Assembly: GCA_965116395.1 (NCBI GenBank) | Contig: OZ220684.1 | Location: 2,151,447 to 2,215,446 of the forward strand | DNA: 64,000 bases | Direction of reading: 5' to 3' | Origin: Caldilineaceae bacterium | GTDB taxonomy: Bacteria; Chloroflexota; Anaerolineae; Caldilineales; Caldilineaceae | Shown here: positions 1-64,000 of the stretch, piece after piece | Layout: each line of letters opens with the position of its first letter | Numbering within the stretch: position 1 is the first letter of the stretch | Translations under genes and position numbers: made by a program | The notes under the pieces: model-generated | Database searches by the model: none | What the model was told of the DNA's origin: nothing | The model's input: the letters and a program-made list of their open reading frames with translations, nothing else

Positions 1-105
1 CGTCGAATACTTCTTGAACGTTGATTTGACTTTCATCTGCGCCCACAAGCCCAGCGCGAGGGCAGGTAGGCTGATGATGAAATAGAGTGGATCGAAGAAA
101 AACAT
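1..105 (-). CDS. YugP-like neutral zinc metallopeptidase, first 35 codons only (gene runs off the left edge)
   Basis: Minus-strand ATG at 103-105 followed by MFFFDPLYFIISLPALALGLWAQMKVKSTFKKYS, the typical N-terminus of the YugP/Zn_peptidase_2 family. Too short to appear in the ORF track. Confidence 0.45.
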   Translation of the reverse strand, partial: MFFFDPLYFIISLPALALGLWAQMKVKSTFKKYST

Positions 106-364
106 AACGCACCTCGTAGAGAGTTTTCAGTTAGCAGACGAATCTCCGGTTAGGGTCGATTCGTTCGTTATCTTGTTAAGAGATCGCCCGAAATCTTCTT
201 CCAAGCCTATATCTTGAGCTTACACGCGCCTGCCGCTGCGTTCCTGACGCACACCTGACAGCGCCCTGTCACCTGACTGAACAGACTGAATCGAAGCTGT
301 ATTATACCATTACGAATCCAGTATAGCTGTGGTTGCTTATTCCTGCGTTAGCGTTGGGTTAGCT

Positions 365-2020
365 CTACGTTTGCGCGCTGCGGCGGGCCAACGCCGCCAG
401 TTGCCGGATCTCGGCGCCGCCCAGAAGATAGCTGGCAAACGCATAGACGAGAACACCAAGCCCGGCCCCGGCAACCGCCGCCGCCCAACCCGCTGGAATC
501 CCGAAGACTGCGCTGCCGTCAGGCAGAACCGCCAGCAAGATAAGGATGGCGCCTGCCATGACAGCGGACGCCAGCAGCGAGCGACCACCGCTCGTCAGCA
601 GTTGGCGCACGGGCAGGCCCTGCATGGCTGTTACCTGCCCTTCCTCTCTATTATATGAACGCACCTTACGCCCCAGCAGAATCAGCAGAACGACCATCTC
701 CAGCGCGGTGGCGATGCTGTTGGCCAGCGCCAGACCGCCATAGCTCAAGCGCCCTATCAGAGCCAGGCTGAGGAGAATGTTGAGCGCCATTGTCGCGACG
801 CCGACGACCACCGGCGTCGCTGTGTCGTGGAGCGCGTAAAAGACCCGCACCACGATCTCGACCACGGCATGGGCCACCAGCCCGAGGGCAAAGAAGCGCA
901 GCGCGTAGGCGACGGCCTGTGTGCTGGCAGCATTGAACTGCCCCCGCTGGAAGAGAATCTCGATGAACGGCTCGTCCAGCACATAAAGCAGGAACGCAGC
1001 CGGTATCGACAGAAAGAGAATCAGCCGCAGCAGGCCGGTGAGCGTCTCCAGCATTTGTGCACGATTACCGGCAGCCACCTGCGCCGAGAAGGTGGGGAAG
1101 GCAACTGTCGCCACGGCCTGGGCAAAGATCCCTTGCGGCAGCAACATCAGCAGCCAGGCATAGTTGAGGGCGCTGAGGCTGCCGTCCGGCAGACCGCTGG
1201 CCAGGATCGTGTTGACCAGAAAGTTGAGCTGTACAAAGAGCAGCCCCAGCACACGCGGCCCCATCAACCGCGCCACCTCCCGCACCTTCGCATCGCCGGC
1301 GTCAAAGCTGAGGCGGTAGCGCACGTTCTGCCGCATCAGAGCCGGCAGTTGCACAAGCAGGTGCAGCACGGCGCCGCCGGCCACACCGAGTACAAGGCCG
1401 TGAATGCCCACCACCGGCGCAAGCAGCCAGGCGCCGGCGATAATGGCGCAGTTGTAAAGCACCGGCGCGACAGCCGGCAGCAGGAAATGCTGCACCGCGT
1501 TGAGCGCGCCCATAATCAGGCCGCTGGCACCGAAGACGACCGTACTTGCCAGCATCCAGCGCATCAGCGAGGCGGCCAACTGCTGCTGTTCGACGGAGAA
1601 GCCCGGCGCGATCACGCCGGCGACGAGCGGTTCGGCAAACAACATCGCCAGCCCGCACAGCAGGATGAGGAACAGGGTCAACAGATTCAGAACGCGGCTG
1701 AACAGAAGCCATGCCTGTTGCTGGCTGTCCTCTGTCCAGGCGGCGGCAAAGGTGGGGATGAAGGCGCTGCCCAGCGCGCCGCCCGCAACCAGCTGAAAGA
1801 GCAGGTCGGGAATGCGAAAAGCGGCCAGATAGGCATCCAGATCGGCGGAAGTGCCGAAACGGGCGCCGATAATCATCTCCCGCAGCAGCCCTGTTCCCCG
1901 GCTGAGGATAAACAGAAGAATGACCAGCGTCGCGGCGCTGGCGATCCCTTTGCTGTCCAGCGCCCGCACACCGCCCTCGCCGCTCTGGGCCTGCGAACTG
2001 CGACTATCCGGTTTCGTCAT
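365..2020 (-). CDS. murJ: lipid II flippase MurJ (MviN family)
   Basis: 551-aa polytopic membrane ORF. LSRGTGLLREMIIGARFGTSADLDAYLAAFRIPDLLFQLVAGGALGSAFIPTF matches the conserved MurJ/MviN N-terminal signature. Confidence 0.85.
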   Translation of the reverse strand: MTKPDSRSSQAQSGEGGVRALDSKGIASAATLVILLFILSRGTGLLREMIIGARFGTSADLDAYLAAFRIPDLLFQLVAGGALGSAFIPTFAAAWTEDSQQQAWLLFSRVLNLLTLFLILLCGLAMLFAEPLVAGVIAPGFSVEQQQLAASLMRWMLASTVVFGASGLIMGALNAVQHFLLPAVAPVLYNCAIIAGAWLLAPVVGIHGLVLGVAGGAVLHLLVQLPALMRQNVRYRLSFDAGDAKVREVARLMGPRVLGLLFVQLNFLVNTILASGLPDGSLSALNYAWLLMLLPQGIFAQAVATVAFPTFSAQVAAGNRAQMLETLTGLLRLILFLSIPAAFLLYVLDEPFIEILFQRGQFNAASTQAVAYALRFFALGLVAHAVVEIVVRVFYALHDTATPVVVGVATMALNILLSLALIGRLSYGGLALANSIATALEMVVLLILLGRKVRSYNREEGQVTAMQGLPVRQLLTSGGRSLLASAVMAGAILILLAVLPDGSAVFGIPAGWAAAVAGAGLGVLVYAFASYLLGGAEIRQLAALARRSAQT

Positions 2021-2185
2021 AACGGTGAATGATGATGCTCGTGAACGCCTGCCATTTTTTGCCCTGCAGGTACGGTTCTGTACAATATGCCATCTTCTCA
2101 GTACAATTTTCAGTAGTCAACTTTCGGTCGCTGCGCAAGCGCTCACGAAAGGCCCTGAACCGGAAGCTTCCAAGGCAAAAATTCC

Positions 2186-2947
2186 ATGCCCTCCGCCTAT
2201 CTATCCGTTAACGCCTGGCGCGAAATCTTCGCCCGCGTATTCAATGACTCCGACCTGCAGTCCAACATCAGCCCCGACTGGTTGATCAACCCTGCTACCC
2301 GCCGCCGTCTCAAACTGGACTATCTGTGCCAGTCTATCGGTGTCGCCGTGCGCTTCTCCGGCCTGACGGGCCAAGGACGACGCCGCCGCGGCGATTGGGA
2401 ACTGCTGGAGGAAGAACAGCGCGACCAGACACGCGATGAACTGTGCCGGCTCCACGGCATTCAACTGGCTGTGATCAACCCGTTTGACGATCCAGTCAAG
2501 CAGATGGACCGCTTCTTGACGGTGTTGAGCCGCGCCAACCGTCTGACAGCCCTGGATGGCCGTAACAACCAGGAGAAAAGCGTCTCCATGGATGCGCTGG
2601 CCGCGGCCGTGCAAAGCGCCAATCAGTTGCGCTTCACCCTTTCCAGGAATCCGGAGCAGACGGTTGGAACTCTGGCAGAAGCCTGGCGGGACCGGGAAGC
2701 GAACATTGCTACAACGTTGCAGGAGGCGGCCGCCGTCAAGACACCGCAGCCGACCCAATCGCAACAGCGCACGCTGGCCCAGCTCGCTTGTGGGCAGCGC
2801 ATCGTCCACAAGCACTTCGGTGACGGTGTAATTACGGAAATGATCGGGGAGGGCGTTGAAAGACGGATCAAAATCCTCTTCGATGGCGACCAGGAGCGCA
2901 CCTTTCTCGCTTCGCTGCTGGCCGACAAGCTGGAAGCGGTCCCCTGA
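2186..2947 (+). CDS. hypothetical protein: degenerate PD-(D/E)xK-like N-terminal module plus C-terminal HFGxGxV small-barrel motif
   Basis: 253-aa ATG ORF. KLDYLCQSIGVAVRFSG...EEQRDQTRDELCRLHGIQLAVI follows the ELD...FEYQG...QxRDxxK...GIxLIxI layout of a nuclease-fold family, but with R and T at the E and K positions. The C-terminus GQRIVHKHFGDGVITEM...ILFDG resembles the PcrA/UvrD C-terminal tudor-like motif. Confidence 0.5.
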   Translation: MPSAYLSVNAWREIFARVFNDSDLQSNISPDWLINPATRRRLKLDYLCQSIGVAVRFSGLTGQGRRRRGDWELLEEEQRDQTRDELCRLHGIQLAVINPFDDPVKQMDRFLTVLSRANRLTALDGRNNQEKSVSMDALAAAVQSANQLRFTLSRNPEQTVGTLAEAWRDREANIATTLQEAAAVKTPQPTQSQQRTLAQLACGQRIVHKHFGDGVITEMIGEGVERRIKILFDGDQERTFLASLLADKLEAVP

Positions 2948-3030
2948 CAGCGAAAAGATACGCACAGAAATACGCTCTCTAGCTCCGCAAAGTTCAGTCC
3001 TTCCTCGGCGCAGCGGCCCTCCCAACAGTA

Positions 3031-3063
3031 CAAAAACACCCTTACCGAAAATGCAAGGGTGTT
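3031..3063 (-). terminator. candidate intrinsic terminator downstream of the fmdB-like gene
   Basis: 9-bp inverted repeat AACACCCTT (3035-3043) / AAGGGTGTT (3055-3063). On the minus strand the hairpin is followed by TTTTTG. Confidence 0.4.
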
Positions 3064-3194
3064 GTGATAAACAGGAGTGGCTCTTTGCGCTGCCGCTCCG
3101 TTGTATGCGCGCGATATGATTTCAGTTGCACGGCCGCGCCGGCAAGTGGACCTGTCTTCTCACCCGCGGCAACCGCGAGCATAACGGGCAGAAA

Positions 3195-3542
3195 CTACCC
3201 TTTTTCTGTTGCGCCGCTCTTTTCGCTCTTTGCGCTGCTCTTCGCTTCCGCTTTGGTTTCGCTCTTGGACTCGCCCTTCGGTTCACTCTCTTCGGACTTG
3301 TCCGGCGCAGAGCCATTACTCTCTGTCTTCTGTGCCGCGGTCTTCTTCTTCTTTTCATCTTCCTTCTTGCTATCGGTGATGTACCATCCACTGCCCTTGA
3401 AGTGAATGGCCGGCTGGCTCAGAAGCCGGGTGACATCGACCGAACTACAGGCCGGGCAAGCGGGAAGATCGGTGCTGGAAAATGACACGATGCGTTCGTA
3501 TTGATTCCCGCACTCTTTGCAGGCAATTTCATAAATAGGCAT
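3195..3542 (-). CDS. FmdB-family zinc-ribbon protein with Lys/Glu/Ser-rich tail
   Basis: MPIYEIACKECGNQYERIV...LPACPACSS is the CxxC...CxxC FmdB/CxxC_CxxC_SSSS motif. The rest is a low-complexity tail. Confidence 0.8.
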   Translation of the reverse strand: MPIYEIACKECGNQYERIVSFSSTDLPACPACSSVDVTRLLSQPAIHFKGSGWYITDSKKEDEKKKKTAAQKTESNGSAPDKSEESEPKGESKSETKAEAKSSAKSEKSGATEKG

Positions 3543-3825
3543 CGAACAGTCTCATCCTTGTCATAGATTTCTTTTGTCAAATCCGAGGACACAACTATAC
3601 TACTCGAAGTCCTCTCATGTCCGGCTGTTTTGTATCCTGTACGAAAAAGGGCACACCCGGCAAGTATACCTTTTTGTGAAACCGTTGTCGAATCCGAATA
3701 GCGAATTTGACTTAGGTCTTTGGAAGGACAGTGTCTGCCTTCGCCGGCGCAGTACTCGAATCCGTAACACGCAGCCATCTCGCCCAGACACCGACTTGAA
3801 AAACGGTTAAACCCACGCCCTGCCG

Positions 3826-4338
3826 ATGTCTTTCGATTTTGTTCGCGACGCAATCGAAGACGGATGTTACGAACCGGAAGGTGTCTACCTGACGGCGCCA
3901 TTTGAAGGTCAGCGCCGTGTCGTTCAGGAGTGGGGCGCCCGCCCGGAATACTACCGCCGCTATGTCGTCGGCGCCAAAGCGCTCCTCGGCCACAATGGCG
4001 TCGACTTTGACTTGGCGCCCAACGACAGTATCATCGCCGCCGACAGCGGCATCATCACCACAATCGGCAATGATCGCGAACGATATGGCCGCTTCATCTG
4101 CGTCTCCCATCCATGGGGCGAGTCTCTCTATACCCGTTTCCAAGAGTTCGTCGTCGATGCGGGGCAACGTGTGAAGCGCGGCGAACTGCTCGGCTATTTC
4201 AATAAAGTGCCTCAACCAGGGCAACATTTTCATTTTGGCATTCGCATTGTCCCGTATGTTATTGTTGACGGCTGGGGCGGTTATTCGAATCCGCTGCCAC
4301 ATTTTCCACCAACATCTATTCTGCTTGATTCTGGTTGA
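3826..4338 (+). CDS. M23-family metallopeptidase
   Basis: HNGVD (HxxxD) and HFHFGI (HxH) motifs with the spacing typical of LytM/M23 domains. Confidence 0.75.
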   Translation: MSFDFVRDAIEDGCYEPEGVYLTAPFEGQRRVVQEWGARPEYYRRYVVGAKALLGHNGVDFDLAPNDSIIAADSGIITTIGNDRERYGRFICVSHPWGESLYTRFQEFVVDAGQRVKRGELLGYFNKVPQPGQHFHFGIRIVPYVIVDGWGGYSNPLPHFPPTSILLDSG

Positions 4339-4790
4339 CGTATTTTATCGATAAAGTTTTCCCTTAATGATTTGATTGTTAATTTAGTATGACTTCGTAG
4401 GGACTGGGGAAATGGGGATACATATATTCGGCCAACTATATCTGGTGGCATGACGGAAATGTGTCTATATGTAGTGGTGAGATCGCCCGAGGAGCGTGAC
4501 TCCAATGGGGATATTTCAGAGGGGAGCGCAGGAAAGATCAGGACAGGAAAATCCGCCGAACAAATGCTCGACACAAGATACAGTGATCCTTCCAAAGTTG
4601 TGCCCAGTTGAGCATAACTCGCAGGGAATGGGGATAAAAAACTGTCGGGGTTATGAACACATCTTATCCACTTTTTTGAGACTTATCCCCGGTTTTATCC
4701 CCATTTTTGTCACTTTTCCCCATATGTGGACTATTTGCCCACAGCCGTCGTTTGCCCACAGCCCTCTTTTTCCTTCGCTGCATCCGGTGT
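4339..4790. promoter_or_regulatory. cluster of DnaA-box-like 9-mers next to an AT-rich tract (candidate oriC or DnaA-titrating/regulated region)
   Basis: AT-rich 4339-4400. Reverse-oriented boxes (TGTGGATAA-like): TGGGGATAC 4413-4421, TGGGGATAT 4506-4514, TGGGGATAA 4629-4637, TGTGGACTA 4725-4733. Forward-oriented boxes (TTATCCACA-like): TTATCCACT 4664-4672, TTATCCCCG 4683-4691, TTATCCCCA 4695-4703, TTTTCCCCA 4714-4722, TTGCCCACA 4735-4743 and 4752-4760. Confidence 0.3.
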
Positions 4791-4848
4791 CAGCGAAGAG
4801 ATCGCAGACGCACCGTCGGGGCCCTGCTAGCGTGAGGTTGATATCGTT

Positions 4849-7113
4849 GTGGTGACTTTTACCCAAGGACGCAAACCCGCGGAGGATCTGTTTGCAGCTG
4901 CGCGCGCCGAGCGCATCGATGCCAACGCGCCCCTGGCCGCGCGCATGCGCCCCCGCACCCTCGATGAGTTTATCGGCCAGGAAGCGATTATCGGCCCGGG
5001 CCGGCTCCTGCGGCGGGCGATTCAGGCGGACCGGCTCAGCAGCCTGATCTTCTATGGTCCGCCCGGCACCGGCAAGACGACTCTCGCCCAGGTGATTGCC
5101 AACACCACGGCCGCTCACTTTACCGCGCTCAACGCTGTACTGGCCGGCGTCAAAAACATCCGGGAGACGGTGGCCGAGGCCCAGGAACGCTGGGCGCTTC
5201 ATGATCAAGGGACAATTCTCTTTGTTGACGAAGTGCATCGCTTCAACAAGGCCCAACAGGATGCCCTCCTCCCTTGGGTCGAAAACGGCACCGTGACATT
5301 CATCGGCGCTACCACCGAAAACCCCTATTTTGAAGTCATCAAGGCCCTGGTCAGTCGCAGCCGTATCTTTCAGCTGAAAACTCTGACCGAAGAGCATCTG
5401 CGCCAGATTATTCAGACGGCCCTCAACACGCCCCAGCGCGGCTACGGTGGCCGCCGCGTTGAGATAGAGAGCGAGGCAACCGATCATCTGGTCTCGATCG
5501 CCAATGGCGATGCCCGCGCCTTGCTCAACGCGCTGGAGCTGGCAGTCGAAACCACCGACGCCGACCCGTCCGGTGTCGTCCGCATCACACTCGCCATCGC
5601 CGAGGAGTCGATTCAGCGTCGCGCCGTGCTGTATGACAAAGAGGGCGACTACCACTTCGATACGATCAGCGCCTTCATCAAGAGTCTGCGCGGCAGCGAC
5701 CCGGACGCGGCGCTGTATTGGCTGGCGAAGATGATCTACGCCGGCGAGGAGCCGCGCTATATCTTTCGGCGCATGTTGATCCTGGCGAGCGAGGATGTGG
5801 GCATGGCCGATCCCCAAGCCGTCCAGGTGGTCAACGCCTGCGCCGAAGCCTTTGACCGCGTTGGTCTGCCGGAAGGAAACTTTCCCCTGGCGCAGGCCGC
5901 GCTCTATCTGGCGACCGCAGAAAAGTCCAATTCGATCCTGGCATTTTTCGACGCACTCGACGCCGTGCGCAATGAACCGGATTCTGATGTTCCCAATCAT
6001 CTGCGCGACGGCAACCGCGACAGCGAGGGGTTTGGGCACGGGGCCGGATATCTCTATCCGCACGCGTACCGCGACCATTGGGTGGCGCAGCAGTATCTCC
6101 CCGGCGCGCTGCAGGGCAAGGTGTTTTACGAGCCGACGGGACAGGGGTATGAGGCCAGGATCAGCGTCGCCGTCACCCAGCATCGCGAGGCCCAGCTGGC
6201 CGCCACGCTGGAGGGCTTTGGCGCGCCGCCGGAAATTCTGACATTCGCACCCGGGGAGTCCGCCCGCGATCGCTGGCTTCAGCGCACGATTGCCCAATCC
6301 GGCGAAGCGACTGCCGCGCTGCGGGACCGCATTCTGGCTGCCGGCCCCCTTGAACGCCACAGTGTTGTGCTCGATGTGAACGCCGGCAGCGGCCTGCTGA
6401 CATGGGAGGCGCTGCGCCGCGCGCCCGAAGGCGGTGTTTACGCGCTGGCCTTCAACGAGGCCGACCGCCGTGCGCTGCAGGAGCAGGCGCAAAACCTGGA
6501 CGAAGTCGATCGGCCGATTGTGCTGCACGGGGGGATTGAAGAGCAGGCGCAGCAACTCGATGCTGAAGAAGTCCGATTTGACGCGATCGTAGGACGCAAT
6601 GCTCTGCTCGCCTCCGCCGAAAAAGAGGCTTCCCTGGCGCATCTGGCCAAAATCCTGGCTGCCAACGGTTGGCTTGCCCTGGCCGAGACAATACCCAGAC
6701 ACACGCAGAGAATATACGCCTTGGGGGATCGCTCTCTCCTCCAACCGGAGTTGGCCGAGCGGCTGATCGCGGCCGAAGAGTCAATCTACACCGATGCCGC
6801 CGACGGGCTGGTCAACTGGGACGACGAAACCTTGCAGGCCGCCCTCACCGCCGCCTTCCCCGCAGAAAAGCAGGCCGGGCGGGTCTCGATCGAGCGGATC
6901 GACACCGACACCGATCTGCGCATTACCGATGCACACATCCGGCGTTGGTTCGGCCCGGCCCTTGGCAAGCGCAAATCCTACGCCGAGCGGCTGGCCGAAG
7001 AGATGCAGCCTTCTGAGGTGGCACAGATCGAAGGTTGGATCAGGGGGCAGCTATTGAACCAGACCGTAGCTTGGCGACGCCGCACAGTGTTGATACGGGT
7101 GGCGGGGCGGTAG
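4849..7113 (+). CDS. rarA: replication-associated recombination protein A (RarA/MgsA AAA+ ATPase) fused to a C-terminal class I SAM-methyltransferase-like domain
   Basis: GTG start. [12 protein letters not shown], Walker [10 protein letters not shown] and Walker [13 protein letters not shown]. The MgsA C-terminal region runs through [18 protein letters not shown]...[10 protein letters not shown]. About 310 further residues follow, with [11 protein letters not shown] (motif I), [10 protein letters not shown] and ANGWLALAE. Confidence 0.85.
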
Positions 7114-7131
7114 GGGTTTAGGGGGAGGATG

Positions 7132-7652
7132 TTACGACCGCCCTCTCCAACCGGTGCGGAAGTCGAGCTCCTGGATTAGTGCGAAAGTGTTAATGCAGTG
7201 CACGCTGAAGTCATCGCAGACGTCCGGCAACTTGCGGTTGGCCCGGCGTCGCTTTGGACTGGAATGTTCGGTGGTTACTACAGATCGATTTTCTATATCA
7301 ACGAGAGCATAGGCGACCAGGAACGGGTCGCGTCCTATTTTATTAATTCTTCATCGGTTAAGTCGCTGGCGTACCCGTGTTCTAGAACGCGGGTAACCAG
7401 TTCCACGACAGCCTCTTCATAAAGCACGAGCGTACTCTTGTTCGTCTCTATCCACTCAACTAATGGATCGGGGCGATCCTTTGGGGGTGGGGGAAGGATA
7501 ACCTCTTCATAGAACTCTTGAGGAATCTTAATCCGTCCGAGGCTACCCATCTCCAACAGCCAGTCCCAGAATTCCGGGACTCTCTCGATGGGGTAGTAGT
7601 CTCGATTCGCGTCAATGAGGACACAGGCGTCGCGAAGGTAAAGCACAGACAT
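7132..7652 (-). pseudogene. DUF4411 (PIN-like) gene split by a 1-nt frameshift in an A-run
   Basis: The 105-aa ORF ends ...DLTDEELIK then TAG. The -1 frame continues IGRDPFLVAYALVDIENRSVVTTEHSSPKRRRANRKLPDVCDDFSVHCINTFALIQELDF..., which is the conserved DUF4411 C-terminal half, up to TAA at 7132-7134. The shift lies in AAAA (plus-strand TTTT 7338-7341). Confidence 0.7.
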
Positions 7653-7655
7653 CGA

Positions 7656-8849
7656 CTATCGCGTACTACCTGTATCCAACAACGGCTGTACCTGTCTGGG
7701 CTTGACCCCCAGGATCTGCGCCGCCTTGGACGTTGACAGAGCGTCTGCTGCCATCATACGCTTTATCAGCTCAACGATTCGACTGCCTAGTCGATGGCGG
7801 CGCACCCTATAGTAGTTGGGTCCGCCGTCCTGCTCGCGTGCTTGCTCACGAATTGTCTCCCGATCTCGCTGCCATTCTTCACGATATGAAGCTTTCAGTT
7901 GGTTATGGGTTTCCCAGGTGATCAGGCCGGATCGATATGCCTTGTAGGCAACCATGGCGCGACTCACCTTGAACTCGTTCGCAAACGCGCTGATTCGCTC
8001 CGTGATGGCACCGATTGCGCCATTATCGTCGAGAGCGAGCCGTTCCAGTTCCCGTGCAGGCAGCAGGAACTCCCCGGCGACATCGTTGCAGAACCGCTCT
8101 ACCTCGTTCTCCGCACTGTCTCCGCTGATCCCGGTATGACCGAGCAGCAGATGCACCATTTCGTGCAATAGAGTGAACGACCAAGCCGGCCTGGCGTCAC
8201 GGTCGTTGATCACAATAAAGGGGGCCACTTCGTCGGCGATAGAGAATCCTCGAAAGACCGTCGTATCAAGCGCGGTTGCGTAATTGCCTAAATCCCCTTT
8301 GAGCAGGACAAAAATACCCGCCTGCTCGGTATTTCTGCGCAACAAGTCAAAGGCAGCCGACGCGCTTGGCTGGGCGCGATAGGCCGTCGCATTGAGTCCC
8401 AGCAGCGCCTGCAACGACTCCAAGAGCACTGCGCGGCCATCCTCTATGCGGTGAGAGCCGACGAAAGGCAACGGCTCTGCTTCATCTTCATCCTCCATGA
8501 TGACGCGCACCATGCTCTGGCGCGCTCTGATCTCCCGGATCAACGCGTCTAACAGCGCTTCTTCAGAGCTACGTTCATTTTGAGGCAGGGTGCGGAAGTC
8601 TACCCCTCGGTTGCTTTTCTGCGGCGGCTTGGAGAGATAGAAGGTGAGCAGGGGTCGGCGGTACTGGCCCGCCATCTTTGTCAATTGGGGCCGCGACGGC
8701 TCTTTCCGACCGTGTTCAATTAGGGCCAGTTTCTCTACCGCGGACGATCTGGAACTGTCTTGAAAGCCCAGCTTCTTGGCCGCTTCCTCCTGGGTAAGAC
8801 CGGCCGTCTCGCGGGCCCAGACCATAATCGCCGGGTTGACCTTGGGCAT
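7656..8849 (-). CDS. XRE-family HTH fused to ImmA/IrrE (COG2856) zinc metallopeptidase
   Basis: N-terminal HTH (WARETAGLTQEEAAKKLGF) and the HExxH motif HEMVHLLLGH. The stop is 3 nt upstream of the DUF4411 start. Confidence 0.8.
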   Translation of the reverse strand: MPKVNPAIMVWARETAGLTQEEAAKKLGFQDSSRSSAVEKLALIEHGRKEPSRPQLTKMAGQYRRPLLTFYLSKPPQKSNRGVDFRTLPQNERSSEEALLDALIREIRARQSMVRVIMEDEDEAEPLPFVGSHRIEDGRAVLLESLQALLGLNATAYRAQPSASAAFDLLRRNTEQAGIFVLLKGDLGNYATALDTTVFRGFSIADEVAPFIVINDRDARPAWSFTLLHEMVHLLLGHTGISGDSAENEVERFCNDVAGEFLLPARELERLALDDNGAIGAITERISAFANEFKVSRAMVAYKAYRSGLITWETHNQLKASYREEWQRDRETIREQAREQDGGPNYYRVRRHRLGSRIVELIKRMMAADALSTSKAAQILGVKPRQVQPLLDTGSTR

Positions 8850-8926
8850 CGTTCTGCGACCCTTTCTTCTACCACCGTTGTGTAGTCAGCTCCGGTTGCC
8901 ACGCACCGCCCACCCAAACCATGAAA

Positions 8927-11863
8927 CTACGCCACCTCGCGCACGGGTGCGTCGCCCTGCTTCGCATCGGCCCTCATGTGGCAGACTTTATACTTCTTCC
9001 CGCTGCCGCACCAGCAGGGATCGTTGCGCTTGGGCCGGTTGTTCGTGTTGCGAACCGTCTTCGGTTGCGATGTATCCGACCGATTTGTCTGAATATTGCG
9101 CGCAATCGGCGTCGGCAGCGTCGGCGCCTTCTGCACCTGCAATGTCATTACCGTCGTCACAATATCGGAGCGGATGTCGTTCATCAACTCCTGATACATG
9201 GCATAGGCTTCGCGTTTGTAGGCAACCAGCGGGTCCACCTGCGCAATCGCCTGTAAACCGATCCCTTCCCGCAGCCTGTCCAGATCGGTCAGGTGACGAA
9301 CCCAGCGGTGGTCCACCGCGCGCATCATAATCTGGCGTTCGGCATCCCGCAGCATGTCGGCATCGATCTCCTGTTCCTTCTCATCATAGGTCTGATGCGC
9401 GATCTCAGCCGCCTGTTCTGTGATGGCGTCGGCGTCCAAATCCTGCCACTGGGTCGGTTCAAAGTTCTGTGGAAATGGGAAGACCGTCCGCAGCGCCTGC
9501 AGCATCTCTTCCGAATTCCACTCCTCTTCAAAGCGATTGGCCGTGTGTGCCTGCACAACCGCATCGATCTCATCGGTGATCATCTCCTGAATCGCGGGCT
9601 TCAGCGACGGCTCGGTCAGAAGCCGGCGCCGCTGCATGTAGATCGTCTCCCGCTGCTCATTGACCACCTCATCGTATTTCAGCACGTGTTTACGGATGTC
9701 GAAGTTGTGGCCTTCCACCCGGGTCTGCGCGTTTTCGATCGCCTTGCTGATCATATTGTGCTTGATCGGCTGATCGTCCTCCAGGCCGAGGCGGTCCATC
9801 ACACCCGTCACCCGGTCGCCGCCGAAACGCCGCACCAGTTCGTCCTCCAGGCTGAGGAAGAAGCGGCTGGCGCCCGGGTCGCCCAAACGTCCGGAGCGGC
9901 CGCGCAACTGGTTATCGATGCGTCGCGCCTCGTGGCGTTCCGTGCCGACCACATACAGGCCGCCCACGGACAGCACCTTCTCCTGGGCCTTCTTCGTCGC
10001 GTCCCAGTATTCCTTGAGCACCGCGGCCCAGCGTGTGTTATAGGTCTCCGTGGGGTCCTGGCCGCCCTTGAGCTGCTCCAGGCAGTGGTTCCAGGCCAGT
10101 TGGGGGATGCCGGTCAACTCGACGCCGTCTTTGCGCAGTTGATCTCTGGCGAGGCCCTCATAGTTGCCTCCCAGTAGGATGTCGACACCGCGGCCGGCCA
10201 TATTGGTGGCAATCGTGACCGCGCCGGGCCGTCCCGCCTGCGCAATGATCGTCGCCTCGCGCTCGTGGTTCTTGGCGTTCAGCACCTCATGTGGAATGCC
10301 GCGGCGTCTCAACATACGGCTGACAAGTTCGCTTGTCTCGATGGCAACCGTGCCCACCAGCACCGGTTGGCCCTCTTCGTGGGAGCGGCCGATCTCATCG
10401 ATCACCGCCCCGAATTTGGCCGACTGGTCCTTATAGATCACATCTTCCTCATCCAGGCGGATCGTTGGCAGATGGGTTGGGACCGCCACCACGTCGAGAT
10501 TGTAAATGCTCTGGAACTCCTCCTCTTCCGTCTTGGCCGTACCTGTCATGCCGGCCAGTTTGTTGTACATGCGGAAGAAGTTCTGGAACGTAATCGTCGC
10601 CAGGGTCATCGACTCTTTCTTGACGCGCACGCCTTCCTTGGCCTCAATCGCCTGGTGCAGGCCCTCGCCGTAGCGCCGCCCCTCCATCAGCCGCCCCGTG
10701 AACTCGTCGACGATGATCACTTCGTTGTTGCGGATGATGTAGTCTTTGTCGCGGTGATACAGGGCGTGGCCCCGCAGCGCGTTGTCGAGATAAGGGAGCA
10801 TCTCGAAATGGGCCGGGTCATACAGATTTTCCAGCCCCAGCTTTTTCTCCACCGTCGCGATGCCCTCTTCGGTGAGTGTAGACACCTTCTCCTTTTCGTT
10901 AACCTCGTAGTCCGTGCCGGCCCGCATGCCGCGCACCATTTGCGCGAACTGTCTGTAATAGTCGCTGCTCTCCTGCGACTCGCCCGAAATGATCAGCGGT
11001 GTGCGCGCCTCGTCGATCAGAATGTTGTCCACCTCATCCACGATTGCGTAGTGCAGCTCCCGTTGGGACCGGCGCTCCTTGTCCAACACCATGTTGTCGC
11101 GCAGATAATCGAACCCGAACTCGTTGTTGGTGCCGTACGTGATGTCCGCCTGATACGCCTCCTGCCGCCTGATCGGACGCAGGTTCTGGAAGCGATCGTC
11201 CTCTGCGGGGAACTCAGGGTCATACAGAAAGCTGCCCTTATCCGGATTGCCGGCACTGTTCTGGATGACCGCGGCCGAAAGCCCCAACAGCTGGTACACC
11301 GGCCCCATCAACTGCAAACCGACTTTGGACAGATAGTCGTTCGGCGTGACAAGATGGGCGCCCCGCCCGGCCAGCGCGTTCAGGTAGAGCGGCAGAGTCG
11401 CCACCAGTGTTTTGCCCTCGCCGGTCTTCATCTCCGCGATCGTGCTCGAGTGGAGCACGCCGCCGCCGATCAGCTGCACGTCATAGTGCCGCAGACCGAT
11501 CGTGCGCCGCGCGGCTTCGCGCACCGCCGCGAACGCCTCCGGCATCATCTCGTCGAGAATCTCCTGCTCCTCGTCCAGCAGATCTTTGCGAATTCGTTCC
11601 ACTTCGATGCGGGCAAAGCGCTGCTCATCGGTGCCCGCCACCGACGCGTACTCGCCTTCCGCGCCGGCCAGCGCATCCCGCAGCTCGGTCGTTTCGCCGA
11701 TGATCCGCTGGCGGAACTCCTGTGTCATCTCTTTGAATTCGTCGTTGTCCATCCGTTCGAAGCGTTCTTCCAACCCGTTGATCTCTTCAACCAGTGGCTG
11801 CAGCCGCTTCAATGCCTTATCGTTCGGATCACCGACAATTTTGGTCAGAAATTTCTTTAGCAT
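8927..11863 (-). CDS. secA: preprotein translocase ATPase SecA
   Basis: MLKKFLTKIVGDPNDKALKRL N-terminus, DEAD-like motor motifs and the C-terminal SEC-C zinc motif CWCGSGKKYKVCH. The start was moved to the ATG at 11861-11863, which is preceded by GAAGGA. Confidence 0.95.
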   Translation of the reverse strand: MLKKFLTKIVGDPNDKALKRLQPLVEEINGLEERFERMDNDEFKEMTQEFRQRIIGETTELRDALAGAEGEYASVAGTDEQRFARIEVERIRKDLLDEEQEILDEMMPEAFAAVREAARRTIGLRHYDVQLIGGGVLHSSTIAEMKTGEGKTLVATLPLYLNALAGRGAHLVTPNDYLSKVGLQLMGPVYQLLGLSAAVIQNSAGNPDKGSFLYDPEFPAEDDRFQNLRPIRRQEAYQADITYGTNNEFGFDYLRDNMVLDKERRSQRELHYAIVDEVDNILIDEARTPLIISGESQESSDYYRQFAQMVRGMRAGTDYEVNEKEKVSTLTEEGIATVEKKLGLENLYDPAHFEMLPYLDNALRGHALYHRDKDYIIRNNEVIIVDEFTGRLMEGRRYGEGLHQAIEAKEGVRVKKESMTLATITFQNFFRMYNKLAGMTGTAKTEEEEFQSIYNLDVVAVPTHLPTIRLDEEDVIYKDQSAKFGAVIDEIGRSHEEGQPVLVGTVAIETSELVSRMLRRRGIPHEVLNAKNHEREATIIAQAGRPGAVTIATNMAGRGVDILLGGNYEGLARDQLRKDGVELTGIPQLAWNHCLEQLKGGQDPTETYNTRWAAVLKEYWDATKKAQEKVLSVGGLYVVGTERHEARRIDNQLRGRSGRLGDPGASRFFLSLEDELVRRFGGDRVTGVMDRLGLEDDQPIKHNMISKAIENAQTRVEGHNFDIRKHVLKYDEVVNEQRETIYMQRRRLLTEPSLKPAIQEMITDEIDAVVQAHTANRFEEEWNSEEMLQALRTVFPFPQNFEPTQWQDLDADAITEQAAEIAHQTYDEKEQEIDADMLRDAERQIMMRAVDHRWVRHLTDLDRLREGIGLQAIAQVDPLVAYKREAYAMYQELMNDIRSDIVTTVMTLQVQKAPTLPTPIARNIQTNRSDTSQPKTVRNTNNRPKRNDPCWCGSGKKYKVCHMRADAKQGDAPVREVA

Positions 11864-12181
11864 ATCGCATCCTTCTGTTTGCCCGTTGCCGACTGCAACG
11901 GTTCGCACATTCAGCCGCGGACAAAATCGATGGGGCGTCTCGCCTTCCCTTATGCAATACGAAACAGGGAGGAAAGCGGCTCTATCATATGAACGTACTT
12001 TCGTCCCGTCAGCCCCTCAATCACAACAATCGCAGTCCAGGCTGCACCGCATATTCTACCATGCACCGCAAAACCGCCACTAGTGGCCGCTCCTGCTCGT
12101 TTCCCTGCCTTCTGTTTCTTGTCAGTGTGGCAGCATCCTATGATGAAGAATAATGGGTCAGTACAGACTTTCAGCGATCTA

Positions 12182-12190
12182 TGCTACAAT
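12182..12190 (+). promoter_or_regulatory. extended -10-like element TGCTACAAT upstream of the LysM gene
   Basis: TGnTAnAAT match 64 nt upstream of the ATG at 12254. The same 9-mer recurs at 23062-23070. Confidence 0.3.
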
Positions 12191-12253
12191 GTCAGCCGGG
12201 GCCAGTGTCGTCCACAGGCCGCCTTTTCCCTAGCTACAGGCCGCCGCAGTTAA

Positions 12254-13015
12254 ATGAACCGCCGTCTTCTCGTCTTTTTCATCCTCGTCAACGCCTTTGT
12301 CAGTCTGACAATTGCCTTGACCGTCGTTTGGATAGCGGAGCAGCGGCGGCCCAGGCCGGAGGAACTGGTCGTGCCGCCAACACCCGCTCCAGCCGTGATT
12401 CTGGTTGCAACGCCAACGTCGGGGGATGCACAGACAACCCCGGGGAACGGATCCCTCCCGTCAGAAACTCCTACCGAAGTCACGGCGCCGCCTGAAACGG
12501 GCGAAACGGAGATTTACGTGGTCGAGAGAGGGGATAGCCTGTCGGCCATCGCGGCCCGTTTCGGCGTCACTCCGAGCAGGCTGCTGGAAATCAACGATCT
12601 GGCCGACCCAAACTTAGTCTATGTTGGCCAGCGTCTGATCATTCCTGCCTCTCAACAGCAAGCCGGCGCGCCCGGCGGCAGCGCGGTCGGTCTGCCGCAG
12701 CAGGGTCTGCAACTGCGTATCCAGAACGCCGGCGACTTGGCCGCAGAATCGGTGCAGATAGTGAACGATAGCAATGGCGCCGTTGACCTGCAAGGGTGGA
12801 CTCTCAGCAGCGACGGGGGGCCGCTCTATACTTTCGGCAGCGTCCTTCTATTCCCCGGAAGTGGGATTTGGCTGCACACGGGCTCTGGCCAGGACAACAG
12901 CATCAATCGCTATTGGGGTCAGGCGGAAACGGTTTGGCAAAGCGGCTCAACCGTTGTTCTGCGCGACGCCAGCGGTGAACTGATTGCACAGAGTACAGTG
13001 GCCGCTAGCGAATAA
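12254..13015 (+). CDS. membrane-anchored LysM plus lamin-tail-domain (LTD) protein
   Basis: N-terminal TM segment. LysM motif YVVERGDSLSAIAARFGVTPSRLLEINDL...VGQRLIIP. C-terminal LTD-like VQIVNDSNGAVDLQGWTL...LFPGSGIWLHTG. Confidence 0.75.
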   Translation: MNRRLLVFFILVNAFVSLTIALTVVWIAEQRRPRPEELVVPPTPAPAVILVATPTSGDAQTTPGNGSLPSETPTEVTAPPETGETEIYVVERGDSLSAIAARFGVTPSRLLEINDLADPNLVYVGQRLIIPASQQQAGAPGGSAVGLPQQGLQLRIQNAGDLAAESVQIVNDSNGAVDLQGWTLSSDGGPLYTFGSVLLFPGSGIWLHTGSGQDNSINRYWGQAETVWQSGSTVVLRDASGELIAQSTVAASE

Positions 13016-13047
13016 CCAAAAGCTTTTGCGAAAGGAAATGACGTTCC

Positions 13048-13611
13048 ATGGCAGCGACTGAACCACCCGATAAACAGGACAGAGGGAGGCCCAGAAAGCG
13101 GCGCTACTTCCGCCGCCGCCGGCGCAAGAGTAACCAGGACGCGTCCCTCGCTGCTGAGCAGAGGGCTGACGACGATGCCCAGCCACCGCAGCGTACTCGT
13201 TCCAAGAGCCAGAATCGCCGCCGCAGTGACAACCGGCGCCGCTCTTCCCGGCGCCGCAGCAGCGCCGCGCGCTCGCAGGCGAATCAGGTGCAGTATGCCG
13301 AAGAAGAGAGTCAGCCGCAAGGCGAGGTGTATATCTACACCCATGTTATCCGCCCCACATACAGGGAGGGCCTCGGCGGGGAATTCCAGGCCGATCATTC
13401 GCTGAACCTCTCCGGCGCCACCGTCAGCGCACCCGTAGGCATGGACTATCTTCTGGAGAATATCGAGCGGCAGTTGGATGAGTGGTTCAATCCGAGCGCA
13501 GACTCGACAACTGAGGACAACGGCGACACGAGCCAGGAGGAAGAGCCCAGCGCCGCGCAGGAGATGGCGGATGAGAGCCGCACGCATGACGACAATTCCA
13601 ACAGTGGATAG
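13048..13611 (+). CDS. hypothetical protein, Arg-rich N-terminus and acidic C-terminus
   Basis: 187-aa ORF co-oriented between the LysM gene and asnS. I recognise no family. The long antisense ORF 12919..14937 is a shadow. Confidence 0.45.
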   Translation: MAATEPPDKQDRGRPRKRRYFRRRRRKSNQDASLAAEQRADDDAQPPQRTRSKSQNRRRSDNRRRSSRRRSSAARSQANQVQYAEEESQPQGEVYIYTHVIRPTYREGLGGEFQADHSLNLSGATVSAPVGMDYLLENIERQLDEWFNPSADSTTEDNGDTSQEEEPSAAQEMADESRTHDDNSNSG

Positions 13612-13644
13612 AATCGCCTGCGCACCACGACAGAGGACTGATCT

Positions 13645-14988
13645 GTGGACAAAGTAATCACGATCCGGCAGATGTCCGCACATGTGGGTGAGACGGTAAC
13701 CCTGGAAGGCTGGCTTTACAGCAAGACAGGCAAAGGCCGGCTCCAATTCCTGCAGGTGCGCGACGGCGGCGGCGTCTGCCAGGCGGTTGTATTCAGAGGC
13801 AATGTCAGCGACGAGACGTTCGAACTCGCCCGCGCACTCACCCAGGAAAGCAGCCTGCGAGTCACCGGCACCGTCAAAGCCGACACGCGCGCGCCGGGCA
13901 TCCCCGGCGGCTATGAACTCGACTTGACCGACCTCGAAGTGGTCCAGATCGCCGCTGAGTACCCGATTCAGCCCAAAGAGCATGGCGTCGAGTTTCTCGT
14001 CAAGAATCGCCACCTCTGGATTCGCTCCAGCCGCCAGTGGGCCATAATGCGGGTTCGCGCGACCGTCATTCGCGCCATCCGCGGCTGGCTGGACAACAAC
14101 GGCTACCTCAACGTGGACACGCCGATCCTCACCCCCAACGCCGCCGAAGGCACAACGACTCTCTTCGAGATCGATTTCCACGGTGAGCCGGCCTATCTGG
14201 CCCAGACCGGCCAACTCTACAGTGAAGCCACTATCCTCGCCTTTGGCAAAGTCTACTGCTTCGGGCCGACTTTTCGCGCCGAAAAGAGCAAAACGCGCCG
14301 CCATCTGCAAGAGTTTTGGATGGTGGAGCCCGAGATCGCCTTCTGCGACCTGGACGGGCTGATGGAGATCGAAGAGCAGTTCGTCAGCCACATCGTTCAG
14401 CGCTGTTTGGAGGAAAATGCCGAAGAGCTGAAGCTGCTGGAACGGGATACTTCGGCCCTGGAACAGGTGACACCCAGCTTCCCGCGCATCCACTACGACG
14501 AAGCCGTTGAAATGGTCAACCGCGCCGCCGCTGCCGGCGAACTGGTGCCCGGCTATAAGGACAAAGTACCCCATATCGAGTGGGGCGATGATTTTGGCAG
14601 CCCGCACGAGACCTACATTGCCGCCCAATTCGACAAGCCGGTCTTTGTGCATCACTACCCGACCCAGGTGAAAGCGTTCTACATGGAGCCCGAACCCGAC
14701 CGGCCGGAGGTCTGCCGCAGCGTCGATCTGCTGGCGCCGGAAGGGTATGGCGAGATCACAGGCGGCAGTGAACGGATGGCCGATGTCGATAAGCTGGTTG
14801 CCGGCATCGAGGAGCACGGCCTGCCCATGGACGCGTTTGACTGGTATGTCGATCTGCGCCGCTATGGCACCGTTGTGCATAGCGGTTTCGGTCTGGGCCT
14901 GGAGCGCACCGTCGCCTGGATCTGCGGCGTGACGCACCTGCGGGAGGCGATCGCTTTCCCCCGCACGCTTGGCTCCATGCGCCCATAA
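13645..14988 (+). CDS. asnS: asparagine--tRNA ligase
   Basis: Class IIb OB-fold N-terminus and the AsnRS-type motif [25 protein letters not shown]-terminal [13 protein letters not shown]. Confidence 0.9.
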
Positions 14989-15041
14989 GCCCTGGGAGCG
15001 CCGGCGCCTCGCCTGCTTCCCGGCCCTATCCGTTCACAGCC

Positions 15042-16127
15042 GTGTTCTACCTCTCAATTCTGCTCGTCGCCCTCATTCTTGCCCTCATCCTTACGCCAGT
15101 CTCCGTACGGCTCGGCCTCCGGCTCGGCTTGGTGGACCGCCCTGGCGAGCGCCGTAAACACGCGGGTGTCGTGCCGCGCACAGGCGGGCTGGCTATCTTC
15201 GCCGCCTTTACTCTGACCGTGTTCGCTCTTCTTCTGCTCATGTCAGGTGCGCTGCCCCAGCTTGACGCCTCCTGGCTGCCGCCGCAGGACGATCCCAAGG
15301 AGAGCCGCCGTTTTATTGCTCTTCTGATCGGCGGCGCCTTCTGCGCACTCGCCGGCTTTCTCGACGACCGCTACGAGTTCTCCTGGCGGCCCCAATTCGT
15401 AATTCAGGCTGTTGCCGGCCTGATCGCCATCGCCGGTCTGATCTTCATCAAGCACGTAAACAATCCGTTCGCAAGCGGGTTCCTTTTCGGGCCCGATGGA
15501 TTCCCCTGGTGGCTGGTCGGCCCGCTGACGCTATTCTGGTTCATGGGAATGATGAATACCGTCAATTTTCTTGACGGCTTGAACGGTCTGGTTGCCGGTG
15601 TCACCGTCATTTTTTGCGCCATTCTCAGCATTCACATGATCTTCTTCACCCAGCCGCCCCAACTGAGCGTGGCGGTGCTGCCGTTAGCGCTGCTCGGCGT
15701 CGGCGTGGGATTTCTGTTCTTCAATTTTGCCCCGGCGCGGGTCTTCATGGGCAGCAGCGGCAGCTATTTTCTCGGTTTTGCTCTGGCCGCGCTGGGGATT
15801 ATCGGCGGGGCGAGGCTTGCCACCGTTCTGCTGATTCTCGGCCTGCCGATTCTGGACGTAGTGTGGCTGATCTACAGCCGCTCGCGACGGGGTGTCTCTG
15901 TGGGCCAGGGCGGGCGCGATCACCTGCACCTGCGGCTGCGGGACAAAGGCCTGGCCGAACACACTATCGTGATTGGCTATTGGGCCTTCTGCGCACTTTT
16001 CGGCGGGCTGACCCTCTTGCTGGATGATCGCCTCTACAAACTGGTGGCGCTGATTGGGCTGGCCATTATCGGCCTGCTCGTCCTGCTCTGGGCAGCGCGG
16101 CCGTCCACTTTGAGTGAAGACAAATGA
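15042..16127 (+). CDS. glycosyltransferase family 4 (MraY/WecA-type polyprenyl-phosphate sugar-1-phosphate transferase)
   Basis: GTG start. Polytopic membrane protein with [14 protein letters not shown] (NxxDGxDG-like) and [12 protein letters not shown] motifs. Confidence 0.8.
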
Positions 16128-17392
16128 GCTTGACGCACACAGGCGGCGCGCCTGCATGCCGCATCCTCGCTATCGAGACCAGTTGCGACGAGACCGCGGC
16201 CGCGGTCGTGGCGGACGGCCGCCATATCCTCAGCAACCGGGTCGCCAGCCAGATCGAGCTCCACCGGCGTTTCGGCGGCGTCTACCCGGAGGTCGCCAGC
16301 CGTCAGCACGTTCTCGCAATTCAGACCGTCGTCGAGGACGCGCTCGCGGATGCCTCGGTCGCGCATGTGCGCGATTTGGACGCCATCGCCGTCACCCACG
16401 GCCCAGGCCTGGCCGGCAGTCTGCTTGTCGGCGTCAATCTCGCCAAAGGGCTGGCCTTCGCCAGCGGCCTGCCGCTGGTGCCCGTGAATCACCTGGAAGG
16501 GCACATCTACAGCAACTGGCTACATGCGGACACTTCACTCGACATCGCGCGCAAACAACGAAGTGGTAGCGCATCTGAACAGTTCCCGGCGCTGATCCTG
16601 ATCGTCTCCGGCGGCCATACCGAACTCGTGCTGATGGAAGATCATTGCCACTACCGGCACCTGGGCGCAACCCTGGACGATGCCGCCGGGGAAGCGTTCG
16701 ACAAGGTGGCGCGCCTCCTGGAACTGGGCTATCCGGGCGGCCCGGCCATTCAAGCGGCCGCGGAGGCCGGCGATGCCCGCCGTTTCCATCTCCCCCGCCC
16801 ACTTATGCGGCCCGGTCGGCGGACACAGCGCCAGCCGGACGCGCAGACGTCTCCCCTGCCCGCCATCCTGCCCGTCCGCGGCGAGCACCGCTTCAATTTC
16901 AGCTTCTCCGGCCTGAAGACAGCCGTTCTCAATCTGATGCGTCAACTCGAACGCGAGGGAACGGACGCACGCCAGAAGCAGACCGCGGCCGATATTGCCG
17001 CCGCTTTTCAGATGGCTGTTGTGGATGTGCTGGTGGGTAAAACCGCCGATGCCGCCGACGAGTTTGCCGTGAAGCAGGTCTGTATCTGCGGCGGTGTCAG
17101 CGCCAATGGGCTGTTACGCCGGACCGCTGAACAGCATTTCGCAGAGATGGGTCTGCCGCTGCGCTGCCCGCCGCTTTTTCTGTGCACGGACAATGCCGCC
17201 ATGATCGGCGCCGCCGCCTACTACAGGCGGTCATATAGCGCAGCCCGGCAACGCGCCCCGCAGGACCGTGCGCACCGGCAGCCTGCCGAAGCGGCCGCGC
17301 ATTCAACTCCGCGCGGCGAGCCGTCCACGCGCGATTTCCTCGCCCTTGACGTATATGCAAGTCTGCCTTTGGTGGATACTACGGGGCTGTGA
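16124..17392 (+). CDS. tsaD: tRNA N6-adenosine threonylcarbamoyltransferase TsaD (long form with insertions)
   Basis: [16 protein letters not shown]...[12 protein letters not shown]...SGGHTEL...GYPGGP. ATGA overlap with the upstream gene. About 80 aa longer than typical. Confidence 0.85.
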
Positions 17393-17429
17393 TCGACCTG
17401 GGGGCGCAGGCGCGACGCCTGTTCTGTCT

Positions 17430-18818
17430 CTAATCGCCTGCGGGTGAATTGGCGGTCTGGGAAGCGGGCGGCGCAGGCGCGTCCTCTTCCAACGCCGCCT
17501 CAGGGACTGCAGGCGTGTCGTCCGCTTCCGAAACAACGACCCGGCGGTAGATGCCGCCGCGCTGCGTCTGTGTACTCGGATTGCGTTCGCTGAAAGGCTG
17601 ATAGTTGAGCAGCTTGGCGTGGGTATAGCTGCCGATCAGCCGCAAGCTGGCGACGACCGGCGCGGCCAGAAACGCGCCCAGTATCCCCCCCACGCTCGCG
17701 CCCACCACGACGCCGCATACCACCACCACCGGATGCAAATGAACGCTCGAGCCGATCACGCGCGGCACCAGAAGTTGATGTTCCAACTGCTGAATGATGA
17801 AGTAGACCCCGATTATCAACAGAGCGAAATTCAGGTTGCTCAGTTCGAGCGTCGAACTTCCTTGCGCCAGCGCGATGATCACGGCTGGGATCATCGCCAG
17901 AATCGGACCGATATTGGGCAGAATTTCCAGCGCCCCGGCCAAAAGCGCCAGAATCAGCGCGCCCCGCATCCCCAACAGGCTCAGCGAAAAATAGGTCGCC
18001 ACTCCGATCGATAAAGAGAGGATGAGTTGGCCGCGAAAGAAGGCGTTCCAGATGTTGCGCAGCCGGCGCATCAACTCCACGCCCTCCGAATAATACTCGA
18101 CCGGGAACAGCCCTTCCACATACCGCTGGATGCGGGGCGCGTCTTTGGTAATGTATAAGCTGATGAAGAAGAGAAGCAGCAGAAACACGACCGTAGTGAC
18201 GATGCTGCCAACAACCGTCAAGCCGATTGTCGCCGTGCTGCTCACCACGTTCGTCGCTGTACTCAAAAGCTGATTGATATAATCCAGAATCTGCTGCGCA
18301 CCGGGCAGGAAGCGTTCAACCTCAATCTCATCGGCAAACGTCTGCTGGATCTGGCCCACCACCCCCTCAAACGTGACATCGAGACCAAGGATTTTGCCAC
18401 TGGTTGGAATGTCTGCGACCAAATCTTGCAGATAGAGCAGAAAGTTCTCAGTCGCTGTCGGCACGTCAAAATAGAGTGCCCTGAGTTGGGACAACAAAAT
18501 AGGCACAAGCAGAACGGGTGCCAGTATCAACAGAACCAGGAACAGCAGGTATAAGACGATCGTGCTCACGCTGCGGGGAATGCGCAGCCGTTCAAACATA
18601 TCGACAATCGGAATCAGGAAGTAGGAGACAAGCCCCGCCATAATCAGTATCGGCAGGACCGGACGGCTGACCCAGAAGATGAGCGCGCCGAAGACGAACA
18701 AAACGATCAGGACTGTTCTTTTGGTCGCGGTATCCCACGCGGTGTTCGGCGCCAGAACTGAACTTGAACTTTGGGATTCAGTTTCTTCCGCTGTGGATGG
18801 CGGTGTCATGGAATCCAT
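17430..18818 (-). CDS. AI-2E (PerM/YhhT) family transporter
   Basis: Multi-TM protein with the characteristic C-terminal LLVPRVIGSSVHLHPVVV block. The start was placed at an internal ATG (MDSMTPP) and is uncertain. Confidence 0.75.
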   Translation of the reverse strand: MDSMTPPSTAEETESQSSSSVLAPNTAWDTATKRTVLIVLFVFGALIFWVSRPVLPILIMAGLVSYFLIPIVDMFERLRIPRSVSTIVLYLLFLVLLILAPVLLVPILLSQLRALYFDVPTATENFLLYLQDLVADIPTSGKILGLDVTFEGVVGQIQQTFADEIEVERFLPGAQQILDYINQLLSTATNVVSSTATIGLTVVGSIVTTVVFLLLLFFISLYITKDAPRIQRYVEGLFPVEYYSEGVELMRRLRNIWNAFFRGQLILSLSIGVATYFSLSLLGMRGALILALLAGALEILPNIGPILAMIPAVIIALAQGSSTLELSNLNFALLIIGVYFIIQQLEHQLLVPRVIGSSVHLHPVVVVCGVVVGASVGGILGAFLAAPVVASLRLIGSYTHAKLLNYQPFSERNPSTQTQRGGIYRRVVVSEADDTPAVPEAALEEDAPAPPASQTANSPAGD

Positions 18819-19090
18819 TATTTGGAGGCCACTATATGGGACCCACTGCACGGGACCCAATGTACGGGAGCGCGTTCCCCTGCGTCTGTCTCTCCCGGCA
18901 TTAGAGCCGGAGAATGGTCTTGCATGCAGAAGGAAGCAGGACGAAATTCCTATACCATTCTACAAGAGAAAACACGGCTGCCGTCCTAAAGTTGCGCTTT
19001 TGCCGCTTCATGTCCTCATGGAAATCCAGGCGTCCTGCCTGCCGCCGCGCCATCACCGCGTCGTCACTGTGCGATCACTGTGCCATGCGT

Positions 19091-20554
19091 TCAATCCAGC
19101 CCCAGCGACGCGTATTCCCATTCGGCCACCGGCGTAAACTGGGATGGGTCCAGTACCGTTTTCGGGCCAAACGGCGCGGCCGTGACGCTGCCCACATCCA
19201 CCGCGCCGTTCTCGACCGCCAGTGTCGGGAAACGCCGCCCGCCCGGCGTCGTGTGCGGGCGGTAGAGATCGCCATGCGCCGCCAGCATCTGCGCCTGCAC
19301 GTCGTCCGGCAGCATCGCCAGGCCGGCGAAGTAGTGATGACCGTTGCGTTCGGCGTGTTCGATGCCCAGCGTCGCCAGTACCGCCAGGTCCTCCAACAGT
19401 GCCACCGGCCCCAGGTTGCACAGGTCCTCGGCGCTGATGATATGCAATGTGTCCGGCTGCTGTCGCTGGCGGTGACGGATCAGGCAAGTGTTGGCGATGC
19501 CTTTGAAGATGCCTTTACAGTTCTTGTGGCTGGTGCCCACGTAGCCGCTTTCGAGCGCGGTGGGCGCGCTGGAAAGCTCGCCGTCGGATTCGTCGATGAT
19601 GATCGGCGGCCGTTCCCCCCAGGCAAGCAACGCCGCGCCCACCTCCTCGCTCAGGGCGATGTCGCGGTGGAAGGGCTGTTCGACGAAAATCAGCCGTTGC
19701 AGAAAGCCGCCCAGGGCCGGGTCGGCGTCCAACTCTTCCCAGAGGGCGCGAAAATCAGCAACGTTGTGATAGGTCTCGTTGCCGTCGAGCGTGTGCCGGT
19801 AATCGACATTGCGCTCGTCCAGCAGCGCGGCAATGCGTTGTAACCGCGCCCTGTCCGCGTCGATGTCGCCGCCAATCTTGATCTTGAAATGGGTCAATCC
19901 GTAAGCCTGGATCGACGCGTCCAGCGATTGGGGCAGACCGTCATCGACCTGATCGGCGGGCGGGACTTCGTCGTCGGTGAGGGGATCGATCATGCCGACC
20001 GTATGCCGAACGATCACCCGCTCCAGGGGCTTGGCCGGCAGCAGATCCGCCGGCGCGTGCCCGGCCAGTTCCGGCCGCAGCTCGTCCAGCTCCATCCCCA
20101 GGCTGTTCGCGTGCACAGCCTCGGCGAAGGTCGTGCCCGTAGCCCGGCAGAAGCCGTCGATGATCGCCCGCTCCACCAGCGAAACGCCGAACGCCCACAG
20201 CAGCGGCGGGTAGTCCGTGCCTGCGGCCCAATCCTCCTGGGCCTGGTAGGCGGCCCGCCACAGCGCATAGACCGAGTCCGCCGCGCCGGCTTCGCGGGCA
20301 TGGCGGCAGGCCGCCTGCACTACGTCGAGCATCTCGGCGATATCCTGGGCCATCGACGAATCGGGTACTTTGGTAAACCATTTCGGCGCCAGGCCCTCGG
20401 CCGCGATCCCGTCCGCCTGTCTGCCGTCCACCACAACCCGTACCTGCAAAAAGAGATGCGGCAGCGCGGTCATGGTGACGATGCCATAGCGGAAGGGCAT
20501 GCGGTTGCGCATGTTGAGGATATGGAGATCGAAGTCGAGCAGGCGTACGGACAT
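19091..20554 (-). CDS. enolase-superfamily enzyme (mandelate racemase/muconate lactonizing family)
   Basis: FKIKIGGD (KxK), DGNETY, VEQPF and IIIDESD metal-ligand/acid-base motifs in canonical order. Confidence 0.7.
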   Translation of the reverse strand: MSVRLLDFDLHILNMRNRMPFRYGIVTMTALPHLFLQVRVVVDGRQADGIAAEGLAPKWFTKVPDSSMAQDIAEMLDVVQAACRHAREAGAADSVYALWRAAYQAQEDWAAGTDYPPLLWAFGVSLVERAIIDGFCRATGTTFAEAVHANSLGMELDELRPELAGHAPADLLPAKPLERVIVRHTVGMIDPLTDDEVPPADQVDDGLPQSLDASIQAYGLTHFKIKIGGDIDADRARLQRIAALLDERNVDYRHTLDGNETYHNVADFRALWEELDADPALGGFLQRLIFVEQPFHRDIALSEEVGAALLAWGERPPIIIDESDGELSSAPTALESGYVGTSHKNCKGIFKGIANTCLIRHRQRQQPDTLHIISAEDLCNLGPVALLEDLAVLATLGIEHAERNGHHYFAGLAMLPDDVQAQMLAAHGDLYRPHTTPGGRRFPTLAVENGAVDVGSVTAAPFGPKTVLDPSQFTPVAEWEYASLGLD

Positions 20555-20617
20555 CTGTCGTTCCCCCCTGTCTGTGCAAAAACAGATTCCAGTGAGCCTC
20601 CGCGTACGAGTGGGGTC

Positions 20618-20640
20618 ACTAAAAACTAGAAACTGAAAAC
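20618..20640. repeat. heptamer tract, family 1 (CTGAAAA/CTAAAAA-like)
   Basis: ACTAAAAACTAGAAACTGAAAAC. Its last 8 nt are the left target duplication of MITE copy A. Confidence 0.7.
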
Positions 20641-21092
20641 GAAACTACGCAGCCACAACTAATCTGCGATCCTGAATGAGGCGAGCAAAGGTGCTCTCTC
20701 AACTCTCTACTTTTATATGGGCGGTCGGGCCTTCGGCCCTCCCTTGTGCAGGGGCTGCGCCCCCGCAACGCCCCCCTACAAAACCATCGCTCACCGACCA
20801 TGTGTGCGCATTCCAGCAGCGTATCTAGCCACCAGTGTTTCCTCCCCCACTTGCCGCCTCAACCCACCGACCATCGACCGCTAATCTCCGGTGTTCCCCT
20901 GACGACTGGTGTTCCACAAAAAACTGAAAACTGAAAACTAAAAACTGCAGTTCCGACCGTGTGTGCGCATTCCAGCCGTGCGGCTCCAGCAACGTGGCAG
21001 CCGCGCCAACCGAATACGCAATCAGATTGCTTGAATGGCGGCAGGGATAAGGGGCTGGTCAAGACACGTACTGTATATGGCTGAGTAGTTAC
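20641..21092 (+). mobile_element. MITE-like element, copy A (rearranged, 452 bp)
   Basis: Ends GAAACTACGCAGCC / GGCTGAGTAGTTAC. Identical 8-bp flanks CTGAAAAC at 20633-20640 and 21093-21100. About 130 bp of unrelated sequence, including a heptamer tract, lies between two copies of CGACC(A/G)TGTGTGCGCATTCCAGC. Confidence 0.7.
20918..20947. repeat. heptamer tract, family 1, inside MITE copy A
   Basis: AAAAAACTGAAAACTGAAAACTAAAAACTG, period 7. Confidence 0.7.
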
Positions 21093-21118
21093 CTGAAAAC
21101 TAAGAACTGACCAAACTA
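21093..21118. repeat. heptamer tract, family 1, overlapping the stop codon of the isomerase gene
   Basis: CTGAAAACTAAGAACTGACCAAACTA. The minus-strand stop lies at 21116-21118. Confidence 0.6.
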
Positions 21119-21922
21119 CAGTTCAGACAGCGCGCGCTCGTAGCCGCGCAGCGTCGCGATCTCGCGCGGCAGGTGAACGTCCGTCGGCTCCCAGTTGATC
21201 CATTCGCCGCTGAGATATCCCTCGTAGCCGCCGCCGCGTAACAGCTCCAGCACCTGCTTGTGATCGACATCCCCCGTGCCGAAAGCCGTATAGTCCGGGC
21301 GTTCGGCGTCGATGAACACGTCGTGCATATGGACATGGCGGATCCAGCGCCGCAGCGTGTCATAGGAATCTGCCAGCGTCCAGCCCTCTGTGCGCACCGG
21401 ATGCGCGGCATCCCAGTTTACGCCAATCGCCGGACGATCGACCCGTTCCATAACCGCGGCTACATTGGCGGGGTTGCACCAGGCATCGTGCGTTTCCATG
21501 CATACGACGACCCCGCGCCCGTCGGCCCGATCCGCCAGCCGCGCAAGCGCGTCCGCCACGCCGCTGATGGCCGATTCCCTGTCGATGCCCTCCGGGATCC
21601 GCCCGCCGAAGACGCGCAGCGTCGGCGCGCCGATGTCCGCGGCCAGGTCGATGTACTGGAGGGTTTCTTCCACCTGCGCGTCCCGGTCCGCGGGATCGGC
21701 GAAGCGGTTGCCTGAAGCCAGGCAGCAGATGGCGATGCCGGCGTCAGCCGCCTGCGCGCGGAAGGACGCCCGCTGCTCCGCCGACGCCTCCAACTCCACC
21801 GCGTGCTTGTGGCCGCCGGCGGCCCGCGGCTCGATGCCATCGTAGCCGTACTGCGCCGCCAGCGCCAGCATCTCCGCGAAGGTCGCCTGCGGGCAGGAAA
21901 AGCTCATGAATGCAAAGTTCAT
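21116..21922 (-). CDS. sugar phosphate isomerase/epimerase (xylose-isomerase-like TIM barrel)
   Basis: The family-like sequence starts at MNFAFMSFSCPQATFAEMLALAAQYGYDGIE (ATG 21920-21922). The 91 upstream codons of the track ORF are Arg/Trp-rich and overlap the next gene. Confidence 0.8.
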   Translation of the reverse strand: MNFAFMSFSCPQATFAEMLALAAQYGYDGIEPRAAGGHKHAVELEASAEQRASFRAQAADAGIAICCLASGNRFADPADRDAQVEETLQYIDLAADIGAPTLRVFGGRIPEGIDRESAISGVADALARLADRADGRGVVVCMETHDAWCNPANVAAVMERVDRPAIGVNWDAAHPVRTEGWTLADSYDTLRRWIRHVHMHDVFIDAERPDYTAFGTGDVDHKQVLELLRGGGYEGYLSGEWINWEPTDVHLPREIATLRGYERALSEL

Positions 21923-21983
21923 CGCTTCAAACTCCTTTTCTGTAAAATTTCCTCTGTTAATCGAACTTGGGTTCGCGGCCGCA

Positions 21984-23045
21984 TCAGGCCGCAGATACCT
22001 CCACCGCCTCCCCCCTCTCCGCCGACCGGTACATTGCATCGGTGATCTGTTGCACCAGCAGCGCCTGCGCCAGCGTCGTCTTGGGAGGACGGCCTGAGCG
22101 GACCGCCGTCGCGAAGTCCTCCAGCAGCGCGCGGTGGATGTCCATGTAGGATTCGCTGCCCGTCCACAACGTCTGTGTGGTCGTTCCATCTGCACGGTCG
22201 TTTTCGTAGCACAGGATCTCCTTCTCCTGCGCTGGCGTCATCCACAGGCGCAACGACCCTGCCTCACCAATCACCTCCCACGATGTCTCCGCCTGCGCCG
22301 CGGCGTACTCGCCCCGCTCATACGTGAGCGCGATACCGTCGGCGCAGCGCACCAGCCCGGCGATGTGCGTCTCCCCGTCGGATCCCGGCGCAACCGTATC
22401 GGCGAAGGTGGAGGGAACCCGCCAGCTCTGCGCCAGGACCGTTTGCGGGCGCAGCCGCCAGCCGCTGATGCCCAGCAGATAGTCCAGATCGTAGCAGCCC
22501 CAGTTGACAAGAATACCGCCGCCATTCAGTTCGCGGCTGAGCCGCCAGGCCGGCGGCGGCGTTTCCGGGGCCGGCCCCGCCGGGAAGATGGCGCGGCAGC
22601 GGAGCAGGCGCAGCGCGCCCAGCTTGCCCTGGCCGATCCAGTCGGTAACAGTCCGGGTCGATTCCAAAAAATGAAAACGGGACGAGCAGCAGGCCGCGAC
22701 CCGGTCCCCCTGGACAGAGATCAGCCGCCGCACCTCGTCCGCACTGCGGGCCACCGGTTTTTCCGTCAGCAGGTGTTTGCCCGCCCGCAGGGCCTGCATC
22801 CCCAACGCAATGCGAAAACTGGCCGGCAGCGCCAGCACCACAGCCTCTACCCGCGCATCAGCCAGCAGCTCTGCGCCGCTGTTGTAAACTGTCCCTACCG
22901 CATAGGCAGCGGCAGTCTTTTCCGCCAACGCCCGCTGCACGTCAGCGACGGCCGCCAGCTCGATCTGATCGGAGGCCGCGGCCGCTTGCGCATGGGCCGC
23001 GCCGATCGTTCCGCAACCGATGATGCCGAGTTGTAGGGGTGTCAT
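21984..23045 (-). CDS. Gfo/Idh/MocA-family NAD(P)-dependent oxidoreductase
   Basis: LQLGIIGCGTIG Rossmann motif and EKP motif (LLTEKPVA). Confidence 0.85.
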   Translation of the reverse strand: MTPLQLGIIGCGTIGAAHAQAAAASDQIELAAVADVQRALAEKTAAAYAVGTVYNSGAELLADARVEAVVLALPASFRIALGMQALRAGKHLLTEKPVARSADEVRRLISVQGDRVAACCSSRFHFLESTRTVTDWIGQGKLGALRLLRCRAIFPAGPAPETPPPAWRLSRELNGGGILVNWGCYDLDYLLGISGWRLRPQTVLAQSWRVPSTFADTVAPGSDGETHIAGLVRCADGIALTYERGEYAAAQAETSWEVIGEAGSLRLWMTPAQEKEILCYENDRADGTTTQTLWTGSESYMDIHRALLEDFATAVRSGRPPKTTLAQALLVQQITDAMYRSAERGEAVEVSAA

Positions 23046-23061
23046 TCGCCTGGTTCCTTCA

Positions 23062-23070
23062 TGCTACAAT
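23062..23070 (+). promoter_or_regulatory. extended -10-like element TGCTACAAT upstream of the methyltransferase gene
   Basis: Same 9-mer as at 12182. It lies 44 nt upstream of the ATG at 23114. Confidence 0.3.
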
Positions 23071-23113
23071 GACAGCTGACAGAATACGTACCCTCACGCA
23101 AAGGAACGCGCAT

Positions 23114-23869
23114 ATGGACGCCCCCTCCCCATCCTGGCAAAGACTCTATGCCGATGAGACCTTCAGCTGGATCTGGCCGCCCGCATATGAACCGAATTCG
23201 AATCCGCCCGAGTTGGAGCAGATTCTTTCTCTGCTGAAGCCGCACAAAGGAGCCCGTTTTCTTGACCTGGCCTGCGGGCTGGGATGGCTGACGATCCCGC
23301 TGGCGCTGCGCGGCTTTCAGGTGACCGGTTACGACCTCAGCGACGCAATGCTGACACGCGCCCAAGAATCAGCCGAGCAAGTAAACGCGCAGATCGAGTG
23401 GGTTCGCGGGGACATGCGCAGCCTGCCAGCCAGCTGGACCGCGACCTTCGATTGCGTCACCCTTACCCTCAGCGAGTTCGGATGCTTTCACGACTCGGAC
23501 AATCAACGGGTGCTCGCTGATGTGGCGCGTGTCCTTAAGAGCGGCGGCCGCTTTCTCCTTGACATTGTTGTGAATCGTGACGAGTTGATCCTGAATGGCG
23601 ATCGCAACAACAGCTTCGACGGCGGTGGGTTCTTCATCGCAGACAAGGGAAGCCTTGACATTTTGAGCGGTATTTTCACCAGGGCTTTCCAGTGGTATCA
23701 CCAGGGCCAGCGTCACGAAACCAGTTGGCAGATCCGGGCATATACACCGCCGGAGGTGAAACGGATGTTGGATCAGGCCGGCTTCCGGGAGCTGTCAGCG
23801 TACCGGAACTATGCCGGAGACAGCCTGACGCGGGACAGCGCCGGGATGGTATTCCTGGCCCAGAAGTAG
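23114..23869 (+). CDS. class I SAM-dependent methyltransferase
   Basis: FLDLACGLGWLT (motif I), YDLSDAML, FDCVTL and LKSGGRFLLD. The start was placed at the third ATG, downstream of the -10-like element. Confidence 0.75.
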   Translation: MDAPSPSWQRLYADETFSWIWPPAYEPNSNPPELEQILSLLKPHKGARFLDLACGLGWLTIPLALRGFQVTGYDLSDAMLTRAQESAEQVNAQIEWVRGDMRSLPASWTATFDCVTLTLSEFGCFHDSDNQRVLADVARVLKSGGRFLLDIVVNRDELILNGDRNNSFDGGGFFIADKGSLDILSGIFTRAFQWYHQGQRHETSWQIRAYTPPEVKRMLDQAGFRELSAYRNYAGDSLTRDSAGMVFLAQK

Positions 23870-23913
23870 CCCGTTCTGCGAAGCCCTATGTCGATTCGGC
23901 TCCTGCTGTCAGT

Positions 23914-25290
23914 TCAGCCCCTGTAGTTTCTGTGCGCATTCGCGTTCGTTTCCAGTTGTAACGCCAGCGCCGGGCCAAGTACCGCCGTCGTCATGCCGGC
24001 GTGGTTTTCGCGCCCATGACCGCGCGCGATCGCGCTGACCGAGCGCGCCGAGCAGCCGTGGTCGCGGCCGTCCGGAAAGGCTGCGCGCGCCAGCAGAAAG
24101 TAGGTGCGGGCCAAATCCACCGCGCGCGCCTGCAGCGCGCTGTCCCCCGCAATCTCCGCGGCCACCGCCAGCGTGATCGGATTGTGGCGCCGCTCGCGGC
24201 CGTCTTCCAGCCAGCGCGGCGCGTCCGAGCGCTTGCCCACGCCCGATGCGCGGCGGGCCGGGTGCTTGAACTCTGTGTCCAGGGTGATTTCGGTGATGTC
24301 GAAGGGGTCGAGCCGGGCCACAGCCTCCAATACCGCCTTGTCGTAGCGCCCATCGCCCGTCCAGCGCCTGTAGGACCGTACTGCATCGGTGGCTGCGCCC
24401 GCGTCCGCGTCTGCCAGCTGTGCCGCCAGCGGCTCCAACAGCCGTTCGGCCGCCAGTCGAAAGCGGGGTTCGCCGCTCTCCCGCCACAGGCGCAGGAACG
24501 TATTGATGGCGTCAGAGCCGAGCAGATTCTCCGCCCGGTCGACCTCCGCCTGCAGGTCGGGTGCTTCGCCCATGAACGAGTAGTAGAGCGCTTTATCGTC
24601 GTCGCTGAACTCGTACAGAATGCCGTCGGGGGTCAGGGCAATCGGCAGCGCATCCCCTGCCAGAATCGCGTCCGCCCACTCCCCCGCATAGACCGTCGCC
24701 AACTCGATATAGCGCTTTTTGACCGTCTCCGTCTCCGAGTTCGACGCCGCCAGCAGGCAGATGTTGAGGCAGCGCAGATGGTCCGGCGAGTTAAGCGCCA
24801 TGCCCGGCTCCTGGCGCAGGCCGTCCGCGCCGAAGAAAAGTGAGTGAAAGCGCCGTCTGTCCCAATCGAACCAGTCCGGCGCGCCGGTCGACCAGTTGCC
24901 CATGTGCTCGGCGGCATCGTCCAGCTGCCGGGCCGTCTCCCGGTCATCCGGCAGAATCCGTTGCAGGGCACCCAGGAACAGTTCATAGTGCTCCGTGCCG
25001 TGGTGCGCCTCCTGCATACGCCAGTAGCCATGCCGCCACTGTTGCGTCCGGGTGTAATGATCGCGCATGCGATCGCGTGCCTGTTGCAGAAAGCGCAGAA
25101 TGCGTTCGTCCGCGCCGGCGCGCAGCAGCGGCTCCCAACCGGTGGTGTAGGTGCCCTGATCATGGATATCGGTGGCCGGCTCGTCCGCGTAGCGGTCGAT
25201 GGCCTCGTATGCCCACACGCGCACGTCATCCAGGAAGCGCTGGCAGGCGTGGGGCAGGTCGTGAGAGGGTTCGATCTGACGCCTGTACAT
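23914..25290 (-). CDS. hypothetical protein (458 aa), translationally adjacent to the GH29 fucosidase
   Basis: Long ORF with host-like composition. Its start is 2 nt after the fucosidase stop. I recognise no motif. Overlapping ORFs in other frames were rejected as shadows. Confidence 0.6.
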   Translation of the reverse strand: MYRRQIEPSHDLPHACQRFLDDVRVWAYEAIDRYADEPATDIHDQGTYTTGWEPLLRAGADERILRFLQQARDRMRDHYTRTQQWRHGYWRMQEAHHGTEHYELFLGALQRILPDDRETARQLDDAAEHMGNWSTGAPDWFDWDRRRFHSLFFGADGLRQEPGMALNSPDHLRCLNICLLAASNSETETVKKRYIELATVYAGEWADAILAGDALPIALTPDGILYEFSDDDKALYYSFMGEAPDLQAEVDRAENLLGSDAINTFLRLWRESGEPRFRLAAERLLEPLAAQLADADAGAATDAVRSYRRWTGDGRYDKAVLEAVARLDPFDITEITLDTEFKHPARRASGVGKRSDAPRWLEDGRERRHNPITLAVAAEIAGDSALQARAVDLARTYFLLARAAFPDGRDHGCSARSVSAIARGHGRENHAGMTTAVLGPALALQLETNANAHRNYRG

Positions 25291-25292
25291 GG

Positions 25293-26696
25293 TTACCCCT
25301 GCAGTTCAATCTTGAATGTATAAGCGTGATTGCACGGACGTTGACTGGGCGTGCTCACGGTCAAGGCGTCCCCATCCTGCTTCCAGGCGACAGGCTCGTC
25401 GCTGCCGAGCATCGAAACGCGGCCGATGCGCCCGCCGACCGAAGAGCCGCTGCCCAGCGAGGTGATGGCGGCCTCGCTGCCGGGCCAGCCCAATACGATG
25501 GCATAGAGGGCATTGTCCTTCTGCGTGAAGCGTACATCTTTGGGGGTGAAGGGCTGATTCTTGCGCTCGGACATCTGCCCGTCCGCCACAGCCGTATCGC
25601 CCTCACCGAACCGCTCCCAGTGGCGCGTGCCGTAAATGGCCTCCCCGTTCACATCCAGCCAACCGCCCAGATCCAGCAGCAGCTGGGTCGCCTCCGCCGG
25701 GATGACGCCGTCCGCGCGCGGGCCGACGTTCAGGAGCAGGTTGCCGTTTTTGCTTACGATGTCGATCAGATCGTGAATGATCGTTGCCGCGCTCTTGAAC
25801 TCGTCGTCCTTGACATAGCTCCAGGCCTTGTAGCTGACCGCGGTGTCGGTCTGCCAGTAGTGCGGGCGGATGTCGTCCAGTTTGCCCCGCTCCACATCAT
25901 AGACCGCGACGCCGTCCGGGAACTTGTCCTTATACTGGAGGATAGGTTCGCTGCCCCACTCCAGCGCGCGGTTGTAGTAGTAGGCGGCAACCTGTGGGCG
26001 GTACGGCGCGAACTCATCGTAATGCCAGCCAAAATCGAACCAGAGCACATCCGGCCGGAAATAGTCGATCATCTCAAGCGTGCGCGCGTACCAGTTCTGC
26101 AGAAAGTCCCAGCTGGCGGGCGCGTCCTCCGGATGGGGCGGGTTGTAGAGCTCCTCCAGGCCGGGATCCGTGGTATCGAAGTCATCTGCGTAAGTGTAGT
26201 AGCGCCAGTTGAAGGCCCGGTGGCTGGAGACACCGAATTTGAGGCCGGCCGCGCGGGTTTCCCGCTCCAGCTCCTTACAGACATCCCGCTTTGGCCCCAT
26301 CAGGGCCGAATTCCAGCGGGTATGGGTGCTGGCGTACATGGGGAAGCCGTCATGATGTTCGGCGACGGGCACGATGTAACGCGCGCCGGCCTTGCGGAAC
26401 AGATCGATCCACTGCGCCGGGTCCCAGTTCTCCGCTTTGAACAGGGGGATGAAATCCTTGTATCCGAACTTGGACGGATGGCCCCAGGTCTCCGTGTGGT
26501 GCTGGTAGTAGTTCGGCCCCTTGCGCGAAATCTCGTCCCGGTACATGAAGCGGGGATACCATTCGTTATCGAAGGCGGGGACGGAGTAGGGGCCCCAGTG
26601 GATGAAGATGCCCAGCTTATCGTTCATGAACCATTCGGGCACCTCATAGTTCTGCAGGGAGTCCCAGGTCGGTTCGTAGCGGAAATCCGTGGTCAT
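25293..26696 (-). CDS. alpha-L-fucosidase (GH29)
   Basis: KLGIFIHWGPYSVPAF...YPRFMY N-terminal GH29 signature and overall length. Confidence 0.9.
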   Translation of the reverse strand: MTTDFRYEPTWDSLQNYEVPEWFMNDKLGIFIHWGPYSVPAFDNEWYPRFMYRDEISRKGPNYYQHHTETWGHPSKFGYKDFIPLFKAENWDPAQWIDLFRKAGARYIVPVAEHHDGFPMYASTHTRWNSALMGPKRDVCKELERETRAAGLKFGVSSHRAFNWRYYTYADDFDTTDPGLEELYNPPHPEDAPASWDFLQNWYARTLEMIDYFRPDVLWFDFGWHYDEFAPYRPQVAAYYYNRALEWGSEPILQYKDKFPDGVAVYDVERGKLDDIRPHYWQTDTAVSYKAWSYVKDDEFKSAATIIHDLIDIVSKNGNLLLNVGPRADGVIPAEATQLLLDLGGWLDVNGEAIYGTRHWERFGEGDTAVADGQMSERKNQPFTPKDVRFTQKDNALYAIVLGWPGSEAAITSLGSGSSVGGRIGRVSMLGSDEPVAWKQDGDALTVSTPSQRPCNHAYTFKIELQG

Positions 26697-26954
26697 TGCA
26701 TGGCTCCATGAAGGTTTATTGCGCGCGAAAACGGTCTGTTGCCTGCGGTCATCTTGAGGTCGGTACGGATGAGGAGTGGGTCAATGCGCTGCCGCTTCGC
26801 CGTATGAGCGCCGATATTTCAGGGCAGTATAGAGGGGGACGCCCATCGTGTCCAATCCATGCCAGTTGAAATTTTGCCCGCCGTTGACGCCGGCAGTTGG
26901 ACATTCGGCAGCCGGCGGACCGCCCCGCGGACGGCGCGATTCACAGGCCAACTG

Positions 26955-27350
26955 TCACTCACACAGGCCGCAGTGCAAGAACTGACGGGCCAGCAAAATG
27001 CCGAGCGCCGCGCACAGGAGGCTGATGCCGTTGTTGGCGAGGATATTGACAAGGCCGCCCCAGACGCGCCCGTTCTGCCAGAATGTGACGCTCTCGACGG
27101 CGAAGGTGGAGAAAGTGGTAAAAGAGCCGAGGAAGCCGACGATCAGCAGCAGCCGCAGCTGGGGCGACAGGGCAAAATAGTGGGAACCGGCCGCCACCAG
27201 GAAGCCGGCCAGCAGACTGCCGGCGGCATTGACGGTCAGCGTGCCATAGGGGAAGGCCATCTCCATTTTCCCTGCCAGCCACAGGCTGACAAAGTAGCGG
27301 GCATTCGCGCCCAGCACTGCGCCCAGACCGATCCAAAGTGCGTTCGTCAT
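26955..27350 (-). CDS. crcB: fluoride channel CrcB/FluC
   Basis: 131 aa with four TM segments. GAVLGANARY and FPYGTLTVNAAGSLLAGF motifs. Confidence 0.85.
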   Translation of the reverse strand: MTNALWIGLGAVLGANARYFVSLWLAGKMEMAFPYGTLTVNAAGSLLAGFLVAAGSHYFALSPQLRLLLIVGFLGSFTTFSTFAVESVTFWQNGRVWGGLVNILANNGISLLCAALGILLARQFLHCGLCE

Positions 27351-27531
27351 ATGTCAGCTCGTCTGCGTGCCCATTGCCGCCCGTCCATCATGCGCTCGCA
27401 AAGTCCGAAGCGGCAGCGCATGCTACGGTCGCAGTTCGGACAAGGCGTCCGGCCTGTGCGTGAATGCACCCATTACAAATTTCGGCGGTTGGGCATCTGG
27501 CAGTGGGCGAACATCCCCGGCTGCATGAAGG

Positions 27532-29130
27532 TCACTCAGTCTCAGGCGCTGTCACTTCCGGCGGCTGGCTCGCAATCGGCCCAATCCATTCCGTGTACAG
27601 CAGGTCACCGACCTGCGGGTTGACTTGGCGCAACGCCTCCAACATATCCAGGGACGTGACGATTTTGTACTGATTGTTGGCCAGATAGCCCTGCAGAAAC
27701 TGCTTGAATTCCCGCTCGCCCAGCGTGCGGCGGAGCGCGGAGAAAAAGAGAGCGCCCTTGCCGTAGACGATGCCTTCGTATTGGACTCCATCTGCAAAGG
27801 CCGTCACCGGTTGCGCGAGCGCAGCGTCCTCTTCGCGGCTGATCAACCCGTCAACCACCGCCTCCCAGCGGCGGTATTCCAGAATGTCGGCCGCGTCCGG
27901 GCCATGCACCGCCTCATAGTAGATGCGGCTGGAATATTCGGCCAGACCTTCATCAACCCAGGGCTCGTTGACCGGATCGTTGTGGACTAGCTGGTACCAC
28001 CACTGGTGCGCCACCTCGTGGACCGCCCGAATCTCCAGCTGATCCCGGTATCGGTCATACAACTGCACGCCCAATAGAAAGACCTGCGGGTACTCCATCC
28101 CCCGAAAGCTGATCGGCGCCGACGCCACCCGCAACTCCTCGTATGGATAAGGCCCGAACCAGTCACTGTACACCCGCAGCGACGCCGCCGTATGCTGTAA
28201 GACAGCCCGCCCCGCCTCCTCATGCCCCGGCAGCCAGTAGCTCGTGACGAGCGTGCCATATGCGCTCAGGCTGTCCGACTGGAAGCGATCGCTCATGTGG
28301 ACGATGAACTCGCGCGACGGCTCCGTCTCCCACCGGTGTCGGATCTGACCCTCATCGACCACTGTGGAGGTGATCAACTGACCGCTCGCCACCGGGATCA
28401 TATCGATCGGGACGGTGCCGGAAACAACAAAGCTGGACATGTAGTTGAAGGCCGCGTCCCCGCGACTGGTGCCCCGCTCCAGCCACCAGCGGCCGCTCGC
28501 CGCGGTCGGCCCCGGCTGATAAACGGCCAGCGAGGGGTAAAAGAGCGGTAGGCTCACGAAATCCTGGCTGTAGCCGAAGAGACGATAGGCCCCCGACGTA
28601 TCCGCGCTCCAGTGCGGGATGCGTAACAGCCAGCTCACATAGACGGTCGTCGTCTGCCCGCGCAGCAGCGCCCGCGGCAAGTCCACCCGGATCGCTGTGT
28701 TCTGATCCAAATAGATAAAGGGCGCCGTGCTGCCCTCGACCGTCACGTTCTGAATGCTGAAATCGCCGCCGTAGTGATCCAATGCCGGATAAAGGCGGAA
28801 AACGAGGTGCGTCCAGGGGTCGGCGCTGGTGTTCGGGACGCGGATGTGGGCAGAACCTTGCAGAAAGATCAGATCTTCGCTGAGCGTGAACTCGATCTCA
28901 TAATGCGGGATCGCCTCGGACGCCGTCAGCGAGTCATCCTCTTCCGCGGTTGAAGAGCGAAGTCCGTCACAGGCGGCCAACAGCATTATAAGCAGCAGAA
29001 AGCTGATTCCCACCGCGCCATACGAGGGGAGAACCGTTCTCCCCTTTTTTCTCTTTCTTTGGCTGCTGCCGGCGTCAGGTGTTCGGACAGTTGGCTGCGG
29101 CCAAACTCTCTCCTCTGCGTTTGGGGGCAT
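27532..29130 (-). CDS. M1-family (gluzincin) metallopeptidase with N-terminal membrane anchor
   Basis: HEVAHQWWY (HExxH) followed by WVDEGLAEY. The start was moved to ATG MPPNAEE. Confidence 0.8.
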   Translation of the reverse strand: MPPNAEERVWPQPTVRTPDAGSSQRKRKKGRTVLPSYGAVGISFLLLIMLLAACDGLRSSTAEEDDSLTASEAIPHYEIEFTLSEDLIFLQGSAHIRVPNTSADPWTHLVFRLYPALDHYGGDFSIQNVTVEGSTAPFIYLDQNTAIRVDLPRALLRGQTTTVYVSWLLRIPHWSADTSGAYRLFGYSQDFVSLPLFYPSLAVYQPGPTAASGRWWLERGTSRGDAAFNYMSSFVVSGTVPIDMIPVASGQLITSTVVDEGQIRHRWETEPSREFIVHMSDRFQSDSLSAYGTLVTSYWLPGHEEAGRAVLQHTAASLRVYSDWFGPYPYEELRVASAPISFRGMEYPQVFLLGVQLYDRYRDQLEIRAVHEVAHQWWYQLVHNDPVNEPWVDEGLAEYSSRIYYEAVHGPDAADILEYRRWEAVVDGLISREEDAALAQPVTAFADGVQYEGIVYGKGALFFSALRRTLGEREFKQFLQGYLANNQYKIVTSLDMLEALRQVNPQVGDLLYTEWIGPIASQPPEVTAPETE

Positions 29131-29323
29131 CTGGCGATACCACAGGAAACTCTGCGTGTTTTTCGGATGGGCTACCGTCTCGCCACATGAGCGTCTGTGC
29201 CGACCTGATCCACCTGGCCTTTGAAGATACGCACACACGGACAAATTGCAGGCAAGAAAGGTAGCGCCTAGCGAATTTTATTATATCATAGTGGGACCAT
29301 ACAAAGTAAAGTGTGCACGGATG

Positions 29324-29332
29324 TGCTATACT
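29324..29332 (+). promoter_or_regulatory. extended -10-like element TGCTATACT upstream of the NurA-like gene
   Basis: TGnTAnAcT match about 95 nt upstream of the ATG at 29427. Confidence 0.25.
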
Positions 29333-29426
29333 GTCAACGTCTGAACCGAATCCATTCGAAGCAAGAGGCCGCCTGCAGCCAATCTGCAATACGCAACGCA
29401 GCAAAACTCTGCTAAGGAGAGACTGA

Positions 29427-30638
29427 ATGTTTGTGCGAAGCGCGGCCGCCGCCGCGTTGGAACGGAAAAAGGAGCTGTTCTCCGTATACGAACGTGAGCG
29501 GTGGGAAGAGCAGAAGCGTGTGCAGGGATGGCTGCAGGAGTTGCAGGCTGTATCCGCCGCGTCCCTGAACCGCCGCCTCGACGACATCGACGACGCCTGG
29601 CCCGGCGCACTGCCCACGGAAGAGTACGACCGCGCGGATGGAATGTGCATCCCTTTGGGCGTGAAATGGCAGAACCGTGAAAAGGCCAATCAATGGGCAC
29701 TGGACGCGCTCGACGGCCGGCCCGCGCTGGCTGTCGACGGCAGCCAGATCATACCAACCACCGACTACTCTCCCCCGGTGGGCGCGGTGCAGATCGGCTG
29801 GTTCTTCAATGACCGCCGCCCGGCCGCGGATGGCGACGCCGCCGGGCGCTACGAAAAAGATATCGACTTTGAGGTACTGGCCCCGGACGAGCTGCTCGAC
29901 GCCGGCGGCGACGATAGCGTCTTTCCCAACTGGCGTGTGAACCAGGAGCGCTTCATTCTCGAGTGCGCCAAACTGTGTGAGTTCATGGAGCGCTGCGCGC
30001 AACGGCCGTTTGCCCGCAGGCCGGTCTGTTTCTTGGACGGCTCGCTGATTATCTCCTTTGCCGGCCAGCTGCGCGCCGGCCGAGAACACGGCTATATCCA
30101 GGCTGTGCAGGAGCTGCTGGACTGCTCCGAGCGCACGCAGACGCCTCTGGTCGGTTTTGTGGACAATACCTACAGCCGCGACATCGTCACCCTGCTGGCG
30201 ACGCTGCACGGCTTGCCGGCGCCGGCGCACATCAACGACGCTTCTCTACTGGCGGCAAACATGCCCGACTGGGGCGATCGCAGTCCGTTCTGGGTATGCG
30301 CACGCCCGGACCGTCTCAGCACAGAAGGCCGCGCCGACTTCTACAAACAGGTCTGTTTCTGCCTGGCGCGGCTCAGCATGGAAAACGCGCCGGCCCGGCT
30401 GGAGATGCCGCGCTGGCTGCTGGAATCCGGCCGCGCCGACGAAATCGTCTCCCTCGTTCTGGCCGAGGCCGTTGTCGGCAGTGGCTATCCCTACGTGCTG
30501 GAGACGGCAGACGTCACCGCGGTCATCCAGCAGCAGGACCGCCAGCGCTTCTACCGGCTCTTCCAGGAGTTTCTGGAGGAGCAAGGCATGGCCATGACCG
30601 TCACGCGCAAGCAGCGCAGCAAGCAGCTGCGGCGGTGA
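29427..30638 (+). CDS. NurA-domain nuclease-like protein (no HerA partner in the window)
   Basis: LAVDGSQI (catalytic DGS), FLDGSLI and C-terminal GSGYPYVLETADVTAVI follow the NurA domain pattern. Confidence 0.55.
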   Translation: MFVRSAAAAALERKKELFSVYERERWEEQKRVQGWLQELQAVSAASLNRRLDDIDDAWPGALPTEEYDRADGMCIPLGVKWQNREKANQWALDALDGRPALAVDGSQIIPTTDYSPPVGAVQIGWFFNDRRPAADGDAAGRYEKDIDFEVLAPDELLDAGGDDSVFPNWRVNQERFILECAKLCEFMERCAQRPFARRPVCFLDGSLIISFAGQLRAGREHGYIQAVQELLDCSERTQTPLVGFVDNTYSRDIVTLLATLHGLPAPAHINDASLLAANMPDWGDRSPFWVCARPDRLSTEGRADFYKQVCFCLARLSMENAPARLEMPRWLLESGRADEIVSLVLAEAVVGSGYPYVLETADVTAVIQQQDRQRFYRLFQEFLEEQGMAMTVTRKQRSKQLRR

Positions 30639-30644
30639 TAACGG

Positions 30645-30670
30645 CAGTGGTTAGTGGCCAGTGGTCAGTG
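30645..30670. repeat. heptamer tract, family 2 (GTGGTTA/GTGGTCA-like)
   Basis: CAGTGGTTAGTGGCCAGTGGTCAGTG, starting 7 nt after the NurA-like stop. Confidence 0.65.
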
Positions 30671-30744
30671 CGTGAGCAGGTCATTGGCGCGCGGCAGGTC
30701 TGCATCATCGCAATTTTCCAATCGCAAATGTCACGGAGTAGACA

Positions 30745-31269
30745 ATGTCTTTAGCGGTAACGAACTACGAATCCCCCATCGGTTCCATCGAAATCCACGC
30801 CACCGACGCGGCGATAAGCAAAGTCGAGTTTGCCGGGGAACCGGTAGAAGTGAATGAAGAGCAGAGCGGCGAGAGAAGCAGCTCTCGCGCCTCATCCCCG
30901 ATGCCGCCAGCGGCGCATCCGCTTCTGGACGAAGTGCATCGCCAGCTAAACGCCTATTTCGCCGGAGAGTTACGCTGCTTCGAACTTCCCCTGGCCCTGG
31001 ACGGCACGCCGTTTCAGCAACAGGTCTGGCAGCAGCTTCTCAGTGTCGGCTACGGCCACACCGCCAGCTACCAGGACATCGCCCACGCCATCGACAACCC
31101 CAAAGCCGTGCGCGCCGTCGGCGCGGCCAACGGCCGCAATCCGGTCTCCATCATCGTGCCCTGCCATCGTATTATCGGCAGCGGGGGGCGTGCGAAGCTG
31201 ACAGGATACGGCGGCGGGTTGTGGCGTAAGGAGTGGCTGCTGCGGCATGAGGGGGTGCTGTTGGTGTGA
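30745..31269 (+). CDS. ogt: methylated-DNA--protein-cysteine S-methyltransferase
   Basis: Active-site PCHRIIG, plus TPFQQQVWQQLLSVGYGHTASYQDIA and NPVSIIVPCHR. Confidence 0.9.
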   Translation: MSLAVTNYESPIGSIEIHATDAAISKVEFAGEPVEVNEEQSGERSSSRASSPMPPAAHPLLDEVHRQLNAYFAGELRCFELPLALDGTPFQQQVWQQLLSVGYGHTASYQDIAHAIDNPKAVRAVGAANGRNPVSIIVPCHRIIGSGGRAKLTGYGGGLWRKEWLLRHEGVLLV

Positions 31270-31281
31270 AGGGGAAGAGAG

Positions 31282-31566
31282 ATGAGATGGAAACTTAAAT
31301 GTCTAGTCGAGAAGGAAGATGATTGGTATGTTTCCTATTGTGAGGAATTGGGAATTGCAAGCCAAGGGGAAACCGTAATTGAGGCAAAGAGGAATTTGGA
31401 AGAAGCAATTGAGATGTTCTTAGAGGACGCTTCGCAGAACGAGATTCTGAGTCTCCTTGCCTCTCTTAAGCCGGGGTCTCCTTTCGGAATTCAGCATCAC
31501 TTGGAGGTTTCGGTTGTGCATCATCAGGAGAGAAAGGGCACACAATGGGAGATAATTGTAGCCTAA
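31282..31566 (+). CDS. HicB/UPF0150-like antitoxin-fold protein
   Basis: LVEKEDDWYVSYCEELGIASQGETVIEAKRNLEEAIEMFLED matches the HicB N-terminal fold pattern. AT-rich relative to ogt, which ends 13 nt upstream. Confidence 0.6.
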   Translation: MRWKLKCLVEKEDDWYVSYCEELGIASQGETVIEAKRNLEEAIEMFLEDASQNEILSLLASLKPGSPFGIQHHLEVSVVHHQERKGTQWEIIVA

Positions 31567-31683
31567 ATTGAGACAGCTGTCCGGCTGTGAAGTCCGCAGG
31601 ACAAGGAATGCTCGATTTTGGAGTAAGAACCGTCTTCGTCCCCATAAAGTCGTTTGCTAGGCCCTACCCTAGTCCAACCTCGT

Positions 31684-34600
31684 TTAACTACCCGTTATCT
31701 GCTGATCTAGAATATCAGTGATCCATAGGAGTTTGAATGCTTCCGCTTTGACTTGCAGTTCTTCTAGTCGCCTCGACCATGCTCCCAATTCGACCACGGT
31801 CAGCTTACTTGTATCGTTAAAGTCCTCCGTAGGTCGAAATTGCTTGCCAATCTCAACGAGGTGTTTCATAGCTTCTCCAAGGAAAGGGCGGTCCAAGTAA
31901 TATTCAAGATCTTCATGATACTTTGTGAGTTCCGTAAATTCGTCGCACACCCGTTGTAGATTCTTATCAAGATTCTCACTTTGGACGCGCAGAAAGCCGT
32001 CAATGACGGTAGAGTCACAGACGGATTCATCGGGAAAGCGGGAAAGGTCTCCAGCGCTCAGAGAAAGAAGAGACAACAATGCAAAGTTTTCCGTGAAACG
32101 AATAGCAGGTTCAAATTGCTCACGATCCCAAATAGCAACTTTCAGGTTGGCCCAATCTTCGTCCGAAATTTCTCTGCTAAATTGACGCAAATGCCTCCAT
32201 GCGTTACCCGATCTCAATTCACTCGAAGGGACAACGAAAATAAACTTCGACAATGCCTTGCCACGGAACAGCGGAATAACTGCGAAACGCTCCAACGAGA
32301 ATAGTGTTGCGTAGTACCGCAAACTCGTAGTGCTTTCAGTGTGTAACGCTTCTCTCAGTGCTTCAAGAGTGGCCTCAACCGCCTTCCAATATGACATTGG
32401 ATGGTCCGCATTTACCAAGATAGTGGTGATGTGCTCCCCTTCGAGCTTCAGATCATCTGTGGCGACATTTGCTGAGTAATGCTCCTTCTTCACTGCCTTA
32501 AGCTTTTCCCTAATTTCCTTTCTCATTTCCTCAAGAGCATTGTGGCGCTCCTTGACAAATGCCTTTACCGCTCCCTTCCTAACCCTCTTCGGATGAAAGG
32601 CAAATTGGTACCACATTGGCCATAATTCCCTAATCAGTTTTTGTTCTCTACTTTCCAATCTGCTATGGTCGTAGTCGGACAAGATCCGATCGAACCGATT
32701 GCGAAACTCGACTTGCAGATGGGCTAGTGCATCTAACGCGACAAGCAGGTTGAAAGTTGCCAAGTCTTCTTTGCCTGTCTCAATGCCTTGCTCCTGGGCA
32801 ATTTGTAAGAGAGTGTCACGCATGTCTGCGTCTGCTCGTCCTAAACTAGAGTTTAACACTGCGACATGCAGTCCTTGAGTCATAAAATTCGACAAATGTC
32901 TCAAAAATCGGTGGAGTATATCAATGTACGATTTGTTTTTCGTGATAGCAGGAAACTGCAGGTAGAGTCCTCCAACGGAGAGGTTGTTTGGATCGTTAGT
33001 AGAATCCTGGACCAAACCTTCGCTCACAAATCCCCATTCATCAACCGCGCTTTGTGGTAGAGGAGGTCGGGAATCGGCGAGGTGCTTGCATTTTTCGAGA
33101 GTCGCATTGTCGAACTGCAGGCCTACTCGTTTCGTGACTTGTCTCTTGCGAAAATAAGCGTCTAGTGCCCGCTGTAGCTGGCCCAACCAAGTGTGCAACT
33201 CCTGTCTAAGTTCTAATATTTCCCGTGCATGCAATTCCCAGTTGTTTGGCCTATAGGGATAGTCGCCTAGCGAACGGAAATGTGCGTTGATTCTTTGTGC
33301 CCAAGGTGGATAGAAATTACTGGAGTCGATAGTTTTTTCTGAATCGTCATACTCTGGCGCCAGAATTCCCAGTCTATGACCATAGCCATGGCTTCCGTAC
33401 TTCTGATGGGTCGGCAAGAGCTTTCTCAGAAGGTCAACACGATACATGGTTTCTTCGTGCAACGAGCGTGAAATTGATTTAGCCTCGTCTTGTACTCCTG
33501 GATCTATCAGGTATACAAAATCAGGGATAAAGTGCGCTCGTAAGGTCGCCCCATCGTCCTCCAATGAAAAACTATTCGTTTCAAGTTTGAAACGTGATTC
33601 AATTTGATGTTGGTATTCACTCACGATCGTTTCGAGTCTTTCTTTATCCGCGATGTGCAACGCATATATTAAATTCGCCAAAGTGTCGAGCGGAGTTTTC
33701 TCGACGACTTCTCCAATTTCTATGTGCTTACACAACAGGGGAGTCAACTGCTGAATTTGAAGATGACTTGACCAAAATAAGACCTGTGCAAGACCTGCAA
33801 AGTCATGTTGTTTAGAAGGTACCATGTTAGTCGGGGCTATATTCCGCAGCCAAGTTCTGGCAGGAACAAATGCCCCTTCTTTGGGCGTTTGCCTCTCCCT
33901 TACGGAGGCAACATACTCCAAGAGTCGGCCCTTTCCACCAAAATCTGATAAATTGTCCCAAATATCGGTTATGTCCTCCTTAGCAATCCCTGTCAGATCA
34001 GAATCCAATAGGAGATACCACGCAGGGCCTCGTTCTTGGTATACTTGATCTATTAATTCCCTATTTGCCTCTGTATAGTCACGCACTCCAAGCCAAAGTA
34101 GTGCCCGCAAAACGCCCGCCACACCTCCCCATGACTTTGGTTGGAATTTATTAAGCTGCTCTATGACGGATGATGCTTCTTCTCTCCGGCGCGAGAAGAC
34201 ATGCAGCAGAAAAATCTCCAAGTCGGATTCCACTAACAGTTGCATACATTCCTTCGCAATTGATTCCCAACTGTAAAGCGTAGAGTCTAAAAGGCTCTCC
34301 AGCATTATGCTAGACCTGACGGAATGTAAACCGGAAATAGTTGAATATTCTGCGTCAACGCGGATCAGATACTCTTTGGCAAAAGTTTCTATAGTTAGAG
34401 GAAGTGCATTTAGGTTAAGATGGCGATGAACAGAACTCAAGTCGAGTTTGGCCTCATATGCTGAGGCCGTAGCCACGAGCCTAAGCAAATGCAGTTCGTC
34501 TGCCTGTAGGTCTCCACGGTTCAGTCGTTCCTGTAGACTTCGAATCTGACTTTCAATGCGGGCTTTTAGTGTTTTTCGCTGTGTTAGGAAGTAAACAAAC

Positions 34601-35877
34601 TCCAATAAAGGACCCCGTCCTCCAAATCCTGCCCAGGCCTCATCAAACGTAAGAAAATTCGGATTTTGCTCTAGGAACTGCGCTGATAGACTTTCGGCTT
34701 CTTTTCTGTCAAAATCGAGTTCCATCTCTTCAAAAAGGAAATGTGCCGCGTAGCCGGTAGCTCGCCGCCAATCTTCTTCGCGTACGGTCACCAAAATCTG
34801 AAGCTTTGGTAGGACTGCAAGAGTACGAACGAGGTTTGGCCAGTCCTGGTCACTAGGAGAAACATCTACATAGACAATACATGGGAGATCAATTGCTTTG
34901 GCGTGTCCTGACAACGCGTTCGCGACGTTCTGGAGTTGCCGCGTATTCTCGATTCGACGGGAGTCCACGAAGAAACGCCATACGTTTGGTGTGTAGTCGT
35001 GGAGGTACCGGAATGCAAGAGTACTCTTTCCTTGCCCTGATGCACCATGCACGATTACTACGTCGTTGGCTTCGAATTTCTTCTGGATCTCCGTCAGTTT
35101 TTCGCTACGAATCATATCTAAATCGGCCAGAATGTGATCATACCGCGCATCCACCCCCCGATAGTACTCATTTGTGAGGCGGTCAGTATCGATTTCATCT
35201 GGGCGCCGTGTATCGATTAGGGGATGAATGGTGTTGAACCATTCGTCATGATACGCGGATCGCTCCTGCAAATACCGACCTACAGACGATAGCTTTTCAA
35301 TTACAGATGAGTATTCGATGCGTTCACTCTGCTCCGAAGCACGAAATACCCAGAACATGAGTAACTCGAAGGCATATAGAAGATCACCTCCTGCTAGCGA
35401 GTCCCGAAGAAAATCAGAAACTCTGGCCTCGAGGTTGGACTCATCTGCCATCGAGAATTTTATGCCAAATAGCTCTTCTATTTCTCCAGAATTGTAGCCA
35501 TATTCTCTGAGCTTCTCTCGCACATGCTGTCTTTCGGGACCCTCCTGGGTCCACGCTTTTTCTATCTCGGGTCCGATTGGTCCAAAGCTTACGATTCTGA
35601 TCGTAGAATCGGGAAAGTTCCTGCGATTGCGAAGAGAACGATCGAAGAAGGAATCGTGCAACTGTGAGGCAAAATCTGATAGAGTCACGTTGTCACTATA
35701 GGCTTTTACCTGCACGGTTTCCAGAAGTTGACCATCGGGTGCATGTATGTCCAAATCCTCTTTACCTTCAGGCAGATACCAAAGTTCTTGATGTTCAACA
35801 TCAAGAAGTCGTGAGAGGATATATAGGGTTTGAAGTCTATACCCCCGTAAAGCCGCTGCCGCTCCATCCCTGGGCAT
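31684..35877 (-). CDS. Avs-like STAND NTPase with N-terminal Cap4/DUF4297-type PD-(D/E)xK nuclease and about 900-aa helical C-terminal region
   Basis: The start was moved to ATG MPRDGAAAALRGYRLQTLYILSRLL. EGKEDLDIH...ETVQVKA is the E-x-D...Q-x-K layout. Walker A is VIVHGASGQGKST, Walker B-like is CIVYVDVS, followed by LQILVTVREEDW. The gene is markedly AT-richer than its flanks. Confidence 0.75.
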   Translation of the reverse strand: MPRDGAAAALRGYRLQTLYILSRLLDVEHQELWYLPEGKEDLDIHAPDGQLLETVQVKAYSDNVTLSDFASQLHDSFFDRSLRNRRNFPDSTIRIVSFGPIGPEIEKAWTQEGPERQHVREKLREYGYNSGEIEELFGIKFSMADESNLEARVSDFLRDSLAGGDLLYAFELLMFWVFRASEQSERIEYSSVIEKLSSVGRYLQERSAYHDEWFNTIHPLIDTRRPDEIDTDRLTNEYYRGVDARYDHILADLDMIRSEKLTEIQKKFEANDVVIVHGASGQGKSTLAFRYLHDYTPNVWRFFVDSRRIENTRQLQNVANALSGHAKAIDLPCIVYVDVSPSDQDWPNLVRTLAVLPKLQILVTVREEDWRRATGYAAHFLFEEMELDFDRKEAESLSAQFLEQNPNFLTFDEAWAGFGGRGPLLEFVYFLTQRKTLKARIESQIRSLQERLNRGDLQADELHLLRLVATASAYEAKLDLSSVHRHLNLNALPLTIETFAKEYLIRVDAEYSTISGLHSVRSSIMLESLLDSTLYSWESIAKECMQLLVESDLEIFLLHVFSRRREEASSVIEQLNKFQPKSWGGVAGVLRALLWLGVRDYTEANRELIDQVYQERGPAWYLLLDSDLTGIAKEDITDIWDNLSDFGGKGRLLEYVASVRERQTPKEGAFVPARTWLRNIAPTNMVPSKQHDFAGLAQVLFWSSHLQIQQLTPLLCKHIEIGEVVEKTPLDTLANLIYALHIADKERLETIVSEYQHQIESRFKLETNSFSLEDDGATLRAHFIPDFVYLIDPGVQDEAKSISRSLHEETMYRVDLLRKLLPTHQKYGSHGYGHRLGILAPEYDDSEKTIDSSNFYPPWAQRINAHFRSLGDYPYRPNNWELHAREILELRQELHTWLGQLQRALDAYFRKRQVTKRVGLQFDNATLEKCKHLADSRPPLPQSAVDEWGFVSEGLVQDSTNDPNNLSVGGLYLQFPAITKNKSYIDILHRFLRHLSNFMTQGLHVAVLNSSLGRADADMRDTLLQIAQEQGIETGKEDLATFNLLVALDALAHLQVEFRNRFDRILSDYDHSRLESREQKLIRELWPMWYQFAFHPKRVRKGAVKAFVKERHNALEEMRKEIREKLKAVKKEHYSANVATDDLKLEGEHITTILVNADHPMSYWKAVEATLEALREALHTESTTSLRYYATLFSLERFAVIPLFRGKALSKFIFVVPSSELRSGNAWRHLRQFSREISDEDWANLKVAIWDREQFEPAIRFTENFALLSLLSLSAGDLSRFPDESVCDSTVIDGFLRVQSENLDKNLQRVCDEFTELTKYHEDLEYYLDRPFLGEAMKHLVEIGKQFRPTEDFNDTSKLTVVELGAWSRRLEELQVKAEAFKLLWITDILDQQITGS

Positions 35878-36030
35878 CACTATTTCCCATAAGTGTATCG
35901 ATTCAAGCACGCAAAAAACTTGTAGAAAAATGTATCGGGGCCAAAAACTGGGCAACGAGCCAAGGGTTATAATGGAGCAGACCGCCAAGCAAGTGGAGAA
36001 GCAGTTAAATTGTCTCGAAACGGCGACGAC

Positions 36031-36318
36031 TTATAGCGGCATCGCCGACGATTCTAACGCCTCGTCCACTTCAGTGCCTTCCCTCACCCACGCCCCAGCC
36101 ACCGCCTCAACCTGCCCCGCACCCCAGCCCCCATTCGCGACCACCAGCCGATACTGCTTCGTAATCGTCTCCCCAGCCCCGAACTCATACACCTCATCGA
36201 ACATGAAGGCGAAGCTGGCGCATGACGTACGGCGTCTGGCGCACGAACCACTTGTTGGGATAACGCAGATTGGCCGGATGGCCCAGAAAGGCCAGCGTTG
36301 ACGTGCGGCCGTTGCTGT
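36031..36318 (-). pseudogene. 5'-truncated, frameshifted copy of the 3' end of a DUF6807/PmoA-family gene
   Basis: It encodes ...STLAFLGHPANLRYPNKWFVRQTPY, then a 1-nt shift, then CASFAFMFDEVYEFGAGETITKQYRLVVANGGWGAGQVEA. This parallels the C-terminus of the intact gene at 37758..38699. DNA similarity is roughly 85% by eye. Confidence 0.7.
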
Positions 36319-36365
36319 CGTCGAGGGTCTAGGTAGGGTGCAGGGGGAACTAGCCTTCGCACTAC

Positions 36366-36788
36366 CTACGGACGCAAAATGTCCATGTACTTTCGCCGCT
36401 GATCCTCCATCCAATCGGTGAGCGAATCCCAGTTGTTCTTGTTGCGCGTCCCGCCTTCGGGTTCGCAAATCGTTTCGCACCAATGGTCCAGGCCCTTTTC
36501 GTTGGGTATGTAGTAGGTTATATCCTCGAACTTTTCCTGAAACTGTTCCCAGTACCGCCTGATGCGGCGTTCAACAGCCTTGGAAACTTCGTCATTTCCA
36601 CCCACGACGTAGGTGCCAACCCCGTCAGTCCCAAGATAATGTCTGATCGAGAGATCGGCCTCGTCGATCTTGTAACTGGGAGAGTGGTGCCTATAATCCT
36701 CTTGAAAACGTTGTGCATTCGGCGTCCTTGGATGCCTGTCCGCGTAATGTCTCCAGAAGGCTTGCCGGAAGCTGACTGTTTGGTCCAT
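36366..36788 (-). CDS. hypothetical protein, DUF4268-like
   Basis: 140-aa ORF 39 nt downstream of the MNT gene. FRQAFWRHYADRHP...NKNNWDSLTDWMEDQRRKYMDIL resembles the DUF4268 pattern. This assignment is from memory, not a search. Confidence 0.45.
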   Translation of the reverse strand: MDQTVSFRQAFWRHYADRHPRTPNAQRFQEDYRHHSPSYKIDEADLSIRHYLGTDGVGTYVVGGNDEVSKAVERRIRRYWEQFQEKFEDITYYIPNEKGLDHWCETICEPEGGTRNKNNWDSLTDWMEDQRRKYMDILRP

Positions 36789-36827
36789 CGTCTATGTCTC
36801 CTTCTCATCGCCTGTGAACTCTGTCCG

Positions 36828-37160
36828 CTACTTCTTAGCTACACGCCCTCCCGGACCGTCTGGCATCTTCTGCAGGACCACATAGCCTCTCGCAATAACT
36901 TCCTGAAAACTCTCGGAAATTCCGTGCCAGTCAAGCACGTCTACCAGAATAGGCAGGTCGGAATCCTCAAATGCTTCCTTCAGCCGCGCTAGCGTGTGCC
37001 GGTCCAATGCCGTAACGCCAACGATCGCGAGGTCGAGGTCGGAATAGTCCTTTGCAGAACATGTCACGCGCGAACCGAAAACGCGCACTTCGCAAGCCGG
37101 CACGTGTTCCGCCAGAATCTGCTTCACCGTTTTGAGGTGATTTGGGCTCAGGTCAATCAT
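36828..37160 (-). CDS. minimal nucleotidyltransferase (MNT) antitoxin
   Basis: VRVFGSRVTCSAKDYSDLDLAIV is the GSx10-12DxD pol-beta nucleotidyltransferase motif. Confidence 0.85.
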   Translation of the reverse strand: MIDLSPNHLKTVKQILAEHVPACEVRVFGSRVTCSAKDYSDLDLAIVGVTALDRHTLARLKEAFEDSDLPILVDVLDWHGISESFQEVIARGYVVLQKMPDGPGGRVAKK

Positions 37161-37575
37161 TGTGGGCTTCCAGCACCTTCAGCAGCTGCCGGGCGTCGTG
37201 CGTGAACCCTCTCACGGCTTCATAGACTTGCTGGGCCTTCTTGCGGTCATAGATATGGGAGGTTGTATTCCTTGCGTCGTGATGCCGCATCCAGCGATCG
37301 ACATCGGAGATAAGTCTATTCGCCGCGGAGAGGCGGTAGAGTTGACGCCTCGTCACACCGTCTGCGGTTTCGGGGCCGACGTTTGTATTCAGCCAGCGCG
37401 CCATCAGTTTCCAGGAGAGCTCGTAGGTTATCTCAAAGTGCTTTACGACGCCGGCGCGAATGCCGATGCGCTCGATTTCGCTCAACCGTCCCATGCGGGC
37501 ATCATCTTCGCTGGCTGTCAGCAGTTCATCCAGCGCTTCGATCGAGTCTCTCAGATTGTCCAGATGAAGAGGCAT
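37153..37575 (-). CDS. HEPN-domain toxin (HI0074-like nucleotidyltransferase substrate-binding protein family)
   Basis: R-x4-H motif RNTTSH near the C-terminus. 8-nt overlap with the MNT gene. The start was moved to ATG MPLHLDNL. Confidence 0.8.
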   Translation of the reverse strand: MPLHLDNLRDSIEALDELLTASEDDARMGRLSEIERIGIRAGVVKHFEITYELSWKLMARWLNTNVGPETADGVTRRQLYRLSAANRLISDVDRWMRHHDARNTTSHIYDRKKAQQVYEAVRGFTHDARQLLKVLEAHND

Positions 37576-37757
37576 GATCTGTCCATAGCAACTGAGTCGT
37601 TCCCGGACCAGATGAGCCTGGCCCCAAAAGTTGGACAACGAGCTAAGGCATATAGTGAAGCAATTTCCCCAGCAGGTGGACGGGAAGTTGAATTCTCAAT
37701 AAGCGGCGACGACACGTACCTGCATTGTTGAAGCGCATCCCGCCTCCAACTCCCACC

Positions 37758-38699
37758 TCATCCCCGCCACGCCTCTGCCGCGGCCTCCACCTGTCCCGCA
37801 TCCCATCCCCCATTCGCAACCACCAGCCGGTATCGCTGCGTAATCGTCTCCCCCGCCTCGAACGCATAAACCTCATCGAACATGAACGCAAAGCTGGCGC
37901 AGGCGTACGGCGTCTGGCGCACGAACCACTTGTTGGGATAGCGCAGGTTGGCGGGATGGTCCAGAAAGGCCAGCGTTGACGCATTGCCGTTGCCGTCGTG
38001 GCGGCCCGTGTAGGCCAGCCAAGGTGCCTGCTCGCCCATCGCCTCCGCGCCTTCGTGCCCTGCCGCGGTGATGACCTCGCCGTTGTCGAACGAGCGCGGC
38101 CCCCGCCAGAACAACCCGCCATAACCGGCCAGCGGACGCCCTTCCGTCGTCGGCGAGCAGATGTGCAGCGTCTCGCCGCGCACATTGCGCAGGCTGGTCG
38201 TGAAGTCCAGCGTCCAGTAGCCGGCCTCCGCGTCGACCGTCTCCACCGCAATGCCCCGCGTCTCGTCGATCCAGTGCTCACCCGCCTGCGTGATCCACGA
38301 GAGCTTCTCCGTCGCCGCGAAGCGGTTGTCGTCCACCTCGATCGACTCCCAGCCGTCATGGCGCTGGCTGCCGTTGTTGGGCAGGTCGACATAGCCCTCG
38401 CCGTGGCGGTAGCTGCCCCCGCCCCAGAAGTTCTGGCCGTCCAGGTGGGCGATCGTCATCTGGATCCCCTTGTGCCACACATGGTCATGCGGGCGGTAGT
38501 TGGTGATCAGGTCGCCGGCCAGCGTGTTGACAGGGTGGAAAAACGGTTTGGGCGACTCGGACTGGGGCATGTCCGGATCATAGATATAGCGGAACAGCGT
38601 AACCGCCTCCCACTTCAATTCAAGCGAAGCAAATCCGGGCGTGCGGTGACTGTGCGGCGCGGTCTTTTCATTGCGTGTATGGGTAAGAGCGAGAGCCAT
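37758..38699 (-). CDS. DUF6807 (PmoA-annotated) family protein
   Basis: KPFFHPVNTLAGDLITNYRPHDHVWHKGI plus the C-terminal FAFMFDEVY...YRLVVANGGW pattern typical of this family. Confidence 0.7.
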   Translation of the reverse strand: MALALTHTRNEKTAPHSHRTPGFASLELKWEAVTLFRYIYDPDMPQSESPKPFFHPVNTLAGDLITNYRPHDHVWHKGIQMTIAHLDGQNFWGGGSYRHGEGYVDLPNNGSQRHDGWESIEVDDNRFAATEKLSWITQAGEHWIDETRGIAVETVDAEAGYWTLDFTTSLRNVRGETLHICSPTTEGRPLAGYGGLFWRGPRSFDNGEVITAAGHEGAEAMGEQAPWLAYTGRHDGNGNASTLAFLDHPANLRYPNKWFVRQTPYACASFAFMFDEVYAFEAGETITQRYRLVVANGGWDAGQVEAAAEAWRG

Positions 38700-38706
38700 G
38701 AGACCT

Positions 38707-38752
38707 CAGTGGATAGTGGTTAGTGGATAGTGGTTGGTGGCTGGCGGTTGGG
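38707..38752. repeat. heptamer tract, family 2
   Basis: CAGTGGATAGTGGTTAGTGGATAGTGGTTGGTGGCTGGCGGTTGG: six to seven imperfect 7-nt units with TAG every 7 nt. Confidence 0.75.
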
Positions 38753-38758
38753 TCCAAA

Positions 38759-38776
38759 GCGCCCCGGGTGGGGCGT
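38759..38776 (-). terminator. weak terminator-like hairpin after gatB
   Basis: On the minus strand CGCCCC-ACCC-GGGGCG is followed by CUUUGG. It lies between the two heptamer tracts. Confidence 0.3.
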
Positions 38777-38777
38777 C

Positions 38778-38802
38778 ACTAAAAACTGGAAACTAAAAAC
38801 TA
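38778..38802. repeat. heptamer tract, family 1, containing the gatB stop codon
   Basis: ACTAAAAACTGGAAACTAAAAACTA. On the minus strand the gatB end reads AGT TTT TAG and runs into AGTTTCC AGTTTTT. Confidence 0.7.
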
Positions 38803-40382
38803 TCAAGCATTTCCTGCAGCCGCTGACGCGCCGCCTGCGGGTCCGCCTTGCCCTTGGTCGCGCGCATCATCTGGCCCATGAAAAAGCCGAACAGCTTCTT
38901 CTCGCCGCCGCGGTAGCGGGCCAGCTCGTCCGGGTTGCTGTCAAAGGCATCCTGCACCGCCGCGTCAATGACCGACGTATTGCTGACCATCGCCAGCCCT
39001 TCCCGTTCGACAACCGACTGCGGATCGTCTCCGCTCGTGTACATCGACTCCAGCACCTTCTTGCCGGTGTTGGCGTTGATCTCTCGCGCATCCACCATCT
39101 GCACCAGCGCGGCCAGCTGCTGCGGCTGCACCCGCGTATCCGCGATCTGCCGCAAGTCCTGGCCCTCGCCGTCGGCGTAGAGCAGGCGGAACAGTTCATC
39201 CGTGATCCAGTTGGCCATGCGCTGCGGTTTGCCGTCCTCCTGGCCGTACGCGTCCACCGCGGCTTCGAAATAGTCGGCCACCGCCTTCTCGCTGGTGATG
39301 GCGCCTGCATCCGCCGGCCGCAGATCCCACGTCTGCCGGTAGCGCTGCTCCTTCGCGTCCGGCAGCTCGGGCAACGTGCGCGCCTCCTCCTCCACCCACT
39401 GCCGGTCGACCACCAGCGGCGGCAGATCCGGCTCGGGGAAATAGCGGTAGTCCTCGCTGCTCTCCTTCGAGCGTTGCAGCACCGTGCGCTGGCGGTTCTC
39501 GTCCCAGCCCATATTCACCTGCTCGATCACGCCGCCGCTGTTCAGCACATCCGCCTGGCGCTCGGCCTCGTAGGCGATGGCGTTGCGCACCGCGCGCAGG
39601 CTGTTGAGATTCTTCACCTCCACCTTCGTGCCGAGTTCATCGCGCGCGGCCTGCTCCGGCGTGCGCACGCTGATATTGGGCTCGCAGCGCAGCGCGCCCT
39701 CCTCCATGTTGCCGCTGTTGACGCCCAGATAGCGCAGGATCGAGCGCAGTTTTGTCAGGAACGCGTAGGCCTCGTCCGCGCTGGCAATGTCGGCCTCGGT
39801 GACAATCTCCATCAGCGGCATACCGGCTCGGTTCAGGTCCACTAGCGTATGCAGCCCTGCATGCGTGTTCTTGCCCGTATCCTCTTCCAGATGGGCGCGG
39901 TGGACGCGGATGCGTTTGACGCCGCCGTCGGGCAGCTCGATCTCCACCCAGCCGTTGCGGCACAGCGGCAGCTCGTATTGCGAGATCTGATAGCCCTTTG
40001 GCAGGTCCGGGTAATGGTAATTCTTGCGCGCAAAGACCGCCGTCTCCGCGATCTCGCAGTTGAGCGCCAGCCCCGTGCGGATCGTTGCCTCGACCGCGGC
40101 GCGGTTGCTCACCGGCAGCGCGCCCGGCAGGCCCAGACAGACCGGGCAGGTGTGCGTATTGGGCGGCGCGCCCTGATAGTCTGCGCTGCAGCGGCAGAAC
40201 ATCTTCGTCTTCGTCAACAGCTGCGCGTGGACTTCCATACCCACGACGACGTTGTATTCCTGTGTCAATTGCGGCGTCCTCTCGGTGAATCCGTGTGCTT
40301 CAATTCTTCCATCAACATCTCTGCTGGGTTCCAGTCCGCCTGCATGGTCTTCACCTGGAGATGGCATGACCAGCATCGACAT
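38793..40382 (-). CDS. gatB: aspartyl/glutamyl-tRNA amidotransferase subunit B
   Basis: [22 protein letters not shown], and GatB/YqeY C-terminal domain. The ATG overlaps the upstream stop (TAATG). Confidence 0.9.
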
Positions 40383-41407
40383 TACACATCTTCAAGGGAG
40401 GCAAGCAGGACCAGGACCAGCGCCGCCGTGTCTCCCAGCAGCACCGGATTGATGAACTCAATCGTGTCGTCGCGGGTGTTGATGCGTGACATGTCGTTGC
40501 CGGAGAAACTAATAACCGGAATCTCGGCGGAGTACCTGAAAGGGACATGATCGCTACCGCTGTAACCCTCGGTGATGCTCGTATAGGACACTCCCTCTCT
40601 GCTGGCGACTACTGATACATGACTAGTCAACCATCTGTCGCCCGGTCCCCGTAGAAATGTGCCGGATCCCACTGAATCCAGGTTGATCATGATCTTGATG
40701 TCGTCCGACTCTTCTTCGGTCAACTGGTCCACGTAATGCCAACTGCCGCTCATTCCGGTTTCCTCTGAACCAAAGGCGATAATCCGCAGTGTGAACGGAA
40801 AAACCGATACCATCTGGCTCGACCAGGGCGGTTGCGCCAATCTCTCTGCCAGCGCCAGCAGCACGCCTACTCCGGAAGCGTTATCGTTGGCGCCCACTGA
40901 GTTTCGTACCGTGTCGTAGTGCGCTCCCAGGATGACCACGCCTTCACCCTGACCGGGAAGTTCAAGGATTATGTTGCGGGATCCCCTCCGGAGAGACCCT
41001 ATCCGTACTTGAAAGTCCTGCATCTCCGGGCTGTATCCGAACTCGGTAAAGCGGTCCATCAGGAGCTCTGCGGCCTTCGATTCCTCTGCCGTAGCGCTCT
41101 GCCGCCATCCCACTTCTCTCGTCAACTCGCACAGGTGACTGAAAGCGGCAATGGCAAGAGCCTTACGATCGGCGACGCTGAATCTCGCGGTCGCGGGCGG
41201 CGAACCGACATCGGCCAGTGTCTCCTGCGCTACTTCTTCGAGTTCCGCGCAGGACGGTCCCGTTGCGACGTATGGTCTTGTACTTGTAGGGCCGTGGGCG
41301 AGAAAATGAGCAATCTGGTCATCGATGGGCCTGCAGGCTACCAGCAGAATCGCTGCGAGAAGGAAAAGCCCTGCCCGGGAAAATCTCTTGAACTTCCACC
41401 CAGCCAT
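40382..41407 (-). CDS. M28-family aminopeptidase, secreted or lipoprotein
   Basis: Signal/lipobox-like LLVAC. GAHYDTV and [17 protein letters not shown] zinc-ligand motifs. Confidence 0.8.
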
Positions 41408-41469
41408 CGCACCCTGCCTTATTGGAGTTTTCCAGCGCTGGAGAGCCTTGCCTTAATACCTTCTATATG

Positions 41470-41755
41470 GTAACTACTCAGCCGCAACTGATACGCGACC
41501 CTGAATGAGGCGAGCAAAGGTGTTCATTCTCTCCTCATGATTGTCATATGGGCGGTCGGCCGCAAGCGGCCTCCCTTGTGCAGGGGCTGCGCCCCCGCAA
41601 CGCCCCCCTACAAAACCATCCCTCACCGACCGTGTGCATTCTTCGCAACCTGTCGGCTGGCGAGCATGGCGGCGGCTGTATACCAGTTGCGTCACCAAGA
41701 GCCTGAATGGTTCCAGGGATGACTGGCTGGTCAACTGCTGTGGCTTAGTAGTTAC
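41470..41755 (+). mobile_element. MITE-like element, copy B (286 bp, subfamily II)
   Basis: GTAACTACTCAGCC...GGCTTAGTAGTTAC termini and the conserved GC-rich core at 41550-41607. No matching flanking duplication was seen. Confidence 0.75.
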
Positions 41756-41986
41756 GAATTCCGAATGAACGAACACCTTATCCATCTGGTAAAATTGAGC
41801 CTCTTACCAGGAAACCAGCAAAGATAGGTGTCCGATGATGAGTGCCATTGGGGGCAAGCACAGATATTATTATAGGTGACCGTTCCCCTTTTGCACGCCA
41901 TCATAGCATAGGGCCAATTCCGGAACAAAAGAAAACCGTATTCACCCCGTTTCCACTGCAGGGTGACCGCGACTTCCGGCCCTTTA

Positions 41987-42015
41987 TTGACACAGTCCAT
42001 CCCCCCTGCTACCAT
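41987..42015 (+). promoter_or_regulatory. sigma70-like promoter candidate for the TPR-SLT gene
   Basis: TTGACA (41987-41992), 17-nt spacer, TACCAT (42010-42015). About 140 nt upstream of the ATG at 42157. Confidence 0.3.
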
Positions 42016-42156
42016 AACCACATGATCGGCGGTCCCACTGAAATTCGCACGCACACAACGCCCCTAGCGGACTGATATTTCCCTGCAATGATCTTCCGCC
42101 GATCCCCCCATCGCGCCACAGACTCCTCTCGAGCAAGGGCGCATTTCACCTCAATC

Positions 42157-44880
42157 ATGTCAAGCGCCCAATTACATCGATCACAGTTAAGGCTGGCGCT
42201 CTCCCTTTCGATTCTGATTCCGCTCGCCCTGCTACTCACCGCCTGCGGAAACAGAAACGCGACCGCCACTGCCGCCGCCAACCTGTCAGCGCAGACCGAA
42301 ACACCCATACCTCCCGCCGCCAGCCCGCCCGCGCCGGCCGCAACGCCCAGTCCTGCCGCCAATGACACCGCAACAGCCACCCGCGCCGCCGCACCGGCTC
42401 CGTCATCAACGCCAGCGGCACAGTCGAACAGCTTAGCCCCCCGTCAGCGGGTCACGGTTGAGCCATTCGCGCCGGCATCCCCCTTGCAGCAGGCGGTCTG
42501 GTTCCACGAGGTCGGCGACTACAGCCAGGAGCAGCGCCTGCTCAGAACGCTGCTGGCCGACCCCCAGATAACGCTGGCCCAGCAGCAGGAAGCACGCTAC
42601 CAACTCGCTCTCTCCTTTCTCGCCGACGAACAGCCGGTGTCCGCCGCCAACGTGCTGGACCAGTTTTCGCTCCAGGCCGGCTCCCTGCCGGCAGATGACC
42701 CCCGCCGCAGCCGCACCGTTTTCCTGCGCGCCGAGGCGCTGGCCCGTGTGGGCCGCAACGCCGAAGCCGTCGCCGCCTACGAAGCTTTCCTGCAGCAGCA
42801 CCCTCACGTTACCAGTGTCGTCGCAGAGCGTATCGCCGATGCCTGGCTCGCGGCCGGCGACTGGCCGCAGGCCGCCAACGCGTTGCGCCGGGCCGCCGAC
42901 CATGCCGCCAACAACTGGGAAAAAGTTCGCCTTCTCGACCGGCTGGCCGGCACTCTCGAGGGCAATGGCCGCTGGAGCCAGGCCGCCTCTGTCTACGATG
43001 AAATCCTTGCCGCGACCGAGACGCAAGCGGAAGAGCGTAACCGGGACGACGTAGAATTCGATCAAATCCTCGGCTACAGAATATGGAACGTCCACCGGGC
43101 CAGCTATCTGTACCGCGCCGGAATCGCCTACGCAACCGCCGGCGATGAGGAAGCCGCTATCGTCCGCTGGCGTCTGGCCCTGGACGAAGATCCGGAGAGC
43201 AACTCCGCCTACCAGGCCCTCATCCAACTGGTGAACCGCGACGTACCCGTAGACCTCTTTGTACGCGGGCAGGTCGACCTGTTTGCCCAAGCCTACTTCC
43301 CTGCCATCAACGCCTATGACAGATTCCTTCAGGAAGCGCCGCAGGATGACCGCGCCGGGCAGGCCTGGTTGGGGCTTGGCCGCGCCCATATGGAGCTGGG
43401 ACAGTGGGACGAGGCCATCCGCGCCCTGGAACAGGTGATGAACTGGTATCCCGACTGCCCCTGTTTCAGCGATGCCTGGTTCACTCGCGCCCAGCTGGCC
43501 AATGCGCAGGGCTCGCCCGGTGCCGCCCGGCGCATCTATCGCACCTTCGCCAGGGATCACGCTGACCACCCGTTCGCCCCCGAAGCCCTCTGGCGAAGCG
43601 CGCTTTCCGCCATCGGCGCCGGCCGCGGCCTCGATACCGGCTCTGCAGGCCGCGCCGAGAGCTCAGCCGAATTCTTGGTTGAGGCCGTGTCTGACCTGCT
43701 GACGCTGGTGGACAGCTTCCCGGACAGCGCCCGCGCGCCCGATGCGTTGGCCGTGCTGGGGATCGGCGCCTTTACCTACGGTCATGTCGGGCTGGCTGCC
43801 ACCGGCTTTGAACGTCTGCTGGCCGACTATCCCGGTGTGCGGACGGGCACATCAACCTATTGGCTGGGTCGCGCCCGTTACGCCCAGGGCGAGCAAGACG
43901 CGGCCCAGGTCCTGTGGCAGTCGCTCGCCGCCCAAGAGCCGGAAACATATTACGGCGTGCTGGCCGCTGCCGAACTGACGCCGCCGGGCAATCCGGGGCA
44001 GGACATCATCCCCCGCATGGATGCCATGACCGCGGCCGCGCTGCCCAACGACGACGGCAGCCGCGCCTACGCCGAAAACTGGCTCAAGACGTGGCACGAC
44101 GCGCCCGAAACGACCGCTGCCGGCACCAGCAGCGGCAACTCAGGTCTGCCGCAAGCCGTAGCCGAAGACCCTGCCCGGATCGGCGGCGCACTGCTGCTGG
44201 ATCTGGATCTCCGCGCCGAGGGTTTGAAGCTGCTCGAACTGGCGTACTGGCGCTTCCGCGACGAGCCCGCGGCCCTGTTTCCGCTCATGCTTCACTTCGA
44301 AGAACTGGGCGCCAACCGGCTCTCCATCAGCGCCGCTTACCGTCTCATCGAACTCAGTCAGGTCCAACATACCGCCGATGTGCCCCTCTTTATCCAGCGC
44401 GTCGCCTACCCCAGACACTATGCCCACCTCGTCGAAAAGGAAGCCGCAGATTTCGACATCGATTCCCTGCTCTTCTACAGTCTCATCCTTCAGGAGAGCC
44501 TCTTCGAGCCGCCCGCCCGCTCCTTTGCCGGCGCCCACGGCCTGACCCAGATCATCCCCACCACCGGCGCAGAGATCGCGCAGCGCCTCAACTATCCCAA
44601 CTACTCCACCGGCCTGCTAAACCGTCCCTTCGTCAACGTTCGCTTCGGCGCGTACTACCTGCGCTGGGTACGGGATTACGCGCACGAAAACCCCGTCGCC
44701 GCCCTCGCCGGTTACAACGCCGGCCCCGGCAATGCCCGGGTCTGGTTCGAGCGCTCCGACTTCGACGAGGCCCTCTTCATCGAGCGCATCCCTTACAGCG
44801 AGACCCGCCTTTATCTGCAGCGCATCCTGACGCATTATGCGCATTATCTGCGGATATATGGGGGTACTAGTTTTCAGTAG
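42157..44880 (+). CDS. lipoprotein with TPR-like repeats and C-terminal lytic transglycosylase (SLT) domain
   Basis: Lipobox LLLTAC after MSSAQLHRSQLRLALSLSILIPLA. The C-terminus has SLILQESLFE...AGAHGLTQIIPTTG...AGYNAGPGN, the SLT catalytic-E and signature motifs. Confidence 0.8.
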   Translation: MSSAQLHRSQLRLALSLSILIPLALLLTACGNRNATATAAANLSAQTETPIPPAASPPAPAATPSPAANDTATATRAAAPAPSSTPAAQSNSLAPRQRVTVEPFAPASPLQQAVWFHEVGDYSQEQRLLRTLLADPQITLAQQQEARYQLALSFLADEQPVSAANVLDQFSLQAGSLPADDPRRSRTVFLRAEALARVGRNAEAVAAYEAFLQQHPHVTSVVAERIADAWLAAGDWPQAANALRRAADHAANNWEKVRLLDRLAGTLEGNGRWSQAASVYDEILAATETQAEERNRDDVEFDQILGYRIWNVHRASYLYRAGIAYATAGDEEAAIVRWRLALDEDPESNSAYQALIQLVNRDVPVDLFVRGQVDLFAQAYFPAINAYDRFLQEAPQDDRAGQAWLGLGRAHMELGQWDEAIRALEQVMNWYPDCPCFSDAWFTRAQLANAQGSPGAARRIYRTFARDHADHPFAPEALWRSALSAIGAGRGLDTGSAGRAESSAEFLVEAVSDLLTLVDSFPDSARAPDALAVLGIGAFTYGHVGLAATGFERLLADYPGVRTGTSTYWLGRARYAQGEQDAAQVLWQSLAAQEPETYYGVLAAAELTPPGNPGQDIIPRMDAMTAAALPNDDGSRAYAENWLKTWHDAPETTAAGTSSGNSGLPQAVAEDPARIGGALLLDLDLRAEGLKLLELAYWRFRDEPAALFPLMLHFEELGANRLSISAAYRLIELSQVQHTADVPLFIQRVAYPRHYAHLVEKEAADFDIDSLLFYSLILQESLFEPPARSFAGAHGLTQIIPTTGAEIAQRLNYPNYSTGLLNRPFVNVRFGAYYLRWVRDYAHENPVAALAGYNAGPGNARVWFERSDFDEALFIERIPYSETRLYLQRILTHYAHYLRIYGGTSFQ

Positions 44881-44898
44881 TCAGTTCTTAGTTTTTAG
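44867..44898. repeat. heptamer tract, family 1 (complement orientation), containing the SLT stop codon
   Basis: CTAGTTTTCAGTAGTCAGTTCTTAGTTTTTAG. TAG occurs in several frames, and the gene stop lies at 44878-44880. Confidence 0.7.
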
Positions 44899-45190
44899 GT
44901 AACTACTAAGCCATCTACAGTGTCTGTCTTGACCAGCCCCTTATCTCTGCCGCCATTCAGGCAATCTGATTGCGTATTCGGTTGGCGGCAGCCAGGTTGC
45001 TGGAGCGGCACTGCTGGAATGCGCACACAAGGTCGGTGAGCGATGGTTTTGTAGGGGGCGTTGCGGGGGCGCAGCCCCTGCACAAGGGAGGGCCGAAGGC
45101 CCGACCGCCCATAATACAAACATGAGGAGTGAGAGAAAACTCTTGCTGACCTCGTTCAGAGTTGCGAATCAGTTGCGGCTTAGTAGTTAC
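44899..45190 (-). mobile_element. MITE-like element, copy C (292 bp, subfamily I, inverted)
   Basis: Perfect 14-bp TIR GTAACTACTAAGCC / GGCTTAGTAGTTAC. Flanks GTTTTTAG and GTTCTTAG match 7/8. Confidence 0.8.
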
Positions 45191-45265
45191 GTTCTTAGTG
45201 GTGAGTGGACCTTTTGCCGGGAGGCACTGAGGACTGCCGATGGACTGTGGCTCAGCAGTTGCGGT

Positions 45266-45430
45266 TCAGCGATTCGGGGGGGACGTTTCGTTCGAGCCAG
45301 AACAATCGAAGGGAACGAGCGACGATTCAGCTTGGGAGATGTCATGGCGTTCTCCTCTGGTCAGGATGACCTGATAGGGAAAGCCGAGGGCATCAACGAG
45401 GAGTTGGACAGGTCGGTTTCGTTCGACGGT
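45266..45430 (-). pseudogene. IS5-family (IS427-like) DDE transposase fragment
   Basis: RNRPVQLLVDALGFPYQVILTRGERHDISQAESSL resembles the conserved ...VDALGNP..F.LT.GQ.HD...A block. There is no remainder of the gene. Confidence 0.45.
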
Positions 45431-45449
45431 ACGGCAATGGCCGGGTCTG

Positions 45450-47678
45450 TCATCTCCCACAGGCATCACACGCTACAGCTTGGAAATACACCAGAAGCAA
45501 AGAGTCCTCCCCTGCTTCTGTCGGAATCCTGGGCGTGCCATTGACAGATGCGTCGTAGAGGCCGGCAATCAGGCGCAGGGGGCTGTCCGGCAGGGTCGGT
45601 GGGATGGGCATCGCGACGCTATTCAGAACCTGCGAGCTATCCAAACGGAGCTCTGGTTCCCACTGGGCGACCAAGTCGCCGGTTTCGTCGAGCAGGTGCA
45701 GGAATATCTTTTCGCCGCCGGTCAATACGGTTGGGTCTCCGCTCCATTCCATGTGGACGACCAGCCTGCCGCCGGCTGGGGGGATGTTGGGGCTGATCTG
45801 GGCGCGCTCCAGCGTCAAGCCGTTAGCGAACTGGACATCGAAAAGGCGCCACGCCTGGGGATTGGGCCGCGAGTAGAGTTCGACAATCCATGGCCCCACC
45901 GTTTCCTGGCCCGCCATCTGGTAGGAACTGGAAAGCGCCTGCCGGGCATTATTGGTTACTTCCGCACGGGTTCGCCTCTGTTGGTCAAATTCAAAGCCCT
46001 GTCGCTTTGCAATCCACTGCAGATCCAGTTCGAATTCCTCAAGATCCCTATCCGATCGAACCAGCAGAATGACTGATTGGACACCGCTACTGCGGAGATC
46101 TGCGACGGTCTCCAGGGCCGCATCCAAGTCCATCGGCCAGGGAGCCAGGGAAACGTTCTCAATCTCTCCCGTATAGTAGTAGTCCCAGAGCGCGGGGTCG
46201 ACAAAATAAGGCTGGGCGAAACGAACGTCTGTCTTGTTGCGTCCGGCGCCCCAGCTATCCAGCATATGGGCCAGTTCCCGCAATCCCCGTGACTTTGAGA
46301 ATTCTGATTCAAAGTGGAAGTTGCGAAAGCTGAACAGATTGCCTGCGAAAACTGCAAGGATGAGTATCGCTGCCGTCAGGTTTCCGATGCCAATCCCGTT
46401 CATGGCCTTCAGGACGCTGGCATTCGTACCTCCAGTCCAAGTTTTCCATCTCCGGCCAAGGCGGCTCTCCACATAGTCGTCGATGTTCCCCAGCCCTATA
46501 GCCAGCAATAGCAGGACAGGCGTCAGGGCCAAGGCAATAAAGCTCCAGGGGAACCCAGGAAAGGAAAAACCAGCAGGTCTCCATGTAGTGAGCAATGCGA
46601 CAAGAAAACTTAGCAGTAAGAGAACTGTTGGGCCTGAATTCAGGTGTTGGGGCTCTGCCTTCTGCGCTTCCGAGAGTTCATTCTCTTCTGGGTCAACCAA
46701 ACCATCGATGGCTCTTTCCCCCCGGTCGATCACCCACCTTTTGGCCAAGAATATTCCAAGAATCGCAGCCACCAAAAGGGCGAATGCGAAAAGCCCTGAC
46801 CCCAGTCTCCAGGTCGGCGTCGGTACGAAGGGTCCTATCGTGAGGACGCCGATTTGCGTTAAGAATTCATATACCCATGGCGATGAGAGTGCCCATGTGC
46901 TGTAATTCGTGATTGAGGGCCATGCGCTTACCAGCCAAGGCGTGCACAAGATGCCCACTGCGACCTGCGAAACGGCCCACCGCACCGGCAGTGAACCCGC
47001 AGGTCCTTGGGCAGAAGCGTTCCCTCCGCCGCGCCTGTCTCGAGCCAGCACGAAGAGCACATACAGGTTTTGCGCCAGGAGAGGGAGGACGGCGAAAGCG
47101 TGGGTATAGAAGGTAGAGGCGGTACAGATCACGTACGCGATCAGGGTCTTGCTTCCCCCTCCGCCGCCGATAACTCTCAGGGCCAACAGAATGCTGGCGG
47201 TGGTGAGAGCCAGACCGAGTGAATGGTGGAGAACTAACTGGGTATGCAAGATGGCGTAGGCGTTCACGGCCGCCAACAGGACTGCAGCCAAAGTGGCAAA
47301 TGTGCCAATTCGGATGTCTGCTGCGATACGGTAGGTGAGGGGAATTGCCAATACGCTGCAGAAGGCCGATAGCGAACGAATGGCAAATTCGCTGGGCCCT
47401 GTGATTCTGAGCCAAACGTTTTGCAACCAGAAGCTTGCGGGAAGAAGAAGGAATCCTTCCCAATCGAAAGCTATTCTTACGAGTTCAGAGAGAGTAAAGT
47501 GACGAAGGCCATAGACGACACTCTCGAGCTCGTCCAGCTCCTGAGAATCCAGTCGATAGAGTCTCAGTGCGAAGCCGATGAGGACGGCGATCAGGACGAC
47601 TGCCCGCAACGACTGGCTGTCTGCAGGAACCTGATGCTTATTGGGGCTGGCGTCTTCTTGTTCATTCGAGCGGGTCAC
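45450..47678 (-). CDS. GT-C fold membrane glycosyltransferase (GT39/ArnT-like) with C-terminal soluble domain
   Basis: About 12 predicted TM segments. A first-loop DE-containing motif (LYRLDSQELDELES). About 300-aa non-membrane C-terminus. The family call is tentative. Confidence 0.55.
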   Translation of the reverse strand: MTRSNEQEDASPNKHQVPADSQSLRAVVLIAVLIGFALRLYRLDSQELDELESVVYGLRHFTLSELVRIAFDWEGFLLLPASFWLQNVWLRITGPSEFAIRSLSAFCSVLAIPLTYRIAADIRIGTFATLAAVLLAAVNAYAILHTQLVLHHSLGLALTTASILLALRVIGGGGGSKTLIAYVICTASTFYTHAFAVLPLLAQNLYVLFVLARDRRGGGNASAQGPAGSLPVRWAVSQVAVGILCTPWLVSAWPSITNYSTWALSSPWVYEFLTQIGVLTIGPFVPTPTWRLGSGLFAFALLVAAILGIFLAKRWVIDRGERAIDGLVDPEENELSEAQKAEPQHLNSGPTVLLLLSFLVALLTTWRPAGFSFPGFPWSFIALALTPVLLLLAIGLGNIDDYVESRLGRRWKTWTGGTNASVLKAMNGIGIGNLTAAILILAVFAGNLFSFRNFHFESEFSKSRGLRELAHMLDSWGAGRNKTDVRFAQPYFVDPALWDYYYTGEIENVSLAPWPMDLDAALETVADLRSSGVQSVILLVRSDRDLEEFELDLQWIAKRQGFEFDQQRRTRAEVTNNARQALSSSYQMAGQETVGPWIVELYSRPNPQAWRLFDVQFANGLTLERAQISPNIPPAGGRLVVHMEWSGDPTVLTGGEKIFLHLLDETGDLVAQWEPELRLDSSQVLNSVAMPIPPTLPDSPLRLIAGLYDASVNGTPRIPTEAGEDSLLLVYFQAVACDACGR

Positions 47679-48035
47679 GAGACCCCTCTTTTCGGGGCTG
47701 GGCTGAGGAACCTGCAGTTCACTGCCCTGTCCGGCTGTGTGCAGTTTTCAGGGAACCGCGTCAACGAAATGGCAACACTTCTCCTTTTGCCCTGTATAGG
47801 CTCGAGGGTGTCTCTGCAGATATGCGTAAAGTTTCTGCCACTGATGGGCGGCAATCCTTATGGTAGACATTCTACTATTGTCGCTAATGTGACAGAGCAA
47901 TACAAGTGTCAACGAGACCTGGTAGTCAGTTTTTGGTGACCCTGCACTTGAATAGCGGCCAGAGACGGCGCGGGTCGTCAGGCACTGTTCGCTGGCCTCA
48001 ACCGATCCAATTGTCCACGACGGTGGTCCAGCCAG

Positions 48036-48094
48036 GGCGGGGCGTTGCGGGGGCGCAGCCCCTGCACAAGGGAGGGCCGAAGGCCCGACCGCCC
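48036..48094 (-). repeat. isolated copy of the MITE GC-rich core (no arms, no TIRs)
   Basis: The reverse complement reads TGGGCGGTCGGGCCTTCGGCCCTCCCTTGTGCAGGGGCTGCGCCCCCGCAACGCCCC, identical in layout to the cores of copies A and C. Confidence 0.7.
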
Positions 48095-48099
48095 AAACT

Positions 48100-48123
48100 G
48101 CAGTGGTCAGTGGTTAGTGGCGA
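48100..48123. repeat. heptamer tract, family 2
   Basis: CAGTGGTCAGTGGTTAGTGGCGAG, immediately after the orphan core. Confidence 0.6.
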
Positions 48124-48162
48124 GGGGAGAGGGCCGCGAATCGAGTGTGGCAGTGCAGTTCA

Positions 48163-48196
48163 CCAAAAACTGAAAACTGACTACTAAAAACTGCCG
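48163..48196. repeat. heptamer tract, family 1, ending 2 nt from the permease stop
   Basis: CCAAAAACTGAAAACTGACTACTAAAAACTGCCG. Confidence 0.65.
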
Positions 48197-48197
48197 T

Positions 48198-49061
48198 TTA
48201 CCGGCCTGCCAGCCCGGTGAACTGCGCGCCCTGAATAAAATGGCGCTGCGCGAAGAAGAAGATGAGGATAACCGGCAAGATGGTGATCATCGACGCGGCC
48301 ATGACCAGATGCCAGAAGTTGCCGAAGCGCCCTTTGAACCAGAGGAGCCCGAGGGGCAGTGTGTACATTTCGCTCTTGGAAATGTAGATGAGCGGCTCCA
48401 TGAAGGCGTTGTAGTGCTGCAGAAAGGCGAAAATCGTGATCGTGGCGATGGCCGGGCCGCAGAGAGGAGCGATCACCTGCCACAGGATGCGGAAGTTGGA
48501 GGCGCCGTCGATCTTGGCCGCCTCGTCCAGTTCCAATGGCAGGGTCAACATATATTGACGCATGAGGAAGATATAGAACGCGCCGCCGAACCAGGCCGGC
48601 ACCCACAGCGGGTAGAAAGTCCCCACCCACCGGATCTCCTTGAAGATAATGAAGACCGGGATCATCGTCACGACGCCGGGCAGCATCATCGTCGCCAGCA
48701 GTACGGTGAAGACAAAGTTGCGCCCCGGCCAGCGCAGCCGCGACAGACCGTAAGCGACCGTGAGCGAACTCAACACCATGCCGATCGTCCCCATGAAGGA
48801 GACGAAAAAGGAGTTGCGGATGAAGAGATGGAAGGGGAGACGATCAAAGACGTCGATAAAGTTTGACCATCTGGGTTCCGTCGGTATCCATTCGATCGGT
48901 GTGATGAAGACCGCGCCCGGCAGCTTGAGCGATGTGCTGACCACCCAGGCCAGCGGCATGAGAAAGGTGATGCCCAAAGCGATCATCACAATGTGCAGGA
49001 CAAGATGACCGAGCCGCGCCTGCTTTTTTCTGGATTGGAGCAGAGATGTTCTTACAGTCAT
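48198..49061 (-). CDS. carbohydrate ABC transporter permease (MalG-like)
   Basis: Six-TM protein with the EAA loop LDEAAKIDGASNFRILWQVIAP. Confidence 0.9.
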   Translation of the reverse strand: MTVRTSLLQSRKKQARLGHLVLHIVMIALGITFLMPLAWVVSTSLKLPGAVFITPIEWIPTEPRWSNFIDVFDRLPFHLFIRNSFFVSFMGTIGMVLSSLTVAYGLSRLRWPGRNFVFTVLLATMMLPGVVTMIPVFIIFKEIRWVGTFYPLWVPAWFGGAFYIFLMRQYMLTLPLELDEAAKIDGASNFRILWQVIAPLCGPAIATITIFAFLQHYNAFMEPLIYISKSEMYTLPLGLLWFKGRFGNFWHLVMAASMITILPVILIFFFAQRHFIQGAQFTGLAGR

Positions 49062-49072
49062 AACTTTCTTCG

Positions 49073-49100
49073 GTGATCAGTGGTCAGTGCAGTGACCGGT
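49073..49100. repeat. heptamer tract, family 2, between the two permease genes
   Basis: GTGATCAGTGGTCAGTGCAGTGACCGGT, 13 nt downstream of the upstream permease stop. Confidence 0.5.
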
Positions 49101-49112
49101 CATTCGTTTCCG

Positions 49113-50054
49113 CTAAAGCTTGCCTTCATAGTAGACCCAGCGATTGGCGAAGAAGAACTGGATCCCTGTGAAGACCATAATGATCAGGAAAAGTATCCAC
49201 GCCAGCGACGCGGCATAGCCCATCCGGAACAGCTCAAAGGCGTTGCGGTAAAGATAAAGCACCATGAACAGGGTGGCGTTTTGCGGGCCGCCGTCGGTCA
49301 TGATGAAGACAGTGGTGAAGACCTGGAAGCTGCCGATGATGCCAATAATCATGTTGAAGAAGATGATCGGCGAAATGATAGGGATCGTTACGTTGATGAA
49401 GCGCCGCCACGCGTTGGCCCCATCGATCTCCGCCGCCTCTTGCAACTCCTTGGGCACCCCCTGCAGCCCGGCCAGAAAAATGATCATCTGGAAGCCGGTC
49501 AGCCACAGGCTCATAATGATCAGCGCCGGTTTGGCCCAGGGCGGATTGAATAGCCAGTTGATGGGCCCCAGCCCGAACCAATTCAATACCTCGTTGAGCA
49601 CACCAAATTCAGGATTGAGAATCTGTACCCAGACCACGGCAAAGGCGACCGCCGGCGTGATCGAGGGCAGATAGTAGATCGTGCGATAGACGCTCAGCCC
49701 GCGAATCTGCTGATTCAGCATCACCGCCAGCGCAAACGCGATCAGCAGCTGCAACGGAACGCCCACGAAGGTGTAATAGGCGGTGTTGACAAGCGATTTG
49801 CCCACCAGCGGATCGTTCAACATGCGTTCGAAATGACCCAGCCCGATGAATTTGGGCGGCGCCAGCATATTCCACTTGTGCAGAATCAGGTAGACGGAGT
49901 AGAGCATCGGCCCGACCCACAGCGCCAGCACACCGAAGATGAAGGGGCTGGTGAAGAGCAGGCCGTCGCGCAGGTCGCGGCGTTGGGCCGCGGACATACG
50001 GCGTCGGGCCTGCGGCTCTGTCTGGATTCCGGGCGATGATGTTGTGGCTGTCAA
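49113..50054 (-). CDS. carbohydrate ABC transporter permease (MalF-like)
   Basis: EAA loop LQEAAEIDGANAWRRFINVTIP and the typical TM layout. Confidence 0.9.
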   Translation of the reverse strand: MTATTSSPGIQTEPQARRRMSAAQRRDLRDGLLFTSPFIFGVLALWVGPMLYSVYLILHKWNMLAPPKFIGLGHFERMLNDPLVGKSLVNTAYYTFVGVPLQLLIAFALAVMLNQQIRGLSVYRTIYYLPSITPAVAFAVVWVQILNPEFGVLNEVLNWFGLGPINWLFNPPWAKPALIIMSLWLTGFQMIIFLAGLQGVPKELQEAAEIDGANAWRRFINVTIPIISPIIFFNMIIGIIGSFQVFTTVFIMTDGGPQNATLFMVLYLYRNAFELFRMGYAASLAWILFLIIMVFTGIQFFFANRWVYYEGKL

Positions 50055-50082
50055 AGAGGTGCACTCCCAGATTGACGAGGAA

Positions 50083-50114
50083 CCGGCGGCCAGTAACCGA
50101 TTACTGGCCGCCGG
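50083..50114 (-). other. perfect 14-bp stem hairpin between the binding-protein and permease genes
   Basis: CCGGCGGCCAGTAA (50083-50096), loop CCGA, TTACTGGCCGCCGG (50101-50114). It lies 8 nt downstream of the SBP stop. Confidence 0.5.
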
Positions 50115-50121
50115 GCACTGA

Positions 50122-51510
50122 CTAAGCGCGGTCCGCCCAGTACTGATCCAGATGTGTTTGGATTTCCGGCTGCGCGATCGCGAGCGCTTCGGCTGCGGAC
50201 TCGGTCTGGCCGAGCAGCTTGTCCCACAGGACAGTGATCGGGCCGCCGCCGTAGGCCTGGAGCTGCGAGCCTTCGCCGAAGATCACGGAGATGGAGCTCT
50301 CACGCATGGTGTTGGCGAATGCATCGGTGTTCTCGAAGCCATAGACACCGGAGGCGATATCGCCCCAGATACCGGAAATGTTGTCGGGCGTGCCGCACAT
50401 GCGGCCGCCGTTGGCGATGATGGTCTGGCCCTCTTCGCCGAGGATGAACGAGATGAGGTCCCAGGACTCATCCTTGTACATAGAAGGCTCTGTAATGACA
50501 TGGCCGTGGACGTGGCCGAAGGTGAAGTTGGTGTCGGCCGTGCCGGTCGGCGCCTCGATCACGTCGAAGTTGATGCCCTCTTCGGTGGTGGCCAGTTCGC
50601 CCTTAAGGCGGGGCATGGCCCAAGGGCCTTCGAGGTACATGGCGACGCGGCCGGTATCGACACCGACGCCGCCGCCCTCGACCACCTCCGGACCGGGGCT
50701 CCAGTCGTTGGCGATGGCATCGTAAACCAGATATTGGAGCGCGGAGGCGATGTCCTCGTTGTCCCAGTAGGCCTCGGTCGGCTCGGTAATGCGGTCCCAC
50801 TCGATATGGCCGTTGCGGCGCATGAAGGTGGTGCTGCGGCCGTAGGCGCCGTTCCAGCCCTGCGCCTGTCCCCAACCATAGAACTTGGTGCCGTCCTCTT
50901 CATAGGAGAGGTCCAGAATTATCTGCTGGAACTCTTCCCACTTCCAGCCCGGTTGTGGGTGGGTGACGCCCTTCTTGTCGAAGAGGTCCTTGTTGTAATA
51001 GATCACCAGCGAGCCGGTATCGGTGGGGGTCATGTAGCGGCCGCCCTGCCACAGCGTCTGGTTGTCGTAGTTTTCGCCGCCGGGGAAGAAGTCATCGGCG
51101 CCGTCGCGAGCGATATAGTCGCTCATGTCATAGATGACCTGGTTTTCAGCGTAGGCCTGCCAGATCCAGCCCTGGAAGTAGAGGACATCGGCCGAGTCAT
51201 CCGCGGCAAAGTTGGCCTGGATCTTCTCATAGTAGCCGCCGGGGTACTGCTCGACGGAGACGCTCACGCCTTCGTTCTGTTCCATGTAGGCGTTGACCAT
51301 GTTCTCATAGACGACCGCGTCCTGGACATCGGCCCAGGCCGAGAGGCGCATCTCGATCATCTCCATGCTGGCGCCGGCGTCACCGCCACCGTCGGCGGCC
51401 GGGGCCGCGGCAGGGGCCGCGCAGGCCGCGAGCAGAGTTCCGCCAACCGTCAGCGCGCCTGCTTTGAGGAAGGACCGCCGGCTGATGGCGTTGTGTTGCA
51501 ACTTGGACAT
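50122..51510 (-). CDS. ABC transporter extracellular sugar-binding protein (Tat/lipoprotein-type signal)
   Basis: SRRSFLKAGALTVGGTLLAACAA signal and family-1 solute-binding protein features. Confidence 0.9.
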   Translation of the reverse strand: MSKLQHNAISRRSFLKAGALTVGGTLLAACAAPAAAPAADGGGDAGASMEMIEMRLSAWADVQDAVVYENMVNAYMEQNEGVSVSVEQYPGGYYEKIQANFAADDSADVLYFQGWIWQAYAENQVIYDMSDYIARDGADDFFPGGENYDNQTLWQGGRYMTPTDTGSLVIYYNKDLFDKKGVTHPQPGWKWEEFQQIILDLSYEEDGTKFYGWGQAQGWNGAYGRSTTFMRRNGHIEWDRITEPTEAYWDNEDIASALQYLVYDAIANDWSPGPEVVEGGGVGVDTGRVAMYLEGPWAMPRLKGELATTEEGINFDVIEAPTGTADTNFTFGHVHGHVITEPSMYKDESWDLISFILGEEGQTIIANGGRMCGTPDNISGIWGDIASGVYGFENTDAFANTMRESSISVIFGEGSQLQAYGGGPITVLWDKLLGQTESAAEALAIAQPEIQTHLDQYWADRA

Positions 51511-51571
51511 TGATTTGGCTCCTTTGGATTGCTGGGAAATGGTTGGTTCTGCTTGCTATGGTTAAAGCAAG

Positions 51572-51604
51572 AGCTGGTGGCAGGTCCTACACCGGCCACC
51601 AGCT
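51572..51604 (-). terminator. candidate terminator after the PhyH-family gene
   Basis: 10-bp inverted repeat AGCTGGTGGC (51572-51581) / GCCACCAGCT (51595-51604). It lies 7 nt downstream of the stop and is followed on the minus strand by CTTGCTTTAACC. Confidence 0.4.
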
Positions 51605-51610
51605 ACTTGT

Positions 51611-52534
51611 CTACTCTTCCTCTCTCGTCGGCCACTGGCAGCCGCCTTCCCGGTCCGGGCGAATGTGCGAGAACGACAGCTCCTCCGTGCCCTTCCAGGC
51701 ATAAGGGTCGCGGCCGGCGATCATGACGATATCGCGGAAGTCGAAACTGGCTACCCCCAATCCGCCATCGCCCGGATAGCGCCAGGGCAGCAGCGATTCG
51801 GCGCTCATGTAGTGGTTGACCAGCGCGCGGCGGAATCCGCTGGCGGCGCGGTTGGGCATGGAGCGGTGCAGCAGATAGCCGTTGAAGAAGACGATGCTGC
51901 CGGCAGTCACCTCGACCGGCACCGCGTCATCGTCGGTGTAGGGGAAATCAAACGCCTCCACCACGCAGTCGAAACGCTCGTCGTCATGCTCCTTGGCGGG
52001 CCAGATCAAGCGATTCGCGTGCGAGCCGGGAATCACCCACAGACAGCCGTTCTCGACCGTGGCGTCATCGAGCGCGATCCAGGCGGCGTTCAGGGAGCAG
52101 TCGCGCGTGGGGATGAACGCTTCATCCTGGTGCCAGGCCTGACCCGGCTTGCCGGCCGACTTGATAAACAGCATCGACTGCATGCTCTTCACGTTGGGGC
52201 CGATCACCCGCGTCAGCACATTACTGATCGACGGATGCGCCAGCGTGTCGAACATCAGCTGTGAGAGTTTGTGCGGGAAATGGACACAGAGTGTGCGCTG
52301 GATCACCTCGTCGTCGCTGTCGCCGGGGCCGACGGGCGGCAGACCGTTGACCTCACCCATCTCACCGCGGCAGATATGCACAGTCTCGTCGCGCAGTGCC
52401 TGCACTTCATCCGGCGTCAGCGCGTCCGGCAGCGCCAGGAAACCGTTTTCACGGAAGGAGGCGGCGTGTTCATCGGTGACGACGGGCCTTATCACCGTCT
52501 TCGCGGGAGCTTCCATCGTTGCTGTCAGTGTCAT
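51611..52534 (-). CDS. phytanoyl-CoA dioxygenase (PhyH) family Fe(II)/2-oxoglutarate oxygenase
   Basis: WHQDEAF (HxD) and the distal H in FFNGYLLHRSMPN. Confidence 0.85.
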   Translation of the reverse strand: MTLTATMEAPAKTVIRPVVTDEHAASFRENGFLALPDALTPDEVQALRDETVHICRGEMGEVNGLPPVGPGDSDDEVIQRTLCVHFPHKLSQLMFDTLAHPSISNVLTRVIGPNVKSMQSMLFIKSAGKPGQAWHQDEAFIPTRDCSLNAAWIALDDATVENGCLWVIPGSHANRLIWPAKEHDDERFDCVVEAFDFPYTDDDAVPVEVTAGSIVFFNGYLLHRSMPNRAASGFRRALVNHYMSAESLLPWRYPGDGGLGVASFDFRDIVMIAGRDPYAWKGTEELSFSHIRPDREGGCQWPTREEE

Positions 52535-52737
52535 GGGATTGTTCCTGTGTCTGAACGGCAGTGATTTGGGCGTTGTCTGCAGCGACGCTGAAGGGTGGGA
52601 TCCTGGGCGGTCGCTAAGGGATTGGAAGAAGGGAATGGGTTGGATTATACGGGGGGAGGGGGATTGGTGTCAAGCTTTTGGGGGTGGGTGTGGAACTGGA
52701 TGAGGTGGTGTGTGAAGGGAGAGCCAAAGGAAAGGGG

Positions 52738-53244
52738 TTACATTGGCTCCTGATCCTCGGCCAGAGAGGCTGCATAGTCAAAACGTAACTACTCAGCCGC
52801 AACTGATTCGCCAACCTGTACGAGGCGAGCAAAGGTGTTCTTTCTCCCCTCATTGTTGTATTTTGGGCGGTCGGCCGCAAGCGGCCTCCCTTGTGCAGGG
52901 GCTGCGCCCCCGCAACGCCCCCCTACAAAACCATGCCTAACCGACCGTGTGCATTCTTCGCAACGTGTCGGCTGGCGTGCATGGCGGCCGCTGTACACCA
53001 GTTGCGTCACCAAGAGACTGAATGGTTCCAGGGATGACTGGCCGGTCAACTACTGTGGCTTAGTAGTTACGTCAAAACAGGCAAGGATATCTTCGCGCGT
53101 GACAGAAGGATATTCCTGGAGGAGATCTTCGACGCTATCGCCGCAGGCAAGCATCCGCAGGATTAGATATACAGGGATGCGTGTTCCCTGGACACAGGGC
53201 TGTCCGTGACATACGTGGGGGTTGATGGTAATGCGATCGTTCGT
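52738..53244 (-). pseudogene. DUF433 gene disrupted by MITE copy E, with the start codon position mutated
   Basis: Minus strand reads ...NDRITINPHVCHGQPCVQGTRIPVYLILRMLACGDSVEDLLQEYPSVTREDILACFD, then the element, then YAASLAEDQEPM and stop. ACG replaces the ATG of the intact paralog. Confidence 0.7.
52785..53070 (+). mobile_element. MITE-like element, copy E (286 bp, subfamily II) with perfect 8-bp TSD
   Basis: GTAACTACTCAGCC...GGCTTAGTAGTTAC flanked by GTCAAAAC at 52777-52784 and 53071-53078. The paralogous locus has a single uninterrupted GTCAAAAC at 57023-57030. Confidence 0.85.
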
Positions 53245-54372
53245 TTCTTCATCCTCCGGGGCATTCGGCCATATTTCAATAAGACTGGCGCTATGGCTTG
53301 AAAGACACCACGTAGCTGCTTCCTGCGACGCTATGTCCAGTGGCCGAGCTCTCGCAATGCCTGATTCAGAAAACCGTCTGTCCAGCGATTACCGGATTCG
53401 GTTAGTGAGGTCGCCGGAACTGGGCCATCTGAGGGAGACAACGCCTGTGGGGAACCGCTATACTGGACATGAGAACATAGTTTCTGTCTCAATGCAGGCG
53501 GCACCTTCAGTTGGTCGGTTTCGTTTCCCACCATTCCTGGCCGAAGCAACGTTAGCGGTACCTGGTCAACAGTTGGTGCCCTGGAAATCAAGTGTCCTCC
53601 ATGAGCACGTGTCCTCGTGGAGCAACGCCCGGGGCGTTGTGATCTGAAACCCTGTTTCGACACACTATCGAAAGGTGCCATTATGAAACGCGTTCCCCGC
53701 GTCGTCACTGTTTTCGCGTTCTTCTCCCTGCAGCCTGCCATGCTACTGGCACGGGACGAAGAGCGCGCCCTCGCCGGCCTGGCCGGGTAGCTCGCTGCTC
53801 TGGTCGACCGCGTCACCACAGTAGAAGCCAAACTCGAACCCGTCACAACTGTGGGCGACCCTTGCGTCCAACACGCCAGGGGCCAGCAACAGTGCGAAAC
53901 TGTGACCAGGCACCTCGACACCTTCGAGGCGCATCGTAATTCGTCACTGATCGCGCCTGAGGCCGTCCGCTACGACGCCGTTTTCAGTTTCGCCATCCGC
54001 CCGTTTTCTGAGGCCTTCGCCGCCCGCATCGTGACCGAGACCTGGCACGCCCGCGAGGTCCTCGATGTCGGCGAGAGGGTAAACGTTGAGGACAATCGCG
54101 GCGCTCTATCGGTTCCGCCAGACGGCCTACGACGGCCCAAAGCGTGCGCACAACAGAAAGCACAACGCGCCGCGCGACGAGGCAAACCCTGGGCTTCTGT
54201 CAGCTCTCCGCCGGCCAAGCTATGCCCGCACTGCGCGGAGCAGCTGAAGGCGGAGGCCACTACCTGTCGCTTTTTGCAATGCAGCGCTGGCCGCGGACTG
54301 ACGACTCGCCGCCGGTCGAGTACAAGATTGTATCCGTTTCGTGTTTGGAATCTGGAGAGAGGAGAAGTAAAC

Positions 54373-54618
54373 ATGGAATTTCCAGTGATAGCCTTCACCT
54401 TAATTATGTTCGCCGTCTCTGCCGTAGTAGCGGCTTCGACCAGGGGGCTCGAACGTCATGTGCTCTGGTTTTTCATGGGTCTGCTTTTTGGCCCGTTCGG
54501 CCTGCTCTGGACGCTGCTCGCGCGGCCGCCGGGCAAGCCATGCCCGCACTGCCGGGAGCACGTGAAAGATTGGGCGCTCGTCTGCCCCCGTTGCACCAGG
54601 GATCTGGCTGAAGCCTGA
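54373..54618 (+). CDS. small membrane protein with C-terminal zinc ribbon
   Basis: ATG preceded by GGAGAGAGGAG. Two hydrophobic segments, then CPHC...CPRC. Confidence 0.5.
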   Translation: MEFPVIAFTLIMFAVSAVVAASTRGLERHVLWFFMGLLFGPFGLLWTLLARPPGKPCPHCREHVKDWALVCPRCTRDLAEA

Positions 54619-55154
54619 GGACTGCGACTTCCTGGCTCTCATTCCCCCGAGGTAAGGACCTGGCGCTGACAGGCGTCAGATCCTTATCCACTTCATGCAA
54701 CGAAAGCGCCGACCTATGCCCATCCATCCCGAAATGTGCGATCTCTACCTCTGACTGGCCCGCTATCAGCAGGCGCAACTGTTCCGAGCGCGCCAGTAGC
54801 ACCGTACCCGTACTTCTCAACCAGAATTCCCTGGCTATCCTGCCTGTGCGAGAGGTGGTTCTCGGCGTCCCACACCGGCGAATGACAGCTGGGCAGCCCC
54901 CTGCTGCGCACGGCCATATTGCCGCTGGGGTTGTAATGTACGCGGCCAGCGGTATCGATGCAGCCGGCCGCCTTTCCTGCCCCTTGGCTTGCCACATCAA
55001 CCTGTGAGAGTCACGTTCGGCGCCGACATTTCTGATTCGGGAGGATAATGTCCCGAAACCGGTAGATCGCGGCGGGACAAGGCGCGCCCGCGCAAGGTAG
55101 TCTATAGAGTAAGAACTTTATCAATGACGCATTTCCACGCAGGAGAATCCAGCT

Positions 55155-56618
55155 GTGATAAAAACTTTCACGCTCGGGCTTCTATTTTTCCTCGGCGGAG
55201 CTGCCGTCTTGAATCTCTCCTCTTTCGCGATAAGGCCTTCCCTTACCCCATCTTCAGAATCCTCCCCGCCAGTAATCGGCGAAGAACCTGCTCTGAAACA
55301 GCATATCAGCCAGGAAGAGATCGAAGCGGGCCGCTTCACTCTCGAAGAGCTGCTCAGGCACGGACGCGCCGTCTTCACCGCCAGTTTCAACACACTTGAC
55401 GGCGCAGGCCGTCCTGAGCTGACAGGAACAGGCCAGCCGCGCAAGAGGCGGATGATGCCGGACAACTTCAATCGCATCTCAGCGCCTGACGCAAACTCAT
55501 GTTCGGGCTGCCACAATCTCCCCACCACAGGCGGCGGCGGTGACAACGTGGCCAATGTGTTCGTATTGGGACAACAGAACCCCTTCGTCAACTTCGATGG
55601 CGACCCGGTAGAGAATGGGCCGAATCAGACCCTTAAGACTGTGGGCAACGAACGCAGCACAGTCAGCGTTTTCGGCGCCGGCTTCATCGAACTGCTGGCC
55701 CGTGAGATGACGACCGATCTGCATGCTCTGCGCGCGTCGGCGCTCAGCCAAGCCATCAGCACAGGCCGGGAGACCACCGTCGAACTGGTGACCAAGGGGG
55801 TCCATTTCGGCACGCTCACATGCTATCCTGACGGCACAGTAGACACCTCCCGGGTCGAAGGCGTGGATGCCGACCTGATCATCCGCCCCTTTCATCAGAA
55901 AGGCGCGGTGGTGTCCCTGCGCGAGTTTTCCAACAACGCCACGAATCATCACCACGGTATGCTGTCGACCGAGCGGTTCGGCGAGGACAATGACCTGGAC
56001 GGCGACGGCCGCGTAACTGAGTTGACCGTGGGTGATATCACCGCCCTGACCCTGTTCCAGGCAACGCTGCCCGCACCAATACAGGTGGCGCCCGCTACCC
56101 AGGCCGAAAGAGAGGCTGCTGCGCGCGGGCGCATCGTCTTCGACCAGATCGGCTGTTCCGAGTGCCACATTCCAGAGATGCCGCTCGCCAGCCTTGAATT
56201 CGTCGAACCGGGCCCGTACAATCCGCAGAACAACCTGCGGCCCGAGGATGTCAATGCTACCTACCAGGTCGACCTGTCGCCCTACATAGAGAACGTGAAA
56301 CAGGACGAAGAAGGAAACTTCCTCATCCCTGTCTTTACCGACCTGAAAAGGCACGATATGGGTGCGTTTCTCGACAATGAGGCAATTGTGCAGGGAGGGA
56401 TCCCTACGCAGTTCTGGCTGACGAGAAAGTTGTGGGGCTTCGCTTCGGAGCCACCCTACCTGCACCATGGACGGGCCACATTGATCTCCGAAGCCATCCT
56501 GGCGCACGGCGGCGAAGCGCTGAAGCAAAGGAACGCATTTGCCAACCTGGAGCAGGCGCAGCAGGCGGAGTTACTGGAATTCCTTCTGACTCTTCAAATA
56601 GAAGGCGGCGAGCAGTAG
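55155..56618 (+). CDS. di-haem cytochrome c peroxidase-like oxidoreductase (DUF1111 family)
   Basis: Signal peptide and two CxxCH haem motifs (CSGCH, CSECH) with DUF1111-like spacing. GTG start. Confidence 0.8.
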   Translation: MIKTFTLGLLFFLGGAAVLNLSSFAIRPSLTPSSESSPPVIGEEPALKQHISQEEIEAGRFTLEELLRHGRAVFTASFNTLDGAGRPELTGTGQPRKRRMMPDNFNRISAPDANSCSGCHNLPTTGGGGDNVANVFVLGQQNPFVNFDGDPVENGPNQTLKTVGNERSTVSVFGAGFIELLAREMTTDLHALRASALSQAISTGRETTVELVTKGVHFGTLTCYPDGTVDTSRVEGVDADLIIRPFHQKGAVVSLREFSNNATNHHHGMLSTERFGEDNDLDGDGRVTELTVGDITALTLFQATLPAPIQVAPATQAEREAAARGRIVFDQIGCSECHIPEMPLASLEFVEPGPYNPQNNLRPEDVNATYQVDLSPYIENVKQDEEGNFLIPVFTDLKRHDMGAFLDNEAIVQGGIPTQFWLTRKLWGFASEPPYLHHGRATLISEAILAHGGEALKQRNAFANLEQAQQAELLEFLLTLQIEGGEQ

Positions 56619-56693
56619 ACGGTCGTTGCCCTCCGAGAGGAAGAGAAAGGCGACAGAGGAACGACGCGGACAGACGCGTGTATTAGCCAACCG

Positions 56694-56902
56694 CTACCCA
56701 CACAAATCCTCGATCAGCCGCGTATAAATCTCCACCGCCTCATGTAACTGCTCGACCGCGATCCACTCGCCGACCGTGTGGGCCTGGTCGATGTTGCCGG
56801 GACCGAGCACCAGCGCGTCCATATACTCCTGATAGCACGACGCTTCAGTGCCGTAGGGGACTGTCACCGCACGCGGCGCGCCGGTCGCACGGAATCGCTC
56901 TG
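56694..56902 (-). pseudogene. orphan 3' end (about 68 codons) of an M20 peptidase gene
   Basis: Nearly identical over about 150 nt to the 3' end of the gene at 59893..61005 (GCGTATAAATCTCCACCGCCTCATGTAACTGCTCGACCGCGATCCACTCGCC...). Homology stops at 56902. Confidence 0.75.
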
Positions 56903-56983
56903 GTGGAGCGGCCGGATGCGGCGTATGGGCATATGCGGGAACTGAACGCGGTGGTGTGTGAGGGGTGAGCCACAGGTGAACAG

Positions 56984-57196
56984 CTACATCGAAATCTGCA
57001 CCGCGTCCAGAGAAGCTCCATAGTCAAAACAGGCAAGGATATCTTCGCGCGATATAGAGGGATATTCCTGGAGGATGTCTTCGACGCTATCGCCGCAAGC
57101 AAGCATACGCAGGATTTGATAAACGGGAATGCGTGTCCCCTGGATACAGGCCTGTCCGTGACACACTTGGGGGTCAAAGGTAATCCACTCGTTCAT
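56984..57196 (-). CDS. DUF433-family protein (antitoxin-like)
   Basis: MNEWITFDPQVCHGQACIQGTRIPVYQILRMLACGDSVEDILQEYPSISREDILACFDY matches the DUF433 pattern (dP.vc.G.P.i.GTRipV..il). Confidence 0.8.
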   Translation of the reverse strand: MNEWITFDPQVCHGQACIQGTRIPVYQILRMLACGDSVEDILQEYPSISREDILACFDYGASLDAVQISM

Positions 57197-57451
57197 TGTT
57201 TCATCCTTCAGGGAACGTGGCCATATTTCGATCGGACTGGCGCTCCGGTCTGAGAGATACTATGTAGCAGTCTTTTGTTGCCAATTGAAAGGTTTGGACA
57301 CGATGTACGTGACTTCGTAACCGGACAGTTGGGAGCCAGGGAGACAATGCCAGGGGCAACGCCAATCCCCGCGCCCGCGACATCGCGCCTATGCGGTTGG
57401 ACTATCCTGCTTGGAGGTATATCCGGGAAATGGAATTACATTGCTTCACTA

Positions 57452-57916
57452 TTATTGCAAGGCTAACCCGACGATCACCAGGATATAGAGCGCGAGTCCC
57501 AGATAGGGGAGAATCAGCAGCCATCGAATTCTGCGCAGTTCTTTACGGACTTCGCGGTTTACGACTGCGTTGAGTAGCCAGGGGGCGACGTCAGACGCAC
57601 TGGTGTGCATCAGGACACGTTCGGCTCCTATACTCTCTTTCATCCCTACTACAGGGTTTAGTTGGATTTCGAAAATGGGCGGTTCCGCTACATGAAAGAT
57701 ATCTGTTTTGTGCTCTACGTTTCCGAGCACCTGGCCCATTGCAAGGGCAGAGATAGTCATTCTGTCTGTTTTCCAATGTCTGATGTAGTGAAACTGAGCA
57801 TCGGAAGTGTCGTCATAGTCGGTCGGAGCACTATCTGCATTTATAGCAGAGTCATCATTGGCTTTCGGAGCTTGTTCGACGGAGCTTGAGGATTCTTCTG
57901 GATTGATTTCGTTCAT
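57452..57916 (-). CDS. hypothetical C-terminally membrane-anchored protein
   Basis: ATG MNEINPEE, acidic N-terminus and C-terminal TM WLLILPYLGLALYILVIVGLAL. AT-richer than host genes. I recognise no family. Confidence 0.4.
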   Translation of the reverse strand: MNEINPEESSSSVEQAPKANDDSAINADSAPTDYDDTSDAQFHYIRHWKTDRMTISALAMGQVLGNVEHKTDIFHVAEPPIFEIQLNPVVGMKESIGAERVLMHTSASDVAPWLLNAVVNREVRKELRRIRWLLILPYLGLALYILVIVGLALQ

Positions 57917-58065
57917 AGGGTGCCCCTTTGTTGGAAGAAGGTAGATGGGTGCCACCATAGCGCCTATAAACCTGATACTAGCCAGCAAGGGGACGCAGAG
58001 CGCCATCGCTTCTGGAGAAAATTCTTGCTATTTGGTTACAAAAGCAGTGGTAGAATCCAGTCTAC

Positions 58066-58215
58066 TCAAAGCAAGAGGGTGTGACAAACGGGGGGAAAGG
58101 AGGCGTGAATCTCGTGTTCGCTCGATAACTGGCTAATCGTCTTAATGCCTTCAAGCGCTTCCAGCGCAACCCGAAACTTGAAGGCCGCCGCGTGTCGCCG
58201 CCGTTTCTTGACCAT
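58066..58215 (-). pseudogene. remnant of an IS3-family transposase orfA
   Basis: MVKKRRRHAAAFKFRVALEALEGIKTISQLSSEHEIHA matches the IS3 OrfA N-terminus, then degenerates and stops. Confidence 0.55.
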
Positions 58216-58267
58216 CGTGCTGCCCCTCCACAGGCTTGGTGTATTATTCCATTATACACCATAGCTC

Positions 58268-58473
58268 GTGGTCCGGTCCGGCTTTTTGGGACCACTTCAG
58301 GGAACTAGGGAGGCGAAAACGGCGAAGGGTGGGGATGGTGAGGTTGTGTTCAGAGTCTATTCATTAGGTGTCGCTACGAATAGGGATGTTCTGGCTTATT
58401 CGTTTGACTTGAATATGCTGCAAGACCGAGTTCGCACATTTGTCGAGATATACAACAGTACTGTTAATCGCAA
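58268..58473 (+). pseudogene. fragment resembling the C-terminal region of type ISP/IIG restriction-modification enzymes, cut by the IS
   Basis: VFRVYSLGVATNRDVLAYSFDLNMLQDRVRTFVEIYN resembles the G.kT.RD.wvy.f....L...i..fi..yn block. The ORF runs straight into the IS left end at 58474. Confidence 0.3.
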
Positions 58474-58536
58474 TGACCTGCCCCCAAAAACTGGTCCAGT
58501 TAATATGTTAGAATTGGGCCATAGAAAGGGGGAAAC

Positions 58537-58815
58537 ATGGCTAAGAGGAGACATACGCCGGAGCAGGTAATCAAAAAGCTCAGAGAGGCTGAGGTGGCGC
58601 TAGCCGAGGGCGGCACAGTGGCTGAGGCTGCGCGCCGGATAGGCGTGACCGAGCAGACCTTCTATCGGTGGCGCAGCGAGTATGGGGGTCTCAGGATCGA
58701 CCAGGCCAGGCGCCTGAAGCGTCTGGAGTTGGAGAACAGCCGTCTGAAGAGAGCGGTGGCGGAGCTGACGCTGGACAACCAGATACTGCGGGAGGCGTCT
58801 GAGGGAAACTTCTGA
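58537..58815 (+). CDS. IS3-family transposase OrfA (HTH)
   Basis: MAKRRHTPEQVIKKLREAEVALAEGGTVAEAARRIGVTEQTFYRWRSEYGG...LELENSRLKRAVAELTLDNQIL. Confidence 0.85.
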   Translation: MAKRRHTPEQVIKKLREAEVALAEGGTVAEAARRIGVTEQTFYRWRSEYGGLRIDQARRLKRLELENSRLKRAVAELTLDNQILREASEGNF

Positions 58816-59671
58816 GTCCTTCACGTCGTCGCCAGTGCGTTGACCACGTGAAGGCGCGCTTTGGGGTTTCGGAGCGACGCGCCTGCCGGGTGCTGGGTCA
58901 TCCTCGCTCCACACAGCGATACAAGCCAAGCCCTGCGGACGATGAGAAGGCGTTGACTGAGGAGATCGTGGAGTTGGCCAGTCAGTTCGGCAGGTACGGC
59001 TACCGTCGGATCACCGCCCTTCTGAGGCATCGCGGCTGGCATGTGAACCACAAGCGTGTAGAGCGGATTTGGCGACGTGAAGGGCTTAGGTACCGGCGAA
59101 GCAACCGAAGAGAGGGCGTCTGTGGTTCAATGACGGCTCGTGTGTGCGTCTGCGGCCTGCGTGGAAGGACCATGTGTGGGCCTACGACTTCGTGTATCTG
59201 AGGCTCCATGACGGCACAGGAGTGCGGTTGCTGACCGTCATCGACGAATACAGCAGGGAGTGTCTGGCGATCCAGGCTGCCCGCAGCATGCGGTCTGCCG
59301 ATGTGATAGAGGCGCTGGCCGAGTTGATGGTGTTCAGAAGCGTGCCCGACCATATTCGGTCGGACAACGGGCCGGCGTTTACGGCCCGGGCTGTGCGCGA
59401 GTGGCTTGGGCGGGTGGGAGCCAGGACGCTCTATATCGAACCTGGGTCGCCGTGGGAAAATGGCTACATCGAGAGTTTCAACGGGAAGTTGAGGGACGAG
59501 CTGCTGGACAGGGAGCTCTTCTATACGTTGCTGGAGGTGCGCGTGTTGACGGAGCGCTACAGACGGACTTACAACCGGATCAGACCGCACAGTTCTCTGG
59601 GCTACCGGCCGCCGGCGCCTGAGGCCCTCTTGCCTGCCGACCCTGTCCCCGTGCCTGTTGGACTAACATAA
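58803..59671 (+). pseudogene. IS3-family transposase OrfB (DDE), with an extra frameshift
   Basis: The -1 frame opens at the slippery heptamer GGGAAAC (58803-58809). A second shift near 59086-59091 separates ...RIWRREGL from (VPA)KQPKRGRLWFNDGSCVRLRPAWKDHVWAYDFV. The DDE core continues with ...IRSDNGPAF...PGSPWENGYIESFNGKLRDE. Confidence 0.75.
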
Positions 59672-59892
59672 CAAGTGGTACAAACATCGGGGGCAGGTCA
59701 CTCTGGAAAATAACATTGCCGGCATTTCACTCTCCCCAATTTTTCCCCTGAATCTGGAAAGAACATCGTAAGCCCCGAACTGTTCATTGCCTGAGGTAAT
59801 GGTTATAGTCAGCCACCGTTTACATCAAGATTGGAGGAGAGATGGATAATGTTCAAATAGTAATTTAGCCGCCAAATGACCTGGACCACCCA

Positions 59893-61005
59893 CTACCCAC
59901 ACAACTCCCCAATCAACCGCGTATAAATCTCCACCGCCTCATGTAACTGCTCGACCGCGATCCACTCGCCGACCGTGTGGGCCTGGTCGATGTTGCCGGG
60001 GCCGAGCACCAGCGCGTCCATATACTCCTGATAGCACGACGCTTCAGTGCCGTACGGAACGGTCACCGCCCGCGCCGCGCCGGTGGCGCGGCAGGCCGCA
60101 TGCGCCAGCGGGCCGTCCGCGTCGGCAAAAAACGGGCCGCCGCCGCTGTGGACCGCGTCCAGACCGTGGGCTTCCGCTCGCTCCACGACCATTTGCATCG
60201 CTTCCTCGAAACAGGCGTCGGGCATGGCCCGCAGTTTGAGGGTGGCGACGGTTCGCGCTGCGGTCACATTGGAGGCGGTGCCGCCGTCATTGATCACCAG
60301 GTTGAAGCCGTTTGTGGGCGGGTCGAAGAGCGGGGTCTGGAAGCGTTCTTCCGTGCGGAAGGTCTTAGCCAGCTCCGCCATCTCCGCCAGGAACGGGGCG
60401 ATCTTGAAGTTGGCCGACTCGCCTTTGTCGGTGCTGGTGTGCGCGGCCACCCCGTGCGCGGTGGCGATTATGCTGCCGCCCCCCTTGTGCGCATAGACCG
60501 GCTGCAGCTGCGATGGCTCGCAGACGATGCAGTATTGGGGCCAGCCGCCCGTCAATGTCTGCGAGCGTACGACGATATCGTGCGCGCCGGTGTGTCCCCG
60601 CTCCTCGTCCGAGGTGACGGCGATGACCAGCGGCCGCTCCAGATCAGCAGCGTTGAAGCGGCAGGCCGCTGCAATCGACGCCGCCAGGGGGCCCTTCATA
60701 TCGGCCGAGCCGCGGCCCACCAGGCGTCCATCTTCCAGCACCGGCGTGAACGGCTCCCAGCCGGCGTCGCCCGGCACCGTGTCCGAATGGCTGAACAGGC
60801 CCAGCCCGCCTTCTCCGGCGCCCTTTTTCGCGACCAGGCTGACCTTCTCCACGTCGAACTGGTCAATGTAGGACAGCTCCTCGACCGCGAAGCCGCCTTC
60901 CTCCAGCACCCCGCGCAGAAAATCGGAGATCGCCCGATTGCTCGTCGGCGTCTCCGAGGGCATTGCGATCAGTTCACTGGTAAGTTCGACAACGTCGATC
61001 TCCAT
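59893..61005 (-). CDS. M20-family metallohydrolase (ArgE/DapE/ACY1-like), paralog 1
   Basis: HSDTVP, GRGSADMKG and SDEERG metal-ligand motifs. Confidence 0.85.
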   Translation of the reverse strand: MEIDVVELTSELIAMPSETPTSNRAISDFLRGVLEEGGFAVEELSYIDQFDVEKVSLVAKKGAGEGGLGLFSHSDTVPGDAGWEPFTPVLEDGRLVGRGSADMKGPLAASIAAACRFNAADLERPLVIAVTSDEERGHTGAHDIVVRSQTLTGGWPQYCIVCEPSQLQPVYAHKGGGSIIATAHGVAAHTSTDKGESANFKIAPFLAEMAELAKTFRTEERFQTPLFDPPTNGFNLVINDGGTASNVTAARTVATLKLRAMPDACFEEAMQMVVERAEAHGLDAVHSGGGPFFADADGPLAHAACRATGAARAVTVPYGTEASCYQEYMDALVLGPGNIDQAHTVGEWIAVEQLHEAVEIYTRLIGELCG

Positions 61006-61092
61006 GGCACTGCCCTTTCTTATCGGATTTTCTATCGTGCAGCTCCGAAAAAGCCCCGCACTCAGGGCGACCAGCGGCCCACCTGCTGATTA

Positions 61093-62205
61093 CTACCCAC
61101 AAAGATCCTCGATCAGCCGCGAGTACACCTCCACCGCCCCCTGCAACTGCTCGACCGCGATCCACTCGCCGACCGTATGGGCCTGCGCAATGTTGCCGGG
61201 CCCGAGCACCAGCGCTTCCGCATACTTCTGATAACACTCGGCCTCAGTGCCGTAGGGCACGGTGACCGCTTCCGGCGCGCCGGTCGCACGGCAGGCTGCC
61301 TGCGCCAGCGGGCCGTCCGCAGTGGCGAAGAACGGGCTGATGCTCCAATGCTCCACCTCCAGGCCGTGCGCTTCCCCCCGCCCCACAACCATCTGCACCG
61401 CTTCTTCGAAGCAGGCGTCGGGCATGGCGCGAATACTCAGGCGGACCACTGTACGCGCCGCGGTTACGTTGGTGGCGGTATCGCCGTCGCTGATCACCAT
61501 GTTGAAGCCGTTCGTTGGCGGGTCGAAGAGCGGATTCTGGAAGCGTTTCTCGCTGCGGAAAACCTGTACAAGATCGGCCATTTCGGCGAGAAAGGGGGCG
61601 ATCTTAAAGTTGGCTGACTCGCCCCTGTCGGTGCTGGTATGCGCGGCGAACCCCCGCGCCGTGACCGTGATGCCGGCGCCGCCCTTATGCGCATAGACCG
61701 GCTGCAACTCGGTCGGTTCACAGACGATGCAGTATTGGGGCCAGCCGCTCGTCAACGTCTGCGAGCGGATAACGACGTCGTGCGCGCCGACATGTCCCCC
61801 CTCCTCATCCGCGGTGACGACGATCACAAGCGGCTGCTTCAGGTCGTCGTCCTTGTAGCGGCAGGCCGCGGCAATCGACGCCGCCAGAGGACCCTTCATG
61901 TCGGCAGAGCCGCGTCCCACCAGGCGTCCATTTTCCAGCGCCGGCGTGAACGGCTCCCAGCCGACGTCGCCCGGCACCGTGTCCGAATGGCTGAACAGGC
62001 CCAGCCCGCCGGCCCCCGCGCCCCTCTTGGCGACCAGGCTGACCTTTTCCTCATCGGACGGGTCGATATAGGTGACTTCCTCGACATCGAAGCCGCCCTC
62101 CTCCAGCACCCCGCGCAGAAAATCGGAGATCGGCCGGTTGCTCGTGGGCGTCTCCGAGGGCATTGCGATCAGTTCACTGGCAAGTTCGACAACGTCGATG
62201 TTCAT
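61093..62205 (-). CDS. M20-family metallohydrolase, paralog 2 (tandem duplicate)
   Basis: Same motifs. Collinear with paralog 1 at roughly 80% amino-acid identity by eye. Confidence 0.85.
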   Translation of the reverse strand: MNIDVVELASELIAMPSETPTSNRPISDFLRGVLEEGGFDVEEVTYIDPSDEEKVSLVAKRGAGAGGLGLFSHSDTVPGDVGWEPFTPALENGRLVGRGSADMKGPLAASIAAACRYKDDDLKQPLVIVVTADEEGGHVGAHDVVIRSQTLTSGWPQYCIVCEPTELQPVYAHKGGAGITVTARGFAAHTSTDRGESANFKIAPFLAEMADLVQVFRSEKRFQNPLFDPPTNGFNMVISDGDTATNVTAARTVVRLSIRAMPDACFEEAVQMVVGRGEAHGLEVEHWSISPFFATADGPLAQAACRATGAPEAVTVPYGTEAECYQKYAEALVLGPGNIAQAHTVGEWIAVEQLQGAVEVYSRLIEDLCG

Positions 62206-62238
62206 GGCACTGCCCTTTCTCTGCTTTATCCGTTTAGG

Positions 62239-63327
62239 TTACCTCAGCTTCCCCCGCCCGCTCACCGGCCACACCGTCTCCACAACGCCTTTGCGTACAC
62301 CGTACATCGCATCGTGCAGGAAGACCGTCGCATCGCCGTAGCCGACGATGAAATCCAGCACGTCGCCAACCTGTACGCTCTTGTTCGGCTCGGAGAGCGT
62401 GATCACCCCGTGCTCCGCCGAAGCCGCGATGTCGACCACGTTTTCCAGGCTGACTGCTTTAGGCTGCCGTTCCATGCCGGGCAGCGTCTTGAAGCCGGCG
62501 TCGGTGATGATGCGGTCAGGCGCGGGCCGGCTCGTGACCACCGCCTGGCCAAACAGCGCCGGGTCGGTCGGCACTCCCCACATCTGGTAGGTGGCATCCC
62601 CGAAGATCGCGCCCCCGGCCTGGATCTCCGTCACTTCCGGCTGGTGCATCGTTACATCCATCGTGCCGCTGCCGCCGCAACTGACGATCTCGATCGGCAG
62701 TCCCGCGTCGCGGCAGGCCTGCGCCGACGCCGCCAGCTGTCCGATACACCCCTGGATCGCCTGCGCGCGCTCGTCCGGATCCTCCAACGACAGCGTATGC
62801 CCCTCCCACGCCATCAGCCCGACCAGCCGCAGCCCGTCCTGCTCCTGGACCGCGCCCGCCAGCGCGACAACCGCCGTGCCGGGTTCTACGCCGGCCCGGT
62901 TCATGCCGACATTGAGCTCGACGACAACTGGGATTTCGACGCCGATAGCCTCGGCGGCCGCGCCGAGCTCCGCCAGCGTCGCCGTGTTGTCCACTGTAAC
63001 CTTCACGTTCGCGTGTCGCTGCAGCGCGGCCACGCGCGCGTACTTTTGCGCGCCCACCACCTGATTGGCGATCAGAATGTCGCGCACGCCGGCCGCCGCC
63101 ATCACCTCCGCTTCGCCCGGCTTCGCGCACGTAACCCCGAGCGCGCCGGCATCGATCATCTTATGCGCAATCGCCGGTATCTTTATCCCCTTCGTGTGCG
63201 GCCGCCAGTCCACGCCGGCATCCTTGAAGTCGTCCATCAGCAACGCAATGTTGCTCTCCAATATATCCAGATCCACCCACAGCGTCGGCGTATCCAGCAG
63301 CTCTTTCGCACGTCCGATTTCAGTCAT
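62239..63327 (-). CDS. PLP-dependent D-threonine aldolase / D-serine dehydratase-like enzyme (alanine racemase N-terminal fold)
   Basis: TPTLWVDLDILESNI...WRPHTKGIK (PLP lysine context) and the C-terminal beta domain typical of the DSD1/D-TA family. Confidence 0.75.
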   Translation of the reverse strand: MTEIGRAKELLDTPTLWVDLDILESNIALLMDDFKDAGVDWRPHTKGIKIPAIAHKMIDAGALGVTCAKPGEAEVMAAAGVRDILIANQVVGAQKYARVAALQRHANVKVTVDNTATLAELGAAAEAIGVEIPVVVELNVGMNRAGVEPGTAVVALAGAVQEQDGLRLVGLMAWEGHTLSLEDPDERAQAIQGCIGQLAASAQACRDAGLPIEIVSCGGSGTMDVTMHQPEVTEIQAGGAIFGDATYQMWGVPTDPALFGQAVVTSRPAPDRIITDAGFKTLPGMERQPKAVSLENVVDIAASAEHGVITLSEPNKSVQVGDVLDFIVGYGDATVFLHDAMYGVRKGVVETVWPVSGRGKLR

Positions 63328-63360
63328 TAGGTATCCTCATACTCTTATTGCTGTTATTTC

Positions 63361-63653
63361 GAAACTACGCAGCCACAACTGATCTGCGATCCTGAGTGAG
63401 GCGAGCAAACGTGTTCTTTCTCTCCTCATGATTGTCATATGGGCGGTCGGCCGCAAGCGGCCTCCCTTGTGCAGGGGCTGCGCCCCCGCAACGCCCCCCT
63501 ACAAAACCATCGCTCACCGACCTTGTGTGCGCATTCCAGCAGCGCCGCTCCAGCAACCTGTCTGCCGCCATCCGAATACAGAATCAGATAGCCTGAATGG
63601 CGGCAGGGAAAAGGGCTGGTCAAGACTGGCACCGTATATGGCTTAGTAGGTAC
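63361..63653 (+). mobile_element. MITE-like element, copy F (293 bp, subfamily I arms with subfamily II hairpin)
   Basis: GAAACTACGCAGCC...GGCTTAGTAGGTAC. Flanks GTTATTTC (63353-63360) and GTCATTTC (63654-63661) match 7/8. Confidence 0.8.
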
Positions 63654-63699
63654 GTCATTTCTTCTTATTGTCACTATTTCGCGGCAAGCGGCCAATATC

Positions 63700-63736
63700 A
63701 GCCACTAACCACTGACCACTATCCACTAACCACTGT
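63700..63736. repeat. heptamer tract, family 2 (complement orientation)
   Basis: CAGCCACTAACCACTGACCACTATCCACTAACCACTG, ending 7 nt from the SDR stop codon. Confidence 0.7.
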
Positions 63737-63742
63737 CGTTTC

Positions 63743-64000
63743 CTACCACGCCGTCCAGCCGCCGTCGACCAGGATATTCTGCCCGGTGATGTAACTGCCG
63801 CCGTCGCTCGCCAGCAGAACCACCAGCCCTTTCAACTCTTCCGGCTCACCCATCCGTCTCATCGGTACCCGCTCAGCCAGTCTGGCAACGAACGCCGGCT
63901 CGGCTTCCCGCACCTTGGGCGATGGGAACGGGCCCGGGCTGATCGCGTTCACGCGTACCCCATCCTGCGCCCAGTAGACCGCCAGATGGCGGGTCAGGTG
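63743..64000 (-). CDS. short-chain dehydrogenase/reductase, C-terminal part (gene runs off the right edge)
   Basis: ...VRVNAISPGPFPS...GEPEELKGLVVLLASDGGSYITGQNILVDGGWTAW is a canonical SDR C-terminus. Confidence 0.8.
   Translation of the reverse strand, partial: HLTRHLAVYWAQDGVRVNAISPGPFPSPKVREAEPAFVARLAERVPMRRMGEPEELKGLVVLLASDGGSYITGQNILVDGGWTAW

Follow-up and report, generated by a model that had tools for sequence, protein, structure and literature searches.

A predicted single-gene STAND NTPase of Avs-like architecture with a Cap4-type nuclease head and a family-specific C-terminal module in a Caldilineaceae bacterium

The gene and its locus

The window analyzed here, a 64,000-nucleotide stretch of a Caldilineaceae bacterium genome, contains on its minus strand a complete coding sequence (31684..35877; 1397 amino acids plus a stop codon) predicted to encode a Cap4-type nuclease, a STAND NTPase, and a C-terminal sensor. 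The reading frame is uninterrupted and spans 31684..35988 if begun at a TTG, while the ATG at 35877 gives the protein of 1397 residues. The closest homologs are likewise 1397 residues long, and full-length homologs of approximately 1400 residues are recovered at E = 0. Since an ORF of 1397 codons with full-length homologs in the hundreds at E = 0 lies far beyond chance, our data indicate that the gene, first called by eye in a first-pass annotation, is real. An ortholog in the near-identical, syntenic locus L001 shares 95-98% identity (backbone, approximately 89%), and the dN/dS of 0.32 between the two indicates that the STAND gene is under constraint.

Composition profiles place the STAND gene and an adjacent 94-amino-acid ORF within a low-GC block (31270..36000) with sharp edges, confirming the AT-rich island described previously. 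GC content is 0.42-0.53 within approximately 31270-36000 and 0.60-0.67 on either side; the STAND gene block itself is 46-48% GC compared to approximately 61% in its flanks. Lower GC content is a property of the family as well, and 51 of 55 loci have a gene of lower GC than the surrounding DNA (median difference, -5.6 points).

We found that the genes surrounding the STAND gene are mostly housekeeping genes (e.g., gatB, ogt, and an M1 peptidase gene). The 94-amino-acid ORF (31282..31566, plus strand) is convergent with the STAND gene and had been described as hicB-like. A weak HicB-like/DUF7387 similarity is present, but all of its Pfam matches are sub-threshold (DUF7387, E 1.8e-4; HicB_lk, E 0.0099), and we rejected the ORF as a family partner because it recurs only in L001, at 71% amino acid identity. 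Its dS relative to L001 is 0.46, compared to 0.07 for the STAND gene, which suggests that the two genes have different histories. A HEPN/MNT toxin-antitoxin-type pair (36828..37638, minus strand; HEPN at 37153-37638 and MNT at 36828-37160) is supported by strong profile matches (NTase_sub_bind, E 8e-31; TIGR01987, E 1.5e-20; Polbeta, E 4.5e-9). This pair is not conserved beside homologs at approximately 80 loci and is context, outside the STAND system. The defense-island setting proposed for the locus comes down to one HEPN/MNT pair amid housekeeping genes, and the association with defense is clearer across the family than within the window. No neighbor is shared among the approximately 80 loci, in agreement with the earlier reading of a single-gene system.

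Predicted domains of the protein

The head (residues 1-230; 35188..35877, minus strand) was delimited by profile matches, motifs, and an AlphaFold model. The PADLOC LmuA model PDLC03848 matches residues 1-269 of the window protein (E 1.9e-11), and LmuA models match 20 of 34 family members with E values down to 8e-15. Pfam Cap4_nuclease (PF14130) is matched by 11 of the 34 members (best E 7.8e-6) and not by the window protein itself at E ≤ 0.01. The head contains the motifs G12-Y13-x-x-Q16, E37-G-x-E40-D41, and E53-x-x-Q56-V-K58. These motifs, like the P-loop motifs quoted alongside them in the first-pass annotation, were all recovered and vary little or not at all among 113 full-length homologs; the predicted catalytic residues D41, E53, Q56, and K58 are conserved family-wide. 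In the model, the secondary structure elements (H6-24, E33-36, E42-45, E51-58, H77-87, and E92-97) follow the alpha-beta-beta-beta-alpha-beta order of the PD-(D/E)xK core, with D41 just before strand 2 and E53, Q56, and K58 on strand 3. Profiles, conserved residues, and model topology together identify the head as a predicted Cap4/DUF4297-type PD-(D/E)xK nuclease, as had been proposed.

The central module (residues 237-560; 34198..35169, minus strand) comprises predicted nucleotide-binding, helical, and winged-helix domains, as judged from Pfam, the model (pLDDT 89 for this module), and Foldseek. Walker A (G278-A-S-G-Q-G-K284-S), Walker B (V-Y-V-D338), and the T364-x-R366-E-E-D369 motif are invariant or nearly so in the 113 full-length homologs. 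Strands E273-278 and E333-338 of the model flank Walker A and Walker B, the invariant sensor-1 residue R366 ends strand E359-366, and the winged-helix residue H518, within G-L-H-x-x-R-S, is also invariant. Pfam nSTAND_NTPase5 matches residues 237-374 of the window copy at E 6.4e-7, which is under the gathering score, while across the family 32 of 34 members match nSTAND_NTPase5 and 30 match nSTAND3; NB-ARC and NACHT give weak Pfam matches. With residues 1-620 as query, Foldseek ranked SeAvs3 (8dgc; E 3e-11) first, followed by SAMD9 (TMq 0.40), Avs4, EfAvs5, CED-4, and MalT. These data identify the central domain as a predicted STAND NTPase of the nSTAND5/nSTAND3 type and bear out its initial assignment.

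Residues 561-1397 (31687..34197, minus strand), delimited from the AlphaFold model and homologs, form a family-specific C-terminal module. The model (pLDDT 87.6, pTM 0.82) is one rigid body of long-helix bundles with two alpha/beta inserts (approximately residues 769-851 and 1134-1236), so that the initial description of some 900 helical residues holds for the bundles and not for the inserts. It is not a TPR solenoid, unlike most characterized Avs sensors. The module is the fastest-evolving part of the protein (27-31% identity, compared to 43-47% in the N-terminal half), and it contains the conserved motifs G831-Y-G-H834, D946-E-W-G-F950, and W1086..W1089..F1092..P1096 as well as the conserved polar residues H782, H834, D844, K848, N864, R876, D946, E947, and E1078. 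We presume that this module is the sensor, given its fast evolution, its rigid model, and its reuse with other heads.

The module had been called unassignable, and our searches agree. Foldseek of the C-terminal model returned nothing significant from the PDB (best E 0.19) or from the viral structures of BFVD (best E 0.059), and neither Pfam nor the family profile searched against PDB sequences yielded a significant match to the module. The sensors of Avs3, Avs4, Avs5, and SAMD9, which were present in the searched PDB (8dgc, 8dgf, 9jap, and 9zjs), did not match the model, which speaks against the SeAvs3- or Avs4-like sensor fold that the first-pass annotation had put forward for comparison. It is conceivable, though we hold this only tentatively, that the approximately 840 C-terminal residues are a previously uncharacterized non-TPR recognition fold that defines a new Avs family, triggered by a phage component beyond the reported Avs targets or by a non-protein ligand.

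Proposed function and family distribution

The window protein combines a predicted nuclease and NTPase with conserved catalytic and nucleotide-binding residues, and no partner gene accompanies it. We consider it probable that it is a stand-alone receptor-effector belonging with the antiviral STAND proteins (Avs-like, NLR-like), in which a ligand triggers oligomerization that leads to DNA degradation and abortive infection. The defense function and each of these steps are drawn by analogy from SeAvs3, SeAvs7, and DUF4297-HerA. At rest, the protein would be an autoinhibited monomer with bound nucleotide. The C-terminal module would capture a ligand from the invader, for which a conserved phage protein is the likeliest candidate, upon which the STAND NTPase would open, exchange its nucleotide, and oligomerize. 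The oligomer would gather the N-terminal Cap4-type domains into an active dimer or tetramer, and the active nuclease would cut double-stranded DNA without sequence specificity, so that phage replication stops while the infected cell is sacrificed. Cap4/DUF4297 heads of SeAvs3, SeAvs7, and DUF4297-HerA are promiscuous dsDNA nucleases once oligomerized (PMC13581612, PMC11291478). Our searches of the literature found no experimental work on any member of this family.

The same architecture, with the nuclease again activated by oligomerization, could instead serve a C-terminal module that senses a nucleic-acid structure, a small molecule derived from a nucleotide, or a host factor that has been perturbed. 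The module is non-TPR with two alpha/beta sub-domains, lacks a structural match to the Avs3, Avs4, Avs5, and SAMD9 sensors, and carries invariant polar clusters (H782, G831-Y-G-H834, D844, K848, N864, R876, D946-E-W-G, and E1078), and non-protein sensing by some STANDs is possible, with host factors such as EF-Tu and DnaJ able to take part (Lee et al. 2026). The invariant polar residues could line a pocket for a small molecule or nucleic acid instead of a surface that binds protein, but they could equally contact the head and NTPase in an autoinhibitory manner, as in the apo form of SeAvs7. Furthermore, a rigid module of 840 residues is large for a small-molecule pocket, and the Avs triggers reported in the literature surveyed are phage proteins recognized via a large interface. 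We regard a ligand other than a phage protein as unlikely.

An exhaustive phmmer search of 1.84 billion proteins identified 515 family representatives (approximately 500 at 50% identity). The family is distributed patchily over more than 10 phyla, with many bacterial phyla and a few archaea among them. The putative new Avs family would be one frequently encountered among Chloroflexota, cyanobacteria, cable bacteria, myxobacteria, and some archaea. The Cap4 head is alignable in 181 of 266 collected proteins. In locus L014 (Ca. Vecturithrix), a Trypsin_2 head replaces Cap4 and a metallo-beta-lactamase gene lies immediately upstream, while headless forms occur in five cyanobacterial loci, and filamentous cyanobacteria carry such forms adjoining CHAT and NB-ARC genes. 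Our data indicate that the effector head is exchangeable on a constant sensor and has been swapped between family members. Some copies are plasmid-borne, including on conjugative plasmids. In a qualitative survey, restriction and Gabija-like genes were frequent neighbors of the family, and the neighbors recorded included Type ISP/IIG restriction-modification enzymes, PIN toxins, GajA/PtuA/AriA-like ATPases (three), ResIII helicases (four), and SLFN/AlbA_2 proteins (two). The family is thus horizontally transferred and has a defense-neighborhood character, the neighbor enrichment being qualitative.

This distribution also bears on whether the protein is mainly antiphage at all, as it might instead be a regulated suicide or incompatibility nuclease in mobile-element conflict or an agent of programmed cell death in multicellular and filamentous bacteria. 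Filamentous or multicellular lineages (cyanobacteria, Chloroflexota, cable bacteria, myxobacteria, and Thiomargarita) are over-represented in the family, plasmids of the conjugative and other kinds carry copies, and the cyanobacterial versions adjoin CHAT-protease and NB-ARC/Apaf-1-like genes, which belong to apoptosis-like conflict systems (Kaur et al. 2021). In other phyla, however, the neighbors are classical antiphage genes (restriction-modification and Gabija/Septu/PARIS-like ATPases), and the characterized Cap4-STANDs in the literature surveyed are all antiphage. We consider a mainly non-antiphage role quite improbable, and antiphage and cell-death or conflict roles do not preclude one another. 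Membership in a multi-gene system alongside the 94-amino-acid ORF, the HEPN/MNT pair, or ORF140, or a Lamassu-like dependence on an SMC partner, would fit the LmuA matches of the head, the adjoining toxin-antitoxin-like genes, and the shared low-GC block, but we give it hardly any credence, as none of these neighbors recurs beside homologs at approximately 80 loci, ORF140 is missing from the syntenic L001, the 94-amino-acid ORF has an unlike divergence history, and no LmuB- or SMC-like gene lies nearby.

Comparison with known systems

The stand-alone receptor-effector proposed here resembles SeAvs3 (Salmonella Avs type 3; 8dgc), a single gene with a Cap4-type nuclease, a STAND NTPase, and a large C-terminal sensor in the same order. 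The two proteins differ in length (1397 residues compared to the 2028-residue chain of SeAvs3) and in NTPase type (nSTAND5/nSTAND3 in the window protein), the terminase-binding sensor of SeAvs3 is unmatched by our C-terminal model, and no sequence similarity was detected by phmmer, by the family profile against the PDB, or by PADLOC Avs models. SeAvs7, a Cap4-STAND-TPR protein that senses the major capsid protein together with EF-Tu (Lee et al. 2026, PMC13581612), likewise has a STAND module behind a Cap4 head of approximately 225 residues, with similar landmark spacing (K292/D358/R395/H545, compared to K284/D338/R366/H518 here; PMC13581612), and its sensor is also reused with several heads. 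The Avs7 sensor has been described as a bilobed TPR structure and, on that description, would differ from the long-helix bundles with alpha/beta inserts found here. The Avs7 structures 9N00, 9N01, and 9YIX were not among the Foldseek matches (library to April 2026), and the Avs7 sequence had no match in the family-profile search of PDB sequences.

Avs5/SAMD9-like STANDs (EfAvs5, 9jap; human SAMD9, 9zjs) have NTPase modules related to that of the window protein via nSTAND3, the Avs5 NTPase family. Their effectors are SIR2, PNP, or AlbA_2 rather than a Cap4-type nuclease, and by Foldseek their sensors are unlike the C-terminal model. By sequence, Lamassu LmuA is nearest to the head, although the family profile matched the solved LmuA (9ux7) weakly, at E 0.08. 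The heads of LmuA and DUF4297-HerA are dsDNA nucleases that oligomerization activates (PMC11291478). Lamassu needs the SMC-like partners LmuB/LmuC and DUF4297-HerA needs HerA, whereas the window protein fuses the NTPase and sensor to the head and has none of those partners close by. We rejected Lamassu membership on the grounds that there is no SMC-like neighbor within the window and no conserved neighbor at approximately 80 loci. The Trypsin_2 and metallo-beta-lactamase pairing of L014 is that of the Avs2-trypsin-MBL arrangement (bioRxiv 10.64898/2026.08.25.746987), but its sensor is that of the window family and not the Avs2 terminase sensor, and the window gene itself has a nuclease head.

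The first-pass label of Avs-like holds in architecture and fold and does not extend to membership of Avs types 1-5. PADLOC Avs and bNACHT models had no match at E ≤ 0.01 in the window protein or in 34 diverse family members, and membership of types 1-5 (PADLOC v2) was rejected with no type-specific model matched; since PDB Avs sequences were also unmatched, architecture and fold are what link the protein to Avs. Lee et al. 2026 described 684 sensor clusters and 589 NTPase clades and defined Avs families 7-24 (PMC13581612). No enterobacterial relatives were seen among the homologs, which argues against the Avs families represented by Escherichia coli, Salmonella, and Klebsiella proteins. Avs families whose representatives are all non-enteric proteins, such as MvAvs13, may include the window protein. 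The window gene is not a new kind of system; it adds a putative family of receptors to a well-known class.

Domain composition of the STAND protein

The STAND gene lies in a reading frame that is open at 31684..35988 on the minus strand when counted from a TTG codon, as given in the ORF list. An ATG at 35877 yields a protein of 1397 aa, equal in length to its closest homologs, and promoter and terminator scans around the gene gave counts at chance level. All of the motifs quoted in the first-pass annotation, which had proposed an Avs-like protein, were found, and in an alignment of 113 full-length homologs each of their key residues is either invariant or above 90% conservation, both in the head (G12, Y13, Q16; E37, E40, D41; E53, Q56, K58) and in the NTPase (G281, G283, K284; D338; T364, R366, E367, E368, D369). 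The catalytic and nucleotide-binding residues are all intact in the window's copy.

The Cap4/DUF4297-type PD-(D/E)xK head proposed from the sequence is borne out by profile matches, by the conserved motif residues and by the modelled core topology. The PADLOC LmuA model matches residues 1-269 (E 1.9e-11) and is matched by 20 of 34 diverse family members (best E 8e-15), while Pfam Cap4_nuclease (PF14130) is matched by 11 of the 34 (best E 7.8e-6); a search of PDB sequences with the family profile (hmmsearch) weakly recovered the solved Lamassu LmuA (9ux7, E 0.08). AlphaFold modelled residues 1-620 with confidence (pLDDT 89.2), placing a helix at 6-24, strands at 33-36, 42-45 and 51-58, a helix at 77-87 and a strand at 92-97, with D41 at the start of strand 2 and E53, Q56 and K58 on strand 3. 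As modelled, the head is the alpha-beta-beta-beta-alpha-beta core of PD-(D/E)xK nucleases.

We found that the central module (aa 237-560), which had been read as a P-loop STAND NTPase, is indeed one, and we regard the STAND assignment as secure. Among the 34 family members, 32 match nSTAND_NTPase5 and 30 match nSTAND3, with weaker matches to NB-ARC, NACHT and AAA_16; the window copy itself scores 29.7 bits against nSTAND_NTPase5, under the gathering score of 34. When the model of residues 1-620 (head and NTPase) was compared with the PDB using Foldseek, the top match was SeAvs3 bound to terminase (8dgc, E 3e-11), followed by human SAMD9 (9zjs, E 1.3e-9), Avs4 (8dgf, E 2.8e-9) and EfAvs5 (9jap, E 1.5e-7), with CED-4 and MalT ranking behind these. 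Furthermore, the spacing of K284, D338, R366 and H518 closely resembles that of K292, D358, R395 and H545 in SeAvs7 (PMC13581612).

The C-terminal module (aa 561-1397), the presumed sensor, is modelled confidently as a rigid body (AlphaFold; pLDDT 87.6, pTM 0.82) and is no plain TPR solenoid. In the model, a run of short helices (aa 565-766) is followed by an alpha/beta insert (~aa 769-851) with an invariant G831-Y-G-H834, bundles of 25-35-residue helices, a second alpha/beta sub-domain (~aa 1134-1236) and a terminal long-helix bundle. The ~900 aa of helical sequence first described are therefore helical in large part but not purely so, given the alpha/beta inserts at ~769-851 and ~1134-1236. 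Foldseek gave nothing significant for this module against the PDB (best E 0.19), in a library that included the Avs3, Avs4, Avs5 and SAMD9 sensors, or against the viral library BFVD (best E 0.059); importin, AP2 and similar matches, all at a probability below 0.2, were dismissed as generic similarity between helical folds. The C-terminal region likewise had no match in Pfam, NCBIfam or PDB sequences searched with the family profile, and the description of the sensor as unassignable thus holds across these libraries. An exhaustive HMMER search with residues 620-1397 among 1.84 billion representatives returned 515 proteins at E <= 0.001, and the best 150 of the 515 are almost all ~1400 aa long with the module at ~620-1400, the shorter ones being collinear fragments. 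The C-terminal half evolves faster than the N-terminal half, the two having 27-31% and 43-47% identity, respectively, to distant members. We consider it less likely than not that the sensor is a new fold with a new class of trigger.

The STAND gene and its neighbours in the window

The composition profiles agree with the AT-rich island noted earlier, as GC is 0.42-0.53 within ~31270-36000 and ~0.61-0.66 outside, with sharp edges. We compared the gene with its ortholog in the syntenic relative L001 and found 95% amino acid identity and a dN/dS of 0.32 overall (head 0.51, NTPase 0.23, sensor 0.32). The STAND block (~31600-36000) has 95-98% nucleotide identity to L001, compared with ~85-93% for the chromosomal backbone and ~86% for the 94-aa ORF at 31282-31566 (plus strand), and dS is 0.07 for the STAND gene and 0.46 for this ORF. 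Since the block is more alike than the backbone, the cassette was apparently gained or swapped later than the split of the two backbones, and sequence divergence suggests that the STAND cassette alone was recently transferred or recombined.

The 94-aa ORF had been called hicB-like, a likeness that amounts to sub-threshold matches, and it adjoins no family member besides that of L001. We rejected it as a partner of the STAND gene because it is found only in L001 and its divergence differs. The neighbouring HEPN/MNT pair (36828-37638, minus strand) is real, but it is not linked to the STAND family.

The HEPN/MNT/ORF140 cassette is bracketed by two copies (36088-36326 and 37767-38004), 86-89% identical, of a ~240-nt stretch from the 3' end of the DUF6807 gene (37758-38699, minus strand). 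The duplication resembles the scar of an insertion in which the incoming DNA entered this gene at its 3' end and supplied a substitute for that end. The block 36273-36805, which holds ORF140 (36366-36788, minus strand), is missing from the otherwise syntenic L001; the 140-aa product has a weak PADLOC PDC-S11 match (E 4.6e-6) and no Pfam match. On the other side, 29427-30638 (plus strand) encodes a 403-aa NurA-domain protein (E 5.9e-27), with no HerA partner found nearby, and the L001 counterpart is broken into 86- and 219-aa fragments. Intergenic 14-nt tandem units like AGTGGTTAGTGGAT occur at 38701-38753, between the DUF6807 gene and gatB, and a related 25-mer lies at 30646-30670, between the NurA gene and ogt.

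Distribution and head exchange in the family

Homologs occur in Chloroflexota, Cyanobacteria, Desulfobacterota (including cable bacteria), Myxococcota, Planctomycetota, Acidobacteriota, Nitrospirota, Thiomargarita, Parabeggiatoa, some Firmicutes and Deinococcota, as well as in archaea (Methanosarcina and Thorarchaeota MAGs), and they are plasmid-borne in Pseudanabaena and Deinococcus. Family members include WP_126390943.1, KHD11568.1, WP_293159296.1, MCY4082664.1 and MCL5237381.1. The sole match in 50,697 phage records is a 23%-identical relative covering residues 5-950 (MT836892.1, positions 5083-7815), encoded on a contig of 8.7 kb that is recorded as 'Bacteriophage sp.' and derives from human faeces.

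The STAND gene is a single-gene system, with no conserved neighbour family beside it across ~80 loci, and its setting is that of a mobile gene in defence neighbourhoods. Its GC is below that of the flanks in 51 of 55 loci. The neighbours vary, and defence genes are often among them. Three Caldilineaceae-like loci have Type ISP/IIG restriction-modification enzymes, Pseudanabaena has an SNF2-like helicase together with Eco57I, and counts by protein family gave GajA/PtuA/AriA-like ATPases (3), ResIII helicases (4), SLFN/AlbA_2 proteins (2) and PIN toxins.

The exhaustive sensor search had pointed to a fixed architecture with no head swapping, a reading overturned by tblastn against genome loci, which revealed trypsin-headed and headless variants of the same STAND and sensor modules. 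In Ca. Vecturithrix, a Trypsin_2 domain (E 8.8e-10) stands in place of the Cap4 head and the gene immediately upstream encodes a metallo-beta-lactamase, an effector pairing also reported for Avs2-trypsin-MBL (bioRxiv 10.64898/2026.08.25.746987). This STAND ORF has a single in-frame stop at ~L014:11105, and a NERD and double protein-kinase gene lies further upstream of the metallo-beta-lactamase gene in the MAG (L014:4384-12523).

Five loci of filamentous cyanobacteria carry a headless STAND and sensor ORF that starts at ~residue 200, with a small 131-146-aa ORF ahead of it (among them L027:8543-8944, L032:8549-8944, L042:8549-8944, L044:8401-8841); the three small ORFs scanned (L027, L032, L044) had no significant Pfam match. 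CHAT-protease or NB-ARC/Apaf-1-like genes adjoin these headless versions. The L044 STAND protein and its neighbouring NB-ARC/APAF1_C protein (L044:4673-8314) have in common an N-terminal peptide with the pattern MTQ..H.G.N.QTG.DNTNF.GG, which might be an adaptor-type tag. In Microcoleus vaginatus HSN003, ~1.2 kb of unrelated DNA (L042:10204-11434) lies inside the homolog between query residues 628 and 656; since it splits the homolog and shifts the frame, this copy was probably disrupted by insertion.

A more distant sister family on a Hymenobacter plasmid retains the head. A distant 1272-aa relative on the Marinovum algicola plasmid pMaD1 (L086:3347-9941) has only residues 238-912 in common, and its first 218 residues do not align to the window protein's nuclease head. 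The start of a second very large gene overlaps with it and a XerD recombinase gene is nearby; the locus may represent a form of the broader nSTAND5 clade that consists of two genes.

Probable mechanism and relation to known Avs systems

Computation supports the identities of the domains, the conservation of key residues, the single-gene status, the exchange of heads and the mobile character of a gene in defence neighbourhoods; beyond these features, we infer the mechanism as a whole by analogy with SeAvs3, SeAvs7 and DUF4297-HerA (PMC13581612, PMC11291478). Most likely, an autoinhibited monomer would bind its ligand via the C-terminal module, the NTPase would then open and exchange nucleotide, the protein would oligomerise, and the assembled Cap4 domains would degrade dsDNA, leading to abortive infection. 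The conserved residues of the sensor include H834, D844, K848, D946, E947 and E1078. Given its invariant polar clusters, recognition of a non-protein ligand, or guarding of a host factor, is a serious alternative as regards the trigger.

To our knowledge, Avs-type receptors have so far been characterised almost exclusively from Enterobacteriaceae and other Proteobacteria. The hosts of the STAND family are for the most part environmental bacteria, often filamentous ones, together with a few archaea, and little is known of the phages that infect these hosts. Given that the sensor has no structural relative in solved or viral-library structures, identifying its trigger would extend the map of NLR-like recognition. 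Furthermore, the sensor stays constant while the heads change (Cap4 nuclease, trypsin with metallo-beta-lactamase, or none), which offers a clean case for studying effector exchange.

The PADLOC HMMs for Avs types 1-5 matched neither the window protein nor the 34 family members, and searches of the PDB with the protein (phmmer) and the family profile (hmmsearch) gave P-loop noise and the weak LmuA match, with no Avs protein. An NCBIfam search of the protein gave nothing useful, and a literature search found no relevant paper on nSTAND5 or PF25199. Avs6 and Avs9 were considered because SAMD9 scored well structurally, and were rejected, since these two types have PNP and AlbA_2 heads and SAMD9-like sensors. 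A 2026 census described 589 STAND clades, 684 sensor clusters and Avs7-24 (Lee et al. 2026, PMC13581612), and this family is probably already in it, unnamed; the lack of enterobacterial relatives argues against membership in those of its families that are represented by enteric proteins.

We class the system as Avs-type on its architecture and probable mechanism, and as outside Avs types 1-5 by the PADLOC HMMs. SeAvs3 is its closest structural relative by Foldseek, and Avs5 and SAMD9 have a related NTPase, whereas its sensor does not match the sensor folds of Avs3, Avs4, Avs5 or SAMD9. The concept is unchanged, in that the architecture and probable mechanism are those of known Cap4-STAND systems.

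Follow-up and report, generated by a model that had tools for sequence, protein, structure and literature searches.

The window analysed here, a 64-kb stretch of a Caldilineaceae genome, contains five full copies and one fragment of a single repeat family, situated 18-62 nt from start or stop codons. A repeat search, BLASTN and nhmmer with a profile made from 35 copies agree on these six places, all of which a first-pass annotation had reported and which were recovered here independently; the 35-copy profile finds no further copies in the window. The full copies measure 286-293 bp, apart from one 452-bp composite, and they are arranged among the neighbouring genes as follows.

20641-21092, plus strand: Copy A, a 452-bp composite of the putative MITE with a type I right arm (nhmmer 6e-55 for 20641-20834 and 6e-30 for 20949-21092); termini GAAACTACGCAGCC and GGCTGAGTAGTTAC; core 20719-20774; duplication CTGAAAAC (8/8) at 20633-20640 and 21093-21100
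20820-20952: extra partial unit inside Copy A, ending in heptamers and CTGCAGTT, after which CCGACCGTGTGTGCGCATTCCAG is found again
41470-41755, plus strand: Copy B, 286 bp, type II right arm (nhmmer 2e-84); termini GTAACTACTCAGCC and GGCTTAGTAGTTAC; core 41550-41606; hairpin allele GGCCGCAAGCGGCC; flanks TCTATATG and GAATTCCG, without target duplication; 62 nt upstream of the start codon of an M28 peptidase gene (40382-41407, minus strand)
44899-45190, minus strand: Copy C, 292 bp, type I right arm, inverted (nhmmer 2e-88); core 45055-45110; hairpin allele GGGCCTTCGGCCC; duplication GTTTTTAG/GTTCTTAG (7/8); 18 nt past the stop codon of an SLT/TPR gene (42088-44880), within a heptamer array
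47963-48097, minus strand: Fragment D, ~135 nt (nhmmer 6e-24), with core 48039-48094 and ~75 nt of right arm
52785-53070, plus strand: Copy E, 286 bp, type II right arm (nhmmer 3e-83); core 52865-52921; duplication GTCAAAAC (8/8) at 52777-52784 and 53071-53078
53071-53244, minus strand: truncated DUF433 gene (PF04255, E = 3e-24, profile positions 1-53 of 56)
56938-57268: paralogous empty site for Copy E, in which 56938-57030 aligns with 52692-52784 (75%) and 57023-57268 with 53071-53316 (83%)
56984-57196, minus strand: intact DUF433 paralogue with an uninterrupted target site (PF04255, E = 3e-25)
63361-63653, plus strand: Copy F, 293 bp, a mosaic of a type I right arm with hairpin allele GGCCGCAAGCGGCC (nhmmer 6e-83); core 63441-63497; duplication GTTATTTC/GTCATTTC (7/8); 34 nt upstream of the start codon of an alanine-racemase-like gene (62239-63327, minus strand)

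Each element is built from a left arm of ~80 nt, a 56/57-nt GC-rich core of two hairpins and one of several right arms. The division of right arms into two types, proposed in the first-pass annotation, is right within the window, but at least four arm subfamilies exist across related genomes. Fragment D, previously given as 59 nt, does exist but extends over ~135 nt; it has no left arm and no termini, and its right arm belongs to a fifth type that is 88% identical over 136 nt to an element at one of the loci fetched from related genomes (L027). Heptamers and CTGCAGTT (48096-48120) lie on its 5′ side. Copy A had been counted among the full copies, and it lies at the coordinates given, but it is a composite in which a second partial unit is accompanied by a repeated CCGACCNTGTGTGCGCATTCCAG; this composite form, of 450-490 bp, makes up a dispersed subfamily in its own right (L084, L089). 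Two alleles of the first hairpin segregate in the window, GGCCGCAAGCGGCC in copies B, E and F and GGGCCTTCGGCCC in copies A, C and D, which bears out the description of Copy F as a mosaic.

The ends of these elements have the properties of a DNA transposon. The 14-bp inverted termini, GTAACTACTNAGCC and GGCTNAGTAGTTAC, show a column identity of 0.87-0.93 among 35 copies, compared with 0.80-0.87 over the first 50 nt of the left arm, near invariance in the core and 0.58-0.80 in the right arm. Shared termini of this length had been noted before, although copies A and F have GAAACTACGCAGCC as their left end, which departs at two positions from the consensus then given. The reported target duplications were likewise found, with perfect octamers at copies A and E (CTGAAAAC and GTCAAAAC), two pairs that agree at 7/8 positions and none at Copy B. 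For a broader view, a set of 42 complete copies was assembled from the window and from 93 Caldilineaceae blocks that represent seven genomes, in which simple copies measure 282-333 bp and composites 351-560 bp. The two flanking octamers are identical in 12 of these 42 copies; 17 copies show a single difference and 4 show two, so that 33 of 42 have no more than two mismatches, where unrelated octamers would be expected to show ~6. The duplicated octamer begins with G or C in 23 of 29 cases and ends in C (14) or T (8), with an AT-rich interior, giving a target pattern of S-W6-C/T; the sequence that flanks the duplications is AT-rich as well. Such targets and flanks fit with the intergenic location of the elements in a genome of 60% GC.

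Direct evidence for insertion comes from Copy E, which, as the first-pass annotation had stated, lies inside a DUF433 gene (Pfam PF04255). The gene is truncated exactly at the right end of the copy, near its own 3′ end, and the paralogous empty site within the same window carries GTCAAAAC once (57023-57030), compared with twice around Copy E. The sister genome OZ242287 yielded no orthologous empty site to set against Copy B: the intergenic region cannot be aligned there and synteny is broken. The M28 peptidase gene itself is conserved in OZ242287 (77% identity), and this value indicates that the host of the window is a related yet distinct member of this Caldilineaceae lineage. A coding function for the elements was considered and rejected, since the ORFs of 62-103 aa that overlap the window copies have no Pfam match and are frame-shifted between copies by 1-nt indels, which occur in the core as well. 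Taken together, the inverted termini, the 8-bp duplication, the paralogous empty site and the lack of a coding signal uphold the reading of the family as a MITE.

The abundance of the repeat in the window (5 copies in 64 kb) is unusually high, as would be expected if the copies had arisen by an assembly artefact or a local segmental duplication. The copies have different flanks, however, with duplications of their own, and as wholes they are only 75-93% identical (7-25% divergence); the family is also found at unrelated loci in seven other genomes, and the source contig, which belongs to ENA assembly ERZ25070917, is 5.52 Mb long and carries ‘351x’ in its name. The probability of such an artefact is thus close to negligible, and the family is not confined to this locus but dispersed in at least seven other genomes. 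The earlier figure of one copy per ~10 kb is close to what the window holds (~1 per 11 kb), although it cannot be generalised to related genomes, in which at least 26-34 exact-core copies occur per 5.7-5.9 Mb.

Searches with a 28-nt piece of the core found it in at least 93 blocks of 8 kb, all from seven species-level Caldilineaceae MAGs, which together hold at least 107 exact cores (at least 34, 26, 26, 9, 7, 4 and 1 per genome). No other taxon appeared among the matches listed for the exact core, and there was no match to viral contigs or plasmids. About one third of the cores in these blocks are not enclosed by recognisable GTAAC termini, and these are explained as truncated copies, internal tandem duplications or parts of a second, nested family. 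The subfamilies with tandem duplications end in heptamers and CTGCAGTT. Repeated units with a constant 3′ end and variable 5′ restarts can be read as retroelement-like, but these junctions are found again in transposed subfamilies; internal duplication accounts for this more simply, and the retroelement reading was set aside.

The nested family just mentioned is also non-autonomous; it has inverted ends (G)GTGCATCCCA, measures 425-930 bp and encloses a degenerate GTAAC-type MITE, core included. It is absent from the window and was seen at the following places in the fetched loci.

L007, 7395-7870: GTGCATCCCA-ended element
L015, 6005-6935: GTGCATCCCA-ended element
L018, 3427-3878: GTGCATCCCA-ended element
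L063, 3200-3762: GTGCATCCCA-ended element
L076, 4952-5431: GTGCATCCCA-ended element
L083, 90-570: GTGCATCCCA-ended element
L086, 2518-2943: GTGCATCCCA-ended element

Other repeats were noticed in these genomes. Tandem arrays of ~50-70-bp units are built around a GC-rich hairpin, GGGGCAGGCCTTGTGCCTGCCC, at L006 (~3550-3850) and L069 (~5600-5900), and single GGGGCAGGCCTTGTGCCTGCCC hairpin units follow the core at several loci.

A candidate for the enzyme that moves the elements was sought by searching the fetched Caldilineaceae blocks for MITE termini that lack a core. Both ends of an insertion sequence were found in OZ242287 (loci L064 and L077), and the two pieces overlap exactly to give a 495-aa ORF that scores 299 bits against the NCBIfam model transpos_IS66 (NF033517; cut-off 180) and contains the Pfam domains DDE_Tnp_IS66 (PF03050), zf-IS66 (PF13005) and DUF6444 (PF20042). 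A protein-database entry 99% identical to this transposase belongs to a cluster with 32 member sequences. Three complete copies of the IS exist in OZ242287, each of them 1,566 bp long with GTAACTACTAAGCC at both ends, and all three are flanked by perfect 8-bp duplications (GTAGTCAG, GTTTTTAG and CCCTGATC). The element consists of 71 nt, a single ORF of 1,488 nt and a further 7 nt, and so is without the TnpA/TnpB accessory genes of classic IS66 elements. OZ242287 carries this IS together with the MITE (at least 26 exact cores), and the two share identical 14-bp termini and the same length of duplication (8 bp).

The terminus is a hallmark of this transposase clade, since 42 of 80 metagenomic relatives (40-85% amino acid identity) are complete IS elements with GTAACTACTCAG-type ends. 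These relatives span 1.49-1.98 kb, 39 of them falling within 1.49-1.64 kb, and perfect 8-bp duplications flank four (L104, L135, L160 and L168). The OZ242287 element also has the GTAA start that is typical of IS66 inverted repeats, for which the published examples read GTAAGCG... and GTAACCG... (PMC12888890); such termini and a duplication of 8 bp are together indicative of the IS66 family. From its ISBst12 group, the nearest published element is ISDge4 of Deinococcus geothermalis, which has ends GTGACTACTCAGCA and GTAACTGCTCAGCA and an 8-bp direct repeat, and whose transposition has been observed (PMC12898284). The MITE, with the end GTAACTACTCAGCC, shares this terminal sequence, and the duplication has the same length; unlike members of the ISBst12 group, however, the window elements encode nothing, are ~290 bp rather than ~1.5 kb long and have an interior unrelated to that of the IS. 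On these sequence comparisons, the elements are very probably non-autonomous DNA transposons (MITEs) that would be moved in trans by a single-ORF DDE transposase of the ISBst12 group of the IS66 family.

No copy of the partner IS was detected in the window, and among the best 120 transposase clusters none lies on a contig of 5,522,450 bp, the length of the window's own. In view of the 7-25% divergence between copies and the two decayed duplications, transposition in the genome of the window may be old.

The elements might instead be internal-deletion derivatives of the IS66-family element that have lost the transposase gene, and the identical 14-bp termini are consistent with such an origin. 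In addition to the termini, the IS and the MITE share one subterminal segment of 23-28 nt (CAGGGATAAAGGGTTGGCCAAGA; 87-91% identity). This segment is equally far from the terminus in the two elements but has the opposite orientation, and no other similarity exists between them; for this reason the interior of the MITE is not a deletion remnant of the IS, and its left arm, core and right arms are foreign to it. The core, moreover, is absent from the 1,566-bp IS, which has no room for it. A simple deletion derivative is therefore highly improbable, and a MITE with an interior of other origin is preferred. The CAGGGATAAAGGGTTGGCCAAGA segment was located at the right end of the IS (L175, ~2944-2971) and in the right arm of the MITE (for example, at 21034-21060 in the window), and it may be a candidate subterminal binding site for the transposase. 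The core is missing from the IS and so is not required in cis by the transposase, whose requirements do not explain why the core is invariant.

A different route of spread is known for REP/BIME and IS200/IS605-type palindromic elements, which lack terminal inverted repeats and target duplications and whose hairpin ends are recognised by HUH enzymes. GC-rich hairpins, a mosaic build, intergenic positions and an orientation bias (see below) are features that the Caldilineaceae elements have in common with such elements, and movement in single-stranded form by a tyrosine (HUH) transposase would of itself produce a strand or orientation bias. It would not account for the regular inverted termini and the 8-bp duplications, and the transposase that matches these termini is a DDE enzyme, so this mode of mobility is extremely unlikely here. 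Mosaic intergenic repeats with effects at the RNA level also include BOX elements of pneumococcus and Correia elements of Neisseria, besides the BIME/REP elements of enterobacteria, and the elements described here resemble all of these in their recombined modules, stable hairpins, positions near gene ends and possible effects on transcripts. REP/BIME and BOX are without IS-type inverted termini or regular target duplications, which by contrast characterise the present family, and it has no similarity to Rfam entries.

The core is the most conserved part of the element. It is identical at all six places in the window except for the two alleles of the first hairpin, and across genomes three such alleles occur (GGGCC-TTC-GGCCC, GGCCG-CAAG-CGGCC and GGGCG-CAAG-CGCCC), all of which are perfectly paired. 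Each of the three is found both on type I and on type II right arms, which shows that sequence has been exchanged between copies, in recombination or in gene conversion. The second hairpin has rare variants, and these are compensatory as well, with a loop-closing C-G pair replaced by G-C and an A.C mismatch replaced by G-C. In a curated alignment, pairing of the named structure amounts to 91.9%, compared with 39-60% for slid controls, and double-sided changes are seen in 2 of 18 modelled pairs. Folding favours the bottom strand, on which a G.U pair takes the place of the A.C mismatch and CUUG forms one of the loops (-122.8 versus -113.5 and -120.1 versus -107.4 kcal/mol). The fetched loci were chosen by an exact match to the core, and their core conservation is partly a product of that choice; the window copies are an unbiased sample in this respect.

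The orientation of the elements relative to genes is also uneven. Where complete copies lie between genes that run in the same direction, the sense strand is the bottom one 14 times and the top one twice (p = 0.004), as judged with a crude GC3-based ORF caller at loci selected for an exact core, and at other core-bearing places the counts are 20 and 9, respectively. The informative window copies (A, E and F), whose neighbours are supported by Pfam matches, agree with this bias. Since near-symmetric termini should allow insertion either way, the most likely source of the bias is selection that acts on read-through transcripts once a copy has been inserted; a replication-strand effect is the alternative.

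These features would be expected if the repeat were primarily a structured RNA, that is, a small RNA gene or a cis-regulatory element that spread by duplication or recombination and for which the transposon-like ends are secondary. The window cores are identical apart from the first-hairpin alleles, compared with 75-93% identity of the arms, and the fully paired alleles, the compensatory variants of the second hairpin, the stabler bottom-strand folds with their G.U pair and CUUG loop, and the orientation bias could all be taken to favour it. Rfam, however, gives 0 matches in the whole window at the gathering score and only chance-level ones in 41400-45300 when E values up to 10 are admitted (E >= 2.5), and no promoter- or terminator-like site was recognised inside copies B, C, E and F with simple consensus patterns (-35/-10 hexamers; a GC-rich hairpin followed by a T-run). 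Covariation in the core is limited to the two double-sided pairs, part of the conservation in the fetched loci follows from their selection, and the arms show almost no covariation within subfamilies, on which ground conserved RNA structure in the arms was rejected. A three-way junction closed by GGGCG/CGCCC was rejected too, since the variants break this helix and none of them is compensatory. The 8-bp duplications, the empty site and inverted termini that are the same as those of an IS speak directly for transposition; they make a primarily RNA-based origin very unlikely and leave a MITE that carries a hairpin core as the favoured account.

A role for the core within the MITE is a separate matter. 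The double hairpin may be a module kept by selection that acts on the bottom-strand transcript or on DNA, a proposal that we regard as rather doubtful at present; such a module could make neighbouring mRNAs more stable, process or insulate them, or serve as a binding site for a host protein. If this is true, the hairpin would represent a distributed regulatory part, which Caldilineaceae have spread by means of an IS66-type MITE and of the second, nested family. The idea that the core is itself a tiny, independently mobile element was rejected, as neither a MITE copy that lacks it nor a pair of sequences with and without it was found.

From these observations, a sequence of events can be proposed. 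An IS66-family transposase would recognise the termini common to IS and MITE, and the MITE would be inserted through the same staggered 8-bp cut as the IS. Insertions would then be retained chiefly in AT-rich spacers between genes, frequently within heptamer arrays by gene ends, and the modular cargo of left arm, core and right arm would be exchanged among copies through recombination or gene conversion. Together, the bias in orientation and the stronger pairing in bottom-strand hairpins suggest that copies may be read through from neighbouring genes and so become subject to selection at the level of the transcript.

Heptamer arrays at the ends of genes are a recurrent feature of this DNA. They are made of CACTGAC/CACTAAC-like or ACTAAAA/ACTGAAA-like units and often end in CTGC(A/C)GTT.

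20618-20644: heptamer array
30645-30670: heptamer array
38708-38751: heptamer array
38778-38802: heptamer array
44881-44898: heptamer array
48101-48120: heptamer array
48166-48193: heptamer array
63702-63734: heptamer array

Arrays adjoin copies A, C and F and Fragment D, two of the three full-length IS elements of OZ242287 have such an array as their insertion site, and some MITE subfamilies in the fetched loci have an array inside the element. Cyanobacteria have comparable STRR heptamers, and there small dispersed repeats can be nested in MITEs. The likeness to the present case lies in heptamer arrays by gene ends and in small repeats nested within others; the differences are that the phylum and the heptamers are other ones, and that here the arrays are at the insertion site of IS copies and of copies A, C and F.

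Resident IS elements are known to move bacterial MITEs in trans, as with MITEPsy1 of Pseudomonas syringae (PMC3189936) or MITEAba12 (PMC6382973). Like these, the Caldilineaceae elements are short, non-coding and dispersed, have inverted termini that match an IS and a duplication of fixed length, and can interrupt genes. They differ in having an IS66/ISBst12 partner and a modular interior with an invariant hairpin core, and in that their mobilisation is predicted from sequence. The first-pass annotation had not recognised the family, and the searches agree with it, for there was no Rfam match, no named MITE was identified in Rfam or the literature searched, which also gave no paper on IS66-derived MITEs or on MITEs of Caldilinea. 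It would therefore appear to be a new MITE family of a well-known type, as far as these sources show. What goes beyond the ordinary is a clean MITE/IS pair for the ISBst12 branch, an invariant core whose alleles have been shuffled, and the bias in orientation.

For the Caldilineaceae, which are abundant but little-studied filamentous Chloroflexota, these results provide a defined MITE family together with a candidate partner transposase. The family can be useful for genome annotation and for explaining assembly breaks, strain-level rearrangements and gene disruption, as at DUF433 here. The MITE/IS pair is also of value for the ISBst12 branch of IS66, a group in which little is understood of how transposition proceeds, and the invariant core and the orientation bias make a testable case of the possible exaptation of a mobile repeat.

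Several other features of the window were noted.

31684-35988: low-GC island (46-47% compared with ~60%) with a 1,434-aa ORF that has weak matches to novel STAND NTPases, possibly a horizontally acquired defence-type gene
36088-36326 and 37767-38004: direct repeat of ~240 bp, 86-89% identical and 1.68 kb apart, which flanks small genes, including one for a nucleotidyltransferase substrate-binding-like protein (37153-37638)
56693-56992: partial match of 300 nt, the third, to the tandem 370-aa ORFs listed below, upstream of them
58537-59671: IS3-family element, unrelated to the MITE, with an HTH_Tnp_1 ORF (58537-58815) and an rve/rve_3 ORF (59144-59671)
59893-61005 and 61093-62205: tandem paralogous ORFs of 370 aa, the second of which matches M20 peptidases

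Follow-up and report, generated by a model that had tools for sequence, protein, structure and literature searches.

The window, that is, the whole 64,000-nt stretch of DNA analyzed here, belongs to the genome of a Caldilineaceae bacterium represented by a single contig of 5.62 Mb (58.5% GC). On its plus strand, positions 41470–41755 are occupied by a 286-bp element bordered by inverted repeats at 41470–41485 and 41740–41755. Inside this element lies a GC-rich module of two hairpins, hereafter the core, which is 57–58 nt in length and spans positions 41550–41607. Read on the strand as written, the core is composed of GGGCGGTC, GGCCGCAAGCGGCC, TCCC, TTGTGCAGGGGCTGCGCCCCCGCAA and CGCCCC, corresponding to the layout GGGCGGTC-hairpin 1-TCCCTTGTGCAGGGGCTGCGCCCCCGCAACGCCCC; on the minus strand, which is G-rich, the order is GGGGCG, TT, hairpin A, CAAGGGA, hairpin 1, GA and CCGCCC. 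Hairpin 1 (41558–41571, minus strand) consists of 5 bp and a 4-nt loop and is present in the allele designated V2, GGCCG-CAAG-CGGCC, while hairpin A, the second hairpin (41579–41599, minus strand), consists of 9 bp and a 3-nt loop. The core is followed on the right by a flank of approximately 30 nt, CCTACAAAACCATCCCTCACCGACCGTGTG (41608–41637, plus strand), which is conserved across species jointly with it: matches in other species were mostly restricted to positions 850–938 of the query, which comprise the core and this flank.

Copies of the core and the element that carries it

The existence of the core at this position, proposed earlier from the letters of the window, was borne out. Its 24-mer TCCCTTGTGCAGGGGCTGCGCCCC was found at six places within the window and never in shuffled sequences, and genome-wide 319 copies were recovered by fuzzy matching and 328 by a profile search. 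As predicted, hairpin 1 has the CAAG form (V2) in the plus-strand cores at 41550–41607, 52865–52922 and 63441–63498, and a TTC-loop form (V1) in the cores at 20719–20775 (plus strand), 45054–45110 (minus strand) and 48038–48094 (minus strand). The 14-nt sequence GGGCC-TTCG-GGCCC that the original prediction had given for the second form is wrong, however; the actual sequence, GGGCC-TTC-GGCCC, is 13 nt in length and can be drawn as 5 bp with a triloop or as 4 bp with a CTTCG loop, and it therefore lacks a canonical cUUCGg tetraloop. Both of the base-pair swaps that had been proposed between the two forms are genuine. A third, intermediate allele, V3 (GGGCG-CAAG-CGCCC), is also fully paired, and the same two pairs covary among V1, V2 and V3. 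V1 accounts for 161–165 copies in the genome, V2 for 96 and V3 for 32–34. Had uncompensated intermediates been common, they would have spoken against compensation; all remaining variants of hairpin 1, unpaired intermediates included, are singletons or doubletons in the whole genome, and they include two V2/V3 hybrids in each of which one pair is broken.

The carrier of the core is an element of approximately 290 bp, as determined from an alignment of 162 well-preserved copies. Its terminal inverted repeats, GTAACTACTCAGCCGC and GYGGCTTAGTAGTTAC, begin with 5'-GTAA, and 105 copies possess both ends. Target duplications of 8 bp were observed, 32 of the 92 copies scored being perfect (8/8), with gattcgac, cgagcagg and GTCATTTC as examples. 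The element has no coding capacity; its inverted ends and its 8-bp duplications identify it as a MITE. GTAA ends together with 8-bp duplications are a hallmark of the IS66 family (ISfinder), and we take these two features to assign the MITE to that family.

In addition to the element at 41470–41755, the window contains five members. The core at 20719–20775 lies in a composite copy (20641–21092, plus strand) that contains a module of 7-nt repeats internally and has part of its right arm duplicated, the core at 45054–45110 lies in a copy at 44899–45190 (minus strand), and the core match at 52865–52922 lies in a copy at 52785–53071 (plus strand). The copy at 63361–63653 (plus strand), which surrounds the core at 63441–63498, is flanked by the duplication GTCATTTC. 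What had been described as an "orphan core" at 48038–48094 is in fact part of a diverged family member (47914–48163, minus strand), one end of which is degenerate and the left arm of which consists of 7-nt repeats. Composite copies have their breakpoints at the base of the core in 53 cases and in the loop of the 9-bp hairpin in a further 14, the latter joining CTGCAGTTCC to the 3' half of the core.

No IS66 transposase was found in this genome, nor any convincing case of a long element with the same ends. Of 25 sister species, however, 14 have single-ORF elements of IS66 type, with as many as 19 copies in one genome; their ORF of 487–526 aa matches PF03050 (DDE_Tnp_IS66) with E-values down to 1e-47. 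Most of those examined are approximately 1.5–1.6 kb in size, and one is 2.3 kb. At seven of the eight loci examined their ends, GTAACTACT[A/C]AGCC, are the same as those of the MITE, and at the eighth they are a two-mismatch variant. The core was absent from all IS elements examined, and beyond the ends (14–16 nt) the MITE shares with the IS only one doubtful match of 20 nt (E = 0.15). On every point tested, the carrier is thus an IS66-family (ISBst12-type) MITE. These comparisons also confirm the earlier suggestion that terminal inverted repeats alone do not account for the core, as the parent IS has the same repeats without it.

Two other assignments of the carrier were considered and rejected. 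A search of this genome for a Y1/RAYT transposase (PF01797) gave no match among five candidates scored, while control genomes did give matches. The lack of a Y1 transposase, together with the inverted ends and the 8-bp duplications of the carrier, rules against both a REP/REPIN reading and an IS200/IS605 reading.

Folding and covariation of the core

The G-rich strand, which is the complement of the strand considered in the original prediction, is the better folder. When the core was folded as RNA, this strand gave −37.7 kcal/mol (z −2.0 to −2.8) and the written strand approximately −31 (z −1.0). When one copy of the whole element was folded as DNA, the values were −57.7 (z −2.5) for the G-rich strand and −52.4 (z −1.9) for the other. 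On the G-rich strand hairpin A, bulged in the original prediction, forms a continuous 9-bp helix, TGCGGGGGC-GCA-GCCCCTGCA, in which a single G.T pair takes the place of the A.C mismatch seen on the written strand. If the G.T position is excluded, pairing that is available on only one strand amounts to 14 vs 13 cells, and the assignment of the fold to a strand hangs mainly on this single position. A G-quadruplex on the G-rich strand was also considered and rejected, as allele V2 lacks a fourth run of G.

Covariation was evaluated in 40 distinct core variants from eleven related genome records, pairs being counted on a structure that we specified. Among these variants 95.6% of the cells were paired, in comparison with 90.5 ± 0.6 in shuffles, and double changes were seen in 27 cells vs 8.4 ± 2.3; none of 500 shuffles reached the observed value in either case. 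Sliding the 3' partners by one to three columns left only 38–51% of the cells paired. Changes on both sides were localized to three pairs: two in hairpin 1 (columns 45/55 and 47/53 of alignment A5) and the loop-closing pair of the 9-bp hairpin (columns 22/27), which is C-G in 23 rows and G-C in 10. At column pair 17/32 of hairpin A, 21 rows have G.U and 18 have G-C. The loops of both hairpins are free to vary across approximately 15 species of one genus, with GCA, GGA, GAA, AAT, TGT, AGT, AATT and ATG in the 9-bp hairpin and GAA, AAA, GAATA, CTTG, GTCA and GCA in hairpin 1. The unpaired junctions GTT, CAAGGGA and GA show almost no variation, and the junction CAAGGGAGG shows none at all.

How many compensating events these data represent is a separate matter. 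The hairpin alleles are not linked to the arms of the elements and have been swapped whole between copies, so the events number approximately three rather than hundreds. Moreover, compensating changes could arise without selection if correction inside a DNA palindrome is templated. The claim that the core is selected as a folded nucleic acid is sustained insofar as stems are kept by two-sided changes while the loops are free, and it is weakened insofar as the copies are not independent and the events are about three. As to the proposed closure of a three-way arrangement by the flanking GGGCG and CGCCC, the two segments are complementary, but the helix that they would form shows zero covariation, and such an arrangement is no more than a possibility.

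The original prediction had left the choice between an RNA within transcripts and a DNA cruciform. Rfam 15 gave no match at the gathering score across the window, and a search of the element with E-values up to 10 gave nothing better than chance, the matches being to models of eukaryotic or archaeal RNAs (E 0.5 to 3). No promoter-like or terminator-like sites were seen inside the element in a simple scan (terminators on both strands, 41350–41900), and neither hairpin is followed by the run of T expected of an intrinsic terminator. These results, and an orientation of the copies that ignores the neighboring genes (see below), disfavor RNA; a symmetric cruciform would not account for the strand bias.

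Turnover of the copies and their orientation on the chromosome

The family was found in all of the sister genomes drawn from the genus (12 of 12 and 3 of 3), and no match was obtained outside it in 57 genomes representing 25 other genera of the family. In a scan of a sequence collection, an exact 35-mer of the core was recovered only from Caldilineaceae bacterium records. By its accession, one record bearing this 35-mer is a bin from a metagenome study of sponges, and the host genomes may be sponge-associated, like one related MAG. Copy number differs greatly between species, from approximately 5 (G008) through at least 150 (G087) to approximately 320 in the present genome, where their distribution over the chromosome is even (counts per 200 kb have a mean of 11.4 and a variance of 9.3).

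The core is preserved to a degree that the rest of the element is not, its own terminal repeats included. Among the 162 aligned copies, mean pairwise identity is 65% in the arms and 99.1% in the core outside hairpin 1, and the corresponding identities to the nearest neighbor are 88% (median) and 99.5%. In sliding windows of 30 nt, an identical partner exists for 88–94% of the copies in the core vs 12–35% in the arms, and private substitutions change in frequency by approximately 30-fold in a step at the core edges. The few copies with decayed cores have decayed arms as well.

Comparison with a sister species (G012), which is collinear with the window at 91–95% identity, showed that two of the six copies correspond to empty sites (20641–21092 and 44899–45190), one to a deleted segment and two are shared; the sixth sits in a stretch that does not align at the length threshold used. 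The MITE at 41470–41755 has empty orthologous sites in four other sister genomes (G007, G002, G010 and G005). In the shared copy at 63361–63653, the core and the 30 nt to its right are identical in the two species, the unique flanks differ by 0–4% and the arms by 15–20%, in patches that resemble other copies. The shared copy at 47914–48163 has the same junctions in both species, with flanks 91–95% and arms 50–70% alike, and both of its hairpins have been replaced: hairpin 1 differs between the two species as V1 vs V2, and the 9-bp hairpin as GGGGC-TGC-GCCCC vs GGGGGG-AAT-CCCCCC. In this genome the hairpin alleles are likewise distributed independently of arm subfamilies. Such swaps of whole alleles, and the independence of alleles and arms, indicate that copies trade whole segments, hairpin alleles included, with one another.

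The direction of the core tracks GC skew, the written, C-rich strand of the core lying on the C-rich strand of the genome in 281 of 309 cases (p ~1e-53). Agreement with the majority direction depends on the strength of the local skew: it is 232/243 (95.5%) where the absolute value is at least 0.05, 41/55 (74.5%) between 0.02 and 0.05, and 11/21 (52%) below 0.02, and the direction of the core reverses within every local reversal of skew. Genes follow the skew in only 48.6% of cases and tRNA genes are unbiased (28/51), so that the polarity of the core is tied to replication and not to transcription. Genes flanking the copies were arranged same/same in 44 cases, opposite/opposite in 63, convergent in 39 and divergent in 36, four arrangements of broadly similar frequency. 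Similar patterns were observed in two sister genomes: in G087, 140 of 149 cores conform to two blocks and one inverted island, with which the skew sampled in 20-kb segments agrees, island included, and in G056 a two-block strand pattern is followed by 55 of 64 cores.

The parent IS does not share this bias. In G087 and G056 combined, nine IS copies point in the same direction as the local cores and 12 in the opposite direction; under a bias of 0.9, the probability that 12 or fewer of 21 would be aligned is ~1e-4. The bias therefore belongs to the contents of the MITE and not to the transposase. In a survey of IS orientation, IS66 elements were biased in few or no chromosomes (PMC3971601), which makes a bias of 90–95% in an IS66-type MITE unusual. 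Tracts of the 7-nt repeat share the polarity of the cores (49:7) even at a great distance from MITEs, and the bias may therefore not be that of the core alone. Words derived from the core are, outside MITEs, skewed no more than base composition predicts. KOPS- or Chi-like words inside the core were rejected as candidates on the same ground, and the one polar word that stands out, CACGGAGG (0.93), is not part of the core.

Copies facing the wrong way are concentrated among those that look young, age being judged solely by arm divergence and by decay of the target duplications. They make up 31 of 162 copies with conserved arms vs none of 99 with diverged left arms (p ~1e-7 by our hypergeometric estimate), and 16 wrong vs 52 right copies have duplications with 6–8 matching bases, in comparison with one wrong and 23 right among those with decayed duplications (Fisher p = 0.037). 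Wrong-way copies thus appear to be short-lived.

To relate skew to replication, we took into account several markers of the origin. The circular cumulative skew has its minimum at approximately 4.8 Mb, coinciding with the densest cluster of DnaA boxes (4,789,761), and the sole parB gene lies at 4.754 Mb; the maximum, at approximately 2.0–2.2 Mb, falls in the region of the window. The skew minimum, the DnaA boxes and parB together support the usual rule, according to which the G-rich strand of the genome would be the leading strand and hence the template for lagging synthesis. Other markers conflict with this polarity or are uninformative: dnaA (1.96 Mb) and a further DnaA-box cluster (4339–4790 of the window) lie close to the skew maximum, dnaN is located at 1.26 Mb, there is disagreement in direction involving the S10 operon and one of the two rRNA operons, and the tRNA genes and gene-strand bias do not discriminate. 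A search for a dif site by similarity to those of Escherichia coli and Bacillus subtilis found none. The identification of the G-rich genome strand as the leading strand follows from the usual skew rule, and the assignment of origin and terminus is not certain.

Proposed role, alternatives and related systems

The reading that we favor, though only tentatively and as a good possibility rather than a probability, is that the core is a conserved cargo of a genus-limited family of IS66-type MITEs and functions at the replication fork as single-stranded DNA in folded form. An IS66-family (ISBst12-type) transposase would move the MITEs in trans, and the core would act as a single DNA strand exposed at the fork, folding in vivo on the template of lagging synthesis, which would be the G-rich strand. 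Insertion would probably be near random in direction, and copies facing the wrong way would then disappear rapidly, either through selection or through excision or deletion events that depend on orientation. The core could persist because every MITE lineage that remains mobile and recombining carries it; selection at the level of the element could maintain it, aided by ectopic gene conversion that swaps whole hairpin alleles. Its molecular partner may be a host protein, of the fork or of repair, or else the transposase. Among the possibilities weighed, folding of single-stranded DNA at the fork appears to fit the strand bias best. In the observed orientation the more stable fold lies on the template strand that is most exposed, which is the opposite of a simple model in which hairpins on the lagging template are harmful. 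A more specific version, in which a strand-specific single-stranded DNA structure is the cargo of a DDE-type MITE, its direction relative to the fork decides whether a copy survives, and it perhaps drives recombinational turnover nearby, is conceivable but rather unlikely as a whole.

The exchange of segments between copies raises the prospect that the core has no function of its own, ectopic gene conversion (seeded by cores that are already identical, and maybe GC-biased) homogenizing it, template switching in the palindrome at replication keeping the stems paired, and the alleles being old variants that have been shuffled. The lack of linkage between hairpin alleles and arm clusters is what one would expect of this, as are the small number of independent compensating events (approximately three), the whole-hairpin swaps at the orthologous locus where arms are 50–70% and flanks 91–95% alike, and the patches in the arms of the shared copy at 63361–63653 that look like other copies. 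Conversion nevertheless leaves unexplained why private substitutions change 30-fold so sharply at the core edges, why the arms are not homogenized as well, why the unpaired junctions are invariant, why free loops coexist with perfect stems across approximately 15 species and why the orientation bias rises with copy age, and we regard absence of function as unlikely. Compensated hairpins with free loops are also a classic signature of RNA, and the G.U pair of hairpin A is compatible with RNA and DNA alike; the core could accordingly be a structured small RNA, or an element of processing or stability, transcribed from or through the MITE. An RNA is difficult to reconcile with an orientation that is independent of the neighboring genes and follows replication at 95% (tRNA genes, 28/51), or with the failure to find an Rfam family even at E = 10 or a promoter-like or terminator-like site in a simple scan of the element, and is in our estimation improbable.

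The polarity itself could have another origin, namely that the host adopted the core as a polar chromosome signal, be it KOPS-like, Chi-like or a site of priming or restart on the lagging template, with host selection fixing its direction. The placement of the G-rich strand on the leading strand at 90–95%, the even chromosomal spread (variance 9.3 around a mean of 11.4 per 200 kb), the invariant junction CAAGGGAGG and the fully correct orientation of the older copies (100%) all agree with such a signal. Because copy number ranges from approximately 5 to more than 300 within one genus and the core was not found in the 25 other genera searched, however, the host could not depend on it; most copies are recent and have no counterpart in the sister species, core words outside the MITEs show no skew beyond composition, and the polar word CACGGAGG lies outside the core. 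We consider adoption by the host to be hardly more probable than an RNA. Finally, a short element mobilized in trans might need the core in cis, for example as a cruciform or bend that joins ends 290 bp apart, and the bias would then stem from the insertion step. A requirement of this kind would be in keeping with a core that is better conserved than the terminal repeats, with the continuous screening for mobility to which cut-and-paste lineages are subject, and with the decayed arms of the few copies whose cores have decayed. The autonomous IS moves without a core and shows no orientation bias (9:12), a symmetric cruciform would be blind to direction and the bias increases after insertion, all of which make a requirement in cis the least probable of these explanations. 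Folding as single-stranded DNA at the fork is our preferred reading.

MITEs are usually seen as passive deletion products of IS elements, and their direction is thought to be irrelevant. The present family departs from this view in that it carries a foreign module, follows replication at 90–95% (here and in G087, with the same two-block pattern in G056) when its parent IS does not, loses its wrong-way copies with age, and contains around the module DNA that turns over far faster than its unique neighbors. If a single-stranded fold does act at the fork, the replication-coupled and strand-specific biology of HUH elements, REP sequences and attC sites would extend to a DDE transposon, and the core would represent a new class of replication-polar, structure-coded cis element that is spread by a cut-and-paste and not by an HUH transposase. 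It would also provide a workable sequence for studying how replication filters mobile DNA. In practical terms, which way the core points maps both replication arms of these uncultured genomes and the inversions that the arms contain.

The literature searches turned up no account of these MITEs and cores. What is notable is the combination: a structured foreign module, a replication polarity that is absent from the parent IS, and very fast turnover of the adjacent DNA. With IS66 MITEs of the ISBst12 group the family shares GTAA ends, 8-bp duplications, the lack of coding sequence, ends identical to those of an IS, and sites that are filled in one species and empty in another; it is unlike them in that its interior is unrelated to the IS, a module is kept better than the ends, and the MITE is oriented when the IS is not.

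Several systems resemble the core in other respects. REP sequences and REPINs are likewise GC-rich intergenic palindromes present in hundreds of copies and thought to form single-stranded DNA hairpins, with GTAG or GGAG immediately 5' of the structure when the G-rich strand is read, and compensating hairpin changes have been reported for REPINs (PMC3116915). Unlike the REP/REPIN-RAYT system, which relies on a Y1 HUH transposase, the present genome yielded no Y1 transposase, and the carrier has the inverted ends and 8-bp duplications that REPINs lack. IS200/IS605 elements such as IS608, for which the IS survey (PMC3971601) cites an orientation bias tied to the lagging-strand template, and their small derivatives have subterminal DNA hairpins that are recognized on one strand. 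They differ from the MITE in having neither inverted ends nor a target duplication and in needing a Y1 transposase.

Integron attC sites are imperfect palindromes of 57–140 nt in which structure is conserved over sequence, one folded strand is active and use depends on the direction of replication. Like these sites the core would act as one folded DNA strand in dependence on replication, but its unpaired bases are conserved in sequence, and its copies are scattered singly in DDE-type MITEs rather than collected in cassette arrays. The structured repeats of enterobacteria and neisseriae (ERIC, BOX and Correia elements) are also small, modular mosaic repeats with conserved internal stem-loops. 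They act mainly in transcripts, and strong replication polarity is not known to be a feature of them; the direction of the core is independent of genes. By analogy, then, the core would seem to work most like REP/REPIN hairpins, the ends of IS608 or attC sites, all of which are replication-polar structures of single-stranded DNA.

Origin, terminus and flipped blocks of the contig

A cluster of DnaA-box-like sites at window positions 4339–4790 had been put forward in the original prediction as a candidate origin. This cluster coincides with the cumulative GC skew maximum, and a denser DnaA-box cluster (C1, the single contig of the source genome, ~4,789,761) lies near 4.8 Mb together with the skew minimum and the sole parB gene (4.754 Mb); the window therefore more likely lies at the terminus. 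The dnaA (1.963 Mb) and dnaN (1.263 Mb) genes are distant from the window cluster, from the ~4.8 Mb region and from each other. Position 1 of C1 falls inside a groEL-like gene, the assembly being unrotated with respect to dnaA or the origin.

Between 3.4 and 4.8 Mb of C1, GC skew and the direction of the core, the two-hairpin module carried by the MITE, flip jointly in several blocks of 0.2–0.4 Mb; the two likewise flip together in the sister species G087 at 3.87–3.99 Mb. These blocks look like inversions inside a single replication arm, or like places where the assembly was joined at repeats, and core direction could mark such blocks.

The parent IS and the MITE

The IS66/ISBst12-type IS, seen at loci L141–L148 in the sister species G083, G088, G085, G084, G087, G007, G090 and G056, is apparently active; a single genome can carry as many as 19 identical copies of it. 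It is absent from the source genome (G000) and its closest relative (G012), which still hold ~300 MITEs bearing the IS ends. G008 has 13 IS copies and only ~5 cores. The MITE at window position 41470 adjoins an M28 peptidase gene that is missing in G012, where 1.6 kb of the window (40283–41886) is replaced by 145 nt (G012 C1:1449058–1449202).

Other strand-polar sequences

Tandem repeat tracts of 7 nt are present throughout the genome, with units including ACCACTG, AAAAACT, ACCCCTG, ACTATCC and others; examples in the window lie at 38707–38802, 48100–48196 and 63700–63736. Genome-wide, the tracts themselves are ~90–95% aligned with replication, the strand ratio being 55:3 for ACCACTG and 25:1 for AAAAACT, and among the 56 scorable tracts separated from every MITE piece by over 400 nt the ratio is still 49:7. 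Tract length is unequal between G000 and G012 at one orthologous site.

Outside the MITEs of C1, the 8-mer CACGGAGG, with its overlapping forms CCACGGAG and ACGGAGG, is on the G-rich strand in 93% of 271 occurrences, far above the base-composition expectation. The 8-mer does not belong to the core and is put forward as a KOPS- or Chi-type polar motif candidate for the genus.

Follow-up and report, generated by a model that had tools for sequence, protein, structure and literature searches.

One of the questions that this locus raises is how a DUF433 gene came to be split by a piece of non-coding DNA, and what kind of sequence the inserted piece is. A second question regards why one segment inside the inserted DNA is kept so well. 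In this paper we looked at a 64-kb window, which is the whole stretch of DNA that was analysed, from a member of the Caldilineaceae, an abundant group of filamentous Chloroflexota. We compared the inserted sequence, here named c4, with its other copies, with the corresponding loci in related genomes and with known insertion sequences (ISs). Our main reading, to which we give a probability of roughly 0.9, is that c4 is a MITE, i.e., a transposable element that is not autonomous, and that it comes from the single-ORF, ISBst12-like group of the IS66 family. The insertion as such is ordinary mobile-DNA biology; the conserved core is the unexpected part.

The insertion in the DUF433 gene

The junctions of c4 were set by direct reading of the sequence, by a repeat finder and by BLAST, and MAFFT on the raw filled and empty loci gave no single clean 286-bp gap. 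Bases 52771-52784 read TGCATAGTCAAAAC; the element then starts with GTAACTACTCAGCC and ends with GGCTTAGTAGTTAC, and its 14-bp terminal inverted repeats (TIRs) differ by a single base, 13 of the 14 being the same. These ends and the length of 286 bp agree to the base with the preliminary description of the locus, and the 8-bp duplication that it named, GTCAAAAC, is perfect (Table 1). With any one pair of ends, a perfect duplication of this length would arise by chance with a probability of ~1.5e-5. The TIR pattern is matched 14 times in the window with up to three mismatches, against 3.8 expected, a count that was reached in 0 of 100 shuffles. It had also been considered that GTCAAAAC might belong to the element; the duplications of the other copies were checked and are different, and since the flanks differ between copies GTCAAAAC is target sequence. 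It is an A/T-rich target of the form S-W6-S. The interior between the TIRs, about 260 bp, holds no transposase gene, and no conserved ORF is possible in the MITE because the indels between copies (286, 292 and 293 bp) are not multiples of three.

Translation of the filled gene on the minus strand gives ...EDILACFD, followed by VTTKPQ and a stop codon within c4. The frame later resumes with ...FDYAASLAEDQEPM and a stop, since 286 + 8 = 294 nt, which is 98 codons. The insertion costs the gene only its last 12 codons, for which six element-encoded codons and a stop are substituted. Pfam identifies DUF433 (PF04255), a family of small proteins, over the full model in the rejoined protein and in the paralog (E 3e-25 and 9e-26; 88.2 and 89.9 bits against a gathering cut-off of 23.6), and full-length matches were also found in all orthologs; the filled copy as it stands in this strain differs from the family in being cut after residue 58 and in having no start codon. 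The flanks of c4 are 83% identical to the paralog on the right (53071-53316 against 57023-57268) and 75% on the left (52692-52784 against 56938-57030). The preliminary description had proposed a split DUF433 gene, with ILACFD before the element and FDYAASLAEDQEPM after it, and an intact paralog 4 kb away. Translation reproduces this frame, Pfam on the rejoined protein agrees with the split, the two loci are homologous across both junctions and the paralog has a single uninterrupted GTCAAAAC. The paralog string that had been quoted, CCATAGTCAAAACAGGCAAGG, is right in sequence, but its position is 57018-57038 and not 57019-57039, i.e., one base off. An exact look-up of the paralog protein gave no record.

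Table 1. Features of the MITE family and of the DUF433 genes in the window (strand "." where no direction applies).
Feature	Position	Strand	Remarks
MITE copy c4, subfamily A, non-coding	52785..53070	+	286 bp; very probably IS66-derived (ISBst12-like group)
Left TIR of c4, GTAACTACTCAGCC	52785..52798	+	sequence reading
Right TIR of c4, GTAACTACTAAGCC on the minus strand	53057..53070	-	sequence reading
Left target-site duplication copy of c4, GTCAAAAC	52777..52784	.	present once at the paralog and ortholog empty sites
Right target-site duplication copy of c4, GTCAAAAC	53071..53078	.	sequence reading
Two-hairpin core of c4, ~60 nt	52864..52923	-	strand from G·U pairs
Split DUF433 gene, 5' part of 58 codons; start position ACG	53071..53244	-	translation; Pfam
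Split DUF433 gene, separated 3' end, YAASLAEDQEPM and stop	52738..52776	-	aligned to paralog and ortholog C-termini
Intact DUF433 paralog, 70 aa; empty target GTCAAAAC at 57023-57030	56984..57196	-	sequence; Pfam
MITE copy c1, subfamily B, 452 bp, with a 159-bp internal insert	20641..21092	+	duplication CTGAAAAC, 8/8
MITE copy c2, subfamily A, 286 bp	41470..41755	+	no duplication (TCTATATG / GAATTCCG)
MITE copy c3, subfamily B, 292 bp	44899..45190	-	duplication GTTTTTAG / GTTCTTAG, 7/8
MITE copy c5, subfamily B arms and A-type hairpin, 293 bp	63361..63653	+	duplication GTTATTTC / GTCATTTC, 7/8
Core without IS66-type TIRs, between inverted heptamer arrays (~47921-48185)	48039..48102	-	

Empty orthologous sites and the age of the insertion

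Among intact proteins, those nearest to the rejoined DUF433 protein are 81-88% identical to it, and for three of these the DNA was located. It was found that the syntenic DUF433-PhyH-SBP site is empty in five related assemblies (L235, L236, L238, L239 and L241). In the first four, an intact 70-aa DUF433 gene lies directly upstream of PhyH and SBP_bac_1; in L241 one extra ORF lies between DUF433 and PhyH, and the target site is uninterrupted. BLAST of the first four against the window gives two segments each, which end at 53071 and at 52782 or 52784, for a DUF433-PhyH locus that is contiguous in these assemblies. In L236, L238 and L239 the two segments overlap in the query by exactly 8 bp, GTTTTGAC. 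It had been proposed that further filled and empty pairs be sought in related genomes, and the orthologous empty sites found here are stronger proof than the comparison with the paralog. The insertion is the derived state, because the syntenic orthologous sites stand empty.

The insertion is present in two other assemblies, L113 (ENA assembly ERZ25070917, a 5.52-Mb contig), which is 99.93% identical to the window over 5.4 kb, and L114, which is 98.1% identical over 5.2 kb. c4 inserted before the split of two ~98%-identical strains and after a species split at ~90% identity. The start position of the filled DUF433 gene is ACG in the window and in L113 and ATG in the orthologs and in L114, and no alternative start gives 40 aa or more in this frame. 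L114 has kept the ATG together with the insertion and its predicted product, of 64 aa, ends with VTTEPQ. The filled gene is regarded as a decaying pseudogene because the ATG was lost after the insertion. This loss is an addition to what had been described for the locus before.

The parent family

Full-length ISs with ends like those of c4 were found in several assemblies. The IS at L040:6086-7673 is 1588 bp long with an 8/8 duplication, AGACAAGA, and its right end is exactly the left 14-mer of c4, GTAACTACTCAGCC; L004 holds a full-length IS of 1606 bp, and L085 also holds a full-length element. In the Caldilineaceae genome OZ242287 the transposase P0161 is found in three IS copies of 1566 bp, with perfect GTAACTACTAAGCC TIRs and duplications that are all perfect over 8 bp (GTAGTCAG, GTTTTTAG and CCCTGATC), and the same genome also holds core-bearing MITEs (L013 and L023). 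For the ISs in L242-L244, left and right end alike show the A-variant GTAACTACTAAGCC. Each of the full-length elements (1566-1606 bp) is filled by one ORF of 493-495 aa, without IS66 tnpA or tnpB, and the ORF shows the domains DDE_Tnp_IS66 (PF03050, E 6e-44), zf-IS66 (PF13005) and DUF6444 (PF20042). Among 8,000 candidates scored, at least 7,973 are homologs of this transposase at E <= 1e-60.

ISDge4, a member of the ISBst12 group, is published as a one-ORF element whose TIRs are GTGACTACTCAGCA / GTAACTGCTCAGCA and whose direct repeat is 8 bp long (PMC12898284). Since the ISs with matching ends and ISDge4 share TIRs, ORF and duplication, the parent of c4 is assigned to the single-ORF branch of IS66. 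The 14-bp ends of c4 match the published TIRs of ISDge4 at 12 of 14 positions, and c4 shows the 8-bp direct repeat on insertion that is found with ISDge4 of Deinococcus geothermalis; the group also includes ISBst12 of Geobacillus stearothermophilus. Unlike the ISs of this group, c4 is only 286 bp long, has no transposase, and contains an unrelated interior and a core that the ISs lack. The preliminary description had hinted at IS66 from ends that start with GTAA, and ISs of 1566-1606 bp with an identical 14-bp TIR, 8-bp duplications and an IS66 transposase bear this hint out. The features by which a bacterial MITE is recognised, namely TIRs, a duplication of fixed length, a short sequence without transposase, dispersed copies and a matching autonomous IS, are all found for c4, the last of them in other genomes. 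We also considered whether the MITE is a simple deletion derivative of the IS and rejected this, as beyond the TIRs the two share only a 21-nt motif, GGGATGAAGGGCTGGTCAAGA, which overlaps the C-terminal codons of the transposase and is inverted relative to the end.

Based on these data we suggest that c4 was mobilised in trans by an IS66-family DDE transposase of ~495 aa that recognised its ends. The staggered 8-bp cut of this transposase would have duplicated the S-W6-S target close to where the DUF433 gene ends, and the ATG was lost afterwards. By sequence comparison the transposition origin of c4 is well supported, and the mobilisation in trans is what we infer from it. An earlier interpretation took the duplication as evidence of cut-and-paste or copy-in transposition and against a REP-type repeat; transposition stands and so does the rejection of REP (see below), but an 8-bp duplication alone cannot discriminate between the two modes. 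The 14-bp ends bound short elements of 103-330 bp in many phyla, and these have perfect duplications, which suggests that transposases of this group need little beyond their ends. A tblastn search with the IS66 transposase found nothing in the 64-kb window, and none of the 120 transposase clusters listed has a longest contig that matches the genome of this strain, so that current mobility of the MITE here is no more than a possibility.

Other copies and the REP-type explanation

The window contains five bounded MITE copies and one degenerate unit, which together give six cores (Table 1). c4 is 93% identical to c2 and 88-95% identical to the 286-bp copies of other Caldilineaceae assemblies, and the 159-bp insert of c1 is a piece of a TIR-less core unit. 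The absence of a duplication at c2 was counted against the account of an IS66-type MITE. When species-representative genomes were scanned for the TIR, most of the matches listed came from Caldilineaceae MAGs and the rest from Thermoflexales, Anaerolineales and unrelated phyla; pairing of the TIRs among these matches gave ~65 short elements of 103-333 bp, mostly with perfect 8-bp duplications. Core-bearing insertions were found at 74 distinct loci in other assemblies. For 120 distinct TIR-bounded short elements outside the window, the duplication is 8/8 in 59 and 7/8 in 27. A ninth base is duplicated in 20 of the 59 perfect cases, which is near chance and sets the duplication length at 8 bp, and the target consensus over the 120 elements is S-W6-S. 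About 21% of the bounded elements have a duplication of 4/8 or less, which is consistent with later recombination.

Another explanation for c4 would be a REP/BIME-type repeat, built on a palindrome of 20-40 bp, or another non-transposon repeat, for which the duplication and the filled and empty pattern arose by chance or by recombination. With its high copy number (six cores in 64 kb), GC-rich hairpins and modular interior the family does look like such a repeat, and it shares with REP/BIME and BOX the intergenic position, the modular or tandem arrangement and the strand-specific pairing of the hairpins. However, REPs lack TIRs and are not flanked by a duplicated target; they go together with RAYT (Y1) transposases and are marked by a GTAG or CGTC tag (PMC3733652). 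In the family described here the TIRs are precise and identical to the ends of transposase-encoding ISs, the duplication at c4 is perfect, 7-8 of the 8 bases are duplicated in 86 of the 120 independent elements elsewhere, and the orthologous sites have exactly one copy of the target. No GTAG or CGTC tag is conserved, the GTAG beside the core often being GGAG, and no Y1-type gene was found beside the cores of ~230 loci. We therefore leave next to no probability to a repeat of this kind, and for c4 a REP-type or chance origin is excluded.

The conserved core

The core and the arms of the element were aligned from 35 copies that had been found through their TIRs alone. The core block has 59 columns, of which 43 are invariant and 3 show singleton changes, whereas the 196 columns of the arms contain 11 invariant ones and 119 singletons (Fisher p=1.5e-10 against the core), so that singletons are ~12-fold depleted in the core. 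Between subfamilies the arms diverge by 20-30%, whereas the core is almost invariant across species. The first hairpin of the core occurs as GGGCC-TTC-GGCCC, GGCCG-CAAG-CGGCC or GGGCG-CAAG-CGCCC and the second one as GCAGGGGC-TGC-GCCCCCGC or GCGGGGGG-ACT-CCCCCCGC, and in all these variants the pairing is kept. Read on the minus strand, the 16 pairs of the core are standard in 97.7% of their cells, and in two of these pairs both partners have changed; G·U accounts for 32 cells, which would turn into A·C if the plus strand were read. The minus strand is also predicted to fold better, with -41.4 kcal/mol (z -3.1) against -33.3 kcal/mol (z -1.25) for the plus strand. Between the hairpins there is an invariant stretch, ACAAGGGAGG on the minus strand and CCTCCCTTGT on the plus strand, which we read as similar to a Shine-Dalgarno sequence and to an anti-Shine-Dalgarno sequence, in that order.

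Rfam gave no match in the whole window at gathering thresholds, and with E up to 10 only two chance-level matches in 52700-53150 (E 1.2 and E 4). The core pattern found no match in the viral contigs that were scanned, and there is, for this reason, no hint that phages carry the core.

The core outside the MITE and its orientation

A metagenome scan seeded by the core gave 106 contexts with enough flanking sequence. Both IS66 TIRs are present in 49 of them, one TIR in 24 and none in 33. Part of the TIR-less cases are decayed MITEs; the rest are units of core and tail, ~150-170 nt long, with heptamer arrays on their flanks, and some of them stand in tandem at ~200 bp. A second type of TIR (GTGCATCCC...) round some of the TIR-less cores was looked for and dropped, with one complete example confirmed (L128, 473 bp).

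The core-bearing MITEs are biased in their orientation towards the neighbouring gene. Of 56 distinct loci, 41 have a left-end gene that is directed away from the element (p=7e-4), and where the context is co-directional, 20 cases have the minus strand as the sense strand and 3 have it as antisense. All orientation counts given here come from a crude GC3-based gene caller. In TIR-less cores this bias is absent. Replication direction as the sole cause is unlikely, because the left-adjacent gene is more biased (Fisher p=0.004) than the non-adjacent genes, which stand at 235:194 only. Nor is an outward promoter supported as the explanation, since a promoter and terminator scan of c4 and c2 found no consensus site. 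The ORFs within 1.2 kb of the cores were clustered for ~230 loci, and no recurring transposase-like ORF was found among them; the clusters either arose artificially, because the MITE itself had been translated, or belong to common families of ABC transporters. Only 2 of ~200 cores lie inside ORFs.

Why the core may be kept

The invariance of the core, its strand-specific pairing and the orientation bias are the signature that is expected of a functional RNA or of a binding site. One possible option, which we put forward tentatively, is that the core is a module of ~60-75 nt at the level of the host, which acts as a structured RNA or is bound by a protein, that the MITE is its vehicle and that selection keeps the copies. 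Such a module could be, for example, a 5'-UTR or mRNA-processing element, or the binding site of a global regulator. The contrast between a nearly invariant core and divergent arms, with singletons depleted in copies that were ascertained by TIRs only, argues for this option, as do the two compensatory pair changes with the length variants of the hairpins, the 32 minus-strand G·U cells and the difference in z between the strands. The occurrence of the core without IS66 TIRs in 33 of 106 contexts and the orientation bias point the same way. Yet, no Rfam family and no promoter or terminator consensus is found in the element, the covariation comes from very few independent events in related copies, the TIR-less cores show no bias and the neighbouring genes are heterogeneous. 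A host module is compatible with the transposition of c4; c4 itself disrupts a gene rather than regulating one.

Another hypothesis is that the core is a cis site for the spread of the element, used by a host factor or by a second transposase, so that only core-intact copies seed new ones; the hairpins could, for example, be ends for a single-strand HUH/Y1 enzyme, like those of REP or IS200/IS605-derived elements. TIR-less units of core and tail, sometimes as ~200-bp tandems beside heptamer arrays ending with CTGCAGTT, would fit such a site, and hairpins that tolerate G·T on one strand suit single-stranded DNA as well as RNA. We consider this unlikely. MITEs of the ISBst12 type in other phyla (103-270 bp), with the same TIRs and perfect duplications, have no core, and the full-length ISs have none either; it follows from both that IS66-type transposition needs no core. 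Beside the cores of the ~230 loci no transposase-like ORF recurs, and selection of master copies would leave private mutations in the resident copies. Homogenisation between copies is a third route by which the core could be preserved.

In its full form the host-module proposal, which we offer very tentatively, would be that a Caldilineaceae MITE family carries a module of ~60-75 nt, with a P1 helix and two hairpins round ACAAGGGAGG / CCUCCCUUGU, that the resident copies may be under purifying selection, that the functional strand would be the one in the sense of the left gene and that the module may occur in TIR-less and tandem units as well. If this is true, an element that acts in cis, as RNA or by binding a protein, has been carried by an IS66-type transposase to what would be, by extrapolation, hundreds of intergenic sites per genome. 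This would amount to a dispersed regulatory or RNA-processing network, in spirit like Correia or REP sequences, with a motif that is distinct and undescribed.

Relation to known MITEs and implications for annotation

Like the classical MITEs (Correia/NEMIS of Neisseria, ERIC/IRU, RUP and Nezha), the elements described here are short, have TIRs and duplications and no transposase, occur in many mostly intergenic copies that may fold as RNA, and form subfamilies and mosaic copies. They differ in the parent IS family and in the length and target of the duplication, which is 8 bp and S-W6-S here (the target of Correia elements is TA). They also differ in that a sub-segment is far better conserved than the rest and is present outside the MITE too. 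A literature search turned up no account of MITEs from the single-ORF branch of IS66 (ISBst12) and no link between ISBst12 and MITEs. It found no MITEs in Caldilinea either, and the papers that mention both Chloroflexi and MITEs do not, as far as their titles show, deal with this Caldilineaceae family.

For annotation, the exact ends, the duplication length, the target preference and the parent IS group of a high-copy repeat are now available. With six cores per 64 kb the repeat may litter Caldilineaceae genomes. It will break assemblies and create false ORFs, and open frames cross the left TIR into neighbouring genes. The MAGs and metagenomes that bear the repeat are presumably, by their record names, mostly from wastewater or bioreactors. 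The intergenic regions concerned commonly contain heptamer arrays, for example CTGAAAACTGAAAACTAAAAAC, which are recurrent insertion hot spots of both the MITE and the IS.

Orientation and the hairpin core

The orientation of the MITE relative to its neighbouring genes was analyzed in 68 distinct core-bearing loci, taken from L001-L234 (loci of other assemblies and metagenomes) and from the window. It was found that core-bearing MITEs are biased in their orientation relative to the adjacent gene: at 41 of 56 loci the gene at the left end is directed away from the element (p = 7e-4), and the co-directional gene pairs around the element are split 20:3. A promoter or terminator consensus was sought in the MITE and none is present.

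The core itself, a segment of ~60 nt with two hairpins, is near-invariant between species. It shows compensatory changes, its G·U pairs are confined to one strand and it matched no Rfam family. Reading frames can also run through the element. The minus-strand frame at 52785-52880 stays open across the left TIR of copy c4, which splits the DUF433 gene, into the flank, and in a locus outside the window (L141:10214-11971) a stop-to-stop frame spans the entire MITE and reaches the downstream gene. In annotation, ORFs next to the MITE will be extended too far into it by gene callers.

Positions of cores, heptamer arrays and neighbouring features (window coordinates unless a locus is named)
Feature	Position	Remark
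MITE core, copy c4	52864-52923	
Further cores	20717-20776, 41549-41608, 45053-45112, 48039-48102, 63440-63499	approximate
Cores between GTGCATCCCCAA/TGGGATGCAC-type ends	L128; L120, L125, L138, L165, L215	473-bp unit in L128; several TIR-less cores in the others
Heptamer arrays	20619-20640, 20924-20945, 21093-21112, 36903, 38779-38800, 44870-44898, 48164-48200	
Zinc-ribbon ORF		between DUF433 copies
DHOR di-haem gene		between DUF433 copies
M20-peptidase 3' fragment		between DUF433 copies
IS3-family orfA	58537-58815	HTH_Tnp_1
IS3-family integrase-core ORF	58848-59201 + 59144-59671	in two pieces

Targets, derivatives and cores outside IS66-type ends

The intergenic DNA of the window holds short A-rich heptamer arrays (CTGAAAA, CTAAAAA, CTGACTA) that agree with the S-W6-S target consensus. 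These arrays are recurrent insertion hot spots of the MITE and of the full-length, transposase-encoding IS alike, and target duplications such as GTTTTTAG and CTAAAAAC are seen again at unrelated loci.

The core is also found without the IS66-type TIRs (window 47921-48185; L013:600-1100; L095:1500-2000), in units of core plus tail, ~150-170 nt long, that are flanked by heptamer arrays and that stand in tandem in L013 and L095, as arrays of ~200 bp. Some TIR-less cores are enclosed by a different inverted end pair (GTGCATCCCCAA... / ...TGGGATGCAC), of which a single complete unit was confirmed (L128, 473 bp); these ends hint at a second non-autonomous element family with the same core. Similarity to the tail of the tandem units is also seen in a 159-bp internal insert of copy c1 (20796-20954), in which CCGACC.TGTGTGCGCATTCCAGC is duplicated and a heptamer array is included.

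Copy c2 (41470-41755) has perfect TIRs and lacks the target duplication (TCTATATG / GAATTCCG), and its flanks recur in a metagenome contig. These observations suggest that two copies have rearranged with each other. At L025:129-1866, a TIR pair 1738 bp apart with a perfect duplication (CTAAAAAC) encloses a MITE end with the core plus a gene with a PIN domain, and may represent a composite or cargo-carrying element.

The DUF433 region and other repeats

The disrupted DUF433 gene has ACG at its start-codon position (53242-53244) in the window and in the 99.9% twin assembly, whereas the 98% strain with the identical insertion has ATG there. Judged from these codons, the gene is turning into a pseudogene, with a decay that postdates the MITE insertion. 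A 12/12 match to the sigma-70 consensus (TTGACA-18 nt-TATAAT) lies on the minus strand at 52644-52673. It is flanked by the detached 3' end of DUF433 and by PhyH, whose start is ~110 nt downstream of it.

In the region 52692-57268 the two DUF433 copies bracket a segment of ~4 kb. Since related genomes carry only one DUF433, with PhyH on one side and on the other either DHOR (L235, L236, L241) or, in L238 and L239, a different gene, the arrangement in the window seems to stem from recombination or duplication.

A 300-nt segment occurs in three copies, 71-80% identical (56693-56992, 59892-60191, 61092-61391); two of these form the 3' ends of paralogs of 370 aa that stand in tandem (59893-61005, 61093-62205), and the remaining copy is an orphan fragment of 57 aa adjoining the intact DUF433. 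A direct repeat of ~240 bp (36088-36326 and 37767-38004, 86-89% identical, 1.68 kb apart) has no relation to the MITE. An IS3-family element lies at 58537-59671, and its integrase-core ORF may be frameshifted or degenerate because it is split.
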